A stretch of 63,389 nt of DNA, counting the filler, from Sphacelaria rigidula (Eukaryota), in the NCBI GenBank assembly GCA_964200075.2. It is 3 parts of 3 records of this genome, joined end to end, with 100 filler letters (N's around TTAATTAATTAA, not from the genome) between each part and the next. Parts side by side here need not be neighbours in the genome. Positions count along the whole stretch, not along the records: positions 1 to 21,091 come from CAXNAA020000467.1; 2 more parts are not named here. One strand, written 5' to 3'. The translations under genes and the position numbers were made by a program. Below the pieces are notes generated by a model that was not told the origin of the DNA, made no database searches, and saw only the letters and a list, made by a program, of their open reading frames with translations. Within the stretch, counting starts at the first letter, position 1, and every line of letters starts with the position of its first letter. Shown piece by piece: positions 1-63,389 of this stretch.

Positions 1-1098
1 GACTGGAATGTATGAGGCGCAGGAATATGTCATCGTCGCTGGTCGTGTTGTTCCTGTACTGGCGCTGGAGATGCCGTACTACGGCCGTAAGTTTTCGAGC
101 GAGAAATCGGCCGAGTTTTTACGCAAATACGAGCAATATTTGCGAGATATAGATCAGGTGGACGCGCGATGGACAAACCTCTTTGAGGTGGCAGCAGTTT
201 CTGAGCTCATGCCGAAACAAATTGCGAAATGTCTGTGTGACACGTTCTTGAAACAGGATTATGATGTTGAGGACGAGCAGTTGCTTTTCGCGTTGCGCAA
301 GCATGCGCCGTACGGTGGGGCTGCTTGCACTGTGACAGCTGAGAAGCATGTATTTGCCCGAGGGGACAGGCACGAACGACAGTGCACCCGCCGAACGTGC
401 AGCAGGTGGTCCACGTTTGAAACAACGATACAGGGCAGCTGCTTGCACTGTGACAGCCGAGAAGCATGTGTCTGCCCGGGGGGACAGGCACGACAGCGCA
501 TCCGCCGGACGTGCAGTAGGTGCTGCACGTTTGAAACAACCATACAGGGCAGATGCTTGCACTGTGAAAGCCGAGAAGCATGTGTCTGCCCGAGGGAATA
601 GGCACGATAGTGCACCCGCTGAACGTGCAGTCGGTAGGGCGCATCTTAAAGCACGATACAGGGCAGCTGTTTCCACTGTGCAGAGCGGGAAGGAGACGTA
701 GCACGTGTCTGTCAAAACGGGTAGGCATGAGAGCGCGCCCACCGACGGTACCACGGTGAGCATTGGTTTAGATGCTGCTGGTATTGCTGTTGGAGAGGGC
801 GTATATGTCAAGTAGCTCGAGCAGACTGCAGGCAGCTCAGATGCCGTTCCTGCAGTTCAGGAGTGCCCTGAGCAGGAGGTGGCGGCTTTATCGAGTATGG
901 GTGATGCTGCTGCTGCTGTTGGCGATGTTGGAAGCGCGAAGCCAACTTTCCCCCATGAGCTAGCGCTGAGTGGCAAAGGTCCAGGTTGCTTGATGCCGCC
1001 GGACGAGAGCGTGATTTGGGACACACCTTGCATGCTCACCGCTGCAAGGGGGTGTTATCCTCGTGATGAGAGTGTGCAGAGCAAGCTTGGGGCTTGCG
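1..1098 (+). mobile_element. Truncated internal fragment (gag plus repeats) of LTR family B
   Basis: Reverse-complement match to ~7490-8430 inside element B (EMPYYGRKFSSEKSAEFLRKYEQY gag-like peptide). Ends abruptly against an RT fragment with no LTR at the junction. Confidence 0.85.
320..680 (+). repeat. Tandem ~116-bp repeat (about 3 units) downstream of the family B gag
   Basis: tgcttgcactgtga(c/a)agc(t/c)gagaagcatgt recurs at ~322, ~440 and ~553, with a degenerate unit at ~667. Confidence 0.85.
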
Positions 1099-3167
1099 AT
1101 GTACCTTGTTTGATATGCAGCAAGTCAATCTTGCCAAAACACGCAGCGCCTAGCACGTCGATCATCTCCGCCTCGTGGTTAGACATGACATTCGGAACCT
1201 TCTCAATCTGCTTGTTTACCGCGCGATAATTACTCACCAGTCGATAACCGCCCTTCTTCGGCGTCGCCATGGCCGCACTCGCCCACTTTGCCTGTAAGCT
1301 GCGGAAAACGAGTCCAAGCGCCACCAGCGTCGCCATACACCCTGCTAACCACGAGGCCTTTACAGGGAAATACACCCGCGGGCTCGCCTTGACTGCACAA
1401 TCCCCAGGTTTGAATCTCACCTTCAATGGCTCTACACAAGCAGGCGGATCACCGCCCAATGCTCGCCGTAAGCGTTGACACGTCGCCCAACAACCTCCCG
1501 AAGCTTATCAATGCCGCTTGCCGACATACCCTTGTCCGCAGCCGCCTGTACGGCATGATCCAATGCACCACGACGCTCTGCCAGCTCCTCCTCTGGAGTC
1601 ATGTTCATCTCGGGACCTCGCGACATCAATCGCTCAACGGAGGGATCCACAGGCTCCTCTTGCCCACCTGGATCCTGTAACGCCTCAATCGCAATGCTCA
1701 CACGCCTACATTCTCGAAATTCAGGCGTATCTACACCTCTTACCAACGCGTGTCTTGAGCGTGCGCATGCGTCCAGCCCACAATACACATCAATGCCCGT
1801 AGCCTCCAGCGTACCGCTCCCGATGATCACCACATCATCGGCATCTGGCATTACCACACAATGACACGGATCCAGCACCACCGGCCCCCAGCTGGTGTGC
1901 ATAGCGGTGCGCACTAGGCACGTCTCCGACTGCATACTCCGTACATTACCATCAGCTAGTTTCAACGGGTGTGCACGACCTATGCTCGTGACAACTCGCA
2001 CATCAGGGAACATTGCTTGCAACTGGTCCGCCACTTTCTCAGACATGATAGTGATGCAAGCCCCCGAATCCAAAACTGCAGTAACAGGGCAAACGTTCTT
2101 GGCTGTGGAACTAAGAACGGACAAGTCTGCCCGGCAGCATCGCTGCTTGCGATCAACTACCATCCTCTCAGCCTGTAAATCTGCAACCTCAGCGGTGTGC
2201 AGACAACTAACACACCCTCGGCCTGTAAATCTACAACCTCAGCGGTGTGCAGAGCCCGCCATATCGGCGTTGTCTGAGACGTCCACTCCTGAGCCGGTCC
2301 CGACAGCAGATGGGGTTGAGCTGCAGGAGTTGGAGCGGAAGGCTGGGGCGGCACCATGCTGTCCGCACTACTAACACCTCCTTGCGTTCCATCCCCTGGA
2401 AAAATAGCCCGTGTGGGAGCAGGACCTTTACTGCCCCCCCGCTGACCATGAACCTATTGCAGCTGCTGCTGGTGCTGCGGCGGCGGCGGCGGCGACGGCG
2501 GCGACTTTGCTTGCCCACCTGACGCACTCACCGCGGCCGCTGATGTGCTCTGTTTGTTACAGTACTTCTTACAATGGCCCTTATCGCCACCCTCGAAACA
2601 ACCTGCATAGCTCAGACCAGGTTTGTGGGGATTTTTCGAGCTCTTACCGCCACTAACCGCTGCGGCGGCCGCAGCCGCTGCGCCGGCATTCGATGCCAGT
2701 TTTTCGAGCCTCGTGAGCCGCTTTTTTGCCTGACTTGCGGTTGCTGGCGGCGGTGTTTATCAACCACCTCAACAGTCTTCCATTTTTCGGCTAAGTCATG
2801 AGCTACCTCATGAACCACTCTCGGGCTCTCATTCCAGTCCCTTTTCATATAGAGCATATTGAACTATATTCTTGAACTCAGGTGGGGTCAGGCCGGCGCC
2901 AATAGATAGCTCTGGTAATAATGTGTGCTTGACCAGCCTTGAACGTACGGTCAGATTCAAGGAAAACGCACTCCGCACCTACATTTTCCGCGGAGTTCTC
3001 CTGTAATGAACTCCACTGCCCTTCTACTCGACCCATTGCAGTTGGTTCAGACCGTACGGCAAGAACCTTTTTGTTGCCTGCTGCAGCTTCGGAAGGATCA
3101 ATTTCTGTACCGATCCAGCATTTGGCGTGGCGTGTAATCCCTTGCTGCAATTTGTCTTCGTCGAGTG

Positions 3168-3448
3168 TGTAAAGTAGTCCATCTCCAGAACACGTACGTG
3201 CAGGCTTATGATGATCTACAAGTGTAACAATCTGCTGTATACGTTTTCTATTGGTTGACGGGACTTTCGGGTCTGATCGGCAGACTATGTGGATTTGAAC
3301 ATTACATGCTTCACGCATGTGGTTACTTCCGATAGCCAAGGCTGTGTGTTTATGAACAACACCTGTCTTGAAATCTCCAGGCTCTAGTGAGGGAGGAAGC
3401 CCTTGGAGCAATCTTGTCACCTTGTTCTGAGTCCAGGAGGGCTCAATA
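3168..3448 (+). repeat. 5' LTR of A1 (family A)
   Basis: Homologous to 11297-11575, 15407-15688 and 19664-19944. Begins TGT and ends ATA. Confidence 0.9.
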
Positions 3449-4760
3449 ATATACGTTTATGAAGAGGAACCCGCTGGTTTTTAGGAGAGGTTTTTCAGTT
3501 GTGGGCAGCTGCGGAGAAATCATATCATACTTTGTACACACGAGTGTGCACCCTGTAAAGTGAGGGAGCTCGCTGACAAAGGAGAAACGGCTAGGTTGGC
3601 TGGAACTGTTGCGTGCAGCTATGGCAACGCGCAAGAAAGTGGGTGATGGCGATGCAGGCGAAGAGGTGAAGTTGAAGTTTACGGAGCTTATGCCTGCAGG
3701 ATCGCTGAAAGCCCCAGAGTACGGACGGCGTTTGAGCGAAAATGCGTCCCGACGTTTTGATCAGAAATACGTCGAGTATGAAGAGGCGGTCAAGTTGAAC
3801 AACAAGGGACGTAGCATGTAGGCCGTCTTACTGACTGTTACTGAACTGATGCCGAAGCACATTCGTGAGTATCTCTCACGCACGATTTTTGACGGGTCCG
3901 TGCTTGCCGAAGACGATCTCAAGGAGGCAGTAGGCCGACATGCGACATGTTGGCAGGATGAAGAGATTGACCCTTCAGTAGCTGCCGCTGGTGTGCGGAA
4001 AGCGTTGGCGGCCCGCAATGAGTAAACTACAATGGGAAGAGTAGAAGGGCAGTGGATATTTGACATGAGAATGTTTTGCGGAGAACGCTAGCGCCGAGCG
4101 TGCATTCGGCGATATTGCAACTTTCAAACCAGGACCCGCTCAAATCATAACTCGGGAAATGTTGAATGAGCTCACCCCCCCGAATTCAAAACCAAAGTCC
4201 TCAATATGTTGAACATGAAAGGGGGGTGGAAGGAGGACCCTGGGCTTGTGTATACTACGGCTCGGGAAGCAGCGGAGGCATGGAAGACGGTGGAAGCGGT
4301 GGATAAGCAGCGCTATTAGCAGCAGCAGCTGAAACAAAATAGTAGCAGTGGGACTTCCGGAAGCAAGCGCCAACCAAATGATGGAAAAACGGCGAGCAGT
4401 GCAAATGGGACTGCCAGTTCCGGGAAAACCCGAAAACCGGGCCCAAACTATGCAGGATGTTTCATATGTGGAGGCAAGGGCCATTTCCGGAAGGATTGCA
4501 AGCAGCAAGGCCAGGCTGCTGCTACACAAGGTAGTGACGGTGTGCAGACAAAGGCTGGCGACAAGCAGCAACAACAACAGCAAGCAGTGAATTGGTTGCG
4601 GACGTCTCTTCCGCGCCTTGCTGAACTGATGGAGCCACTTCGTCTCCTGCTCGAGGAGCAAATGGTGGGCAACGTGCGCCGTACAAAGCGGGTTGCTTCA
4701 AACAGGACAATCAAGGAGGCGGCGTGGACGTATGAGCGTGCGCAACCTTGGACAGCGGCG

Positions 4761-7700
4761 TGTAGACTTCTGTCGCTCACGATCAGGTTGCCATGTGGAC
4801 TCCTCCCATCACGGGCACATGGACTTCAGCAGCTTTAGTTATTCATATATTAACCTTCTGGATAGTACAGGAGAACAGGACCTCACCCTCTCTCCACCGG
4901 AGTGGCAAAATCAAGCCTACTCGTCATGGAGGTCACCATAACAGAGTCCGGCCATCAGACCCGCAACTCCACCTACAAATGTCCCTAGGTAACAATGGTG
5001 GCTAGACTCTACAGCACCCCCAAAGCTCTCTACCACCAACAAGTAGTTATATCAGAGCTTGACAAACTCAGACATCATTGGTGCCTGATAGTACGTTTCC
5101 TCAAAGATTAGCAATCTCTTCCGCTGCTTTCGACAACAGCTCCATACAAGCTAGCCTCACTTCCGAACAACTCGCAAGAGGTCCCAAGAAAATATCGTCC
5201 ATCATGAACATGCAATCACGCTACTTGCACCACTTCGAGTTACAAAGCGACAGCTAACGCCGAATTCTCGAATGTTCGCCCACAACAAGTTCCTTGACTC
5301 TTCATCGGCTCGAAACCGGAAATGTCAGCAAACGTCAAATTCCAGAGCATTCGTGACTCATCGTCCCTCTCATCCGAGAACAGGTACGTCTCAACATACA
5401 AAATGCACTCTTTGTATGTTCAACACCTGAGCAACGGAGTGCAACAGCCAACTGACACATCATCTTCACGCTAGAAGGAAATATGCACCCAAAACGTCTA
5501 AAACGCACCTGGCCTCTTGCTTCTGCAACGGCGTATAAAACGTATGCATCGCATGCCTCCCCGCCGTCAAAGCTTCAATGCTTCAACTTGCCTTCATTTT
5601 ATCCAGACAATCAAAGGAAAGCCGAGGGTCAAACCGCTTTTCAAAGTCATGCATACTAATCCAACGACGGCGAACGGACCTCGACCTCCGCCATCAATGA
5701 TCACCCCTCGTGAGCTCGTCCTTGAACTCTCGTTTTCGAGCAAATCCCAGACATTTCTATATCTCGTTTGGAACTTGGACCGTCATATCCCATCTGTGTG
5801 CATCAGTCAAAATGTAAAAATGATGAATTCCTCGACACCCTTGCAGTCCACCTGCACCAGTTCTTCGAACAATTGGACGCATCATCCACATGCTCGTTCT
5901 GACATGAACGAAAAACCAACCACGTGATCGTTCAAACACCTGACAATCCATACAAAAACGTGCCACGGTCAAAGATCATTGATGCATGGGCTCATAATGT
6001 CTTTATCTTCAACTACCGGAAGCACTCGCGTCATACCTGCTCTCATACGACGAGCTTGCGCATTTTGTACCTTTCAGCTCATTTTTACGCTAACAGCAGC
6101 AATCCATATATCCTGCAGTCAGTACGTGCAAACCGCACAAAGTTGGTTCGACTGTGTTCCTGCGCGAACAAGATTATACGAGCTTCTCTTCAATTAGCAT
6201 ACAGCAGTATTTTGAAAACTGCCCCACCCTACGTCGTCACCAGATACCATTCATACCAGTACCATTCGAGCAAAAATTCGCACATACCTGCCAAATTTCC
6301 ACTCAGCATATGAAAATCTGTACATGCATGCCAATATTTTACTCAGCACATGCAATGCCACCTTCCTCGCAGCAAACACCATGCATCGTCCGTGCCAACC
6401 AGACCAGCACAACACACACATGCCAAATATCCACGTGTACACCAGAGTTACACCCTGCACACGCGATACGATCATACTCGCTCAACAACCATGTTTGATG
6501 CGCGAACATGACCACAAACCACACAATAACAAGCTGCAACCATTCTCAAAACGATTCGCGAATCCCAGTCATAATGTGTTTCCTCATTCTCAACAAGCAC
6601 TTAATCACCACAGCACTTGCTCCTCAACATCAGTACCCAACTCGACGCTCACCACAACAGCAAACACCTCAGGTAATGCCTTTTTTGTAGTCCTCCAGCC
6701 CGCTTTTGAGAAACAGCAGCACTCCAACCACAACCCCGTGCACAGCGTAGAGCAGCGTTTCCACTCGGGCACTCCCTCCTTGCACCCTCAGTCTAGCTAC
6801 ACCTGGCACCCCCATGGTGTAGCTCAACATGCCTCTAAAAGGTATACTCGCACCGCCAAACCAATGCGATAAATCCTCCGCCCCCGCAGATGCTTGCGCA
6901 TCCACGAACGCTCGTTCTTGAGTCGCTTTTCAGAGGAAACAAGACGCGAAACGGGAACAGCCACACAGTTCCGCACAACAACACCTCCCGATGGCATCAG
7001 GCCATTCTCCTCCAGCACCTGACCGTACAGCGGCAAATACACCGCAGCCAAGGCCGCCAAATACGCCAAACCTGTCCATGCATACAGCAGTGCATACGAC
7101 CACCCCAACACCATGCGACGCTCGTCAAGGCGTGTCCACAGCTACGCGCTGCTCCGGCGGCGATTCCGCCAACCCGGCGTCCACCTGTCCTTCAAGTAGA
7201 CACCCCTGCGAATCATCTGAACGATCTCCCGCCATGTCACTGACGCAGATAGATTCGCCATGAACACGGCAAGCCCCGAGCTCACCCTGCTCGCTCGCCA
7301 TACACGAATAACACCCCCCTGCAGTTGCGAGCATGCAAGGAGTATCTCCAGCTACGTGCTCGTCCGGCGGCAATTCCGCCAACCCGGCATCCACCCGTCC
7401 TTCAAACAGACACCCCTGCGAATCATCTGAACGATCTCCCGCCCTGTCACTGGCGCAGATAGATTCACCATGAGCACGGCAAGCTCCGAGCTCACCCTGC
7501 TCGCTTGCGATACGGGAATAACACCCCCTTGCAGCTTCGAGCATGCAAGGAGTATCTCCAGCTACGCGCTGGTCCGGCGGCAACAAGCAACTGGGACCTC
7601 CGCTCACCAGTACTTGCTCATTGTCCCATGTAGGCCCCGGTCTCTCAAAATCGCCAACAGCAGCAACAGCATCACCCATACTCGCTACAGCCGCCACCTC

Positions 7701-9185
7701 CCGCTCAGCGCACTCTTGAACTGCAATAGCGTCAGCTGAGCGGCCTGCAGTCTGCTCGAGCGGTGGACATATTCGTCCTTTCCAGCAGCAATACCAGCGG
7801 CATCTAAACCAATGCTTACCGTGGTACTTTCGGCGGGCGCGTTCCCATGCCTCCCCGCTTTGACAGACACGTGCTGTGTTTCCTTCCCGCTCTGCACAGA
7901 GGAAACAGCTGCCCTGTATCGTGCTTTAAGACGCGCCCTACCGAATGTACGTTCGGCAGGTGTACTATCGCGCCTGTCCCCTCGGGCAGACACATGCTTT
8001 TCGGCTTTCACATGGCGAGCATCTGCCCTGTATCGTTGTTTCAAACGCGCAGCACCTCCTACTGCACGTTCGGCGGGCAAATACATGCTTCTCGGCTGCC
8101 ACAGTGCAATGCGTCCCACCGGACGGCGCATGCTTGCGCAACGCGAAAAGCAACTGCTCGTCCTCAACATCATCATCATGCTTCAAGAACGTGTCACACA
8201 GACATTTCGCAATATGTTTCGGTATGAGCTCAGAAATTGCTGCCACCTCAAAGAGGTTTGTCCACCGCGCGTCCACCTGATCTACATCTCGCGAATATTG
8301 CTCGTATTTGCGTAAAAACTCGGCCGATTTCTCGCTCGAAAACTTGCGGCCGTAGTACGGCATCTCCAGCGCCAGTACAGGAACAATATACGACCATCGA
8401 CGATGACATATTCCTGCGTCTCATCCATTTCGGTCAGCGGTACAAGTACTCCAGACCGCCGTTTTGAAAATTAAAGTTGCCTCCCACTCACAGGAACAAC
8501 AACTCTCTCCTTACACCGAGACGCGCCGTACCACTTTACAACAACAATGGCCACAGCGCCTCGTCCTCACGCAGGTCTCACCATGAGTTTGAAGTTCTTA
8601 GATTCCTCTTCCTGGCCGTACCTGGCCAGGCGTGGAACACGCAACCCTCGCTGGCTCCACTATTAGGCAGTACGGTAATTGCGCCGCTTTTCTGGAACGC
8701 GCACAGGCTCGCCAGCTGTCGGTCAACCCCCCCGCACCTCTCGCACGAGCGAAACCACAGCCCACCCCAGCACTGCCTCAGAACCTCCTCGGCTCTACTT
8801 CTCCAACTCCTCGTGACGTTAACACGCCTTGAGCTAGTCTTGTTTGCTGCAAACTGATCAGGCCTGCAGACTTCCCTATTTTGAAGTGTCAGCTTTTTTC
8901 AGCGGGTCTACTGCCATCAGCGGACTTAATGAACGTTTATTGTAGACTTCTGTCACTCAAGATCAGATTGCCATGTGGACTCCTCCCATCACAAGCACAT
9001 GGACTTCAGCAGCTGTAGTTATTCATATGTTAACCCTCAGCATAGTACAGGAGAACAGGACCATAGCCTCTCTCCACCAGAGTAGCAAGACCGGGCCTAC
9101 TCGTCATGGAGATCACCATCACAGAGTCTGGCCTTCAGACCCGCAACTAAATGTCCCTAGGTAACAATGGGGGCTAGAGTCTACA
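4761..9185 (-). mobile_element. Non-autonomous gag-only LTR retrotransposon B (TR-GAG/LARD-like), TSD GGCG
   Basis: LTRs 4761-5012 and 8941-9185 (TGTAGA...TCTACA), with GGCG at 4757-4760 and 9186-9189. The host pol peptide WTAA/AQDLVAHAVAL is split at exactly this site. PPT-like tttgggggtgc abuts 5012 on the minus strand. Gag at ~8430-8130; no recognisable RT or RNase H. Confidence 0.9.
7135..7585. repeat. Tandem ~210-bp repeat (about 2 units) inside element B
   Basis: tccggcggc recurs at ~7153, ~7363 and ~7573. The first two units are near-identical over most of their length. Confidence 0.85.
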
Positions 9186-10845
9186 GGCGCAAGATTTGGT
9201 GGCACATGCTGTTGCTCTGTCACATCCCTAGGAGGGCTATGAGATGATGATGTTTCCACACGCGTCGGATCTTTATTGAGGTAGTTTCGTGACCCAGCTA
9301 CCGAGAGCTGAATTGGACCGCGATGTAGCGGTGGAGGCCATGAGTCCTGAGCCCCTGGGATTTCTCAGTGGGACGTTTCGAGGAGCGCAGTTGCGGTGGG
9401 GTACGGACAAGGGAGGATATGCCATCGTGAGTATGTTTCGTAGGTTGGAGTACTTTTTGTGGGGAGGAGTGACCATATTTACGGACCATCGCAATCTCGC
9501 TTTCGTTTTTTTTCTCGAAGCATGCGTGACCACACTGGCGAAAACTGCCGCCCAGCGCCTTGAACAATGGAAGACTGTACTCGGGCAATATGATTACTCA
9601 ATCAGGCATATTTTTGGTGAGCGTAAGTGCTGGGGAGATCTACTGTCCCGGTAGGTGAACTTTCCAGCGGCATCCCTGAGAGCCATCGCTGTTTTTGCAA
9701 TTGGAGAGCCTGGTGAGACGCTACTTTTGAAAGAGGCCGTGCGTGCAGCCGAAGAGCAAGCCCGTGAGGGGTTAGGAGGTATGGTTGGTGGGGCCGAGAC
9801 CTTTACTGCCGCTGTTGGGCGTGTCTTCAAAGACGGTGAGGGTGTGTTTCGCGTGCATGTTGCAGGGAGGGATGTACTGTGGATCCCGCCGGAAGCGAGA
9901 GAACTACACACACGCTTGATGGTATGAGCTTACATGAAAGGGGCTGGTCACCGAGGGGTTGTGGCAACGTTACAGCGCTTACCAGAGTATTGTTGTTGGT
10001 TCCGGATGGAGACTCATGTGACTGAGTTTGTGAAGCAGTGCCTGCACTGTTTGGATTCCAAGGCGGGGCACATGGTCCCGCATCGCTTCGGGGAGATGGT
10101 GCATGGTATGCGCCCAGGGGAGGTGCTGCATTTTGATTTTCTCTACGTTGACGAGAGTGCCCCCCTGGGAAATAGTGGCTTGGACGAAGGATACGGGTTC
10201 AAGTAAATATTAATCATGATGGACGATTTGAGCAACTTCGTGTGGTTGGAGCCTGCGGAGTCTTGTACGGCGGCGACGACGTGCTTGACGAAGACGCTTT
10301 GAGGTGACAGGTGACGTCAATCGTTGAGGCTCGGCGAGAGTTGCACAAGAAGGTGGCGCAGCCTGTCGACAAGAATCGCGATCTACAGAGACGTGTGGCT
10401 AGTAAGGTGAAGATTCCTAACTTTGTGGTGGGCGATAACGTGCTGGCGGCGAGGATGAGGCGTTCGGGAACTACGCCGAAGCTTGTGAGTACGTGGACGG
10501 AGCCTTGGCGGATTGTGACCGCGGAACAACAACATGTGTGCGAGGTGCAGAACATTGTGAATGGCGAGGTACAGGATGTGCATGTCGCCCGCCTTCGATT
10601 TTATGCGGACAAGGAGCTGAAGATTGCGACTGATATTAAGGAAGTGTTCCAGAGTATGCTTTTGCACGAGGCGACTTCGATATGGCGGCTGTTGTCGGAA
10701 TATCTGAGGACGAAGCAGGAGATGGATTTTATGTGCAAGGGGAATGGGTCAGCCTTGGCCAAGATGAAAACTCGTGGGAGCCTCTGGAAAATATTTTGGA
10801 CGGAGCCCCACAATTTGTCAAATCTGAGCTGCGTACGTTGGGACT

Positions 10846-10935
10846 TGTGACGGTTTAAGCGACAACCAACTAGACTACTGACCAGTCAGCGCTGACTGGT
10901 CAGTAGTCTAGTTGGTTGTCTCTTAAACCGTCACA
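10846..10935. mobile_element. 90-bp near-perfect palindrome (mini-MITE) inserted in A1
   Basis: tgtgacggtttaag.gacaaccaactagactactgaccagtcagc|gctgactggtcagtagtctagttggttgtc.cttaaaccgtcaca with one mismatched pair and no loop. GACT on both flanks. Confidence 0.85.
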
Positions 10936-11296
10936 GACTACTTAAAAAAGTGCGAGCACGTTTGCAGGCAAAGTATGGTATGAAGCTTGAGAAATATGAT
11001 GATATCTAATGCTACTGGTTGAGATGGTACTATACTTGGCACGTTCGCTTTTGAGAGAATGCTATGCGTGGAAATTACCGTTGAAGAATGGCCGACTTCC
11101 CTGAGTTCGCTTGAGACATTGTCTGTGAGTTTCGATATTCAGGGTTGTGTACGTTATCATTTCTTTGTGGAACATGACAGTACAAGGTCGTATGTCACTA
11201 CCGGGGGGACAAAGGTAGCATAAACGGGATAGTCGGTGTCTACTGTTTTGTCAAACTCGCGTTCTACTTCGAGAAGTGCGGAGTTTTGGCGGGTGC

Positions 11297-11575
11297 TGTA
11301 GATTAGTCCACCTCCAGTACACGTACGTGCCGGTTCATGATGATATACAAGTGGACAATCTGCTGTAGACGTCTTCTATTAGTTGACGGACTCGCGGGTC
11401 TGATCGGCAGAATATCTGGATTTGAACATCACATGCTTCACGCATGTGGTTACTTCCGATCACGAAGACTGTGTGTTTGTGACTAACAACGGTCTTGAAG
11501 TCTCCAAGCCCTAGTGAGGGAGGAAGCCCTTGGAGCAATCTTGTGACCTTGTTCTGAGTCCAGGAGGGCTCTATA
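11297..11575 (+). repeat. 3' LTR of A1 (family A)
   Basis: Follows a PPT-like tract and is followed by TSD AGTG. Confidence 0.9.
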
Positions 11576-12036
11576 AGTGGCAACCCGTCAAAGATGGTGT
11601 CAGACACGCAGTTCTGGATGTGCTTGGGCACCAACTCTTGCATGGTCAAGAGTGCGCACATAACCGACCGGCCTTTGTTACTCTTCCCCACTGCCTTCTC
11701 ATATTCTCGATACTGTTGGTAAAAGCGTCTGGAAGCTTGTTCACTCAATATTCGCCCATATTCAGGCACTTTGAACGATCCACCCAGAGTCAACTTGGTT
11801 TCTGCAGACTTCACCACATCAACCATCTCGCTGGTGCCCCCTTCCCTTCGCGCTGCCATCCTTCCAACAGCCTCCTGTCACCGCAGTCGCCTTGGACTCG
11901 TGTGGCCTGCGCCTCTCTCTCCGCCGCTTTCTCCTCCCCCTGTTATTCGGAGAGAGAGCGACTTTGGTTTGTAGCGGTCGGGTGCGACTTCAGAAACCTA
12001 ATCCAGAAACGACAAGTTTCCTGGATAAACGTCTAT

Positions 12037-12311
12037 TGTGAACCTGTCTGGAATCAGAACAAGGTCACAGTGCTGCGTTAGAGGCTTCCTCCCTGTCACG
12101 GGCTCCAGAGACTTTAATTTAAGACTCAAGCCTTTATACAAGCAGCAGTATTTCGTTGACCAGAAGTGACCCACCCTTCTTTGCTCCCCCCACAAACACA
12201 ATATGTTATGCATTTCATAATCATCCTCCAAACCGTTGTCACACGATCCAAACTGATATCCATATGCTACCGAACTCCTCATGCTGGAGGTGGTACTGTA
12301 CTTTATCCACA
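12037..12311 (-). repeat. 5' LTR of C1 (family C)
   Basis: Reverse-complement homolog of 12747-13013; TGT...CACA termini. Confidence 0.85.
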
Positions 12312-13013
12312 GATATAAAGGAGGTGTTCCAGCATGCATATGTCCAAGGAGAGTTCGAGATGGAGGCAATCGCCGGGATATCTGAGGCTCACGAAGAATT
12401 TGGCTACGAAGTGCGTGTGGAATGGGTAGGTTTCGACGAGGGCGAAAGTTCATGGGACCCGCTGGATGTTATTTGGAGAGGAGCGTCGTAGTTTGTACAA
12501 TCTGCGAAAGTTGAGGCTGAATAAGCAGGTACGGTACGGGAGCGTCTGAAGATTAAGTATGGTATCAAGATATGACTGGTCTTCTGGGTACTTTGTGGAT
12601 GGATTGTATCATGCGATTGGTGTTCGTCGAGTATACCGCTTGGTTATCGTATGATTGTTCTTTGTTGCCATCCGAGATTTGTTGTCGGTGCCTACTGATG
12701 ATCAAGCTCGTTATCTACCGTTGAGTAAGACGTAGCTTGGGGGTGCTGTAGAGAAAGTACAGTACCACCTGTAGCATGAGGAGTACGGTAGCATATGGAT
12801 ATCAGTTTGGACCGTGTGACAACGATTGGAGGATGATGATTGAATGCGCAACATATTGTGTTTGTGAGGGGAACAACGAAGGGTCACTTCTGGTTAACCC
12901 AAGACTGCTGTTTATATAACTGCTTGAGTCTTGAAGTCTCTGGAGCCTGTGACAGGGAGGAAGCCTCTGGAGCGCAGCACTGTAACCTTGTCGAGGTTCC
13001 ACACAGGCTCACA
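12312..13013 (+). mobile_element. 3' end of Ty3/Gypsy element C2: chromodomain, 3' UTR, PPT, 3' LTR (12747-13013)
   Basis: Peptide DIKEVFQHAYVQGEFEMEAIAGISEAHEEFGYEVRVEWVGFDEGESSWDPL (chromodomain pattern), then ttgggggtgc followed by TGTAGAG...CTCACA. Confidence 0.85.
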
Positions 13014-16000
13014 AGCTGTACAAGACTCGATGGGCTCCAACCACGCGAACTTGCATAGATCATTCATCATTACAAATATGCACTTGTACCTGTCGCCTTC
13101 ATCCAGGCCGCTCTCGCCCAGCGGACCACTTTCGCCAACGTACAGATAATCAAAATGCATCACCTCACCGGGCCGTGTGCCACGCACTACCTCTCCTAGT
13201 GGCCGCGGGACCGTCTTACCCGCTTTCGAGCTCACACAATGCAAGCATTTCCTCACTGAATCTGTCACATGAGCTTCCATCTGAAACCAACAGCAATACT
13301 CTTGCAGCCGCTGCAGTGTCGCCAGAACACCCCGATGGCCTCTTTCATTTGAGTACACACCATCAAGCGTGTTTGCAGCTCTTTTGCTTACGGCGGGATC
13401 CACAACACATTCCCCCCTGCTACATGCACGTGAAATAAACCCCCCACCGTCTTTCGAACTCGCCGCCCAACAGCTGCTCCAAAAGTAGGGGCTCCAGCAT
13501 CCATCACTTCGAACCCGGCTTGAGCCTGCTCTTGGGCACTCACGAATAGCGTTCTTCGACGGCGGCGTTTCATCAGGCTGACCGCTCGCGAAGACGGCCG
13601 CAGCACACGCAGACACCGCCGGAATGTTGACCCACCTTGATCATAAATCTCCCCAGCAGTTGCGCCCACCAGCAATGTGTCTGATGGAGTGATAGTACTG
13701 CCCGAGCACAGCCTTCCATTGCTCGGACCTGATCGCACAGCCTTCCTTGTCCACCGTAGCCCACCAAACCTGTGCTCCACAAAACGTTGCGCTAAGAAAC
13801 CCCATGGGCTCATATCTTCCACCGCCAATGTACCACCCAGCTCATCCTCCGGTACCTGCGTAAGAAAACTTCCCCAGTGTAGATCCGATGCGTCTGGAAA
13901 CATGAGAGCCGCATACCCCCTGCTTGGGATATGACACAGCGACAGCATGCGCCACCAAATCTTGCGCCTCGTGCCACGCCTGAGCACGCCTGGACGTCCA
14001 TGCCGACTCCTCGATTGTCCGGTTTGACGCCACTCGCTTGGTACGGCGCACGTTTCTCTGCATGTATTCCTTCAGTAATATTTGCAGCGGCTCCACCGCC
14101 TTCACCAAACGCGGCAGGGGTGTTCTCAGCCAGTTTACCGCCTACAGGAACTGCATAAGCTCACCTGCTGTGCGCGGGAGCCAAAAGGTAGGCCAGTCCG
14201 CTCAGTCTCTCGCGGTCATAAGCCACTTGACCACCTGAAAAGACCTTTCCGCACCACGTGATCTATGTGTCGTACAACATGCACTTGTGCGCAGCCGCAA
14301 AAAAACCAGCATCCTCGAAACGGTCCAAAATCTCGTCTAGTGTACACAACAGATCACCCTCATCTTTACCCCACCACAAGATATCACCCACCCATACTTT
14401 GCATTGAAGTCCGGTCAATAATCCTGACATGATGCCTTGAAAATACCCCGTCGCATTCAACACCCCTTGCGGCACCCGTGTGGGGGTGAACAGGCCTTCA
14501 GGAGTCGCGATCGTGAAACTTTCTCGTGCATCAGCCGCCCATGGCATCTGCCAGTAACCCTGCAGCAAGTCAATCTTGCCAAAACACGCAGCGCCTAGCA
14601 GGTCGATCATCTCGGCCTCGTGGTTAGACATGACATTCGGAACCTTCTCAATCTGCTTGTTGACCGCGTGATAGCCACTCACCAGTCGATAACCGCCCTT
14701 CTTCGGCGTCGCCATGGTCGCACTCGCCCACACCGCCTGTAAACTGCGGAAGACGAGCCCAAGCGCCACCAGCGTCGCCATACACCCTGTTAACCACGCG
14801 GCTTTTACAGGGGAATACACCCGCGGGCTCGCCTTCACTGCTTTAGCCCCAGGTTTGAATCTCACCCTCAGTGGCTCTACACGCAGGCGCAGTGCTCGCC
14901 GAAAAGCGTTGACACGTCGCCCAACAACCTCCCGAAGCTGATCACCGCCGCTTGCCGACATACCCTCGTCCGCAGCCGCCTGTACGGCATGATCCAATGC
15001 AACACAATGCTTTGCCAGCTCCTCCTGTGGAGCCATGTTCATCTCGGGACCACGCGACATCAATCACTCAACGGAGGAATCCACAGGCTCCTCTTGTCCA
15101 CCTGGATCCTGTAACGCCTAAATCACAATGCTCACACGCCTACATTCTCGGAATTCAGGCGTATCTACACCTCTTACCAACGCGTGTCTTGAGCGCGCGC
15201 ATGCGTCTAGCCCACTGTAGACGTCAATGCCCATGGCCTACAGCGTACCGCTCCCGATGATCACCACATCATCGGCACCTGGCATCACCACACAATGACA
15301 CGGATCCAATACCACCGGCCCCCAGCTGATGTGCAGAGCGATGGGCACTAGGCACGTCTCCGACTACATACTCCGTACATTACCATCAGCTAGTTTCACC
15401 GGGTGTTGTAGAGTAGTCCACCTCCAGTACACGTACGTGCAGGTTTATGATGATATACAAGTGTAACAATCTGCTGTAGGCGTTTTCTATATTGGTTGAC
15501 AGACTTGCGGGTCTGTTCGGCAGAATATCTGGATTTGAACATCACATGCTTCACGCATGTGGTTACTTCCGATAACGAAGGCTGTGTCTTTATCAATAAC
15601 AACTGTCTTGAAGTCTCCAGGCCCTAGTGAGGGAGGAAGCCCTTGGAGCAATCTTGTGACCTTGTCCTGAGTCCACGAGGGCTCTATAATAAACGTTTAT
15701 GAAGAGGAACCCGCTGGTTTCTGTACGAGGGTTTTTAGCTGTGGGCAGCAGCGGAGAAATTATATCAAAATTTGTACACAGAAGTGTGCACTCTGTAAAG
15801 TTAGGGAGCTGGTTGGCAACGAAGAGACGGCTAAGTTGGCTGGAACTGTTACGTGCAGCTATGGCAACGCGCAAGAAAGTGGGTGATGGCGATGCAGCCC
15901 AAGAGGTGAAGTTTAAGTTTACTAAGCTTATGCCTGCAGGATCACTGAAAGCCCCAGAGTACGGACGGCATTTGAGCGAAAATGCGTCCCGACATTTCTA

Positions 16001-19000
16001 TCAGAAATACGTCGAGTATGAAGGGGCGGTCAAAATGAACAACAAAGGACGTAGCATGCAGGCCGTCTTACTGACTGTTGCTGAACTGGTGCCGAAGACA
16101 TCCGTGCGTGTTTCTCACGCGCGATCTTTGATGGATCCGTGCTTGACGAAGACGATCTCAAGGTGGCAGTAGGCCACCATGTGACACGTTGGCAGGATGA
16201 GGAGATTGATCCTTCAGTTGCTGTTGGTTGTGTGCAGAAAGCGTTGGCGGCCCGCAACGCGCAAATTACAATGGGAAGAGTAGAAGGGCTGTGGGGTGCC
16301 CTGGAGAATTGTTTTGCGGAGAATACTAGCGCCGAGCGTGCGTTCCGCGATGATGCCGATTTCAAACCAGGACCCGCTCAAATCATAACTCGGGAAAGGT
16401 TGAATGGACCGACCCCCCCCCCCGCATTCAAAACTAAAGTCCTCAACATGTTGAACATGAAAGGGGGGTGGAAGGAGGACCCTGGGCTTGTGTATCACAC
16501 GGCTCGGGAAGCAGCGGAGGCATGGAAAACGGTGGAAGCAGCGGATAAGCAGCGCCGTCAGCAGCCGCAGCTGAAACAAAATGGTAGCAGTGGGACTTCC
16601 GGAAGCAAGCGCCAACTAAATGGTGGAAAAACGGCAAGCAGTGCAAATGGGACTGCCAGTGCCGGGAAAACCCGAAAACCGGGCCCACACAATGCAGGAT
16701 GCTTCATATGTGGAAATAAGGGCCATTTCCGGAAGGATTGCAAGCAGCAAGGCCAGGCAGGTGCTACACAACGCAGTGACGGTGGGCAAACGAAGGCTGG
16801 CGACAAGCAGCAGCAACAACAGCAGCTGTCGTAGGGCCCTGCACAGGTGCCTCGCGGAGGGGGCACGAGTCCCGCTCCTGAAAGGGCTGTCTTTTCAGCC
16901 GATGGACAACGTGCTCCCAGCGGGGGGGCGACGTTGCCACCAGAACCGGTCGCTTCTGGTGGTGGCGTGCAGCAGACCATCTCATCGCAGTCGTTCCCGG
17001 GTTCGAACTCTGCGGCGGTGCCAGCATGGCGATCGCTCAAAGCGGGTGAGGTGTCAGATTTTCAATCTGAGGGTCTGCAAGTAGATCACAAGGAAAGGTG
17101 GTGTCTTGCCGATTTGTCTGTCCTGAGTACAGGGGCAAAGGGTGTTTGTCCGGTCATGGCTATTTTAGATTCAGGATCTGGACTTACGACCATGTCAGCT
17201 GGTGTGGCGGCGAAATTGCAAGCCATGGTGCCAGATGTCCAAGTGGTGAACAGTTGGTGAAATTGGCAAATGGCAATGTTGAGCGCGTGAAGTAGAAACC
17301 TTGCCCTGTCCGCATCGCTTTACACACCAGCTGGGGACCGGTTGTGCTGGACCCATGCTCCTATGCGGTCATGCCGGATACAGATGATGTGATCACCATG
17401 GGGAGATCTAAGCTGGAGGCGCTGGGCATTGACGTATGCAGTAGTTTAGGTACCTGAGCACGTGCGAGAAACACTTCGGTGCGAGGTGTAAACACACCTG
17501 ATTTTACGGACTGTCGGCGTGTCAGTACGGCGGTTGACGCCTTACAGCAACCAGGAGATCGGGCGGAGCCCGTTTATTCCTCAGTCGAGCGGTTGTTGTC
17601 GAGAAGTCCGGCGATGAGCATATCCCCGGAACAAGAGCTTTTTGAGCTTGATGTTGCGCCGGAGGAGGCAGTACAAGCCGCCGCAGGTAACGGCATATTG
17701 GATAGCGACGTGAGCCATATTCGTGAGCCTGTACGGAAGAGAGCGAGCATTTTTAGGCGAGTGCTGCATGGTTATCCGCCTGATCGCGTCGAGCCCTTGA
17801 ACGTGAAATTCAAACCTGCTGCTGTGGAGGCAAAGGCTCGGCCGAGGGCGTACTTTCCGGTCAGGATGGCGTGGTTGGCACGCTGTATCGCAACATTGGT
17901 GGCGCTCGGGCTCGTGTACTGCAGTTTGCAGGTAAAGTGGGCGAGAGCGGCTATTGCAACGCTCAAGAAGTCCTGTTTTCGCTGGATGAGTGCATACAAG
18001 GCGGGGGAGGAAGTTTCCCGTCACCACAAGGAGGTGGTGCATGGTGCCCGCCCAGGGACGGAGTTTCATTTCAATTTTCTCAGTGTTGGCGAGGGTGGTC
18101 CGCTGGGAGATAATGGCTTGGACAAAGGAGATCGGTCCAAGTACATATTGGTAAGGATGGATGACCCGGGCGACTTCGTGCGGTTGGAGCCCACGGAGTC
18201 TTGTACGGTACCAACGACGGCGAAGCATCTGTTGACGTGGTGCAAAGCGCTGGGACCGCAGGAGGGATGGGTCAGCGATACGGTATCGCAATATAATAAT
18301 TGTGTGGTGAGAGTGCTCAAGAAGGTGCTGATGGGTCGCAGATTCGTGGTGGCCAACTCGTAGTTGTCACATCGTGAACGTGAGCGAATGGTGCGTGACA
18401 TTGTTCGTGCCTTGAAGGTCATAATTCAGAGAGGAAGACTCGGTGCCAAGGCCTGGGTGGGTTTGGTACCTTCCGTGCAGTGGGTATTGCACACTGGTTT
18501 TCGGGACAGCTGTGAAAGCTGTAGTTGCATCTATTGGAGTGGAAATGCTACTCTACGGTGTGGACGAGATTGTAGCCGGAGAGCTGCTGTTTCTCAGGAG
18601 GAGCGCAGGAGAATTACAAGGCAGGCAATACCTTCGGTGCTCGATGTTGCGGTGAATGCCGGGTTGGGTGATGTTAAGGAGCAAGTACAAGTGAAATTGC
18701 TTGTTGAGAATGAGGAAGCACATTGTGACTTTTATACCTGAATCATTTTGTGGACGATTGTAGGTGGTGGTGGTATGGTTCCTGGATCTGTGTCTTGTGT
18801 TGCGCTAGTTGGCACGCATGATACATGGTGGTTTCTGCGAAGAAGCTGCTGAGTGAAATATGAGCATGCAGGTGTGACTGATGTCCATGGTGTCTGATGA
18901 AGAGTCAGAGTGAGGCAGTTTCCAATACACTGCTGTGTGCTGAATGAAATAAAGCTCTTGTATTATCGTTCGCGCAAAAAGTGGAATCATCTTTGTGCGG

Positions 19001-20765
19001 TTTGCAGAAACTGACTGTAGGAGATGGTGATTGCTGCTGCTGGCGTGAAAATGAGCGGAAACTACGAAATGCGTCGTAGGCTTGTATGTGAACAAGTATA
19101 ACGTGAGTATTTCCAGAGGTTGACGAAAAACAAATCGTACGCGAATACAGTGATTTCTTACTGTGAAACATCTTTGATGGCTTGTCATGTGTTTGGATAA
19201 GCGCATAGATGGTGTTTCGCATCTGCAAAACGGAGAATGTGGATGGTGTGCCCATTTTTCTGGAAGGAGCACCGCATATTTGTTCTGAGCTACTTTAGTT
19301 GGAACTGAGTCAAATGGTGCGGGCACGGTTGTAGGCAAAGTAAGGTATCAACCTTTGAGTGCATGGTATGGTTGAATGCTACGGTTCGAAATGGTATTTT
19401 CCTCGGCGCGTTTGCTTTGTGTGAGCATGCCACGACTGGAAATTACCGTTGAATAAGTTATTGACGTCAGTAAATTCGATTGAGACGCTGTGTTCAAGTG
19501 TCGTTGTTCAGCGCTTTGTGAATGATAATTTTCTTTGTGAACCTGACATAGCATGGTCATGTGTCACCAACAGGCGGACAAAGGTAGCATGAGCGTGTTT
19601 GTCGGTATCTACTGTTTATCAAACTCGCTTTCTACTTCGAGTAGTGTGGAGTTTTGGGGGTGCTGTAGAGTAATCCACCTCCAGTACACGTACGTGCAGG
19701 TTCATGATGATATACAAGTGGAACAATCTGCTGCAGGCATCTTCGATTGGTTGACGGACTTGCGGGTCTGATCGGTAGACTCTGTGAATTTGAATATCAC
19801 ATGCTTAACGCATGTGGTTACTTCCGATAACGAAGGCTGTGTGTTCATGAATAACAACTGTCATGAAGTCTCCAGGCCCGTGTGAGGGAGGAAGCCCTTG
19901 GAGCAAATCTTGTGACTTTTTTCTGAGTCCAGGAGGGCTCCATAGTGTGCACGAGCCATGCGCGTGACAACTGGCACATCAGGGAACACTGCTTGCGATC
20001 GGTCCGCCACTTTTTCAGACATGATAGTGATGCCAGCTCCTGAATCCAAAACGCCAGTAATAGGGCAAACGTTCTTGGCTGTGGAACCAGGAACAGACAA
20101 GTGTGCCCGGCAGCATCGCTGCTTGCGGTCAACTACCATACCCTCAGCCTGTATATCTGCAACCTCAGCGGTGTGAAGACCCCGCAATACCGGCGTTGTC
20201 TGAGACGTCCACTCCTGAGCCGGTCCCGCCGGCAGTTGGGGTTGAGCTGCAGGAGCTGGCGCGGAAGGCTGGGGCGGCACCATGCTATCCGCACTACTAG
20301 CACCCCCCTGCGTTCCATGCCCTGGGAAAACAGCCCGTGTGGGAACAGGATCATTACTGTCCCCCCGCTGACCATGAACCTGTTGCAGCTGCTGCTGGTG
20401 CTGCGGCGGCGACGGCGACGACTTTGCTTGCCCACCTGACGCACTCACCGCGACCGCAGGTGTGCTCTGTTTGTTACAGCTCTTCTTGTAGTGGCCCTTA
20501 TCGCCACACTCCAAAACAACCTGCATAGCTCGGACCAGGTTTGTGGGGCTTTTTCCAGTTCTTACCGCCACTACCCGCTGCGGCGGCCGCAGCCGCTGCG
20601 CCGGCATTCGATGCCAGTTTTTCGAGCCTTGTGGGCCGCTTTTTTCATAAGTTGCGGATGCTGCCGGCGGTGTTTGTCAACCTCCTCAACAGTCTTCCAT
20701 TTTTCCGCCATGTCATGAGCTACCCCACGAACCACTCTCAGGCTCTCTTTCCAGTCCCTTTTCAT
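13014..20765 (-). mobile_element. Decayed Ty3/Gypsy element C3 (gag end, protease, RT, RNase H, integrase), interrupted by A2
   Basis: ECGDKGHYKKSC and GVLDSGA at 19945-20600. RT FGKIDLLQGYWQMP/TPTRVPQG at 14263-15063. RNase H FPDASDLHWG at ~13880. Integrase GHRG..CLHC..HFDYL at 13014-13340. Highly similar to C1. Confidence 0.9.
15407..19944 (+). mobile_element. Ty3/Gypsy element A2, internally deleted, TSD GTGT
   Basis: LTRs 15407-15688 and 19664-19944, with GTGT at 15403-15406 and 19945-19948. The paralogous empty site reads cgggtgtgcacg at ~1966. Gag from 15861 with CFICGNKGHFRKDC, protease ILDSGS at ~17165, RT start fused to integrase core at ~18000, PPT-like ttttgggggtgc. Confidence 0.92.
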
Positions 20766-20940
20766 GTGTGTGTGTGTGCTGTGTCGTCCCATTTATTTCG
20801 GGCGCCAGTGTACACCTTTCGGTATATGTGGGCGCATCAGCCAGGGTCACACAGGAGGAAAGTCAACACAGGGACCTTTCTCACGCCTGTTTCTGCTTTG
20901 TAAGAATCAATTTCCATACCGACCCAGCATTTCGCGTGGC
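20765..20940 (+). repeat. Dispersed repeat (gtgggcgca.cagcc.gggtcacacaggag family), probably a SINE or LINE 3' end
   Basis: Related copies at ~42040-42243 (+) and ~36590-36745 (-). Confidence 0.65.
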
Positions 20941-20945
20941 CTGCA

Positions 20946-21048
20946 ATTATTATTATTCATATTTTCATATTATTTATATTATTATTCATATTTTCATATT
21001 ATTTATATTATTATTCATATTATCATTATTGTTATCATTATCATTATC

Positions 21049-21084
<36 letters not shown>

Positions 21085-21091
21085 GTTATTA
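20946..21091. repeat. ATT/ATC microsatellite at contig end
   Basis: Directly visible. Confidence 0.9.
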
Positions 21092-21191
21092 NNNNNNNNN
21101 NNNNNNNNNNNNNNNNNNNNNNNNNNNNNNNNNNNTTAATTAATTAANNNNNNNNNNNNNNNNNNNNNNNNNNNNNNNNNNNNNNNNNNNN
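21092..21191. other. Assembly gap with artificial TTAATTAATTAA six-frame-stop linker
   Basis: N run around ttaattaattaa; an identical 100-nt structure occurs at 42244-42343. Confidence 0.98.
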
Positions 21192-21213
21192 AACGGTTTT
21201 TAATGTGAAGACA

Positions 21214-21215
21214 AT

Positions 21216-21256
<41 letters not shown>
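21214..21256. repeat. (AAC)n microsatellite
   Basis: Directly visible. Confidence 0.9.
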
Positions 21257-21707
21257 AAACTGGGCAGCTGTATCTCTCCGGTTCCTAATCAACCGTTTCT
21301 ATCCGACTACAGTATGCTGAATCCGGTTCCAGCTTCACTGCAATCCGTTCGCTGGGCCGGTTGCATACGTAACGATTCGTCCCCATTCACGAACCTCAGA
21401 TCCCGCTGCGCCCCGATCCTCTACGAGCTTCTACACGGGAAGCATGTGGCGTGAAGCCAAGCCACTTTTCTTCATTTTTTCCGCCCCAACGGAGTAAGTT
21501 GAACCATTACACCAATGGGGCGCGGCGGTCTGTATGGCAGTACCAGTACAATCCAGTATGGTACGTGATATACGAGCAGCTCGCAGTACGGTCAGTATAA
21601 TGCCCGCTGACGTCCGACCGTGTTCGACCATTATCACGACCGAAGCTGGACACTGAGCTAATACGTTACCCTTTCTCGCAAACAATGGCCATGTCACCAA
21701 CTCTCAC

Positions 21708-22031
21708 CTGCGGGACATCATACGCCAAATGTGGCACAGCAGACGGCCCCAAACGGTCGAGCCTATCGCCAAATTCCTCCAGAGAAACCGCTTCCGTCCT
21801 GTGCACCTGATGCTCAGTTGGTGCGGTAAGCTTTGCAAGCCTATCGTTGTACTCAGCTTGTGTTTTCACCCCCCCGCGCTGCCCATCGCCGCTATTCAAA
21901 GCTTGTAGGCGCTCCTGCATGCTCTTGGCAGTAGAGCTCTTTGCGCCGATATGATCGCCACGACCGCCGCTAGCCTGACTCGATGATTGCAGCTGGTTGA
22001 GCCGGTGTTGAAGGTCGTCGACATCTTTCAT
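21708..22031 (-). CDS. First coding exon of an uncharacterised protein with repeated (E/D/H)RLxxL helical motifs; remainder lies in or beyond the gap
   Basis: ATG at 22031, 108 open codons (LQHRLNQL, MQERLQAL, YNDRLAKL, FGDRLDRL), strong donor CAG|GTGAGA at 21707. Confidence 0.7.
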
Positions 22032-22638
22032 TTTTCGCGTACATATACTCGTAGCGACACTACAACTAGAATAATTGATGTGCCAAATGTGGCGATCGGG
22101 TGTGCAGTATCACAATAAAGATAGAACTATGATACGCGCACTATACTCTATCAAGTGTTAATGAAAAAAAGACACGCCTTCGCCAAAAATAAAATACACG
22201 GAAACACGGCTCATCACTGCCGTCGCAGCTCCCCACAGCTGCAAAGCTGCCACGTGCTTCACAGCAAGCCGCAGAACTGCCAGGTTTGCCACCAAAATGC
22301 GGAGGAATCAACTTAAAACAATTATGAAAAATTCGATGGACCAATCAGGACCCGGAGGCGATATGTATGACTATTGGATAAAATTGTTACAGGGCAACAA
22401 CCCCCCCCCCCCACCCAACAATGCCCATATCGGACGACAAGCACTCTAGCCGTCTACGAACTATCACCGCAAGGAAGTAGAGCAGTATCCCCTTCTGTCT
22501 TTACCTCGGGCATCTTGGCACGTATAGCTAGAAGGCAGGAGAAAAACGAGCGTGGCAAAATTGTACGTTATTAGGAAGGAGGCGGCCGTAGAAGCGGAGT
22601 TTTTCGAGAAGAAACAAGTCGCCGCAAGGGTGAAGAAT
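22032..22638. promoter_or_regulatory. Probable bidirectional promoter region
   Basis: About 600 bp between head-to-head ATGs; GGACCAATCAG CCAAT box at ~22338-22348. Confidence 0.5.
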
Positions 22639-25600
22639 ATGCCAGCAGACGGCCAATACACCATGCGGGCGCAGCCCAGGCGCCGGAAGGATGTCAAGGA
22701 CGAGCCCATATTTTTGCGGAAAACGTACGAGATGATCAACTCCTGTGAGGACCGATACGCTGCGTGGAGCACAAACGGGGACACCTTCGTCATCAAAGAC
22801 CCAGACCTATTTGCTGATGAGGTCATTCCTCGTTTCTTCAAACGTGAGCTGTATGTTGCCGACGTGACTTATGCTGCGTTTCGTCCCTGCATAAAGTCGG
22901 AAGGAGTGATCGATAGTTACATGTGATATAACGGTGTATGCACGGTTTCGATCGCTGCATAGCATGGAGCTTTGTTCATCGATCTCCCCACATGAGATTC
23001 GAGTCGCTAGAGCGGGAACTTCTTATCCTTGCGCACGCAGTGTTAGTCCCTGGCAACCGTTCTGCGCTAACCGAAACTGACTGTTCAATAAAGTGACGGT
23101 GAGTGCACCACATCAACCATGGATGTTTCGTGTGCCTCCCCATTTTTGACTACATGTAGCAATCGCACAGTGTTTGCAGCATGTAGCGAGGGCAGGAGGG
23201 TTCAAGGGTGAATCGAATCTTGGGTGGGAAGCACCCTCAGTGACGGGCGAGATTTGTCGACTCTTCGGTTGGATGAGCTGTCGCGTCGTCTTGTAAGAGG
23301 CCCCTCCATTCGTCTGAAAAAAAAGCCAGATTGACGGAGATGAAAACGGTGAACATGGAAAGAAACGGGCAAGTAGCCTGCATTTTTTCCGACCTGTCTT
23401 TCTGTAAACTCTCGACCTGTGCCTTGAGTCACACCTAAAATGATTCGCGTGACGGTGCAGGGTGAGACGGTACATTCGACTCGTGGTAATCCCCGTTGTG
23501 CTGTCATAGTCAGATGGATGTTCCCCTTGGAAGCTCTGGGTAAGTTTCCCCGCCTGTGGGGTGGAGGGCCGGGGATTTCGAGTATTTTGCCGTTTTTCTG
23601 ACTCCACGCGCTCCAGACTCCTCTCGGGTGGTATCGCGCCGTTCTGCCGATCTTTCCCGAGAAAGAAAACGCCGCTAATGAGCATCCGCTTCGAAATGCG
23701 CGGTAGTCTGTATAGGTGTTCTGTACGTGTTGCCCACGGCGAGCAGTTTGTCCCCTTTCCCGCGTGCTGCTGCTGGCAACTAGCTGCACCCCACGCAATT
23801 TCTCGTAACTAGCAGCGCAGGCGGGTGGTGCATAGATCGCACTGCAATGGTTGCCCTTAACACCAGTCGCTGTCAGGGTACACGTGACAACCTCGGTTCA
23901 GCACATGGTGAAGACTGATGAAGTGAGACTGCGGCACCACCCCTGACGCCCCGGATGGGGATGCCCGGGGCCCTATCGTTTTTTTGGGCTTCCCACCGAT
24001 TGTGTTCGACTGTTGAAATGAAAACCCCGTGAATTCTGTGTGCATATGTCATTCTTACGCATCCGCAGACAACAAGTTCAGCTCTTTCGTAAGGCAACTC
24101 AACTTCTATGGCTTCCGAAAGGTCAAGTCTAATGTTACGGTGGAGGGACATGACAGCAAGTGGTGGGAGTTCAAGGTACGCACCCCAGGTTTAGCTCGTT
24201 GTGAACACAAATTTGGGCATATGTTGAAGGAATTTGAATGGACAATCGAGCATGGCAGCAGTGAAACGTCGCAACCCTTTTATTTTCGCAAGCCATGGGT
24301 TTGTGTTTTACGGTAGCCGGTGATGCCTTGGCATTCGCCCAGTTATCGTTGTACCGAACGGTACAGGGGACACTGACCAGACGCGTTGTAGCTTGCTTCC
24401 ACGTGGCTTGTTCACAGTTGTAAACACGCGTGATTCTTTCGTTTTGTTTCGTCACGGTGTACAAAGCATACTGCCCGTGTGTGATGGTGCTAAAAACACC
24501 CTACTGTCTGTACTGGACACCCGAGACACAAGCTCCGAGAGTGCCTTACCTTCAAAAAAAAATGTCCACACCACTTACCGAGACATTTCACACGTTGTCG
24601 GGTATGAGGATCTAGAATAAACTTTTTTGGGTACATGGTCAACGATCCTGGATGAGGTGAAAAGACGGAGTCTTTTCTACCACGTTCAACGTGTCTACTG
24701 GAACACCCCCCCCCCATAAAGGACAAGGGTCGAGTACGAGAGTAATGAAACGAAGCAGGGACTACATGATGGTGTCGTGACGAGGGGGTTGCTGAAGCCT
24801 CAGTAGTGTTTGTGAAAGTATAACATGTGTTTGTGTTCGCATATCCTAAATATCCTCAGATAGTTTTGGCCTGGCCAAGGCGTAACCGGCAATCGTTTCA
24901 CAGTTGAAGGTAACAGTGAAAAACAAGGATGGTGGGAAGGTGCGTCTTATCGGGAGCCCAATGATCATCTGGCGATTGACGCTATCTCACCGATAAAGGC
25001 TTCGTGACCTCTCTCAGGATATGCCACTAATCAATCACGAGGCGTAGATCGGTATTTGGTTTTTCAGAAGACGGTCCCCTATCGAAGGACCCTCGGGATT
25101 CTTCAAAACTTGTTCATGTATTCGATTGGGGGATTCAACCGATGAGAAAATGACACGCGTATGCGACGCTTCCTCAATCATGGTATGACCGTCGACTGTT
25201 TTGATCATGCATTCAAACTTGGTCATGCCGAGCCCGCCATAGAATCTCGTTCCAGCCGAGGCAGTTCGTCACCCAAGTGTGGGATTGACATGTGTGATGT
25301 GTTGGTGAACCATTTTGGTACTGGCCACGGAAAAGTGTATGTTTCGATATGCTGTTTTTTGAAGAACATATGATCCAGTTTTTGCAACTTTCACGCGAAA
25401 CTAGTAGCCCACGGCGTGTTTTTCAGACCCGAATGAAATGTGCCCCAGTGCAGCACAGGACTCAGTACATGCAAAGTAGACAGGTGGTGCCGATATTTGT
25501 TTGTACAGAGTTTCGAAAGCAAATGCTAATTTGGACTGTGTGCACAAAATTGAACACGCTTGACCCATTGCGTCTAGTCATTGGAGACAAGTAATCCGAC

Positions 25601-28600
25601 CGCACCGGGGTGACATTTGTGGTGCGCGCATGACATGCTGTTAGATTCTTCTGTGGCCTTGCGCCGTAAAAATAGTTGCCGTCGGTCTTTGCCATTTCCT
25701 TCTTCTTTTTTTTGTCAGGGCATTGAAATAATGAGGGGTGGCCGGGGGACGGAACGGGAGGGTTCTCACAGGGTTGATATTGCAAGCCACACCCTGGACA
25801 GTAGATATCAATCAAATGGAATGTACGGCGTAGAGTAGTGGACAGTCTAACTATTGAGCGGGGTTCTGGGGGTTTCCTCGCGTGATGATCTTTGATATAA
25901 GTCGAAACTGCTAGAGTCGGTAGATTTTGGTACAAAAAACACAGTGCCCAAGTCAGTGCTAGTTGGTTTTATCGGGCGAAACGAGTGAATACCCCGTTCA
26001 TCCTGAGGGTGTTTTTGACCGTGAAACACAGTTTTTCGGCTCTACTGCAATGAGCAGGCAAAATTCCGAAAGAAGAAAACTGTACATCTTGGGGCTGGAA
26101 TGTCGCAGGACCCCCGAAGAACGGTCAGCCACGTGATTCACAACACTGTATTGACTTCAGATGGTTTTTTACGTGCAATGTAGAGCGGATACAAATATCT
26201 TCAGATCCCCCATGTGATGAGCGGTGGCAAGCCAAAAGAGCCCAAGAAAGTCGCCACTCACGAAGAAATCACAAAATGCCTCAAAATGTCTAGTTAGACC
26301 GCCCACTACTGTAAGATGTCATCAGTTGTTTTCTTCACTACCCTGTTCCATCATTTGGTCTTCATCCTTTGTCAGCAAATTTCACCTTATCCGGACCATC
26401 GTCGTGCAGCTGCCCTGAAGTTTGACTGCCCGTTTCGAACGTGAAAAGATACCCTGTACCCAGCTTGGTGTTTTTTACACTGAGAGGGTACACTTCCCCT
26501 CATGTAGGTCGAGTACAACGCTACAGCTCCGTGTCGCCTTGCACGCCTTAATCGATACGTGGTGCGTATCCTAAACCAACACGTTTGATCGTGTTGGTAC
26601 ATTCGGAAACATGAGCCAGAAGGGCTGTATGATCGAGCTCACTGTTGGTAGCTGCTGTTGACGAAATTCGTCCGAGATGATTTTCGGGTTTGTGTCCCGT
26701 GTTTTTCGCTGAACCGCTGCACCCGTGGATCATCCATATGTTGGTTTGAAAGCGCAGTTTGAAGACGTCGTGTTGGTGTGTTGGAAATGTCTGCGTACAT
26801 ACTAGTGATTACCTCAACCCGGTATCAAATCATAGTAGAGTTCGAATCTCACGTCACCATATTCAGACTGGCGTACTTCAAGCAATATTCCCGCAGTATC
26901 CTCCCTCATGTCAACCTTTTGATTGTTTTCTTGTTTGGGCACATTTTCCCTCATAGCTCTGCACTGACCACGTCTGTTTGAAATATTTTTGCACCAAAGT
27001 TCCCGTCAGATTGCGGGCTTTCAGGGGGATATGACAGCCGATTCGGACGATTTGACCGTCTTGGTGTAAATCACGAAAAAAAACGTTGCTCCCACAACAA
27101 ATATCCGTTCCTAATCTCACGAACGTGTTGTTTGTTCGGGATATTATATCAGAACATGCAACAAACAGCTTCTTTCGGACCATGTCGATAGGCTCCATGT
27201 GCATTTTACCGTTGTGGTCGTTGGGGAAGTGCTAAGTACGATGAAAAAATTTACCTTAGTTTCCGACGTTACTACCAGCAATAGTTGCAAGAGCCACAAA
27301 GAAATTATCTTCGAAAAAGTCCTTTGAACGGCGATTCTCCCCTGCAGTGTCAGTCTACCAAAAAAATTAGGTCGCAGCTTGCCGAGAATGCTGCAGCAGT
27401 ATTTTAAAAATGGCATCAGAGGAGTCTCTTAAAATCGAAGGGCGGAATCATCGCCCGCCATCACTTTGCTCATCGTTCGATGTGAGGGGTCCGTGAATCA
27501 CTGATTGCAACCTCCATGAATACTCCCCCGAAAGGCTACTCACTTGTCCGACGTCAGTGCTGGTTCGCTGCTGATTTCATCCGAAGTCTGATCTGGCAAA
27601 TAACGAGTGATGATTTCCGATTCAGCTCACGGTGGGTTTTGCCTACTTTGTGTATCACCGGGGAGCCGAGCCGGATCATCATGCCCGATTTGTGAGCCTC
27701 TTCGGAAACTGCTCCCACCATGCCTCTCATATCCTGGTTTTGAAGTGTATGAAGTCACTGAAACCGACCAAAAACCCGTGCTTCATGTATCTGACCAAAA
27801 CATTTGCGTGAATCGTTCTCTTGCTCGGCAGCACGAATTCTTCCTCAGAGACAAGCCGCACCTCCTCGCCGAAATCCGCCGCGCCACGCACTACGGAGCA
27901 ACCCCGGAAAAGCAGGAGGTGGACGATCTCCGCTCCGAGGTTGGCTCGCTGCGCTCCCAGGTGGTGGACATGGACGGTCGGATCGACGCACTCTCCAAGA
28001 TGGTGGATCGCTTGCTCGAGGCCGGCGCTGCCGGCGGCGGTAAGGTCACTCCGATTCCTCCCCTCGAAAATTGGGCTAAGAAGCGCCGTCTCGACGGAGA
28101 GTTGGCGGGCGCGGCCGACACGATGAAGCCGGAATTGGCTCCCACCGCAGGCCAATCCCGTAGCGATAGTGCGGTGGGGATAGATGCGGCTGGATTCGCC
28201 CAGGTGAAACCGGAGGTGAACGCACGGGAGACGGGGACGAGTGTAGCCGAGGGCGCCCCCTGTAGTGATGCATCTCCGGAAGGGAGCAATGGTGTTATTA
28301 GTTCGGCAGGAGTCAAGACCGAGCTCACGGAGGAACCGGAGTACAAGTTCGCCGCCCAGGTGGAATCGTTACCAGGCGACGTTGAGGGGGACATAAGCGG
28401 TAGCCCGGCTGGTGGCGATGGGATGATTATCGGCGGTGGGGCCCTCTGCCGAGATACGTCTTTCATCCGCAACCTCGACAACATGAGCATCGGCTCTGTG
28501 TCTTCGCTCGCGCTGGATATGATTGACCTGGGCCCAAGCGATGGAGGCAGCGATGGCGGCGATCAGGAGGCACTGGCGCCAACAAGCGTGGAGGAGGACA

Positions 28601-29226
28601 CGGGATCTGACGTGCTGAACGACAGCCTGTTCGACATCGACTTCGAAGCGGAGATTACTTCCATGAGCGAAGAACCGACGTTCCCGGCGCAGGACGACTT
28701 GTTCGCTAGCCCCCTGGTCGACCCCGCCCCTGCTGTCGCTAGCGAGCCGCAAGCGGCAGCTCAAGAAGCGACGAACGCTACCGTTGCTGACGTCACGCCT
28801 GCTGTGAATGTGGCTATGACATCGAAGGACCAGACAGCCAAGATCCAGGAAGTGACGGCGTGTCTCGACTCCATGCCGCCGGAAAGCAGACGCAAGCTGG
28901 TCGAGGGTCTCATGGCACTCGCTCAAAACAACGGCGTCGTATCCACCTTCCCAGCGAACGCTGCTTCCAGCAGTACCAGCACCGCGCCACCGACTATCGC
29001 CGCCGCCACTTCCTCAGTGCCTGTGACCTCTACATCGTCTACGGCTACGACAACAGCGGCGAGGGCGGGGACCCCCGAGATTGCGATGCCGCTGGCGAGC
29101 GCTGCCATCGGCGCGTTCATGCTGCAACACGCGTCAGCCTTCATGAACGATCCCGCGGCGGCCGTTGCGGCCGTTACATTAGACTCGTCGCAACGCACTG
29201 TGAAGCGCACGACGTCGCTGCGTTGA
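22639..29226 (+). CDS. HSF: Heat shock transcription factor (HSF-type DNA-binding domain), 3 exons, ~568 aa
   Basis: Exons 22639-22843, 24069-24175 and 27832-29226 join in phase with GT-AG sites. Motifs [68 protein letters not shown]. Heptad coiled coil and KKRRL NLS follow. The start codon could alternatively be the second ATG a few codons downstream. Confidence 0.95.
24750..25200 (+). pseudogene. Possible decayed PIF/Harbinger-type DDE transposase remnant in HSF intron 2
   Basis: With frameshifts it reads LTDKGF (~24986) and RSPIE(R)TLGILQNLF (~25070-25115), resembling the ADKGF and RxxIERxFGxLK motifs. Confidence 0.35.
26913..27330 (+). repeat. ~415-bp dispersed repeat, copy 1
   Basis: Near-identical direct copy at 32106-32524. 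Confidence 0.9.
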
Positions 29227-30893
29227 TGTGTTCGAGTGCACGGTGGGGGCGTGAAGCGGGTGCACGAGGTGTTGCGCAAACGGTGACGGTGACGGACGGA
29301 GAAGGGCAAATGATGAGCACTCCTTCTTGAAGGATTTCTTCGTCGCACTGAGCGTCTATTTGCGCAAGATCGGGTTTTGATTAACTTTTTTCGGTGTGTT
29401 GGGCGTGAAAGTACCCTTCACGCTTCTGTGGCGAGTCAATTGTAAATGGTGACTGAACTGTCGGATGTAAATGAATCAAGCGGGGTGAGCGGAGCAGAAG
29501 CAGGCACAGGACGGAGGAGGTGTTGAAGTGCTTGTCGAGCGAAGAGTGACTGATGGAGGAGAACGCGTCGAGGAGTTGCCGAGCTGTTTTTTTTTGTTGT
29601 GCAAATTTGTCTACAGCTGTGGTGCATTGATCGTTGTACCACAGCACCAGCCGATGGAAGATTGAAAGGGAGCGACTGTTGTCCATCTTGCTCAATGCCT
29701 CCCAAGCTTGCTTGAAAACGCTCTTGGATTTGGGTTCGATTTTTGTAGGAAGTTTCACGAGTATCTCGTACAACAGCATTAGCATGTCATGGTACGGTAG
29801 TGATGTACGATTCGGCTTGGGCTCCAGCCCCAGCCGATTATTTTTGTTCGTTTTTTTAAGCGTTTGACGTTATATCCTTGTGTCGTATTCTTTTCACCGC
29901 GGCGGCGGTTATGGAAACGCTGGGTGTGCATAGGTGTGCTTTGATTTTGCAGTAGAGTAGAAATGTCGGAGACTTACAATGAAACCAAAAACTGGACTGC
30001 GTGTGCTTCGTGTTGACGGTATTATTGCAATGCGCCGTGAGCAGTAGTCGCACACGACGCCGAGTTACGGGACCTTGTAATGTCATCTCCGTACCACCAC
30101 GGTACGCGGTACTGTAGGGGGTCGCCCACCTCGTACGCCAGCCTACAGTGGAACCTCCCAGTTAACGGGTATTGTGCGAATAAAATGTATCAGGACTAGG
30201 GTGACGTGTATTTTTTTGACGAGCGTTTTTGAAGGCAATATACCATGGGACCCACAATTGGTGAGCTCTTCCAAAACTGCGGTAGCCGCCGTCGTTGGTA
30301 TTTCGATACCTCTCGTGGAGATGACCAGATCTTGGCATGTCGTCCAGTGGTGTGGGTCGGGGGGAGTCGTGCCGAGACAATCGCCTTCTTTCCTATTTGG
30401 AGATTCTGACATCATGAAACGACAGGATAGTTCTGTTCTCCTGCGGCTCGTCTCTTTTTGGCGTGATGGCAAGGAGGATGGGTTTTGCTATTGATTCACC
30501 ATTTCCGTGGTTGGGCTCGCCTCGAGGAAGATCAATTTGCTCTGCTGCCGATTTCCGGAGAGATTTGTGCCTGACATGCCTGGGATTTGGTGAAATCGGT
30601 ACCACGTACCACAAGCTCTCGTCTGGGCTCGGTTATTTCACCTTCGGTGGGGGGGCTCTACACCCTCGGTGCCCTGAAGGGGTACCACTTCGCACAATTT
30701 CGAGCTCATGCTTTTGTTGTCATCCCCGTGAAGAGAATCCGATCCCATTTCTCATTCTTCAGGATCCCTAATATTTGATTTTGTGGTGCGGGAGTAAGAT
30801 ATGGCTCGAAGTACCGTCGACTTCCTCTCAGTATCAAGAGTCGCATTTGACGATTGAGTGTGAGCTTTTCAACAGGACATTGTTTCCGAGCAA

Positions 30894-31137
30894 TGCTACG
30901 GTAGGGGGGCACTTTTTTCGCGAAATGTTGTCTGGTTCAGAGGCTCCTATCAATTCTAGACGCACAAGAATATTGGTCAGGACATCCCCGTTTGCAGATT
31001 CATTGGGGATATCCCCAGTACATGGGAATAGTAATCCTGGCGCGCCCTCGCACATTTTCATAAGTCGTGTTTTGCCTGAGATATAGGCCCCCAACAATTC
31101 TCACCTCAGAAAATATTTGGGTGCCCCTACCGTAGCA
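30894..31137. mobile_element. MITE, TIR TGCTACGGTAGGGG
   Basis: Inverted termini; family members at 39332-39576 and 43011-43257 in the opposite orientation. Confidence 0.85.
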
Positions 31138-32105
31138 TCCCTCTTCCATATGTTCCATCAAACGGATGGATCACGAAGATTTATCTGAACGTCACGTGTT
31201 AGTAGTGCGAACGCAATAAAACACGCACCATAGCCGCGTAAGGGTTGATATTTTTTTAGTTGGGAGTCGTAGATTATACGCCCACTAATAACAGTTCCTT
31301 CCGTTGAACGGGCATTAGACGAGGGAGAAGACATCAACCGTCGGAGTATTCCTCTCATCAATGCGCCGTAGTACTCTGAGCAGGTTTCGTCCGATTAGAC
31401 CTCTCATATACTGGCATACCCTCCTTCGATGAACACTTTGAAAGTCAATGTAAGGTACTAATCCGCCGTGATTCCGAAGAATGGCATGCCGATGCTTGTG
31501 TGATTTCAGATTATACATCCGACGACTGACGTCGCAAGGTTAACATCGACAGGATTCGTACCCTAGGTCACGCGGTGATTTTTTTCAAGTGAAAGTGATG
31601 CCAATTACACGAATGGGTATTTCCCGCGCTAAATACCAGAGGATTCTGCAACATTGGAACGAAATCTTTTTTTGGAAACGAGCAAAAATACAGAGTGATC
31701 GAGGTTATGCGAAATTGTTCCCTTCTAAGGCAGTGAGGAGGCTGGAGGGTCTCATGTGGTTAAAAAACCGAGCCCGGAGGTTGTGGAACCCTTGTAAAGG
31801 TGAGATGTTGGTCGCTTTTCACTGGACAACATTATATTATGCTCGGTCCTGAAATTTGTTTCCCCTCTGGCTCAAAATATCAAAATATACTGCCAAAAAA
31901 ATGTTCGTGAGATGATGAACTGTTTTCTTTCAAAAACGGGGTCTTTTCGGTATTTACAGTACGCCGAAACGGTGGTACGCCGAAACGGTGGAATCGTCCG
32001 ACACGACCGGCAACCTCCTGAAAGCCCGTGATCTGACGAGAATCTTGGCGCAATCATGTTTGAAATCGGTAACGCCTTCCATGACATCCAGCCGAAAATG
32101 CGCAA

Positions 32106-32524
32106 AACCTTTTGATTGTTTTCTTGTTTGGGCACATTTTCCCTCATAGCTCTGCACTGACCACGTCTGTTTGAAATATTTTTGCACCAAAGTTCCCGTC
32201 AGATTGCGGGCTTTCAGGGGGATATGACAGCCGATTCGGACGATTTGACCGTCTTGGTGTAAATCACGAAAAAAAAACGTTGCTCCCACAACAAATATCC
32301 GTTCCTAATCTCACGAACGTGTTGTTTGTTCGGGATATTATATCAGAACATGCAACAAACAGCTTCTTTCGGATCATGTCGATAGGCTCCATGTGCACTT
32401 TACCGTTGTGGTCTTTGGGGAAGTGCTAAGAACGATGAAAAAATTTAGCTTGGTTTCCGACGTTACTATCGGCAATAGTTGCAAGAGCCACGAAGAAATT
32501 ATCTTCGAAAATGACTTTGAACGA
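32106..32524 (+). repeat. ~415-bp dispersed repeat, copy 2
   Basis: Near-identical to 26913-27330. Confidence 0.9.
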
Positions 32525-34680
32525 TAAAACGAGGTTCAACTCTAAAACAGTACTACTTTCCTATGGGCGATATCATGCACCACGACCTCCCTGAGACTAT
32601 TTTTCGGGGTTTCTCGTCTTGCGTTTCCCCGACGGGTATGTATGAGAGTACCATTGACAGGGTATGTATGTGAAATCAGGGATGAGAAAAGGGACGCTTT
32701 TAGCCCGAGAATAGTGATTCCGCACACACCCCTTGGGGGAACTGAAGACGAGAAATCCCCTGACATAGTTTCAGGGAGGTCCGGAGGCATGAGGTGGTCT
32801 ATATGAAAGTCTTTTGTAATGGCCTTGGGTCAGGGAAAACATTGTTTTGGTTGAACCTTATTTCATACAATGCTCAACTTCATTTTCGAAGATAATCTCC
32901 TACAGAGGTTGTTTCGAGCATTTCGGGCTGTTGAATGTTCGAGATATGTTAACCCATTTCATGTCAGCGTAGGGCATTTACCATTTCGCACAACTTTGAG
33001 CACCATATTTGTTCGTTTCAATAAAAAAACGTTCGCTCCCATGTTTGACTGAGGATGCTCTGTCAAATGTTCGTTTGTGGAATCGACATCACCTTTTTCA
33101 AGTGAAAATGGACTGAAGAGCTCACACTCAATCATATCCTAGACACTCAACTTGGCGAGGAGATTGTTGTTCATTTGCGCCTCCTGAGAAGGAACTGCAG
33201 ATGCTCCGTACCAGCATCGGCTCATGATATATGATTTCGGCGCCATAAATGATAGTAGCCTTCCTCAATGTCCATGGAAATAGACATCGTAATTCTGACC
33301 GACAAGTGAAAGAAAAATATTGCCCAATGAACGTAAATAGTTTGAAATATCTACAACTGCTTAGGACCCTTCAGCGAGTCTACTGGGCAAGTATTACTGG
33401 TTGTTGTCACCGTTGAAAATGCCTTGAATGATATTCGATATTTTCGTGGTGGTGGTGGTAGTTGCTGGTGTCGAGGTGCAGGGACGATATATACAGCATC
33501 ATTGAAGGTTACAGGACATTCAAATTGGTCAGGGTCCTGATGTGCTTGAGAGGTGCGTTTTCTCGGCCAAGGTAGCCGTTATGAGTTATGACTGTTGGAT
33601 CTTAGGCTCTTGTATCTGAGCGAGCCCACCAAGCTTACTGCGCATATTCTCCTGCAAACATCAACAACTGTAGAGTAAAATCTAATAAAGCTATTCACCA
33701 CGGTTTGGGGTTTAACTCCTGTAAGCGCTGCGGTTCTCGACAAGCCAGACATACGAGTGCGTGGTCATTCGGCCTAGCGGGTGTATTTTGTAACATTTTG
33801 TGTTTACTCCCGGCTTGATTCATCTACGTACTGAAAAGGTCTCGCGAATTGAGTCGAGTCGAGTTGATCCAATCAAGCGCGCGCACGAGATCAGGCTGCG
33901 TGTGATTTGTTTTCTTTGGACGAGGTCGGATTGTGCCAGCGTTTGAGTTAGGAAACCCCTCTTTCGTGTAATTCTTGTCTGAAGGTATAGCTCGTCGTTC
34001 GTGTAAAAAATGCAGACAAACTAGGAAATGGTTGCTCGATCTGGGAATATACCTGTATATATAATATTTGCACTCACGTAGCACACGTTCGTACTGACGC
34101 ACGTGCAGGAACCTCTGCGACAGGCTCAGCGTAGTCAGTCACTCATGACAACCGGTCACAACAACGAGGACGGACCATGCAGGCAACAAGAAACGATTTT
34201 CGCAATATCGTCGCATGCACATGCAGCGAGTGGTTCCATCACAAGAAAAACGATTCGCACTTCTTGGAAACACCATCCCTCTCCCTCTTGCCATTGACGC
34301 CTTTTTTACGAGGTTTGCTTAACCGCGAGCGCACACGTGCATACTCACGCCGTGTTGAAATTTTTTTGATCGTACATGAGTCGAAGAAACCCCCTGAAGG
34401 CTCATCATCGTTGCGTCGTGGCGTCCCATCTAGCTCTCGAAGACTTTCAAAATATGGTGAATATCATTCACGATAATGGATATTGCGAGAGAGTAAGTAA
34501 TCACAACAGTATATTGATCATCACAGTCACAGTCATAGCCAGCCGTAATGATTGACTTCTTGTTCCTATTCATAATCATGATCATACTAAGAACGAAGAC
34601 AGGAATAGGAACATTAAACAAAAACGAACACCACAATAAACAATCAAGAAAAGCCCAATAGAACGAACTCCGTCCTTAAA

Positions 34681-37600
34681 TTACAAACCGACGCGAGTGT
34701 TAACCCTCCCCGTCGAAATCATGTGGTTGGCGTCGATTGCCGCTATCCTTTGAGGGCCAATAGATCCGTCTCCCTGTGGCCTGGCCAAATTCACTCGCCC
34801 GTTCACTACCAGCAGCGGGTTAGGCTCCTCTAGCACGTCTTGAGCAACACTGATTCCATCTAGGTACTGCTCATCGCACCAGAGGGCCAGGGACGCAGAA
34901 GCAAAGGGGTGGAAGGGGTAACAAAGTCCGAGTGCTTGGTCACTGAAAAAGAAACAAAATCTGCTAGAAAGTGGGGATCGATGACAAATATATCCGGCAT
35001 GCTTGATAGATCGGTAGGGTGGATGATGAGAGCCATGGCTCATTTCTATTCTGCAGTTTCAGACGGCAACAACTGAAGGCGGTGCATGTTATTGCTTCTT
35101 GGGGGAAAAAGAGAGCTCAGCTGCTCAAGGAGGCCGGCGTTACGTTCCAACATGACAGTCATCTGGAAACGATGTTGGAACTTTTGTTAATAGTCGAAAA
35201 TGTCGTTATCATGATCAATAACACGGGAACTTACAAATTGGGGATGGATCTTTTATTGGGGATGAGAATCCGGAGAATTAAAATCTTCGTATCCACACCT
35301 AATCTTCGAAGTATGTTTTCATTTTTTCACCTACTGATAGCTATTGACAACTGCTACACGCCATAGAAATTTGGATTTCGATCACCGAAATGTTGCGGTT
35401 CTAGGTGAAAAACCAATTTCGGAATCATTGTGGCATCCGTTTGGGCACTCAGAATTCCCAAAATGTTTTTTCACCTAGGACCCCAACATTTCGGTGATCG
35501 AGATCCTTGTATGGCGTGTAGTAGTTGTCAAAAGCTGTCAGTACGTGAAAATATGGAACAATATTTTGTAGAGCTCGGAAATGGTTTGTCTAACCATTCA
35601 CCAGTTGAATGGTTACGCGTAGCGCCCTCATTCACCAGTTGAATGGTACATGATGGTTTGGTCATCGAGCGGCGCAGCCGCGAGCCAAAAAGCCTCCCCG
35701 GTAGAGGGGACCCCGTCGGAGGCGCCCCCAGAGGGCCCCGCCGTGCGGGAGGCACGTTTTTACACGATTTGGCTTCACGAGAGCTAAAAGGTACGTTCAA
35801 TTTGGGGCAATTCTCAAGGGCTGTATGTAGCATACGTAGCCGGTAACGCTAAATAATGGCTTTAAACACTTATCCAAAATTTACATACAACCATTACTAT
35901 TATTACCATTATAATGTTAACGGCCAGTTATAACTGGTACCATTCCCGAGCTCTAATATTTCGAAGATTTGGTGTGGATACGAAGATTTCAATCCCCCGG
36001 GTTTCTCATCCCGAATAAAAGATCCATCCCCAATTTGTAAGATCCCGTGTTCAATGCCAACAGTTTCGGTTGGTTCACGTGAATGTTGTATTTCAGTGTG
36101 TACCATAGATCAAGAATGCTGGTACTAGTCGGTAATAATGTGGGTTTTTCCACGTGGCATGTAGTAGTGATGGTGCAGTAGTGATGAGAAGTTGGTAGCT
36201 ACCCGGCAAGTGTGGAGGCGCGTCTGTTCTGAGTGAGTCGCGGGTCCATGTATGTTTTGGGCCAGAAGCTTTGAGAGCTTACCCGGGTGTTTCCACCCAA
36301 TCGCTTCGCTTCCTTCTCATTACACGATTCGGTGAAAGCGTTCAACTAGTGATTGTAGAGAGTAGTAATACAGGACGAGAGATCCTGTACAGCTCGAAGT
36401 TCTTTCTTTTTTCTAGCCACCAGAGCTTCGGGGCATTATAGTAAATGTATCCCGGTCAGCTCGGTGGCTCAGTTGGTGATCTGGAATCCCTCCGGCGGTT
36501 GAGTCGTGGGTTCGAATATGGAATTTTTCTCACACACTGCTCAACAGTGGAGAGCGATCATGTCGTGGGTACACAAAATTCGACTTTACGGTCGACGAGG
36601 GAAAGGGACTGCTGAACCCCTCTCGCGATCAAGAATAAAGACAAGCACTGCAGAAGGAATGTGTAGTACTAAAAACAAAGAAAAAACAAAAAGTCCTGGG
36701 TGGGACTTGCTCCTGTGTGACCCCGGCTGGTGCGCCCACATATAACAGGGTTTTCGTGAGATTGAGAGTAGAGGATACGATTGAGTGCGAGAAGCGATCA
36801 ATTAGCGAATAAATCGCTTCAGTTCCTAAGTGACCCTCCACGAGGCCCGACACGATTGCTGTAGTGGCTTACCACCGAAGCCCTTGATATCCTCGAGTAG
36901 GATATAGACGTGTAGCTGTAAGCACACGCCAGTGACATGAGCAAAACAAAGCACGCGCAGAATGAAAACCTGTTCAAGCTACGCATAATAAAACCCACTC
37001 TCAATCAATGCTCTATCTCTCAATCTCACGAAAACGTTGTTATATATCGAAAGGTGTAGACCGACGTCCAGATTAAATGGGATGGCAACGCACAGTACAG
37101 CTGTACACGCCCAATCGAACTGTGCTAGTTTATGTTTTTCACATTTGTTTTTGAGCGCTGAGCACAGCCTTCGTGTAACTCAAGTCAACTATCTCGGTAG
37201 GGTGAAGGGTGAAGCCTAAGTCGGGTACACACAGCTCATCATCGAAATTGAGGATGGAGCTTTTCATCGAGGATGAGAACCCGTAGAATTAAAATCCTCG
37301 TATCCGCACCAAATCTTCCACATGTATGGTTCCATTCCTTCTCCTGCTGGTAGCTATTGATAACTGCTACACGCCCTGCAAATTCGGATTTCGATAACCG
37401 AAATGTTGGGGTTCTAGATTAAGAAATAATTTTGGGGAATTTAGGTGATCCGATCGGATCGCCGAATCCCCCGAAATTGGTTTCTCATCTAGGACTCAAA
37501 CATTTCGGTAGTCGAAATCCAAATTTGTAGGGCGTGTAGCAGTTATCAATAGCTACCAGTAGGTAAAGGAATGGAACCATAAATTTGGAAGATTCGGATT

Positions 37601-39303
37601 GGATACGAAGATTTTAATCCTCCGGGTTCTCATCTTCAATGAAAAGCTCCATCCTCAATGTCGATGATCGTCTGTTGAAAGTTGAGCTCATGATTCCCGA
37701 CTAACGAGTCGTAGGCACGCACGTGTTTTCAGCAGTTGCGACATTTGTGTATCCTATACTGATGCGATTTTGATATCTGGTGACGTATTTACTGATAACC
37801 ATCAAGAAGGGGAAAATAATTAGGAAGGTGTGTCGAAAGAATACTTGTAAGTACAGGTTATTTTCACGGCCCATCGTATTTTCCTTTTGTTCTGTCTTAC
37901 CTTGAATTCCTTCTGTGTTGACTTCGTGATACTTTTCGTACCTGACAACGGTGAAGGAGGCTTTCATGACACGTTGAGGGAATACTCAGTAATTCATGTG
38001 TCGCTGGACACACTGCGATATTTAACCGAAAACAAAATTATGTAGATAACGTCAGGTGAGATCAAACGAAAATAAGTACGTACTTGAAGCATCCGCCGGG
38101 AAGGGTCTGTCTGCCTGTTGAATAGACTGCATATCCGCATGTTGGGAAAATGACTTATCCGACATCGTGACCCCTATGCGGATGCTCGAACGCCTTATCT
38201 AGGAGTGTTCGTCCGCTCGACATGATGTTACAAGCGGATATTCACACTTGAAATACCTGGAAAATGACTGGATATGTTATGCAGAAAAAAAAAGGAAATT
38301 GCAACGCCGCATTGCATTAGATTTTTGCGTCGTATAGTGTCTTACCGGTCAAGGACGATTCCGATCAGAAAAAAAAAACGAAAGGAGAACGACTTTTTCG
38401 AATTGTAAAAAGTTCAATACAACAGGGCAGAAGGGAAGGGGGCGCGCGGGGGAGGGTTGCTAGAGTACATTATACCAACACAGAGATAATCAATCGAACA
38501 ACCGTTGCCGCCGCGCCCCGGTGGTGTAACGGCGCTACTGTCGCCGCTAGGATGGAGAGAACGAGGGTTCGATTCCCGACATGTTGGCCTTTTTTCTTCG
38601 TAGTATCTGATTTCCACCGTGGAGAGCGTGAAAACGGACTGAGTTTGTTTCACGTGAGTTGATGCGGTGCGGGAGTGCTGATTCCAGCCGCGAGACCAAA
38701 ATTCAAGGCGTGTACCGGGGAGAGATTGGTCGATCCCTTGAGACCACGGGCTCGTCCCGAGGAAGGGAAGGGGTGCAGAGTGCAACAAATAAAATAAAAT
38801 AAATATATAGAAATAAAACCAACAAATCAGACACTAGTGACCCGAATAATGATTTTCGAATTAGTTTTGAGTGAATGGTGATTTCATTTTCACGTTTGTT
38901 CTCAGCAGTGATCATAAGTTGTTGTCCCCCCACGTATGTCGTCCTGTGTTCCCTCCAGGTGAATGATCTATGTTGTGAATTTTTGTGAGGGTGTTCGAGG
39001 ACGCGCCTGGCGTCTGGCACACTACTCGGCGGGTAAAAAAAACTGGAGGATATCTTGCGCCAAGAATATAATATGTACTTGGACAGGAATAGAAGTACTA
39101 ATTCATGGTATCCTAACGTGAAAGCGTTAGTTTTCGTACACAAGACGGTACGGGGTAGGGAAAAATGCCAGTGATGATGGATGATGACAGAAAATCATTG
39201 ATTGTCAAAGGGAACTCGCCTGCTTCATGATGCCCTGCAGATCTCGATTCTCCGCCTGTAGCCGCTCCTGCTCGCGCTCTATCGCTAGTTTGTCCAGCAA
39301 TGC
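34681..39303 (-). CDS. DRC2: Dynein regulatory complex subunit 2 (CCDC65/FAP250), last two coding exons
   Basis: Exon 39303-39220 (ALLDKLAIEREQERLQAENRDLQGIMKQ) splices via a GC-AG intron to exon 34866-34681 (YLDGISVAQDVLEEPNPLLVVN...stop). The joined peptide matches the characteristic DRC2 C-terminal pattern LLDKLA..E..RL..EN..L..ILKQYLDGISV...L...NPLL.VN. Upstream exons were not located. Confidence 0.85.
35220..36050. mobile_element. Fold-back MITE with long TIRs (AACACGGGA...TCCCGTGTT), carrying a nested MITE
   Basis: Arms ~35220-35315 and ~35955-36050 are reverse complements; internal palindrome ~35350-35525; related to 37231-37675. Confidence 0.8.
35571..35953. mobile_element. Tc1/mariner-type MITE, TA TSD
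   Basis: TA|GAGCTCGGAAATGGT...ACCATTCCCGAGCTC|TA; inverted second copy at ~42411-42797. Confidence 0.8.
36463..36545 (+). mobile_element. tRNA-derived SINE-like head
   Basis: A box TGGCTCAGTTGG and B box GGTTCGAAT; no intact cloverleaf. Confidence 0.55.
36750..37035. mobile_element. MITE, TIR GTTTTCGTGAGATTGAGAG
   Basis: Terminal inverted repeats; relatives at ~42800-42965, ~43384-43640 and ~43691-44207. Confidence 0.85.
37231..37675. mobile_element. ~445-bp fully palindromic fold-back element
   Basis: Arms are reverse-complementary along their whole length around the central gatccgatcggatc (~37447-37460); partial copy at 42344-42405. Confidence 0.9.
38507..38597 (+). mobile_element. tRNA-like pseudogene or SINE head
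   Basis: GGTGGTGTAACGG A-box-like, GGTTCGATTCCC B box, imperfect acceptor stem gcc...ggc followed by a T run; anticodon arm irregular. Confidence 0.55.
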
Positions 39304-39331
39304 CTGTTCACAACGAATGGGCCCAGAGTGA

Positions 39332-39576
39332 TGCTACGGTAGGGGTGCACAAATATTTTCTGAGGTTGGAATTGTTAGCAGCCCTTTATCTCATGCAAAA
39401 CACGACCTATGAAAATATGTGGAGGTACGCTAGGATTACCACTCCAACGTGCAGGGGATATCCCGAATGAATTTGCAAACGGGAATGCCCTGACCCATAT
39501 TTTTGTGCATCCAGAAACGTTAGGAGCCCCTGGACTAGACATGACTTCGCGAAAAAAGTGCACCCCTACCGTAGCA
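39332..39576. mobile_element. MITE, TIR TGCTACGGTAGGGGTGCAC
   Basis: 19-bp perfect inverted termini; same family as 30894-31137. Confidence 0.88.
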
Positions 39577-40437
39577 GTGCTCCCCAGGAAGTGTGATTTG
39601 CTGACAGGAATGCAAGAAAGACAATGTAACAAAACACGTGATATTTGTGTATGCACGTGAAACGTTAAGATAAATGGGTGACGAGTCCGTTAGGGCTCTT
39701 ATGGGAATTTCCCTCAGATGGTGTTGTTCTGATATATATATATACACAGTATACAGTAGAAAAAAATAGAGGTACCGTCGCGTTTAGCCTGATGATAACT
39801 TGATGTTCTCACCTGTATTGTCATTGTGGTTCGTCAGAGAAAGCACTACTTTTGAGTTGAACCTCAATTCTTGTTCAACTGTGACAACCCCATTTTCGAG
39901 AATCCGCTGTTATTTGATGTTTTGTGCACGTGAATAATGCCATACTCCAGTTTGAATAAAAATCCCTATCCTCGGGGCGAAGCCGTGGTCTCACTGGATC
40001 GATTCATCTCTTTGTACAATATACTAATATGTGGCTATTGCCACATAAAAAGGGAAACATTCCCACAGTTATCCGCTAAGAAAATGAATTTTTCACATCG
40101 GCGACGCCATAACCCTGTACGCTTCATCATGGAACAGGAGGTTCGAGGGTTCAAATCCCGGCTCTCACCAAAAGCGATGAATAAAAAACACACAGTTATG
40201 CTGGCAACAAAGAGGCCGTAGAAATGGTGAAGGACATGAAAACTGGTGGATGACTAGCAAGCAGGGATCATATATCCACGTGAAAATCCTCTGTGGAGAT
40301 TGTTGGCTTGGCGACCCAACGCACGGAAAAGACGCGTGAAGAAAGGTGCGATAGTATCCTCACCCCTAGCCGGCGAAAACAACTTCACCTCTAGAATCCT
40401 CTTCTCGCCAAAAAACGTACGAAGATATCTATTAATG

Positions 40438-40540
40438 GGGAGGGGGGTGTACTCATGATCTTGCATGCCATAGTCATATGACCATTGGCCTCGCATCCCT
40501 ACAAAGCCGGGACGGAGCACGCCGGGTTTTCGCCGGACCA
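40438..40540 (+). repeat. Short dispersed GGG(T/C)GTACTCAT repeat family
   Basis: Copies or relatives at ~49108-49205, 56978-57013, 60613-60700, 62891-62980 (+) and ~60950-61020, 61040-61145 (-). Confidence 0.75.
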
Positions 40541-41420
40541 ATACGATCTCCTCTGCATCATGACTGGCTACCGTGACCGAATGAAGGAAATAGATCAGTC
40601 ATTGCCTGACGAGCGCTACGAAATTATCATTCTCCGACCCCTTCCTGTCGAGTGTGATAGGTTGTATGTTGCCAGTTGCGAGAAACGCTACTTCTATTTC
40701 GCGGACACTCGGCACATGGTCAGCACCATGTACGTCGACCATCTCTCCCGCCCGAACGACGCCAACTTGGTCGCAGGTCGCGGCGTTACTATGCAAGCCA
40801 GCGAGGGATGCGACAGTGGTTGACAGAGCGGCACCTCACGCTACTTCTGCAGAGAGCCAGACCATCTCCAGACAGACTGCCCTGCGTGGAAAAGTGACCC
40901 AAATCGCGAACTGGGGAGTCGACGAGGCGAAGGTGGCAGGCGGTAAACCACTGACTGTGGTGTTCGCTCCACGCGACGAGCAATCACAGCGGAGAGGGAT
41001 GACGTGTCCTTCAGCAACATAGAAATGAAAAGGCGAGCGCAAACCTCGCCAGCCAGGCTACTTTTTCAGCGGTCCTCGGTATAAGCAAGCCCCCTTCGGC
41101 CATCTCCCAACGCCGTGGGCACGCCGACGACGGACAATCCTACGAAAGCAGAGGATCTCTGGCCGTTCGCTACCACCAATGAGCCAATTGACTCGTTCGA
41201 CCGCAGCGGACTATACTGATCCTTCAGAGGAGTCAACGGCGAGGAGACTGGGGAGTTGGCTATTATAATCGAAGAAGGGCAAGCCGAGAGACTGGGACTT
41301 CGAGACCGAGGCAAAAGAATGCTGTTGGCGATCAGCGGGGCGCTGTCCGCATGAGCCCGTACATTGACGATAGTGACCGTAATACATTACGCCTGGCTGA
41401 CGTTCGGCAGCTCGTTGTAT
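40541..41420 (+). pseudogene. Ty1/Copia gag-region remnant
   Basis: IMTGYRDRMKEIDQSLPDERYEIIILRPLPVECDR resembles the Copia gag (UBN2/Retrotran_gag) helix motif; decayed zinc-knuckle region downstream; stops and frameshifts. Confidence 0.7.
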
Positions 41421-41908
41421 ATCCGACTATCGTCAAACAGTAATGCCAATAACCAGTCTGAAACTCTTGGTACCATCACCAACGCGGAGGATTGGTTTTG
41501 CTATTCGACATTACTCGGTGATACAACGAGCTGCCGAACGTCAGCCAGGCGTAATGTATTACGGTCACTATCGCCAATGTACGGGCTCATGCGGACAGCG
41601 CCCCGCTGATCGCTAACAGTATGATATTGCCTCGGCCTCGAAGTCCCAGTCTCTCGGCTTGCCCTTCTTCGATTATAATAGCCAACTCCCCAGTCTCCTC
41701 GCCGTTGACCCCTCTGAAGGATCAGTATAGCCCGCTGCGGTCGAACGCGTCAATTGGCTCATTGGTGGTAGCGAACGGCCAGAGATCCTCTGCTTTCGTA
41801 GGATTGTCCGTCGTCGGCGCTCCCACGGCGTTGGGAGATGGCCAAAGGGGGCTTGCTTATACCAAGGACCGCTGAATAAGTAGCCTGGCTGGCGAGGTTT
41901 GCGCTCGC
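41033..41908. repeat. Long inverted repeat, ~390-bp arms (41033-41420, 41521-41908), 100-bp spacer
   Basis: The same 80-aa ORF appears on opposite strands (41066-41314 and 41621-41875); few mismatches between arms. Confidence 0.95.
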
Positions 41909-42243
41909 TGCTTCAATGATAAAGGTCCACTTTTCAAGCAAAATATATTATGTGTGGTCCTTCCCGGCATGGCACATCAGTGATCTCCGGAGCCCCAAAC
42001 CTCTCCCAACTTTATCCATTCAAGATCCAAAGTCCGCTTGTGTGCGTGTGTGTGTTGCCCATTTATTCTGGGCGCCAGTCTGCACTTTTCGGTATATGTG
42101 GGCGCACCAGCCGGGGTCACACAGGAGGAAAATCAACACAGGAGCTTTTTATTTTTTGTTTGATTTTAGTACCCCACCTTCCTTCTGCGGGGCTTGCCTT
42201 TTTTTTATCGCGAGAGGGGTTCAGCAATCCCTTCCCCTCGTCG

Positions 42244-42343
42244 NNNNNNNNNNNNNNNNNNNNNNNNNNNNNNNNNNNNNNNNNNNNTTAATTAATTAAN
42301 NNNNNNNNNNNNNNNNNNNNNNNNNNNNNNNNNNNNNNNNNNN
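42244..42343. other. Assembly gap with artificial TTAATTAATTAA linker
   Basis: N run with linker. Confidence 0.98.
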
Positions 42344-42410
42344 TTAATCCTCCGGGTTCTCATCCTCAATCAAAAGCACCATCCTCAACATAGATGATTG
42401 GCTGTTTAAA

Positions 42411-42797
42411 GCTGGCCATTATCATTATAATGGTAATAATGCTCATGGTTACATGAAAAATTTGGATAATGATTTAAAGCCATTATTTACCGTTACCGGC
42501 TTTGTAAACCATCACCGGCTATGTATGCTACACCCAATCCTTGAATATTGGCCCAAATTTGATGTATTTCTTGGCTCTAGTAAAGCCAAATCGCGTATGA
42601 ACGTGCCTCCGGCAAGACGCCTTCAGCGGGGCCCTTCGGGGGCGCCTCCGCCGGGGTCCCCTCTGCCGGGGGAGGCTTTTTGGCTCGCGGCTGCGCCGCT
42701 CGATGACCAAACCATCATGTACCATTTAACTGGTTAATGAGTGCGCTACGCGTAACCATTCAACTGATTGGTGGTTGAGCAAACCATTTCCGAGCTC
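42411..42797. mobile_element. Second copy of the GAGCTCGGAAATGG MITE (left end damaged)
   Basis: Reverse complement of 35571-35925; ends CCATTTCCGAGCTC|TA. Confidence 0.8.
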
Positions 42798-45700
42798 TAG
42801 TTTTCTGTTGTAGCTTGACACTGAGGCCCTTGATATCCCTGAGTAGGATATTCACGTGTAGCTGTCAACACACGCCAGTGATGGAGGCAAAGAAAAGCAC
42901 ACGCGGAATGAAAAATTGGCCGAGTTGAAGCGAATGATACAAGCCACTCCCAATCTCACGAAAACGTTGTTTATATTCTCTTGTGTTCCCGTGTTTTTTC
43001 CGGCGAGTGATGCTAGGGTAGCCTACACAAACATTTTCCGAGGTTAGAATAATTGTGAGGAGCCCTTCATCTCATCCAAAATACCACTTGCAAAATATGA
43101 GTACGCCAGGATTACTCATCCAGTGTTCTAGGGATATCCCGAATGAATTTGCAAACGGGAATGCCCTCACCCATATTCTTGTGCATCTAGAATCACAAGG
43201 AGCCCCTGCACCAGACAGGATTTTGCGCAAAGCGTACACGCCTAAAATACCGTAGCATTGCTCCGGCCATCTTCATGTTTTTTCATGCCCCTCGTTTTTG
43301 CGGACGATGCATGGTGGCATGGCGGAAATAATTTCAAGTTGGTATGTTTCGGTGTGCGATCTCCTTGGGGGAAAAGTAAATATGTTTTCGTGAGATTGAG
43401 AGTAGAAGATATCATTGAGAGCAAAAAGCGGTCAATCAATGGATTAATAGTTGAAGTTCCGAAACGCCCCTCGACGAGGCCCGACAAGCTTTCCGTAGTA
43501 GCTCGCCTCTGAAGCCCTAGATATCACTGAGTAGGATATCGACGTGTAGCTGTAAGCACACGCCAATCTTACAGGCAAATTGGTGAAGCTAAGGCGAATG
43601 TCAACGCAAAATCTCAACTAACGCGCTCCTCTCAGTCTCAGCACAGCACTGTTGGGTGTGCTTTCTCGCGTACTACGTACTCATAATGAGGTTTTCGTAA
43701 GATTGGGAGTGCAGCTTACAACTGAAAATCAGCTTCTATTGAAACGACGCCCGTTTTCCTATGTTCCATTCATGGACCAAATAGTGACGAGAAAAAATCA
43801 GGAACGATCCGTTTAGTTGAACCAAGAATAGTAAGAAGGGGAATGAGCATATCGATCGTCCAAACATTCCTCTCATTAACCCGCTTCTGGAACGTTGTTA
43901 GCAAGGTCAGGATTACACATTCCAGACTTGATGACATACATGCATTCCAAAAATGTCCTTCCGATTAATACGTTGAATGCGAGTGTAGGGTATTGACTCG
44001 TTACGATGCCAAAGACTCATATATCTGAGTTTGTTTGCGTTCGGAATATGCATCCAACGATGAACTCACTGGAATATGAACCCTTTGATCGCCATGGTTA
44101 GTACTCAGGGTAACGCAGTAACTCGTCGAGTGAACGTGATGCCGATTCCACAAGGATCTGAAAAGCTGACTGTCAATCGAATGCAATATTCTCGATCTCA
44201 CGAAAACCTGGGATCATGCATTTGAGTTTCATCGTCCACTCTCTTTCACAACATATGTTATAGCACATGTTTTAACTCAACAGCCATGGGTGTTGTGTAA
44301 GTACACCGCTGCCAAGTGCCGTCCGCACTCCACCACCAAATGCGCGCAACATTGCACCATTCTTTTTTTATGTTCCTATTTGACCGCTGCAGCGTACCTG
44401 TGCATTTATCCTGCACATTTATGTGAGATACAGTAGCTACGACTCGAGTAGCTCCATATACATTAACTGACGGTGGATCGCCACGACACATCTGAGCACA
44501 CACACCGCACAAAGCACGAATATCGCGGCGAAATCCACCAAAAAGCACAAGCTCACGACAACCACAGGCCCATACTCAAAATCAGGTTAACACCAAACAT
44601 TGCGCATCATGTTCGCACTTGCGCTTGCCCCGAACAATAGTGCGATAGCCAAAGAAATAACAGCATGGGAAATAGGCCTGCAAAGACACCCTGACACAAG
44701 CCAGGACGATTCAAATACTCAATACTCCAAAACCCTGACTAGCACAGCGCTACTGAGACATATTGCCTGCCAGGTTGTGCAGCATCAAGTAATCCAGTAC
44801 AACCGAATTAGACCGAACGACCTTACGCACTTTGCACTTTTTCACCCGAACCGTGGGCCAACAAAGAAACTATCGTAGCCCCACGGCATCGAGATGGAAC
44901 AAAAAACAAGGGCGCACGCCTTGTTACTTCACGAGCACGATGGGAATTATTGACTCAGGTATCCGACAGACCAGACCATCCACAACAGCAGATCGGATAC
45001 TTCACGCATCAAATTTGCTCCGTCCAGTACAGATGAATCCCCACCCCCACCGCCACGACACCGAAACATCGAAACACATATTAGGAACAATTTCAAGACA
45101 TCGTGATGTGATTGCCACCTCTATATGAGCCGACCCGCTTACTCATGACCCGGGCTCGTCAACTCAGACCGTCATCCCCCGACCCTGTCATCCTCCAGTC
45201 CCCAGCCCGGGCTATGGACATGCTCCTCACCCTTGGTGTTGGCACCCAAAGTCCACATTTTGTCGGTCCATTCCTCGTCCCGAACCCGGCACCTGCAACA
45301 CTCACCAACTCCGAGTCCACGTGGCCCGCCCACACGCTCCGTAAACCCTACACCGAGTGATAAGATGTGACCTACACGCCCTTTGTCCTGGGTAAGATAG
45401 CCCGCACCCATCGTCCAGAAGTACTGCTTGTAACAACGGGAGACAATCTTTGGAACATGTCAACTACACCCGCATAAGTTGCCACGAAATAGATAACCGG
45501 GCTTGTTCTTCATCTACACTTGGCGAAGATACCTCGCTTGTGCTCGGCCTAGCACAGGTCACACATGTACTGTGTAATGCCCGACAGGGCGTTAATCAAT
45601 CCACGGCCGATTGGATCATGACAATTATCACAATAGGAAATACCTTGCGACCTTGCACGCGCGAAGCGTTGAATGCTTCGCGTTTTGTTCATGCACCAAT

Positions 45701-45948
45701 GCAGTGCAACTTGTACTGTTTAGTGTATGATAATATATATCCCACGCACGGTTTAGACAAGAGACTTTTTACTTATAGACAAGACTCGTACCCTAACGAC
45801 GAAATCTATCAATAACCAGCTTGCAAGTCACAATAGACAACTAAAGCACACACGGTGTTTCTAGACCACCTCATGTACTGCGTGCCCCAAGTAAGCATGG
45901 TCCTAAACAATCAAACAATCACAATCCTCAACCAGAGGAAAAGCTTCG

Positions 45949-46205
45949 ACACATCGGACAGATCATGATCTGCCTGAAACAACCAATCAAAGAAGACTCT
46001 TGGATCTGTTGGCCCAAAAACACGAAATATTTGATCCCGAGACCAGGAAAGCCAAAACGCGATCTTTGCGCTACTCGGCGTGCTCGTCGTCCGGCGCTGT
46101 AAGGAGCAAACATAGAACAGGGGGGCCACATGATCTGGACCGTGATCCGGATCAGCATACTGAGAACAAGTAATTTTGAGACGGATCACGATCTGTCCGA
46201 CGTGT
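45949..46205. mobile_element. MITE with TIR ACAC(A/G)TCGGACAGATC(A/G)TGATC, just downstream of the DOLK stop
   Basis: About 25-bp inverted termini, with internal GATC-rich subrepeats. Confidence 0.75.
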
Positions 46206-46235
46206 GCAAGCTTCCACTAGAGATAAGCTTGCACT

Positions 46236-49200
46236 TCAGCCAACACTGCCACTCGGCTCATGTATCTGCTGCAACGCCAACGAACCGAGCAAGACGCACG
46301 GCAGCACCAGATTGTCCACCTGTCCACACAAGGTATGGCGTATAACGTATGAGGTGTAGCCCAAGCCAACCGATGGTCAGCGAGGGTAACAGGAGAGCAC
46401 AGTGCACGAGGGGTCACGGGGCAGCACTAAGAAATGACATCAGCTCAACAAACAGAAGTCAACGGATACATACCTCGTGTCAAGCACGAACTGGATGAGC
46501 TTTTTCTGGGACAGTGTACACTTTCCATCAAACTCAGGCCAAGCGGCTGCCGCGGTTTAATAATAAAGAGAAAAAATCTGCCGCTTCGCTACTCCAGCAG
46601 ACACCAAATATTATTGTACATCGACGATCAGGCCGCGCAGATGAAACAAAAACCTACAGAATACAAGAAGAGAACTGCTGGCACACAAATCACCACCCCA
46701 CACGCAGACTCTCTTGTAAATGATGTAGCTACGACAATTTTTCTATTACCCCTTTTGGAACCCATGGACGATTTTTGCTTTTGTGAATAGGCATCTTTTG
46801 GACTTGAAAATGAGTGAAAATGATGCTGATTCACAAAATCAAAAATCGTCAATGGGTTCCAAAAGGGTTGATCAAGGCGTATAATGGTGCTGATGATAAA
46901 ATTTCGGAACAGTATTCCGCACGATGTGCAAGCGTTTTCCCCGCGTCGGCAAAGGCGAGGGTGGCCAGTCAGCCGCACAACAGCAATCGACTGCAGATCC
47001 TCCGACTGCACCCAGGCATGTTTACGTAGCCAAGGACCAAAAGTCTGAGGGCTACCTCCACCTCCCTACAGCGGTGGACCCGGGTTGCGGCAGCATGGCA
47101 TGGCGACAAACCGACCTCCTCCCCCCCCCCGCGCCTTATTCGTAGTCCTTCCTGCCTTGACGCGGATAACCCTTTTGGAACCCGAAGACGATTTTTTTTT
47201 TTGTGAACTAGCATCATTTACATTCATTTTCAAGTCAAAATTATGCCGATTCACAAAAAAAAAAATCGGCAATGGGTTCCCAAAGGGTTAACATCGGTAT
47301 CGCCTTATCGCGAGTTTAGGTATAAAGCAAGTCTCGCCCCAACCCTTTTGGGACCGGGCCCTCACTAACCAGGGGTGTAGCCCTTTGACTGCGGGCGGTG
47401 GTCCATCTGTTAAACGGCATCAATTTTATCCGTTTTTCAAGTGAAAATGATGCCGATTCACAATGGGTACTCATCCCTGGTTAGTGTGCCGTAAGTGGTC
47501 CGGTCCCAAAAGGATTGACACGGGGTTTCGGACCATGGACGCAAATGCGAGTTACGGTATTTACCCGACATACGGGATTCGGGTGTGTGAACGACCAAGC
47601 AGAGCCTTGCTAATCCAGCGTAGCATGCTGTTGTGTTTGCTTAATAAGGTCGTTCCTGTGTGCCGTGCAGTTACCAGTTGTATCTCCTGCTCCACTAGAC
47701 TTTTTTGGGGGGGCGCGGAGAGATGAGCGTTTTTTCAAACCGCCCGCAGGGACAGCACAGCGAGATATTTCCGAGATATTCCAAAAATAAAAAGGTTTGA
47801 CAATGATCATGATGTCATCAATTTCCTTCGACATAAAATAGTCATCACCCGTGGAGTGGTTCGTTTCATTTCATTTTATTTTCGCCCATCACAATGAACG
47901 TTTGATCCCAGCGTTAGGGGATCGGGAGATACTAGCATCCGTTCCTTTTTCCGAAAAAAATAGTCATTGCTGCAGTGAATGCCGAACGACTTACGGGCTG
48001 ACCGCTCCTGTGGGGGGGTCCTACGATCGAACAGCCTCAGGTTGTGACTCTTCGGTATTCTTGCTTGATTGAACCCATCCTTTTCGTTTTTGTCAAGGAA
48101 CAATTTTTTTCGTTTCCACCTGCTCATTGCGCTAGAGCCGAAAAAGTGTGTTTTTTGGACCAGCGACGGTCAATAACACCCCCAGATAAAGTGGGTTTCT
48201 ATTCCGTATTAACCCGACAGCAGCAACTTCGGGATTGTGTCATGAGCATGACCTATCTCTTCATCAACAGCTACCGACCCTAGCTCTTCAGAAGTGCTTA
48301 CGCAAGAATACTCTGCGAGAAAACATAAAAATAAAAACCACCTACGGAAATTGCTCACCTGAGTCGTATATAGTACAAGACCGTGAACCAATCCCGATCG
48401 TTTCATGAGCAAATTACAGACTAATGCATTTCTTTACTTTTTCCTGCTCATTGCGCTCAAGGCGAAAAATAAATACGAATTGGACCAACAACCGTCAGTC
48501 ACACCCCCTGTCAACTTTCGCACTTGGTAAAAAGCATGAAAAAAATCACGAACAGTACTATGCCACCGTGATACGCTTCTTTCACCTGACTCGTGAATGC
48601 CTCCGCCAAGCTCGCCAGCGCCACAGGCCAAGCCACACCGGCGCAATATTTCCACCAGCTCCAGTCACCCCCGTCCCACTTACCACTGGTGGAAGATCCC
48701 TTGCTGGTTGCGAAAGAAGCACACACAACGAGAGCCAAAAGGGAGCTCAAGAAAACAGCTGCTGATCCCTCCAGCGTTCGCCTTGAGCTAGGCCACCGGT
48801 GCTGTCCCAGGCTGGAGCCTATCACAGCGCCCTGAAACCGGGACGGACAAAACGGCTTTGTGTCAAAAATACCTCAATGAAAGAAAAATGACAAAGGGGG
48901 GGAAGAGTCATTCGTTTCTTTCCCAGGGCGAATATAGTACTGTACCTAAATAGCTAGCCATCGGGGCTGAATTTAGTCAAAGAAATGAAAGAAAAGATGC
49001 ACGGACGAAACATGGTATCGGCTCATCATGGAACGGACAGTCTTTCACCGCTCTCGCGGTCAACGAAATTCAGTACGCAACAAACCGAGGAACGCACGAA
49101 CATAATCGGAGGGTGTACTCATGATCTTCCATGCCGTAGTCATACGGCCGTTGACCTCGCATCCCTACAAAGCCAGGACGGAGCAGGTCGGGTTTTCGCC

Positions 49201-52200
49201 GGACCAGGCTCGCAATCGATCACCAAGCGCGAAGCGCCGTGATGTGTTCGGCGAGTCGCATGAAGGGTAATCGGGGGCGGGGGAGGGGGGACCAGATTTT
49301 TCACGAAGAAACATAGCTTTGTTCGTCCAAGGGTTTGGTGTGAGTTGTATGAGTGGTATGAATGTCTGGTTGCACATGAAAGCACAAGGCACGATGTCCC
49401 GGCACAAGTGCGATGGCTCACCATCGCATCCCCTACCCCCACAATGATAACGCCTGCGTAGGGTAGAATACCCGCATGTTCCACGAGTCTGCGATCGCAA
49501 TAAAGGCAACAAAATCGACACGATAACGGGCGATGGTGGGTGCAATACAACGATCATGAGTGCAAGCGAGCAAGCACAAGGGCATGCACCATCAATGCAT
49601 CAATACATCAATACATCAATACATCAACAACACCCATGGATTGTGACGGTGACAACATAATACGTGCACCTAGAAGACCTCGTCAACGAAGTCACGCACA
49701 ACGCATGGGTGCAGAAAGTATTTCTCTATTCAGACAAACTAGTGCTAGACTCATGTCTCATGTGTCATGTGTCATGCGGCATCCCAGCAGCACGCAAAGC
49801 CGTAGACAGCCGTGACATGCGTCAAGAGGCGAAAAACAGATTGCAATAAACCCAAGGCATGTACTTCGTGGAGATGCTCAACACAATAACAGCACACACA
49901 TCTATTGACAGTGCGACCATGCAGGAGTGCTTACTGCTGGATGGTGCCTCATGTCTAGTAGTGCACAATCCATGTCACAATGAATGTTCAATGTTCCAAA
50001 GGGGATACTTTCGTTGATGTGCTTGGGAATTCAAAACCAGAATTCAGCAAAGAACGATGCGAATTCCAGCATAACAATTCTAAATTGCAGCGGATTATTT
50101 CAGAGCGCAGGATGTCGAGAGTCAAGAGGTTCTTTTCACAACACCCCGAGAGCGCTTCACTTCTGCATGAACATAAAATCAGGATCAGAATGAAGTCAAA
50201 ATGAACTCGAAATCAAAATCGAAGTCATGATAAAATCGAAATCGAAATCGGACATGATAATCAAAATTCTGAAATATGAAATTGAAAACTGAGAAAAAAT
50301 CAAAATCAAAATCGGACATGAAAATCAAAATCGGACATGAAAATCAAAATCGGACATGAAAATCGAAATACTGAAATCTGAAATTGAAAACTGAGAAAAA
50401 TCAAAATCAAAGTCAAAATCAACATCAAAATCGTGTATGATCGAGCCGTACAGCAAGAAAAGAGAAGCATAAGCTCACCCGGACGCCCAGATCGGAATCG
50501 CGCACCCCAGCACCAAAAACAAGTGCGTCACAACCAGACAACCCCCGTCCCGCGCATCCAGAAACAGCGAGAAATATCTATTCAACGGACCCGCCAGGGG
50601 CGGACAGGCCGCGCATCGCAAGTACTCCGCGACCAGCAGTGCCCCCATCGCGGTGCCGAGGGCGAGAGACAAGAATTCCGGCTGTGCGATGCGATGGGGC
50701 AGGGTAAGGAAGCAGCACGGGAAGTATGCGGTGGGGTTGTGAGGTTCTGCGCGAGAAAGGTGGGGAGAACGCTCTGAAGCCAATGAACTACATAACCACA
50801 ATTGATGACTGGTAGTGATTGTGAAAGGATGAGCGAAGCACCGTCCCTGGCCCGCATCAACTCTCCAGGAGGCATGGCCATCGGGTGCTTGCTCACCATA
50901 GTTTTTGGGACGAAACAGCAGTAGCAGCAGTAGCAACAACTACAGCAGCAACAGCAGGAGCAACATCAACAAAGTGACAGGGCGCCTACCACACGAATTC
51001 ACACCTCTTCTTCCTCACCTCTAGGGCAAGAGCCGGGAGAAACATCACCGTAGCCAAAGCATGAAAAACTTTCCTTGACTGGACGTTGCTCAGGCCGAAG
51101 CGCTCAGCCAGCATCGGAACGGCAGGAACCACGCCCGCGAGTACAAGTAGCCACCCCGCTACCAGCAGGGGACGAGAAAGCGAAAGCCCCGGCGAATCAA
51201 CACTACCTGTATCCCTGTCTCCTTCCCCAACCTCCGCGTTCGTCTCTTCCGGAAGGGAAAAAAACATCCGCTGAAATAGCATAGACGCTCCCGCGGAAAA
51301 AGACAATTCCGAACGATTGACCGTCGGGTTGTGAACCAAAACTATTTCCGCCTCATCGTTCCCGTTCGCCTCGAGGGAGTAGGCAAATGACGGCTGTCTT
51401 TCGGGAACCGATAGCCCCAGGGCGTAGAGCACGGCCCAGGTCACCGGATTCGAGCCGAGCAACGGCGTTGTCCATCTCTCTAACCAGCCTGCGGTGCCGG
51501 TTATAACAACGCCGTACGTCACCATGTCTCCGAGAACGTCTGACGACCATGCTGAACCGGAACACAGTGATACGCCCAGGATAAGAAGGGGCATGAAAGC
51601 GGGAATGGGGAGGGGTTCGAGGGGTGCGTCACGAAGCATGAAAACTAGCTTAGTACCAACTAGGTAAGTGTAAGTGTTTTCGTGTACCCCTATGGCTGTC
51701 CAGTCACACTCAAGTCCGCCACACCCCAGTTGGGGGGATGTGTGAGAGATCAAACACTCATGGAGACGTTCTTGGCATGCGCAGTTAAGAAAGATGACTC
51801 TGGCGGTGATCAAACTGTCGGTGGCGTGACCCATGTGGGGCTGTCACCCTTTAATCTGAGCTTTTCTGATGTGCAATCGGTCGGTCGTGCTCAGCAGGCT
51901 GTGCGTGTGCGTGTATTGCAATGGCACAGAAAGTGTCATGTGAGAACATTCCAAGCTGAGGCGCAATAGGCATATGCTTTTACCAGGAGCAAGGGTGTTC
52001 ATTGATCAACCACTTGCCGTTGCATTATGACCCACGCCGTGAAGCAGGGTTTTGAGAGTCAAACAAAAGTGTTTGACCTCGTACTTGCTGCTTTCATCGC
52101 AACACTAAAACATGGTCCAGCGTGTTGATTTCCTTCTCACTTCGGTACTGACCAATTGGCCACCCCGTTCTTGCTCAATCAACCTAAAACACACTACACA

Positions 52201-53287
52201 CGCCCCCAACGAGTTTTGTAGAGTATACAAGCTCACATGTAGGCATGAAAGCTCGGGCCACAGCGAGTGTCCCTCCCGTGACCAGCGTGCCAAGCAGGCC
52301 TGTTTGCACGATCACCATGCCGCCCGACCGAAACGGTACTGGCGGAAACATCCCCTTCCACGCAGCAGAGTCTGGCACCCACAGCTGTTCATCGCGCCAA
52401 AGCAGTATACAAGCAGTATACAAGAAGTATACAAGCAGTATATAGTGGATCGTGCGCGACGCGTCAATGTTGAGCAGTGGCAAAGCGGAGGCACGTGGTA
52501 TGGATACACATTAGATACACATCAGAGCTGCATTGTTGCACTTCAGTCGCCGTCAAAAACAAACGAGGAGGAGTAGTGAAACATGGCCATTATAATCCGA
52601 ACAAGAGGTACACCTCGTCGACGACATGGCATGTCACCTGTCACTCTTCACAACAACTCTCGCTCGATTTTAGCGGTCGTACGCACCACACCGGGAAGCA
52701 GGACGATACCGCAGCGCAACACTGCACCCAGTACTGTCCTGCCGACCACATGCCTCATCCCCCGTCCGACGCCATATGCCACAGACGATAGGCTTTCTAC
52801 GAAACCCCGTCACGCTTCCAACGACCCCTTACGCTTTCATCCCCCACTCATCCCCTACAGAAGCCGACGCCATGCACTTCAAACGTCCCGCTGCGCTATG
52901 TGCCGCGCTCAGCCGCGGGAAACAAACATCAGGGACCTGCGACTGGAGCACTCAGCCGTTTATACTTGTAGTCACCTCCTGGATAGTGAAGAGGGCCGCA
53001 TCAACCGTCCACAGCGCCACAGCGTGCGCGAGGACTGCAGCCTCCCCTTGCCTCAACGACAACGCGGTCGTCACGCGTCCACCTCCCGCATCTAAAGCCC
53101 GCCGTAGCAGGTCGTACACGGCTAGACACCAAAGCGGAAGCAGAGGTCTTCGGCAGTGCCATGTGCAAGCGGCTGCTAGGAGGGTCAGTCTTGCACGAAA
53201 ACGGGATTCCGAAAGCAACGGGAGTACGGATGGGGTGATAAGAACAGCTCGGTTAGGATCATGACGGGCTGCGGGAGCCGGCTGCAT
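46236..53287 (-). CDS. DOLK: Dolichol kinase (SEC59/DOLK, CTP-dependent), core exons
   Basis: Phase-consistent GT-AG exons: ~53287-52976, 52384-52237, 51551-51019, 50681-50479, 49488-49422, 48831-48586, 46319-46236. Motifs SRKVFHAL, FLDARDGGCLVVTHLFLVLGCAIPIW, GVIIVGVGDAMGAVIGSSLGQHRWPSSRRTLEGSAA, EAFTSQVDNLVLP. The 5' boundary of the 53287 exon is uncertain. Confidence 0.93.
46749..47514. mobile_element. Cluster of three small piggyBac-like hairpin MITEs (46749-46867, 47170-47287, ~47343-47514)
   Basis: CCCTTTTGG(A/G)ACC...GG(T)TCC(C)AAA(A)GG termini with TTAA-like flanks. Confidence 0.75.
50195..50432. repeat. Degenerate AAAATC/GGACATG minisatellite in a DOLK intron
   Basis: aaaatcaaaatcggacatg and related units are reiterated. 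Confidence 0.85.
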
Positions 53288-55766
53288 GTTCGCTTGCGCT
53301 TAACGAAAAAAAATCAAAGATTAATCGGAGAAAAACATAAGGAGAGGAGGGGAGAAGGGGGGAAATAAAATCTACGCTTGTCATCCAAATCCCGATCGGA
53401 GACTTGTGACCAATCATCGGTACCTCATACCAACTCCACTCCCTCGTCTCCACCATCGGCCGATCAATAAATAAATTTCTTCAGCATTGCTACGTAGCGT
53501 TGCTGCCCTGCAGTAGTAACGCATCCCCCGTGTCAAGCGCTGAACTGCCCCGTCGCTGCTTGTTCATCTGCTGGATAATTATGATCTACATCGGAGTAAG
53601 GGACTGCCGCTACTGTCGCTACACCGTGTTGATCCACCGTTGGAGAATACTGCATCAAGCATCATGCATCATGCCATCACCAACCCAAGCACCTTGTCCT
53701 GGTCGCTGAAAAACAAACAACTACCACAATTTTTCGTGTCTCTACACATGCATGAACCACTGTTCCGAGAAAACTGTATTTGATGAACGAGCGCATCGGT
53801 TTGATTTACAGCAAAGAACGGATGTACCAGGTGCAGGAGGATCATGAGCTTGCTATATTTTCGTCGCACAAGCCCTTCTGTGACGTCATAGATTCCCTCC
53901 GCCGGGAAACAATAAACTGAACCCTTAAATTTAACTGTGCTTACCACCTTTTACCTCAGCCATACCAAAAAATGTGAATATAGAGTATAAAACAGAGTAT
54001 ACGGTTGCGATATTGGCGAACGATCAAAATCCTGGTTCCACGGAAACCTGACCGCCTTCTCTTCCCACCCACCTCAGCGGCCCGTTCATGAGCACCTTCG
54101 ACCATACTGCCGACGGTCTTTGAGGCTTCACCACCCTCTGGATCGCCAGCACCGCCTGCGTTGCGGAAAATCGGCGGAGACATGTTCGCGTACATGCGCA
54201 GAACACAGGGAGGATTGAAACGGACACACAAAGGTACGTGCGGAGCACGATCAACAACGAACCCACCACCTCGTCAGTGCACTGTCCTGCACTGTCATGT
54301 CCTGTACTGTACTAGGGCCGAACATCACGAAAGAGTAGGGCGGTGCGTGTACTGCACCAAGTAGACAGGGAGTTCCTAGTGGATTCGACCCTCACATTAA
54401 ACCTTAGACCGCGAGGGTAGTCCATCTGGATAAAGCATACTTTTTCCAACTGAAATTGATGCTGATTCAGCAGATGACCTAGTCTCGCTGTCTCAAGGGT
54501 TAACCATGAGCAAAGCTTTCCGAACGCTCGAAGCGGAGTGGCCGAGCTTCTGGGTAAGCAGTACACGAACCCGCGTGCGGGTTAAGTGTTGGGTGAGGTT
54601 TCCTCCTTCCTTTAAGGAAAAAACAACATACTGCACTGTAAGCGCAATACTGGACAGGACAGGTACAGAGCGTACCTTAGGCAGCTTGATACCTCGGGTA
54701 GGTCCATCTTGTAACTACGGCCGGAATGGTGTATACCTACACCTTTAACCACACTCCTACACCTATACATGTACGAAGTATAAATAACCACGAATTACCC
54801 GACGTGCGATAATAAATCAAATCAGTCAGTCGCTCGGAAAAACAAATCAAATCAAACAATGCACCCACTGTAAGAGGACTCATGCCGCCGGGCGATGGTG
54901 AGCCATTCCTTTCGTTGCTTCGTGCTGCGAGGGGGACATGGCGCAAAGCACGCGCGCACGAATGGTCGGCGGGAGTTGCCAAGCGCTACGATACCTCGTT
55001 GTCTCACCGGGCGTTTGCCTTAGCGGTAGCGGTGGGATGGGGTAATTTTTTTGTGCAGCAAACAACTCCAAATAAACACCGACGCAGCAATAGAGCTTCA
55101 CTTAAGGTACCAAAGGACATATGGCAGTATACCCCATTTTCCTCCTTGTTTATTCTCGAGAAAACAGGCCTTACTCGACACCATGCTGGAAGATGACGGA
55201 TGGCAGCAAATATCCCCAACGTGTATGCTTCCACAAAAAATGATGCCAAGGAACACTTTCTTAAATCGCTGGTGCAGCATCCAGGTCGTTGTTCCTGTGA
55301 GGTCACACGTCACACAACCCCTCGGACGCGCAAGTATTGCCAATCTCTACGATGCCAATCATCCGAAAATGCGCAGTCCCGCTGCTGCTGCTGCCAGTGG
55401 AGCTCACCACTATAATAGGTGACTGGGATTTTCCCGCAATGATATTGCCTGATTCGAGTGTGAACGCCGATAATCGTATCTTCGGCGAGGTTGACAGCCA
55501 CTAGTTCTCCTAGCGCGCGCAGGACGCGTCCTTGTCAAAATCGACTCCTGCGGCACGGCACCGATTTAAGGTCTACCAACGCTACATTTTGCCTCAGGAA
55601 CACTTTGCACCCCATTCGCCCCAGGGTTCTCGGTATGCCTCGGATTGTGAGCAGGGTAAGCGTTCGGTTATGAACGTTAGTTCGATATCATATATTTCCG
55701 AGATTATTTTCCAAAGCGTCAATCGACCAAGTGGTGAATTGACCTCGCTGCTGCAAGTCCCCTCAC

Positions 55767-56807
55767 CTCTGAAGCCGCACACAGGATGGACCCTTCCAAT
55801 AGGGCCTCCACGTACCCCAGCATGACCAGAGGTCCTCCAACACTTCCAACGGACTCGCCCTCACAGCTCCACGTAGCCATCGACACGCCCATAGCTCCAT
55901 CAAGCGCCAGCTGCGACTCGTGGCTCGCCCAGCACTCGTCACTCCCGTCGCACTCCATCGGCGATACAGGCTCTTCCACCCACCCATCCCACGCAGAGAA
56001 CGCAGGGCGACCCTTCTCATTGGCCGAAATTAGCAAGTACAGGGAGCTCAGCACCAGCGGCACCGTGGAAATCGCAACGACCAGACCATCGAAGGGTGAT
56101 ACCTCTGATAGTGCTGATGGCTGCCTGCGGGGGCAAGTTCGTTCCCGTCGATAGTACACGCCGTTTTTGAGGCGGGGTAGACAAAGCACTTTGATGAAGA
56201 ACGGAGGCTACGCGAAGATGGAGAGATGAGCCATTCGCGCCCACATCTGCGACATAGAGTCGGGGGTCACAGGAAGGCGTGTCCCTCAATCTTTTAAATC
56301 TTCCCCTCCGGATCAGCCGCCGAGAGCAGCAGCCATTTTTGGCTGCCAAGGGGCAGAGTTGCTTCACCCCTCGACAAATTAAAGGCAATCGTTACTCCCG
56401 ATAGGTGTTTTGTGTCGAGCTGTCGAGCTCGAGCCCGGGTGGACGTAGTGCTCTTTCCAGGACAGCAATCAATTTGCATGTTTCACACCTTAGCGATTCC
56501 TCCTGCACGTACGGAACCATGATTAGTCCTCACTCAACAGTCGACAAAGATGATGGTGCTAACTGCTTGGTCCTCACCTCGGCGACTGCAACAACCGCGA
56601 CACCGCCTTCTTGCTACCGCTACTGCCGCCGGCCTTCACTCCGTCCACCCCCGTAGCGCTCGCCACTTCTGTCGGAGCATCCCTTACTGCCGGAGAATCT
56701 ATCGCAGTCAGCCTGTCTGGGGTGGACCCGTTGCGGTCGATGACTATCCGCTCGACCGCCTCTGCATCACTTGTGTCAACCGGAAGGCTAGCGCTCTCCT
56801 TGGAGGA
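55767..56807 (-). CDS. Two upstream exons (56807-56578, 56124-55767), probably the N-terminal part of DOLK
   Basis: Both have cag acceptors and gtgagg donors and join in phase. The peptide DGLVVAISTVPLVLSSLYLL resembles the DOLK N-terminal G-hydrophobic-P transmembrane motif. A further candidate exon starts at 54155. Linkage to the 53287 exon is not proven. Confidence 0.6.
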
Positions 56808-56970
56808 CTGCGTTTTGCAGACGAGTCAAGAGGAAAAGGCGGAGCATGAGAAAACAATAAACAATACAAAGCAAGTCTTGTGCTGTACTTGCTGTTGCGA
56901 TTGCAGCAGTACCAGCCAATATCTTCTCCACATTCGAGGGAGGAGAGAGGCTCCACACTCAATATGCCAA

Positions 56971-57047
56971 GACTACAAGGGGGGGGCGTACTCATTTGTT
57001 GCTTGCCTTAGTCGTGTAACAAATGAGTACGCCCCCCCCTTGTAGTC
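56971..57047. repeat. Short hairpin with ~30-bp near-perfect arms derived from the GGGCGTACTCAT repeat
   Basis: gactacaaggggggggcgtactcatttgtt...aacaaatgagtacgcccccccttgtagtc. Confidence 0.9.
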
Positions 57048-57384
57048 TTGGGGCCGCCGACACTAAAAAGGGCCCCGCCGACACAACAAAGGCGGGTGGC
57101 GACTTTCCCAAAACAATGACGGACTAGACATGGTTTCACGACCCGGCCAACTGAAAGCCTCTGCACCTTGCTTCTCGCTCTGGCATCGGTCTGTCTGTTC
57201 GAAATGTAAACATGATGCCGGAGGTTACGCAGTGTACAGTGTAACATGGGTGCTTCGGGTAGTCCCATTTAATACAGTACCCTACTCAGCCCCCGCGCTG
57301 GCAGAATTGTTGTGCTAGTTTTTGCGCCATATGTAGAAGAAACAACAATCCCTGTGCAAGTCATATAATATAACCAAGCTCCGA

Positions 57385-59275
57385 CCGCCCTGCGCTTGGA
57401 AACCTGCGAAGGCTTGTCTAGGCCAGGGATAGGGTCCCCACACGATCTTGACAGTAGCATCATACTCGCCAACAACCTCAGCACTGGTCGTTCAGGTCTG
57501 GTCGATAAATTTCGCCTCGCCGTGTTTGGGTAGGTCGCTCGAAGACTTATTTTTGAATATTTCACCAACACAGGGTCAACCCTGTGTTAGTGGAGGGTCG
57601 ATCCCAAAAGGGTTGACAGTCAAAAATTGGATGGTGAAGAAAAGAAGAGGATCACACATCACCTACAGCTGTGACACCCCGCAAGTGCAGGGGTGTCACA
57701 GCGTCAGGCTCCGGCTACGGTATACATGAGTCGGAGTGATGCTGTTTTGAATCTTGTTATCCCCGTTAACTGACGCTTCCAAACGCCGCTCGAAGTGACA
57801 CCGGCGCCGTTGGTGCCACATCGTCGATATTGTTCAGCAAAAGGGTACTGTTGTTCTGTTCCTTCTTTTTTTTCAGGGCGTGTTTCAGTTTCGTTTTTCT
57901 TGGGTACGTCTATCATGAGACCACTGCTGGACCCCTGGGGGGTCAGTTAAAGTGCGACAATCAATCAATAAAAAAAATCTGCAGCATGGGACCTTGTGTA
58001 ATATGCGGAAAATCTCCTCCATGAGATCAGCAGTTTCACCGCCCCGCACGATATTCTCCGCCATTTGACGGTAGCAAGTGATGTGGCAGAGCGCAGTATC
58101 GCCGCTCCTGCCATCACCCTCCCCGTCCCTCACTGCTGGCGTAGGGAGGGGACTTGATGCCATCCCACCTCGTGTAGCATGCTGTTACCCTTTACGGTAT
58201 CACCACCTCCCCACACACTCCTCCACTCGCTTTTTTCTTCTGACTCCTGGGTTGGCATTGAGTGGCAGCGATGCTGTAGAAACAAGCCACCATAATCTGG
58301 ACATGAAACGTAAATATACACCCCGTCACCATGCGAGCTGGGCCGGCCGCAAATCGTGCATTTTCCAGGCACATAATCACTCTTCAGGTCTTCCGAATTA
58401 GCCCTATGTGAGTATATCTCTGTGAAAAACGGACCAAGGTGGTGATGCACGCTCTGCCGCTTGTTAGAAATAAAATACGTACTGCATAATATTTACTATT
58501 CCTGAACGACGGAACCAAACTCTGTGAGAATAAGGACTCGTCGCGATACGAACTCGTGATCTCCACAATCGGAGTCTCCTGTATCACTCAGATTACCGTG
58601 GCGCAGCGGTATCACAGAGTAAGTTGCACGCGCAGTCCAATTTAATGACGTATGGGCCAAAATTTCAACAGAATCTCTAGCACACAAGGTTAAAATTCGT
58701 GTTCGAAGCAACGAAAGTTTTCTATTTGTTTGTTCACGGAGTCATGGCATTATCAGTATCAGTATATTTCTGTGCTGAAATTTCAAATCGCTATAACTTG
58801 ATGTTCGTTTTCTTCTTTGCTTCGAACATGTTTCGGGGACTGACTGTAAAACTCTCGCTCAACTCCTGCTATTAAGCGACGCGTCACCTGCCAACCGCCA
58901 ACAGGGACCGTCACCTACTGTCTATCGCCCACCACGTACATATACCAGAGAGCGACGATACACAGTGAACACTTCCCCAGACCAACAGACACAAACACAT
59001 GGAATGACTCATGCAACCAATTGTGTTTTTCCATATTAACTCTTTCGGGACCGAACCCCCACCAACACGGGGTTAACCCTGTGTTCGTGAAATAATAGAA
59101 AATAAATCAGGGAGCGACCGGCCCAATCACGGCGAGGCGAAATTTATCGACCAGACCCGAACGACCAGCGTGGGGACTGTTGCCGAGTGTGATGTCACAG
59201 CAAAGATCGTGTGGGGACCCTATCCTTGGCCCAGATAAGCCTTCCCAGGTTTCCAAATACAGGATGCTCGCGACT
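57385..59275. repeat. Two inverted copies of a piggyBac-like element end (~57385-57615 and ~59037-59275)
   Basis: Shared ggtcgataaatttcgcctcgccgtg and ggtccccacacgatct in opposite orientations; CCCAAAAGGGTT-type terminus. Confidence 0.75.
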
Positions 59276-59536
59276 TGGTTGATGGTATTACTTGCATTCA
59301 ATATAGGGTTCCCGGGATTTCCGGGAGATTTTTTTAGTCTTCAGCCTATACTAAAACGCAGTAATTACATTAACACAGGGTGGAGTGGGAAAAACCGGGA
59401 GTGTACATGCGACAATGTGGTCACTTTCATGAGGTGCTAAACCCAGGTGGGCCGTGGAAAGACAAAAGGAGCTAGCTACCGTCATGAATTATGCTTAACC
59501 CTCTGCCGATGACTTGCAGATAACTGTGAACATGTA

Positions 59537-59890
59537 CGAGCTGGGCCAGCCGAGAAGCGATTCTGCAGTTTGCAGGCCGAGTATACGGCCAATACTTGGA
59601 GTTGGATCCTGAAATTTGGTATGGACAATGAGTAGGGCATAATAAAAAAAAATACTGGCGTACACAAGGGATTTTTTTTTTCATGAGTTAGGGGCATTTT
59701 ACCGATATCTGAAATTAAAACTGATTATCGCCCTTAACTCATGAAGAAAAGAAAAATCCCTTGTGTACGCCATTATTTTTTTTATTATGCCCTACTCATT
59801 GTCCAAACCAAATTTCAGGGTCCAACTCCAAGTATTGGCCGTATAATGGACCTGCAAACTGCAGAATCGCTTCTCGGCTGGCCCAGCTCG
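59537..59890. mobile_element. Fold-back MITE with ~160-bp TIRs, TA TSD (Tc1/mariner-type)
   Basis: TA|CGAGCTGGGCCAGCCGAGAAGCG...CGCTTCTCGGCTGGCCCAGCTCG|TA; ~35-bp spacer. Confidence 0.9.
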
Positions 59891-60402
59891 TACGGATTTC
59901 TACTTTCAACGGTCTCCCAATCGGATCACCCCGGGTGTTATCTGTTCAGACACTGGTCTCGCTCCCCAGTAGATTAGATATGTACAGGGCGAGTTAACGT
60001 CTTGGATTCGTTAAATAGCCCGCGGTGATTTTGTTGTTTGTGTGCCGTGGGTGATCATGTGTTGAGGACTCTTGTCGCGTGTCGCGCCTATTACTGTCCC
60101 CTCTCTCATGTCACGAGTTACTCGCTTGTGTTCATCTGAAGAATATTACGTCCGCAAGGAGTGAATCATTCGCGTACGGTATCGAATAGTTGCGTCTATT
60201 GTATAGCATTAAATGCGATGTTCGATACTGTACGCAGTACGCTTTTTGCCAATGTGATACATATATATGTAATAATTCAGGGTATGAAGAATAATGGGCA
60301 AAATGGCCTAGAAAATGTACACCTCTAGGCCATTGCCCAAGAATATTCGTGACAATACTTTGCCGGTATGACTGTGTTAGTGTCTTCCTGGTAATCGAAC
60401 CG

Positions 60403-60404
<2 letters not shown>

Positions 60405-60455
<51 letters not shown>
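60405..60455. repeat. (GT)n microsatellite
   Basis: Directly visible. Confidence 0.95.
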
Positions 60456-60456
<1 letters not shown>

Positions 60457-60460
60457 ATAG

Positions 60461-62789
60461 CAATGATTGTGTGGCGGTCCACACGGGCTGCCAGAATGCT
60501 GCTGATGGGGTTATTGGTAATTGCATTACAGGAAAGGTACGGGGCATGAGGCATGAGACAGGTAGTTGCTTGCTCTCTCGCGACTAACTACAGAGTTGTT
60601 TCCAAGAGACGCGAGGGGGGATGTACCCATTTGTTGCTCACCTCAGTCATTCGACCATTGGCCATGCATCCCTTTCGAGACGGAGCACTGTTCCTGCTCG
60701 TAGTAGAAGGGAGGTGGGGGGTATTCAAAGTACGGCAAGAAGAATACAGGAGATAATGGACGAAACAAAGGCGCGAACCCCACTGCCCCCTCCCCTACTA
60801 CGCCCATCGGGACGGAACGTATTAGAGGAGGTGAGGAAACTCAATGAATATGGCATGAAAGAGTTTGGTACATGAATTCGTAGCGAGAAAGCAATTCGCT
60901 GTGTACTGAGAGATAGATGGTGACCACATACGGTGAAACAGGGAGGGTCGTCCCTCTCGTAAGGGATGCGTGACCAACGGTGAAGTGACTCAAGCAAGCA
61001 ACAGATGAGTACCCCCCTCCCCACCCACCCACCCACCCCCGGGCCGGCGAAAAAAACCTGGCGTGCTCCGTCCCGACTCTGTAGGATTGCGAGGTCAATG
61101 GTCGCACGGCGACTGCGGCATGCAAGATCATGCGTACACCCACCCACTCACCCAACCCCACACCCAACCCCACACGCAATCCCAACCCTACCCCTCTCCT
61201 GCGTTCCGTCTCAGTTCGTTCTCTATCGCCGTGGCTCGTGTCCTTGTCACCTCGCTACGTCGTCTTTATCCAGCTCTCCTCACCTCTGGAGCATGACGTA
61301 ATCCGAGCGAGGATCCGCGTTGCTCGACAGTGGCTGTTGCGCTGCCTACACTTTCTTATCGGGCCCATCTTCCTCCAGCCCCTCGGGCTGCAGCAGGCCT
61401 CGTCATCGGCTCGCGCATCAGTCCTGAGCCGCGACGGAGGTGGAGCGGGAGAGAGGGATGCGAGGGCGGAGGGGGGTCAGAGAAAAAGGAAGGTTGGAGA
61501 TGTTTTGGCGGAGAAAACGAAGACTGGGTTGGCTGGTGAGGACACCTTCACTCCGACGTTGTATGCGGTACGGGTAGCTTGCGTATTTTGTGAGAGTCTT
61601 CCATTCTTGTCATTCTGCTGCTCTTTTATCATACATAGCTTTTTACCCTCTCCTGTTTCTTTTTATCTTCGGGAAGAATTCGTGGCTGTAGGAAAAAAAA
61701 TATGAACCCCCCTTCTCTCCCCTCTTGTACACGCCTTTGCATCTTGATATTCGCGGGTTGGATCATGACTGAAAACTCCCACATACCCGTCGGTTTCCCG
61801 TCGAACCTTCCCCTGCGCTACTTTTGTACCACTCACGTCCTTATTTTAGAAGAGGAAGGCGGACGTCAGATACTCCTGAGAAGAGAGAAAAATCATGCAG
61901 TGTTTTTGTATGTGCTGGAGGTTTCGAACCGTGAACTCAGCCCTAACCAAGGGGCCTTACATCGGGAAATTACGGCACCAGGGCCCCCCTTGTCGCCAAA
62001 ACCTCATTCTGGGGCAGGAGGAGGGGGGGGGGGGGGACACCCCTATTGTGATGGGAGGTACCCCCCCTGATCGTTGGATGATGGCGATAGTACTCGCTGT
62101 ACTGGGATAATGAAAATACATGATGAATAAGAAACAATACAAATAAATAATAATAAATAATAATAAATAATGATAATAAATTATAGATGATAAATAATAG
62201 ATGATGATAAAAGATTCCCTTTGCAGCCTATCCATGTGTTGCGTCGCAGTGCAGTATGATGACGACATGTAGAGATGCACGTTGGATGAACGTCGCTGTC
62301 TGCTCAAACGCGGGCAAACTACGTGATCATATAAAATGCACACACTTTGCACATTATTGTCTTCCCTTTGTCCAACAAATAGAATTCTATGCACCAACCA
62401 ACCATCACCAACCAACTAATTAATCAATATACTATATAGAATATCATGAGATTGCCATGCCGTTTGGTAATCCCGAAGTCAGCTTACATCACGAGCACAG
62501 CATGTATATTGCACAAGATATTACATATCATATGTAGAAGCAAAGAACTACCGATCGTACACCGCTCTCTTCAGCATGACGGCCGTACCACTACAGCAGC
62601 TTGGCGGAAGTACCAAGTCGGTGACCGCCGGTCTCGCCGAAGCTGACGCACTCAATACTCATTATCCAGCGATCATCGCGACTTCAAAGTCATTATCCAG
62701 CCAGCGAATTTGCTCCCCTAAGGCCACGAGGACGACCGACCCACCAAAACTCCTCGGTTTCGGGCTGCTCATGTCGAGGAGGACCCGAG
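60461..62789 (+). CDS. Uncharacterised multi-exon protein, partial (continues beyond the window)
   Basis: Candidate exons 60461-60536, 60704-60867, 61215-61560 and 62575-62789 join in phase via GT-AG (...NEYGMKEF/VRSLSPWLVSLSPRYVVFIQLSS...RQWLLRCLHFLIGPIFL...TPTF/MTAVPLQQLGG...PKLLGFGLLMSR). First exon least certain. Confidence 0.65.
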
Positions 62790-63389
62790 GTGATGCGATT
62801 GATTGTTTAATTCCGTACATTTGTTGAAAAACGGGAAAAATAAGGATTTTGCACAGCTGATATGGTCATTTCCTCATTCTCGACGCCCTGGAGGGGGGGG
62901 GGGCGTACTCATTTGTTGCTTGCCTTAGTCGTTTGACCATTGACCACGCATCCCTTTCGAGACGGAGCACCGTTCCTACTCCTAATGGAGACACCTCCGG
63001 GGGGGGGGGGATGGCCCTGGTACCGTAATTTCCCGATGTGGGGCCCCTTGCCCTAACCGGTATTTGAGGCGTATCTTGTGTAAGTTTGACAACCGGGACG
63101 CGGCAGCCAATATGTAGAAGTGAATCCGCTTAAATATAGTGAGATACACACACTCATTGACACTCACTCTCACACGGTGCCTTATTGCCGGTGGTAATAA
63201 AGCCATGTCGCCAAGAGCAATGTAGTCATGTGAAATACTTTTATTATTATTATTATTATTATTTTTCTCCACGTCTTAATCTACTGTGTCGTTCTCTTCG
63301 ACTTTTTTTGTGTTCCTTCTTTTCTTCAGCGAGTGTTTCAATTTTGTTTTGTCTTGCGTACGTCTGTCATGTGACCACGGCTGGATCAT

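What the first reader, a model, noticed from the sequence alone, without database searches (positions are those of the whole stretch)
11450..11575. Covarying RNA structure shared by the 3' half of all three LTR families
Seen: TGAAGT-[P1]-[P2 hairpin with TG(A) loop]-AGGA(A)G-[P1'], followed by CAA(T/C)CT in A and B. A: ctccaag ccct agtg aggg aggaagcc cttggag. B (minus, 4761-5012): ccatgtg cccg tga tggg aggagtc cacatgg. C (12931-12975): ctctggag cctg tga cagg gaggaagc ctctggag (G-U pairs). Stem sequences differ but still pair, while linkers are conserved. Extra upstream stems occur in A and C (acttc/gaagt and aagact/ggtctt or agtctt). The motif sits ~40 nt before the palindromic PBS. Inference: a functional structured RNA (RT/primer-positioning element, packaging signal or possibly a self-cleaving motif) acting with the palindrome. 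It does not match the hammerhead, HDV, twister or pistol consensus as I know them.
Basis: partly seen in the sequence, partly recalled or inferred. Interest (0 to 1): 0.7.

Follow-up and report, generated by a model that had tools for sequence, protein, structure and literature searches.

The report
Conserved leader hairpin in retrotransposon LTRs
Three related families of decayed gypsy-type retrotransposons share, near the end of their long terminal repeats, a short stem whose two sides changed together while a purine-rich stretch inside it stayed fixed; it is most likely a control hairpin of the element's RNA, an expected kind of feature and not a new class of RNA.

Summary
The motif is real. 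All 8 LTR copies in the window (families A x4, B x2, C x2) carry TGAAGT, a 7-8 bp stem P1, an 18-20 nt conserved purine-rich interior (GTGA...GGGAGGA) and P1'. P1 pairs in 56 of 58 cells on the sense strand and 51 of 58 on the antisense strand. Six of its 7 shared positions change on both sides between families. Per-family shuffle p is 0.01-0.02, and the helix sits in the same register in all three families.

Several parts of the claim are weaker. P2 is 3-4 bp and shows no double changes in the tool count. The upstream stems occur only in A and C and do not covary. Single-sequence folds are no more stable than shuffles. Covariation rests on 2-3 lineages, and I could fetch no further copies.

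Rfam gives nothing, even at E<=10, so a known ribozyme family is not supported. A Tf1-type self-primer and a GalEa-type second arm were tested and not found.

Best reading (0.45): a cis-acting hairpin of the R/U5 leader RNA that displays an unpaired purine run to Gag-NC or RT, for packaging or the start of reverse transcription. The transcription start is unknown. The adjacent 12-nt palindrome, which lacks the TGG of a tRNA site, remains unexplained.

The parts
11496..11541 (+). Motif, copy A2 (the finding). TGAAGT 11496-11501; P1 5' arm 11502-11508; interior 11509-11528, holding P2 11509-11512/11517-11520 and linker AGGAAGCC 11521-11528; P1 3' arm 11529-11535; CAATCT 11536-11541.
   Evidence: 69.4 bits; 7 of 7 Watson-Crick pairs
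3369..3414 (+). Motif, copy A1 (TGAAAT variant; P2 has one C to T change that keeps a G-U pair)
   Evidence: (64.7 bits)
15609..15654 (+). Motif, copy A3 (5' LTR of the 15407-19944 element)
   Evidence: (70.1 bits)
19864..19910 (+). Motif, copy A4 (innermost P2 pair broken; one A inserted after P1')
   Evidence: (66.7 bits)
4785..4828 (-). Motif, copy B1: P1 arms CCATGTG/CACATGG, interior 18 nt
   Evidence: (52.1 bits)
8965..9008 (-). Motif, copy B2 (5' LTR; P2 arm CTTG keeps pairing only through G-U)
   Evidence: (56.6 bits)
12932..12978 (+). Motif, copy C1: P1 arms CTCTGGAG/CTCTGGAG, 8 pairs of which 2 are G-U
   Evidence: (51.8 bits)
12072..12116 (-). Motif, copy C2: P1 has 2 adjacent mismatches; the 5 inner pairs are kept
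   Evidence: (51.0 bits)
11297..11575 (+). LTR A2 (3' LTR), preceded by the purine tract GGCGGGTGC. The 4-bp target duplication AGTG flanks the A1...A2 element (3164-3167 and 11576-11579).
   Evidence: sequence read; joint 3163>11576
15407..15688 (+). LTR A3 (5' LTR). The AT-rich box TTTATCAATAAC at 15589-15600 ends 8 nt before TGAAGT.
15689..15700 (+). 12-nt palindrome ATAAACGTTTAT directly after the 5' LTR, at the place of a primer binding site but without TGG. Other copies: 3449-3460 (+), 8929-8940 (-), 12025-12036 (-).
   Evidence: 12-bp self-duplex, -12.3 kcal/mol
16085..16831 (+). gag reading frame of the A3 element with a CCHC zinc knuckle. The first in-frame-looking ATG lies 173 nt after the start of the palindrome.
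   Evidence: (PF00098, E 4e-5)
11448..11501 (+). Tentative upstream pairings in A and C only. ACTTC 11452-11456 pairs with GAAGT 11497-11501; AAGACT 11465-11470 pairs with GGTCTT 11491-11496, enclosing the AT-rich box. GGTTAC 11448-11453 pairs with GTGACC 11543-11548.
   Evidence: RNAalifold on 6 A and C copies; covariation term only -0.08 kcal/mol

Best explanation
The motif is a cis-acting hairpin in the sense-strand RNA of the retrotransposon, in the R/U5 part of the LTR that forms the 5' leader of the genomic RNA.

A 7-8 bp stem (P1) is free to change in sequence as long as it pairs. It closes an 18-20 nt interior whose sequence is fixed (GUGA, then GGGAGGA(A)G). The stem's job is to hold this purine run unpaired and exposed.

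The likely reader of that run is an element-encoded protein: the CCHC zinc-knuckle (nucleocapsid) part of Gag for selecting or dimerising the RNA, or reverse transcriptase when DNA synthesis starts at the palindromic site 30-40 nt downstream.

Shown: the motif, its conservation, the covarying stem and the strand preference. Inferred: that it is transcribed as part of the leader, and what binds it.
For: (1) All 8 of 8 LTR copies from three families carry the motif. The model built from them finds nothing else in the window.

(2) P1 stays paired although A, B and C use different arms. 56 of 58 cells pair, and 6 of 7 shared positions change on both sides. 0 of 500 shuffles reach the observed pairing or covariation score. 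Per-family shuffle p is 0.012, 0.012 and 0.022, with the helix starting at the same offset after TGAAGT in all three families.

(3) Strand. The 6 G-U pairs become A-C mismatches on the other strand, giving 51 of 58 paired there. This points to the sense RNA.

(4) Constraint. Within families, 14 of 138 motif columns vary against 139 of 682 elsewhere in the LTRs (Fisher p 0.004). Between families, the interior GTGA and GGGAGGA are invariant in 8 of 8 copies.

(5) Place. The motif lies in the 3' part of the LTR. Only 30-40 nt remain between P1' and the LTR end, so a start site downstream of it would leave a very short R+U5. The LTR ends are fixed by 4-bp target duplications.

(6) The elements encode Gag with a CCHC knuckle. 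That such knuckles prefer exposed guanines is established knowledge, recalled and not tested here.

(7) The abstract start of PMC8096270 (search listing) names a purine loop plus the primer binding site as the determinants of MMTV RNA packaging. This is a parallel, not evidence.
Against: - No transcription start or polyA site is known for these elements, so the motif's place in R, U5 or even U3 is inferred.
- The 8 single-sequence folds are no more stable than shuffled sequences (z from -0.14 to +1.62).
- The covariation comes from only three lineages. A and C share part of their arms, so two events may explain it. Template switching during replication can create or refresh perfect inverted repeats without selection (recalled, not tested).
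- P2 is not supported by covariation.
- The conserved unpaired letters could equally be DNA-level promoter or processing signals.
- No partner sequence or protein was tested. No conserved complement to TGAAGTC or to the purine run exists in the four leaders.
- All copies are old and decayed, with 17-20% of LTR columns variable within families.
Confidence: 0.45

Rival explanations
1. It is an R-region hairpin concerned with the ends of the transcript, not with protein recognition. One version: a 5'-terminal stem just after the start site, of the TAR or R-hairpin type, which helps first-strand transfer or protects the 5' end. The other version: a structure just downstream of the polyA signal that controls use of that signal in the 5' versus the 3' LTR.
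For: An AT-rich box (TTTATCAATAAC in A3, ATATATGAATAAC in B, TTTATATAAC in C1) is conserved 8-10 nt before TGAAGT in all three families. It could be a TATA box, putting the start near TGAAGT, or an AAUAAA-like signal, putting cleavage near TGAAGT. In A and C this box sits in the loop of a possible 5-6 bp stem. Passages of PMC3601003 link residual conservation in R regions to stem-loops.
Against: No start or polyA site is mapped. The upstream stem is absent in B and does not covary. This reading explains the stem but not why the 18-20 nt interior is sequence-invariant across families.
Confidence: 0.2
2. The conserved letters are DNA-level signals of the LTR promoter or terminator, such as an initiator or downstream promoter or factor sites in TGAAGTC and GGGAGGAAGCC. 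The inverted repeat is incidental, or is made and refreshed by template-switch mutation. On this reading no RNA structure is selected.
For: The best-conserved parts are the unpaired ones (TGAAGTC, GTGA, GGGAGGA). The hairpin is thermodynamically unremarkable. Only 2-3 independent lineages support the covariation. The slide -1 control keeps a similar covariation score, 0.338 against 0.370.
Against: Three different arm pairs all pair in the same register. Percentage paired falls from 88.1 to 66.7 or less in every slid control. G-U pairs favour one strand. Chance matches to the same linkers lack such a helix: 0 of 18 have 7 bp or more with at least 6 Watson-Crick pairs.
Confidence: 0.2
3. It is a small self-cleaving ribozyme in the LTR, as in plant retrozymes. 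It would cut the transcript near the primer site.
For: The only points in favour are a conserved core with variable stems and a non-tRNA primer site nearby that calls for some unusual chemistry.
Against: No Rfam family reaches gathering score in the window, and none touches the motif at E<=10. The motif is one bulged hairpin with no three-way junction or pseudoknot partner found. Ribozyme cleavage leaves a 2',3'-cyclic phosphate, which cannot prime DNA synthesis (established chemistry, recalled).
Confidence: 0.03
4. The motif has no function. It is shared ancestry among three related LTR families, and the pairing is a leftover.
For: The families are clearly homologous across the 3' half of the LTR, and all copies are decayed.
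Against: B's arms differ from A's at 5 of 7 positions on both sides and are still perfectly complementary. Motif columns vary half as often as the rest of the LTR.
Confidence: 0.12

Closest known systems
U5-IR stem-loop of retroviruses and of the self-priming retrotransposon Tf1, part of the Tf1 'pretzel' leader
   Same: A short stem formed by an inverted repeat in the transcribed 3' part of the LTR, upstream of the primer site, closing a fairly large loop. It occurs in an element without a tRNA-type primer site. The three-duplex pretzel is described in passages of PMC10085805. The figures '7-bp stem, 25-nt loop' for Tf1 are recalled from Lin and Levin 1998, which is not held.
   Different: In the pretzel, each flanking duplex uses a sequence adjacent to the primer site, and the central duplex joins the primer site to the mRNA 5' end. 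Here P1' ends 30-40 nt before the palindrome, and no LTR segment is significantly complementary to it.
Purine-rich Gag-binding packaging motifs of retroviruses (the MMTV single-stranded purine loop with its primer-site palindrome; the HIV-1 SL1 internal loop)
   Same: An unpaired purine run held between helices in the 5' leader, with a palindrome at or near the primer site, in an element whose Gag has a zinc knuckle.
   Different: There is no sequence relation and no binding data. The MMTV case rests on the title and abstract start in a search listing (PMC8096270 and PMC4264320). The HIV-1 case is recalled.
Conserved Hairpin Site of fungal GalEa (Copia) retrotransposons
   Same: A conserved palindrome sits directly after the 5' LTR where a primer site is expected, with no tRNA match and no known mechanism (passages of PMC5445492). 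This concerns the neighbouring palindrome, not the P1/P2 motif itself.
   Different: GalEa has a 9-bp palindrome plus a second complementary block 12-41 bp downstream. Here the palindrome is 12 nt and no downstream complement exists. The superfamily also differs: Ty3/gypsy domain set and order.
R-region hairpins (HIV-1 TAR and polyA hairpins) and the generic LTR plan of TATA, R stem-loops and AATAAA
   Same: A hairpin just downstream of an AT-rich box in the 3' part of an LTR. PMC3601003 (passages) ties conservation in R to stem-loops.
   Different: There is no Tat-like system and no mapped R. TAR and the polyA hairpin are recalled, not tested.
Hammerhead ribozymes in the LTRs of plant retrozymes
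   Same: A structured RNA inside an LTR of a non-autonomous-looking element.
   Different: No hammerhead or other ribozyme model matches. Retrozymes themselves are recalled.

Membership tests
Tf1/sushi-type self-priming leader ('pretzel' with U5-IR stem) | [quoted passage not shown] | tested here: not met
   The best LTR complement to the 12-mer scores 8-9 of 12. Shuffled LTRs reach this in 529/2000 (A3), 1696/2000 (A2), 345/2000 (B1) and 1706/2000 (C1) trials. The copies are decayed, so a lost match cannot be excluded.
Tf1/sushi-type self-priming leader ('pretzel' with U5-IR stem) | The flanking duplexes are formed between LTR sequences and sequences directly adjacent to the primer site (PMC10085805) | tested here: not met
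   P1' ends 40 nt (A3) or about 30 nt (B2) upstream of the palindrome, and both P1 arms lie inside the LTR.
Tf1/sushi-type self-priming leader ('pretzel' with U5-IR stem) | No tRNA-type primer site (no TGG... after the LTR) | tested here: met
   The four 5' LTRs are followed by ATATACGTTTAT, ATAAACGTTTAT, ATAAACGTTCAT and ATAGACGTTTAT. No tRNA-like 3'-end complement was seen by eye in the next 40 nt. No tRNA set of the host was available to test against.
Known self-cleaving ribozyme families (hammerhead, HDV, twister, pistol, hatchet and others in Rfam 15) | A match to the family covariance model | tested here: not met
   0 matches at gathering score in 63,389 bases. At E<=10 over 3000-20100 there are 4 weak matches, none at any of the 8 motifs and none to a ribozyme family.
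GalEa-type Conserved Hairpin Site (for the adjacent palindrome) | A palindrome immediately after the 5' LTR | tested here: met
   A 12-nt palindrome starts at the first base after the LTR in 4 of 4 5' LTRs. It is perfect in A3 and has one or two deviations in A1, B2 and C2.
GalEa-type Conserved Hairpin Site (for the adjacent palindrome) | A second conserved block 12-41 bp downstream, complementary to the palindrome | tested here: not met
   The best downstream complement is 7-8 of 12 with scattered mismatches, at different places in each leader.
Retroviral-type Gag-binding purine motif | An unpaired purine run presented by flanking helices in the leader, and a Gag with a zinc knuckle | tested here: inconclusive
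   The run GGGAGGA(A)G is invariant and lies between P2 and P1' in the model. CCHC knuckles are found at 16085-16831 and 4320-4835. The unpaired state is predicted, not probed, and whether the motif lies in the leader depends on an unmapped start site.
Retroviral-type Gag-binding purine motif | Specific binding of Gag or NC, and a packaging defect on mutation | not testable with these tools
   This needs a bench assay.
Ty3/gypsy (Metaviridae-like) LTR retrotransposon, as host of the motif | LTRs with TG...CA ends, a purine tract, target duplication, gag CCHC, and protease-RT-RNase H-integrase | tested here: met
   LTR alignment, purine tracts and ends; 4-bp duplications AGTG and GTGT read. Pfam hits in the nest as a whole: PF13975, PF00078, PF17917, PF17921, PF00098. 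Full-length relatives carry RT-RNaseH-integrase, and some carry a chromodomain.

The most novel reading that the evidence does not exclude
The hairpin and the 12-nt palindrome that replaces a tRNA primer site are two parts of an undescribed way of starting reverse transcription in a marine (stramenopile-like) lineage of gypsy elements.

In this reading, two genomic RNAs pair through the palindrome. The covarying stem with its fixed purine interior docks RT/RNase H or nucleocapsid. A cut in the RNA-RNA duplex, as RNase H makes in Tf1, frees a 3' end, so that one leader primes DNA synthesis on the other. This would be priming in trans by the partner genome, with neither a tRNA nor a Tf1-type fold-back.
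Probability: 0.08. Interest if true: 0.8.

Novelty: new variant of a known kind. Interest (0 to 1): 0.38.

Why it matters
Cis-acting leader hairpins are a standard part of retroviruses and LTR retrotransposons. A conserved, covarying stem in the R/U5 part of an LTR is therefore expected biology, and a specialist would not be surprised by it.

Two things make it worth recording. First, the host lineage is uncharacterised. Its closest reverse transcriptases are in unnamed marine contigs and a brown alga, and my searches listed no paper on the primer sites of such elements.

Second, the motif sits 30-40 nt from a palindromic, non-tRNA site at the position of the primer binding site. A comparable palindrome in fungal GalEa elements has stood without a mechanism since 2017 (PMC5445492).

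The families are very abundant in the source organism: 19,021 and 24,851 contigs were laid from runs X5 and X6. A proper covariation test and end mapping are therefore feasible, and could make the question of how these elements prime directly testable.

Tried and rejected
MORE COPIES FOR A COVARIATION TEST: NONE OBTAINED.
- No whole genome is held for the window.
- Earlier notes of this scan returned nothing by place, sequence or words.
- Viral contigs, searched with the RT fragment, with gag and with a 7-protein alignment, gave no relatives.
- The metagenome scan with the linker-only pattern gave 22 loci. All are chance matches in unrelated, mostly prokaryote-like DNA, so I used them only as a null set.
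- Genome contigs gave two short contaminant contigs in MAGs, neither with an LTR 3' half.
- In those two MAGs, the protein alignment found more distant elements, the RNA model found nothing, and the palindrome pattern matched at the level of the reversed-pattern control. One contig inspected was unrelated.
- L036 is a distant element with an ordinary TGG-type site, so it is no help for this motif.

EXPRESSION AND TRANSCRIPT ENDS.
- No RNA holder was listed.
- The four runs laid were contigs only, so no start, end or strand could be read.

FOLDS AND PAIRINGS THAT LED NOWHERE.
- Folds of the whole LTR 3' half plus leader gave a different structure for each family.
- The segment between P1' and the LTR end folds differently in A, B and C.
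- Pairing of the purine linker with the upstream block ACTTCC/ACTCC is 5 bp in each family. I estimate that about 0.4 of cases would show this by chance, so I rejected it as evidence.
- A GNRA-tetraloop reading of the invariant GUGA was rejected, because no family closes it with a standard pair.
- Hammerhead-like letters in B (GUGAUGG) were rejected: there is no stem II/GAAA arrangement and no Rfam hit.
- A near-copy of the palindrome lies in the A-family LTR around LTR position 70. It gives 9-10 bp with G-U pairs but is not significant against shuffles and is absent from B and C.

PAPERS NOT HELD.
Lin and Levin 1998, Lin and Levin 1997b, Levin 1995, and Esnault and Levin 2015.

CORRECTED SLIP.
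One search used a wrong index for copy C2. One search corrects it.

Full report
WHAT THE WINDOW HOLDS

Bases 1-21,000 are a nest of decayed Ty3/gypsy-type LTR retrotransposons. Pfam finds a gag zinc knuckle, aspartyl protease, reverse transcriptase, RNase H and the integrase zinc domain in broken reading frames on both strands.

Repeat finding, pattern scans and alignment define eight LTR copies in three families:
- Family A: 3168-3448, 11297-11575, 15407-15688 and 19664-19944, all on the + strand.
- Family B: 5013 to 4767 and 9185 to 8941, on the - strand.
- Family C: 12747 to about 13008 on the + strand, and 12312 to 12037 on the - strand.

The LTRs begin TGTAGAG and end (C/T)A. The 3' LTRs follow a purine tract GGGGGTGC. 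The two A elements are flanked by 4-bp duplications, AGTG and GTGT, which fixes the LTR ends.

Each of the four 5' LTRs is followed directly by a 12-nt palindrome, ATAAACGTTTAT or a one- or two-letter variant of it. It has no TGG.

The nearest reverse transcriptases, at 56-63% identity, are on unnamed marine contigs. Another hit (P0017, 51% identity) is from a brown alga. Some relatives carry a chromodomain. The chromodomain-like fragment I read by eye at 12330-12490 was not detected by Pfam. No whole genome is held for the window.

THE OBSERVATION

All eight LTRs carry the same layout:
- TGAAGT, exact in 6 of 8 copies.
- A 7-bp (A, B) or 8-bp (C) stem, P1.
- An interior of 20 (A), 18 (B) or 19 (C) nt that contains the invariant GTGA and GGGAGGA.
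- The P1 3' arm.
- Then CAATCT or CAACCT in A and B.

A covariance model built from the eight copies scores them at 51-70 bits and finds nothing else in the window; the next hit scores 12.8 bits at E 0.34.

A hand alignment by structure gives 50 Watson-Crick, 6 G-U and 2 mismatched cells out of 58 in P1, both mismatches being in the decayed copy C2. Pair 1 is invariant. Pairs 2-7 each show standard pairs that differ on both sides between families. B's arms (CCATGTG/CACATGG) differ from A's (CTCCARG/CTTGGAG) at five of seven positions on each side and are perfectly complementary.

IS IT MORE THAN CHANCE?

- When the motif letters after TGAAGT are shuffled, a helix as long and as Watson-Crick-rich, with generous freedom of position, appears in 241 of 20,000 (A2), 235 of 20,000 (B1) and 443 of 20,000 (C1) trials. 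In the real sequences the helix also begins at the same offset in all three families.
- As an empirical null I used the 18 distinct chance matches to the linker-only pattern in metagenomes. Two have a helix of 7 bp or more, and none has 7 bp or more with at least 6 Watson-Crick pairs.
- The tool count on the model-fitted alignment, which gaps part of B, gives 96.2% paired cells for P1. Three of its 7 pairs change on both sides, and 0 of 500 shuffles reach the observed percentage paired or covariation score. Sliding the partner by one to three columns drops pairing from 88.1% to 66.7% or lower, although the -1 slide keeps a similar covariation score (0.338 against 0.370).
- Within families, 14 of 138 motif columns vary against 139 of 682 elsewhere in the LTRs (Fisher p 0.004).
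- On the opposite strand the six G-U pairs become A-C, leaving 51 of 58 cells paired.

WHAT DID NOT HOLD UP

- P2 is 3-4 bp, 75% paired, and shows no pair changed on both sides in the tool count. By hand, only C1 swaps C-G for U-A, while A4 and C2 break a pair.
- The upstream stems exist in A and C only, vary on one side only, and carry a covariation term of just -0.08 kcal/mol in RNAalifold on those six copies.
- Each motif folded on its own is no more stable than shuffles, with z from -0.14 to +1.62.
- The covariation comes from three lineages. A and C share the outer three pairs, so two events could account for all of it.
- I could not enlarge the sample. Viral contigs, one metagenome scan, prokaryote genome contigs and two MAGs with contaminant relatives gave no further LTR of this kind.

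TESTS OF NAMED MECHANISMS

Ribozyme. No Rfam family reaches its gathering score anywhere in the window. At E<=10 over 3000-20100 the four weak matches lie elsewhere and are not ribozymes.

Tf1-type self-priming. This needs a primer site complementary to the mRNA 5' end, plus duplexes that use sequences adjacent to the primer site (passages of PMC10085805; of PMC7175516).
- The best LTR complement to the palindrome is reached by 17-85% of shuffled LTRs.
- Both P1 arms lie inside the LTR, 30-40 nt from the palindrome.

GalEa-type site. This is a palindrome after the LTR plus a complementary block 12-41 bp further on (passages of PMC5445492). The first feature is met and the second is not.

tRNA priming. 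There is no TGG, and I saw no tRNA-like 3'-end complement in the next 40 nt. The host's tRNAs were not available to test against.

HOW IT MOST LIKELY WORKS

The pattern is arms free to change while they pair, an interior fixed in sequence, and a preference for one strand. This is what a recognition hairpin in an RNA looks like: the stem is scaffolding and the unpaired letters are the ligand.

The motif lies in the cross-family-conserved 3' part of the LTR. It is downstream of an AT-rich box that ends 8-10 nt before TGAAGT. Only 30-40 nt remain before the LTR end, so a start site beyond the motif would leave an unusually short R+U5.

I therefore place the motif in the 5' leader of the genomic RNA. 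This is an inference, with odds of about 0.85. I read it as a site where Gag's CCHC knuckle or the reverse transcriptase engages the RNA, for packaging or dimer selection, or for setting up initiation at the palindrome downstream.

What is shown: the motif, the covarying P1, the strand bias and the lower variability.

RIVALS

- A hairpin of R tied to strand transfer or to polyA-signal control. This rival depends on whether the AT box is a TATA box or a polyA signal.
- DNA-level promoter signals, with an incidental or template-switch-made inverted repeat.
- A ribozyme.
- Plain shared ancestry without function.

Their evidence and odds are given in the Rival explanations section.

COMPARISON WITH WHAT IS KNOWN

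In working principle the motif is closest to two things:
- The U5-IR stem-loop of retroviruses and Tf1.
- The purine-rich Gag-binding motifs of retroviral leaders. For MMTV I saw only the title and abstract start in a search listing. The HIV-1 SL1 case and the Tf1 stem and loop sizes are recalled.

It is not a member of the Tf1 pretzel, since two defining features were tested and not met. It is not a member of any Rfam family.

PMC3601003 (passages) and PMC6317226 (passages) show that stem-loops in R/U5 and non-tRNA priming are established themes. [quoted passage not shown]

My four literature searches listed no paper that describes this motif or the primer sites of stramenopile gypsy elements. 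I did not search the supplements of those papers.

VERDICT

The finding is a real, modestly supported, covarying stem that presents a conserved purine-rich interior in the LTR leader of an uncharacterised retrotransposon lineage. It is a new variant of a known kind of element. The specific function is not shown, the ribozyme idea is not supported, and the link to the neighbouring palindrome is open.

The decisive data are a large LTR alignment from the source genome and mapped transcript ends. Both are feasible, because the families are very abundant there.

Noticed in passing
window 15689-15700 (+), 3449-3460 (+), 8929-8940 (-), 12025-12036 (-): A 12-nt palindrome (ATAAACGTTTAT and variants) sits directly after every 5' LTR, where a primer binding site belongs. 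It has no TGG. It can form a 12-bp self-duplex (-12.3 kcal/mol for A3, -11.7 for C2). No significant complement exists in the LTR or downstream. The priming mechanism is unexplained.
   Followed up: partly
window 15407-19944 and 3168-11575: The A-type elements are short: 4.5 kb, and about 4 kb once a 4.4-kb B-type insertion at about 4757-9185 is removed. They have 4-bp target duplications, GTGT and AGTG. In 15407-19944, Pfam finds only the gag zinc knuckle among reading frames of 120 aa or more. They are either very decayed or non-autonomous.
   Followed up: partly
window 11448-11453 with 11543-11548, and the equivalents in the other A and C copies: RNAalifold on the A and C copies pairs GGTYAC, upstream of the AT-rich box, with GTGACC, downstream of P1'. 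This would enclose both hairpins in one multibranch fold. U-G in A becomes C-G in C2, but C1 and A1 break the pair. B was not tested in this alignment.
   Followed up: partly
window 12972: About half of the C-like contig depth in runs X5 and X6 lacks 2 letters here (12 and 13 contigs). This fits GCGC shortened to GC just after P1', which would leave the stem intact. The contig sequences themselves could not be read.
   Followed up: no
L036 (G001:C128), 1-7292: A 7.2-kb contig in a bacterial MAG with identical 51-nt ends is a complete, distant gypsy-type element. Its purine tract and LTR start are similar (GGGGGGTGA|TGTAAAT), but an ordinary TGG-type site (TGGCGTCGAATCGG) follows the LTR. The palindromic site is therefore not general among relatives. 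The contig looks like eukaryotic contamination of the bin.
   Followed up: partly
window 41026-41450 / 41491-41915, and 37231-37441 / 37465-37675: Two large near-perfect inverted repeats: 425 nt at 93% with a 40-nt spacer, and 211 nt at 85% with a 23-nt spacer. Both have a foldback-like structure.
   Followed up: no
window 26913-27324 and 32106-32518: A 95-100% identical direct repeat about 5.2 kb apart brackets a 540-aa open frame (27604-29226) that has no Pfam family. It is not an LTR of the A/B/C kind.
   Followed up: partly
window 371-712 and 7126-7545: Tandem repeats of 114 nt (3 copies) and 210 nt (2 copies) lie inside the retrotransposon nest. Long inverted copies of 48-1097 are found at 7479-8386.
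   Followed up: no

Follow-up and report, generated by a model that had tools for sequence, protein, structure and literature searches.

A conserved palindromic 12-mer at the primer-binding position of Ty3/gypsy-type retrotransposons in Sphacelaria rigidula DNA, a candidate non-tRNA priming site

No step in the replication of retroviruses and LTR retrotransposons is more stereotyped than the start of minus-strand DNA synthesis. To our knowledge, only two mechanisms of initiation are established, priming by a host tRNA (whole or half) and self-priming of the Tf1 type, next to a few orphan cases, such as GalEa and Skipper, that come without a mechanism. Copying from the primer begins, by definition, at the 3' boundary of the LTR, and minus-strand priming must start there. 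In the stretch of Sphacelaria rigidula DNA analysed here (63,389 bases in all, referred to below as the window), four LTR retrotransposons from three families, A, B and C, carry at this very place a 12-mer whose consensus is a perfect palindrome. How, then, do these elements begin to copy their RNA?

The elements and their signals are listed in Table 1. Their LTR pairs are direct repeats of 245-282 bp with short inverted termini and 4-bp TSDs (AGTG, GTGT and CGCC), and paired LTRs are 87-89% identical. B is nested in A1, and A1 in turn interrupts C1, whose gag occupies 11799-11584 and resumes on the far side of the A1 insertion, at 3165-1088. The target of A2 is preserved, without an insertion, as a paralogous empty site at 1969-1972. 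C1 has no 3' LTR in the window, and its LTR end was placed by aligning it with the C3 3' LTR. All four copies are old, nested and defective. Beyond the eight LTR copies, a sensitive blastn search found no further ones in the window, and a repeat pair at 26913-27330 and 32106-32523 was rejected as not being an LTR of the A, B or C kind. The lineage is extremely abundant in the host sequencing runs, where it accounts for thousands of contig pieces. These run contigs also contain joints close to 12-mers, among them 11563 to 8927 and 11896 to 8940; they are strandless and can be read either as deletions or as inverted junctions.

Table 1. Coordinates of the retrotransposon features in the window
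Feature	Position	Strand	Sequence and remarks
A1 5' LTR	3168-3448	+	TSD AGTG at 3164-3167 and 11577-11580
A1 12-mer	3449-3460	+	ATATACGTTTAT; position 4 A>T
A1 3' LTR	11297-11576	+	GGAGTTTTGGCGGGTGC just before
B 3' LTR	4761-5013	-	GAGAGCTTTGGGGGTGC just before
B 12-mer	8929-8940	-	ATAAACGTTCAT; position 10 T>C
B 5' LTR	8941-9185	-	TGTAGA(C/G)...(G/C)TCTACA; TSD CGCC at 9186-9189 and 4757-4760
Family-C hairpin, analogous to that of family A	12024-12001	-	CCAGGAAAC...GTTTCTGG; from reading of the sequence
C1 12-mer	12025-12036	-	ATAGACGTTTAT; position 4 A>G; as RNA still fully self-pairing via G-U
C1 5' LTR	12037-12311	-	Ends TTCACA; TATAAA box ~100 nt before LTR end
C3 3' LTR (another family-C element)	12747-13014	+	Preceded by chromodomain-region match 12303-12572 and polypurine tract AGCTTGGGGGTGC
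A2 5' LTR	15407-15688	+	TGTAGAG...CTCTATA; TSD GTGT at 15403-15406 and 19945-19948
Sole nominal cis complement	15476-15487	+	GTAGGCGTTT; in A2 5' LTR; 10 consecutive pairs (2 G-U) with the 12-mer
A2 12-mer	15689-15700	+	ATAAACGTTTAT; perfect palindrome at PBS position; adjoins 5' LTR end fixed by TSD and empty site
Predicted family-A hairpin	15705-15722	+	AGGAACC-CGCT-GGTTTCT; MFE; just 3' of the 12-mer, which is not involved
A2 gag	15861-16834	+	Starts MATRKK...; zinc knuckle in ORF 16085-16834; fixes element orientation
A2 3' LTR	19664-19944	+	Polypurine tract GGAGTTTTGGGGGTGC just before

Two proteins of relatives, P0008 and P0002, are colinear with C1, D, A1 and A2 by tblastn. Pfam matches on ORFs of the window comprise zf-CCHC, aspartyl protease, RVT_1 and Integrase_H2C2, and the domain order gag(CCHC)-PR-RT-RNase H-IN, with IN after RT, is that of the gypsy type and not of Ty1/copia. 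A Chromo match in P0008 scores 20.1 bits, under the cut-off of 25.1; precomputed matches to PF00385 are listed on two further relatives, P0007 and P0019, and the window copies match the chromodomain-region C-terminus of relatives but contain stop codons. The full-length relatives (P0002, P0008, P0013 and others) entered the comparison as proteins only. Searches for relatives returned two loci at 21-24% identity from metagenomes and two truncated contigs without the 5' region (L003 and L004) from genomes, and found none in viral sequences; four viral contigs that matched the TTGGGGGTGCTGTAGAG pattern were set aside as chance. Judged from sequence, the elements appear to be Ty3/gypsy retrotransposons of the chromodomain type, and their host is most likely a stramenopile alga. 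A and B look like relatives of the C type that have suffered deletions or are non-autonomous.

A preliminary description of this DNA had reported a 12-mer directly after each 5' LTR, at most one substitution away from a palindrome and without the TGG that is typical of a tRNA 3'-end PBS. All of this holds at all four junctions, in position, strand and sequence: the 12-mer starts at LTR+1 in every element, where the LTR end is fixed by TSDs for A1, A2 and B and by alignment for C1, and each LTR/internal junction reads (C/T)A followed, across the boundary, by ATA.ACGTT.AT. With up to one mismatch, ATAAACGTTTAT is matched four times in the window against 0.12 matches expected from shuffles, and none of 100 shuffles of the window reached four. 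By simple arithmetic, a random 12-mer would be a perfect palindrome, as this consensus is, with a chance of 1/4096. By tblastn, gag follows every 12-mer on its own strand, which places the 12-mer at the PBS and not at the polypurine tract. The nearest TGG is found 15-24 nt downstream of the junction and differs among the families. An ATG within the 12-mer was considered as a start codon and rejected, its frame being joined to gag in A2 and stopped in A1, with no such ATG in B or C. The best explanation is that the 12-mer is the PBS equivalent, that is, the minus-strand priming site, of one chromodomain-type Ty3/gypsy lineage that makes no use of the tRNA 3' CCA end. In all four elements DNA copying probably begins with no ordinary tRNA primer, an arrangement that is rare.

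How much the conservation of the 12-mer can tell depends on the kinship of the families. In a 264-column alignment of U5 and leader from the four elements, the 12-mer is the best 12-column window, with 10 of its 12 columns invariant; the corresponding counts are 25/70 upstream, over the last ~70 nt of the LTR, and 10/70 downstream. The earlier claim that LTRs and leaders are otherwise very different was overstated, since LTR termini, U5 and polypurine tract are shared: the LTR start TGTAGAG is common to the families (TGTGGAT in C1), as is the polypurine tract TTGGGGGTGC, of the form TTGG(G/C)GGTGC. Thus, while the 12-mer is indeed kept in A, B and C, these families are one lineage with common cis signals, and the conservation is one within a lineage rather than an independent one. 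It may reflect only shared enzymes and descent. The palindrome is known from four copies of this single lineage, which lend one another no independent support. Among the 40 of 1457 differing positions that are listed for contigs from four sequencing runs, none falls in a 12-mer, a count that does not by itself show conservation.

Shared descent, to which the common U5, LTR ends and polypurine tract point, could even mean that the motif has no special function, having been inherited from a common ancestor and being palindromic by chance. Three substitutions in 48 positions would fit neutral decay since insertion, with paired LTRs 11-13% divergent. Yet the near-invariant 12-mer sits between flanks whose identity between families is down to 37-69%, the palindrome would have to be a 1 in 4096 accident, and some primer site must exist at LTR+1. 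We therefore regard a functionless motif as highly unlikely.

RNAalifold leaves the 12-mer unpaired in its consensus structure. Averaged over the 12-mer, the probability of being unpaired is 0.58-0.87 in all four leaders, which ranks it 3-34 among 231 windows, so that it is predicted to be single-stranded, between two hairpins. An exposed palindrome of this kind could also serve chiefly in some other symmetric function, such as RNA dimerisation or packaging or as a DNA site for a dimeric factor, with priming left to something unrecognised. Dimer initiation sites are typically palindromic, as are the targets of DNA-binding proteins that act as dimers, and palindromes with an ACGT core are typical bZIP sites. 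However, a regulatory or packaging site need not start at LTR+1 in four of four elements, and the next 70 columns after the 12-mer contain no other conserved PBS candidate. In addition, retroviral dimer sites lie in hairpin loops and are additional to the PBS, as discussed in PMC5445492. On balance, we find it quite improbable that the palindrome serves chiefly in such a role.

If the primer is instead supplied by the element itself, it might be generated in cis, as in Tf1/sushi elements (Levin 1995; Lin and Levin 1997; both cited in PMC6317226 and PMC5006619). In that case the RNA would fold back so that its first ~11 nt pair with the 12-mer, and these would be cut off as the primer. The likeness extends to the chromodomain gypsy type, to a site of 11-12 nt that adjoins the LTR without a TGG (PMC6317226, PMC5006619), and to a primer made of element RNA that is freed by RNase H, which for the 12-mer is proposed only. 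We scored the best ungapped complement of the 12-mer in each LTR copy against 1000 dinucleotide shuffles. Only the 5' LTR of A2 did better than its shuffles (P=0.032); the other seven of eight copies were at chance level (P of at least 0.31), and family B had no standout at all, which upholds the earlier statement that the LTRs hold no conserved complement. The one nominal complement, GTAGGCGTTT, whose ten pairs fall at 15476-15485, lies ~25 nt downstream of a TATA-like GATATACAA and has decayed in the three remaining A LTR copies, although eight consecutive pairs with the 12-mer are found at the same place in the A1 3' LTR.

Neither copy of the B LTR or of the C LTR has a complement at a shared position, and in family C the place of the TATAAA box points to transcription beginning close to the conserved GGGAGGAAGCC block, a sequence without complementarity to the 12-mer. 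Scans of whole elements likewise gave no complement at a shared position, and the leaders of A2, A1, B and C1 contain no run of at least seven pairs; runs of 10-11 pairs at ~+1300 to +1450 in A1, A2 and C1 were discarded as chance-level matches at non-homologous coding positions. Whereas Tf1 depends on complementarity in cis between its site and the first 11 nt of its transcript, and Tf1-type sites are described as family-specific and non-palindromic (PMC5445492), the 12-mer is palindromic and common to A, B and C, and priming in cis requires neither sequence conservation between families nor a palindrome. Cis self-priming thus seems unlikely.

Alternatively, the 12-mer could be the PBS for a host RNA, pairing with a stretch inside that RNA or with a 3' end produced by processing (for example, that of a 5' tRNA half ending in the anticodon loop) or with another small RNA, and its palindromy would be incidental. 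PBSs for half tRNAs, ~11-12 nt long, adjoining the LTR and lacking TGG, are established: copia uses such a primer, Osser, Bryco and Gymco-II use half tRNA-Met, Bianca half tRNA-Ile and FunCo1 an internal part of tRNA-Lys (PMC6317226, PMC5445492). The 12-mer resembles them in all three respects, and a host primer that acts in trans would be expected to go with one sequence common to several families. In plants, however, such sites are described in PMC6317226 for Ty1/copia only, and they leave the palindromy of the 12-mer unexplained: a perfect 12-nt palindrome is expected once per 4096 random primer segments.

We also placed the complement of the 12-mer along a standard tRNA and checked 15 invariant positions (taken from general knowledge) and the covered stem pairs. 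Fourteen of 65 registers break neither, and in three of the fourteen, 22-33, 24-35 and 25-36, the segment ends within the anticodon loop; no register includes the CCA end, and the segment needed is very AU-rich for a cytosolic tRNA stem. ARAGORN found no tRNA genes in the window, and there were no matches to Rfam families in positions 1-24000 at E<=1; both results say little on a host primer. A host RNA primer is a serious possibility, though we consider it less likely than not.

The reading that we favor, with a probability of about 0.35, is that the 12-mer is a non-tRNA priming site that works by pairing of two genomic RNAs through the palindrome. Two packaged genomic RNAs would form a 12-bp duplex of about -10 kcal/mol. 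The RNase H of the element would cleave both of them where the palindrome ends on its 3' side, just as the RNase H of Tf1 cuts the folded-back 5' end. The freed 3'-OH of each RNA would then prime the copying of U5-R on its partner, and removal of the copied U5-R by RNase H would leave a 12-nt RNA primer per strong-stop DNA, comparable to the 11-nt self-primer of Tf1. Any one-sided change in the palindrome would break the pairing twice, and we propose that the motif has for this reason stayed fixed while its flanks diverged. The calculated energy of the palindrome homodimer, -10.1 kcal/mol, is reached by 1.95% of 2000 shuffles of the same composition. The duplex is nevertheless short and AU-rich, which counts against pairing of this kind, and self-pairing is poor in two of the four present-day variants (-3.5 kcal/mol for A1 and -4.9 kcal/mol for B). 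If ATAAACGTTCAT should be the consensus of family B, the dimer model would be weakened.

A palindrome has been seen in place of a PBS before. In GalEa elements, which are fungal Ty1/copia retrotransposons, the PBS is replaced by CHSeq1 (Conserved Hairpin Site), a conserved palindrome with two common forms, CTGATCAGT and CTAATTAGT, that differ at symmetric positions and keep the palindrome (Donnart et al., 2017; PMC5445492). Its authors discuss Tf1 priming and dimer initiation sites for its mechanism. Like the 12-mer, CHSeq1 is short, strongly conserved, directly after the 5' LTR and common to distant families, and it is reported to have neither a tRNA complement nor a U5 complement, much as the LTRs here lack a conserved one. 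The two cases differ in that GalEa is a copia element of ascomycetes and ours a chromodomain-type gypsy element of an alga; the GalEa palindrome has 9 nt and needs the last base of the LTR, whereas that described here has 12 nt and lies wholly inside the element; the TSD is 5 bp there and 4 bp here, and the sequences are unrelated. GalEa also has an inverse-complementary, hairpin-forming CHSeq2 at 12-41 bp downstream, of which no counterpart was found in our leaders. Skipper, a group of Dictyostelium chromoviruses, has a degenerate polypyrimidine stretch instead of a PBS (PMC5006619), whereas the 12-mer is a mixed-base palindrome of six purines and six pyrimidines. We suggest, tentatively and as something rather less than probable, that palindrome-paired genomes that are cleaved and prime each other could be a third route of initiation, beside tRNA priming and cis self-priming of the Tf1 type, and that the GalEa palindrome could be an independent, convergent case of it.

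A palindrome at the PBS position is therefore known from the fungal GalEa copia elements (PMC5445492), but in the works compared here it is described neither for the clade of the present elements nor with the 12-mer motif. A literature search for the motif itself gave, among the matches listed, only unrelated primers and constructs, and one for Ectocarpus or brown algae together with PBS gave only unrelated work. For genome annotation, pipelines that demand a tRNA-complementary PBS would miss or mis-orient such LTR elements in stramenopile genomes. With their clean 12-nt palindrome at the priming position, these elements offer a second superfamily, unrelated to that of GalEa, in which the idea of a palindrome instead of a PBS can be tested. 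If two genomes do pair through it, RNA dimerisation would be linked to priming in these elements and, should cross-priming proceed as proposed, the two would be a single event.

The preliminary description had placed a palindromic 12-mer directly after the 5' LTR, where a tRNA primer-binding site (PBS) is expected, in four retrotransposon copies (A1 and A2 of family A, B of family B, and C1 of family C). Rereading the four copies gave the same sequences, coordinates and strands, and each variant lies one substitution from the palindrome when compared with the consensus, a perfect 12-nt palindrome with an arithmetical chance of 1 in 4096. A search of all 63,389 bases with up to one mismatch returned exactly these four matches and no further ones; the expectation from dinucleotide shuffles is 0.12, and four were reached in none of 100 shuffles. 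When 220 nt around the four junctions were aligned (264 columns), 10 of the 12 motif columns were invariant, the best 12-column window among the 264, with 25/70 invariant columns upstream and 10/70 downstream. Across the 48 positions there are 3 substitutions (6%), a level expected from neutral decay where LTR pairs differ by 11-13%, so each element probably carried the motif exactly, or nearly so, when it inserted. On the evidence of four decayed copies in a single window, we consider the feature real, and it is very improbable that it has no function.

In every case gag lies 3' of the 12-mer on the same strand (tblastn). This orientation matters because the palindrome reads identically on both strands; with gag downstream, the 12-mer occupies the PBS position and not that of the polypurine tract. 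By the established mechanism of reverse transcription, copying from the primer begins at the 3' edge of the LTR. Since this edge is fixed by target-site duplications (TSDs) for A1, A2 and B, the primer 3' end must pair at base 1 of the 12-mer, or at base 3 should the integrase trim two nucleotides. LTRs canonically end in CA. Those of families B and C terminate in ACA, those of family A in ATA in all four copies (3446-3448, 11574-11576, 15686-15688 and 19942-19944). The ATA bases lie inside the integrated element, because the TSDs confirm the boundary, and the integrase of this lineage seems to tolerate a TA terminus. The final two bases of the 12-mer and the G that follows them make up an upstream ATG, which in family A (15699-15860 and 3459-3620) opens a frame of 54 codons; this frame runs into gag in A2 and meets a stop in A1. 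The ATG is absent in B and C, and as a signal we rejected it as probably due to chance.

Priming-site motifs, elements and polypurine tracts in the window
Feature	Coordinates	Strand	Details
A2 12-mer	15689-15700	+	ATAAACGTTTAT; direct reading
A1 12-mer	3449-3460	+	ATATACGTTTAT; direct reading
B 12-mer	8929-8940	-	ATAAACGTTCAT; direct reading
C1 12-mer	12025-12036	-	ATAGACGTTTAT; direct reading
A1	5' LTR 3168-3448, 3' LTR 11297-11576	+	TSD AGTG; contains B
A2	5' LTR 15407-15688, 3' LTR 19664-19944	+	TSD GTGT; empty site in paralog 1969-1972
B	5' LTR 9185-8941, 3' LTR 5013-4761	-	TSD CGCC; nested in A1
C1	5' LTR 12311-12037; gag 11799-11584, then across A1 to 3165-1088	-	3' LTR absent from window
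C3 (family-C remnant)	3' LTR 12747-13014	+	Chromodomain region, polypurine tract and 3' LTR only
Second further family-C element	20765-19945, then 15406-13015	-	Split by A2
Polypurine tracts	11280-11296, 19647-19663, 12734-12746	+	Same ending, TTGG(G/C)GGTGC
Polypurine tract	5030-5014	-	Same ending

We mapped the elements by self-comparison, junction reading and tblastn with two full-length relatives. By sequence similarity, they are a nest of Ty3/gypsy retrotransposons. The relatives have the domain order gag(CCHC)-PR-RT-RNase H-IN, with a weak Chromo match in one (20.1 bits against a cut-off of 25.1). Among named relatives an Ectocarpus protein ranks first (51% identity), and the sequencing runs that contain this DNA carry algal labels; the host is thus likely a stramenopile alga. 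A zinc knuckle was found in A2. Every copy is old and defective: identity between paired LTRs is 87-89%, A1 and A2 have lost large internal segments, and in tblastn B matches the polyprotein only in N-terminal gag (residues 21-99). The LTRs and leaders had been called otherwise very different, which overstates the case. Common to the families are the LTR start TGTAGAG (TGTGGAT in C1), a U5 block, GGGAGGAAGCC...CTTGTYCTGA, and a polypurine tract that precedes the 3' LTR in 4/4 cases across families A, B and C. In this tract, three non-purine bases (TGC) separate the G run from the LTR start. Given these common signals, the three families are one lineage and not three independent witnesses, and A and B seem to be deleted or non-autonomous relatives that would rely on the enzymes of a C-type element.

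Positions 1-21000 form a deep nest of this one lineage, with B in A1, A1 in C1, and A2 in another C-type copy, whose integrase also holds an inserted C-type 3' end; the 5' LTR of C1 is butted onto a further copy, at its chromodomain region. Such nesting fits chromodomain-directed insertion into existing repeats. The non-coding body of B-type elements holds tandem repeats at 7126-7583 (2 x 210 bp) and 371-712 (3 x 114 bp). The families are hugely abundant in host sequencing runs, with 9156 and 6841 contig pieces on 7.5 kb in the two largest. Some joints in run contigs covering window positions 8800-16300 fall near the 12-mers, among them 11563 to 8927 (with 9 intervening letters), 11896 to 8940, and 11576 to 15739. 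These joints are given without strand and could reflect either family members that have lost the priming site or LTR junctions in inverted orientation. Close polyprotein relatives (L003, P0010) also occur on short contigs in bacterial MAGs labelled Robiginitomaculum, Myxococcota and Marinobacter, most likely as eukaryotic contamination of the bins. Elsewhere, a 419-bp direct repeat (26913-27330 and 32106-32523, 96.9% identical) surrounds ~4.8 kb with a 540-aa open frame (27604-29223) that has no Pfam match; the region has neither TG...CA ends nor similarity to the gypsy polyprotein.

As the preliminary description held, a canonical tRNA 3'-end PBS is missing: the 12-mer lacks TGG, and the nearest TGGs, 15-24 nt downstream depending on family, are excluded as primer sites by the LTR boundary. 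No tRNA genes were found in the window, and no Rfam family matched positions 1-24000. The primer could instead be a host RNA, such as a half-tRNA. When the complement of the 12-mer was compared with 15 invariant tRNA positions and the covered stem pairs, 14 of 65 internal registers were compatible; three of these have their end in the anticodon loop, and the CCA end is covered by none. The complement of a random host RNA would have such symmetry once in 4096. We consider a host-RNA primer only slightly less likely than the model preferred below.

Tf1-type self-priming in cis calls for a complement within the LTR. We compared the best ungapped complement to the consensus 12-mer (G-U allowed) in 8 LTR copies with 1000 dinucleotide shuffles. 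The 5' LTR of A2 alone stands out, with a 10-pair run at 15476-15485 (P=0.032) that lies ~25 nt past a TATA-like box and is partly kept in the A1 3' LTR (run of 8); cis priming is therefore retained as a minor rival. Yet neither the B nor the C LTRs contain a counterpart of this run, and the remaining 7 of 8 copies, including both from B and both from C, gave P of at least 0.31, bearing out the claim of no conserved LTR complement and none in B. In family C, moreover, a TATAAA box implies a start near a GC-rich conserved block unable to pair with the site. We regard self-priming in cis as improbable. Longer complement runs elsewhere in the elements fall at non-homologous coding positions and at chance level. 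Metagenome, genome-contig and viral scans yielded no relatives with 5' ends.

With no tRNA 3' end and no evident cis partner at the site, the simplest model that uses its symmetry, and the one we prefer, is reciprocal priming between two genomic RNAs paired through the palindrome. We infer each of its steps and hold it tentatively, at a probability of about 0.35. Two packaged RNAs would pair via the 12-mer, and RNase H would cleave at the 3' edge of the site, in the manner of Tf1 RNase H on its own folded-back duplex. Each 3'-OH would then prime U5-R synthesis on the partner RNA, and degradation of the copied U5-R would leave every strong-stop DNA with an RNA primer of 12 nt. In computed structures, the consensus 12-mer RNA forms a 12-bp homoduplex (-10.1 kcal/mol, equalled by 1.95% of 2000 same-composition shuffles) and no stable hairpin. 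The C1 variant keeps full pairing via G-U (-10.3 kcal/mol); the A1 and B variants lose it (-3.5 and -4.9 kcal/mol). The RNAalifold consensus of the four leaders predicts an unpaired 12-mer between two small helices, and single-sequence partition functions give mean unpaired probabilities of 0.58-0.87 (rank 3-34 of 231 windows), an accessibility that is partly due to AU-richness. In families A (15705-15722, +) and C (12024-12001, -), a 7-8-bp hairpin is predicted to follow the 12-mer immediately on its 3' side; B shows no clear counterpart, and A1 retains the hairpin, C-to-T changes giving G-U pairs. Some other symmetric function, which would leave priming unexplained, is quite improbable.

A palindrome replacing the PBS is not unprecedented; the kind is known but unexplained. 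Among known systems, the closest case is that of the fungal GalEa copia elements, which have a conserved 9-bp sequence right after the 5' LTR, palindromic once the last LTR base is counted; its two common forms vary symmetrically about the centre. Neither a tRNA nor a U5 complement to it was found, and the authors could fit no model (PMC5445492). Unlike the elements described here, GalEa belongs to copia rather than gypsy, its palindrome is unrelated in sequence, and a second complementary motif lies 12-41 bp downstream; our whole-element scans found no such motif, and runs of pairs stay below 7 in every leader. Similar features were noted in bivalve TRIM elements (PMC6934838), and Dictyostelium Skipper chromoviruses have a polypyrimidine stretch for a PBS, likewise without an LTR complement (PMC5006619). 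A plant survey gives half-tRNA sites for 2% of elements and predicted self-priming for 12%; the predicted self-primers cluster in the TAR lineage and in the Tf1/sushi-related Tcn1 clade (PMC6317226). Our literature search found the 12-mer motif in no relevant context and no description of PBS types in brown-algal elements; the paper on the oomycete elements Chronos and Archon uses the term PBS 0 times. The 12-mer very probably serves this lineage as its priming site.
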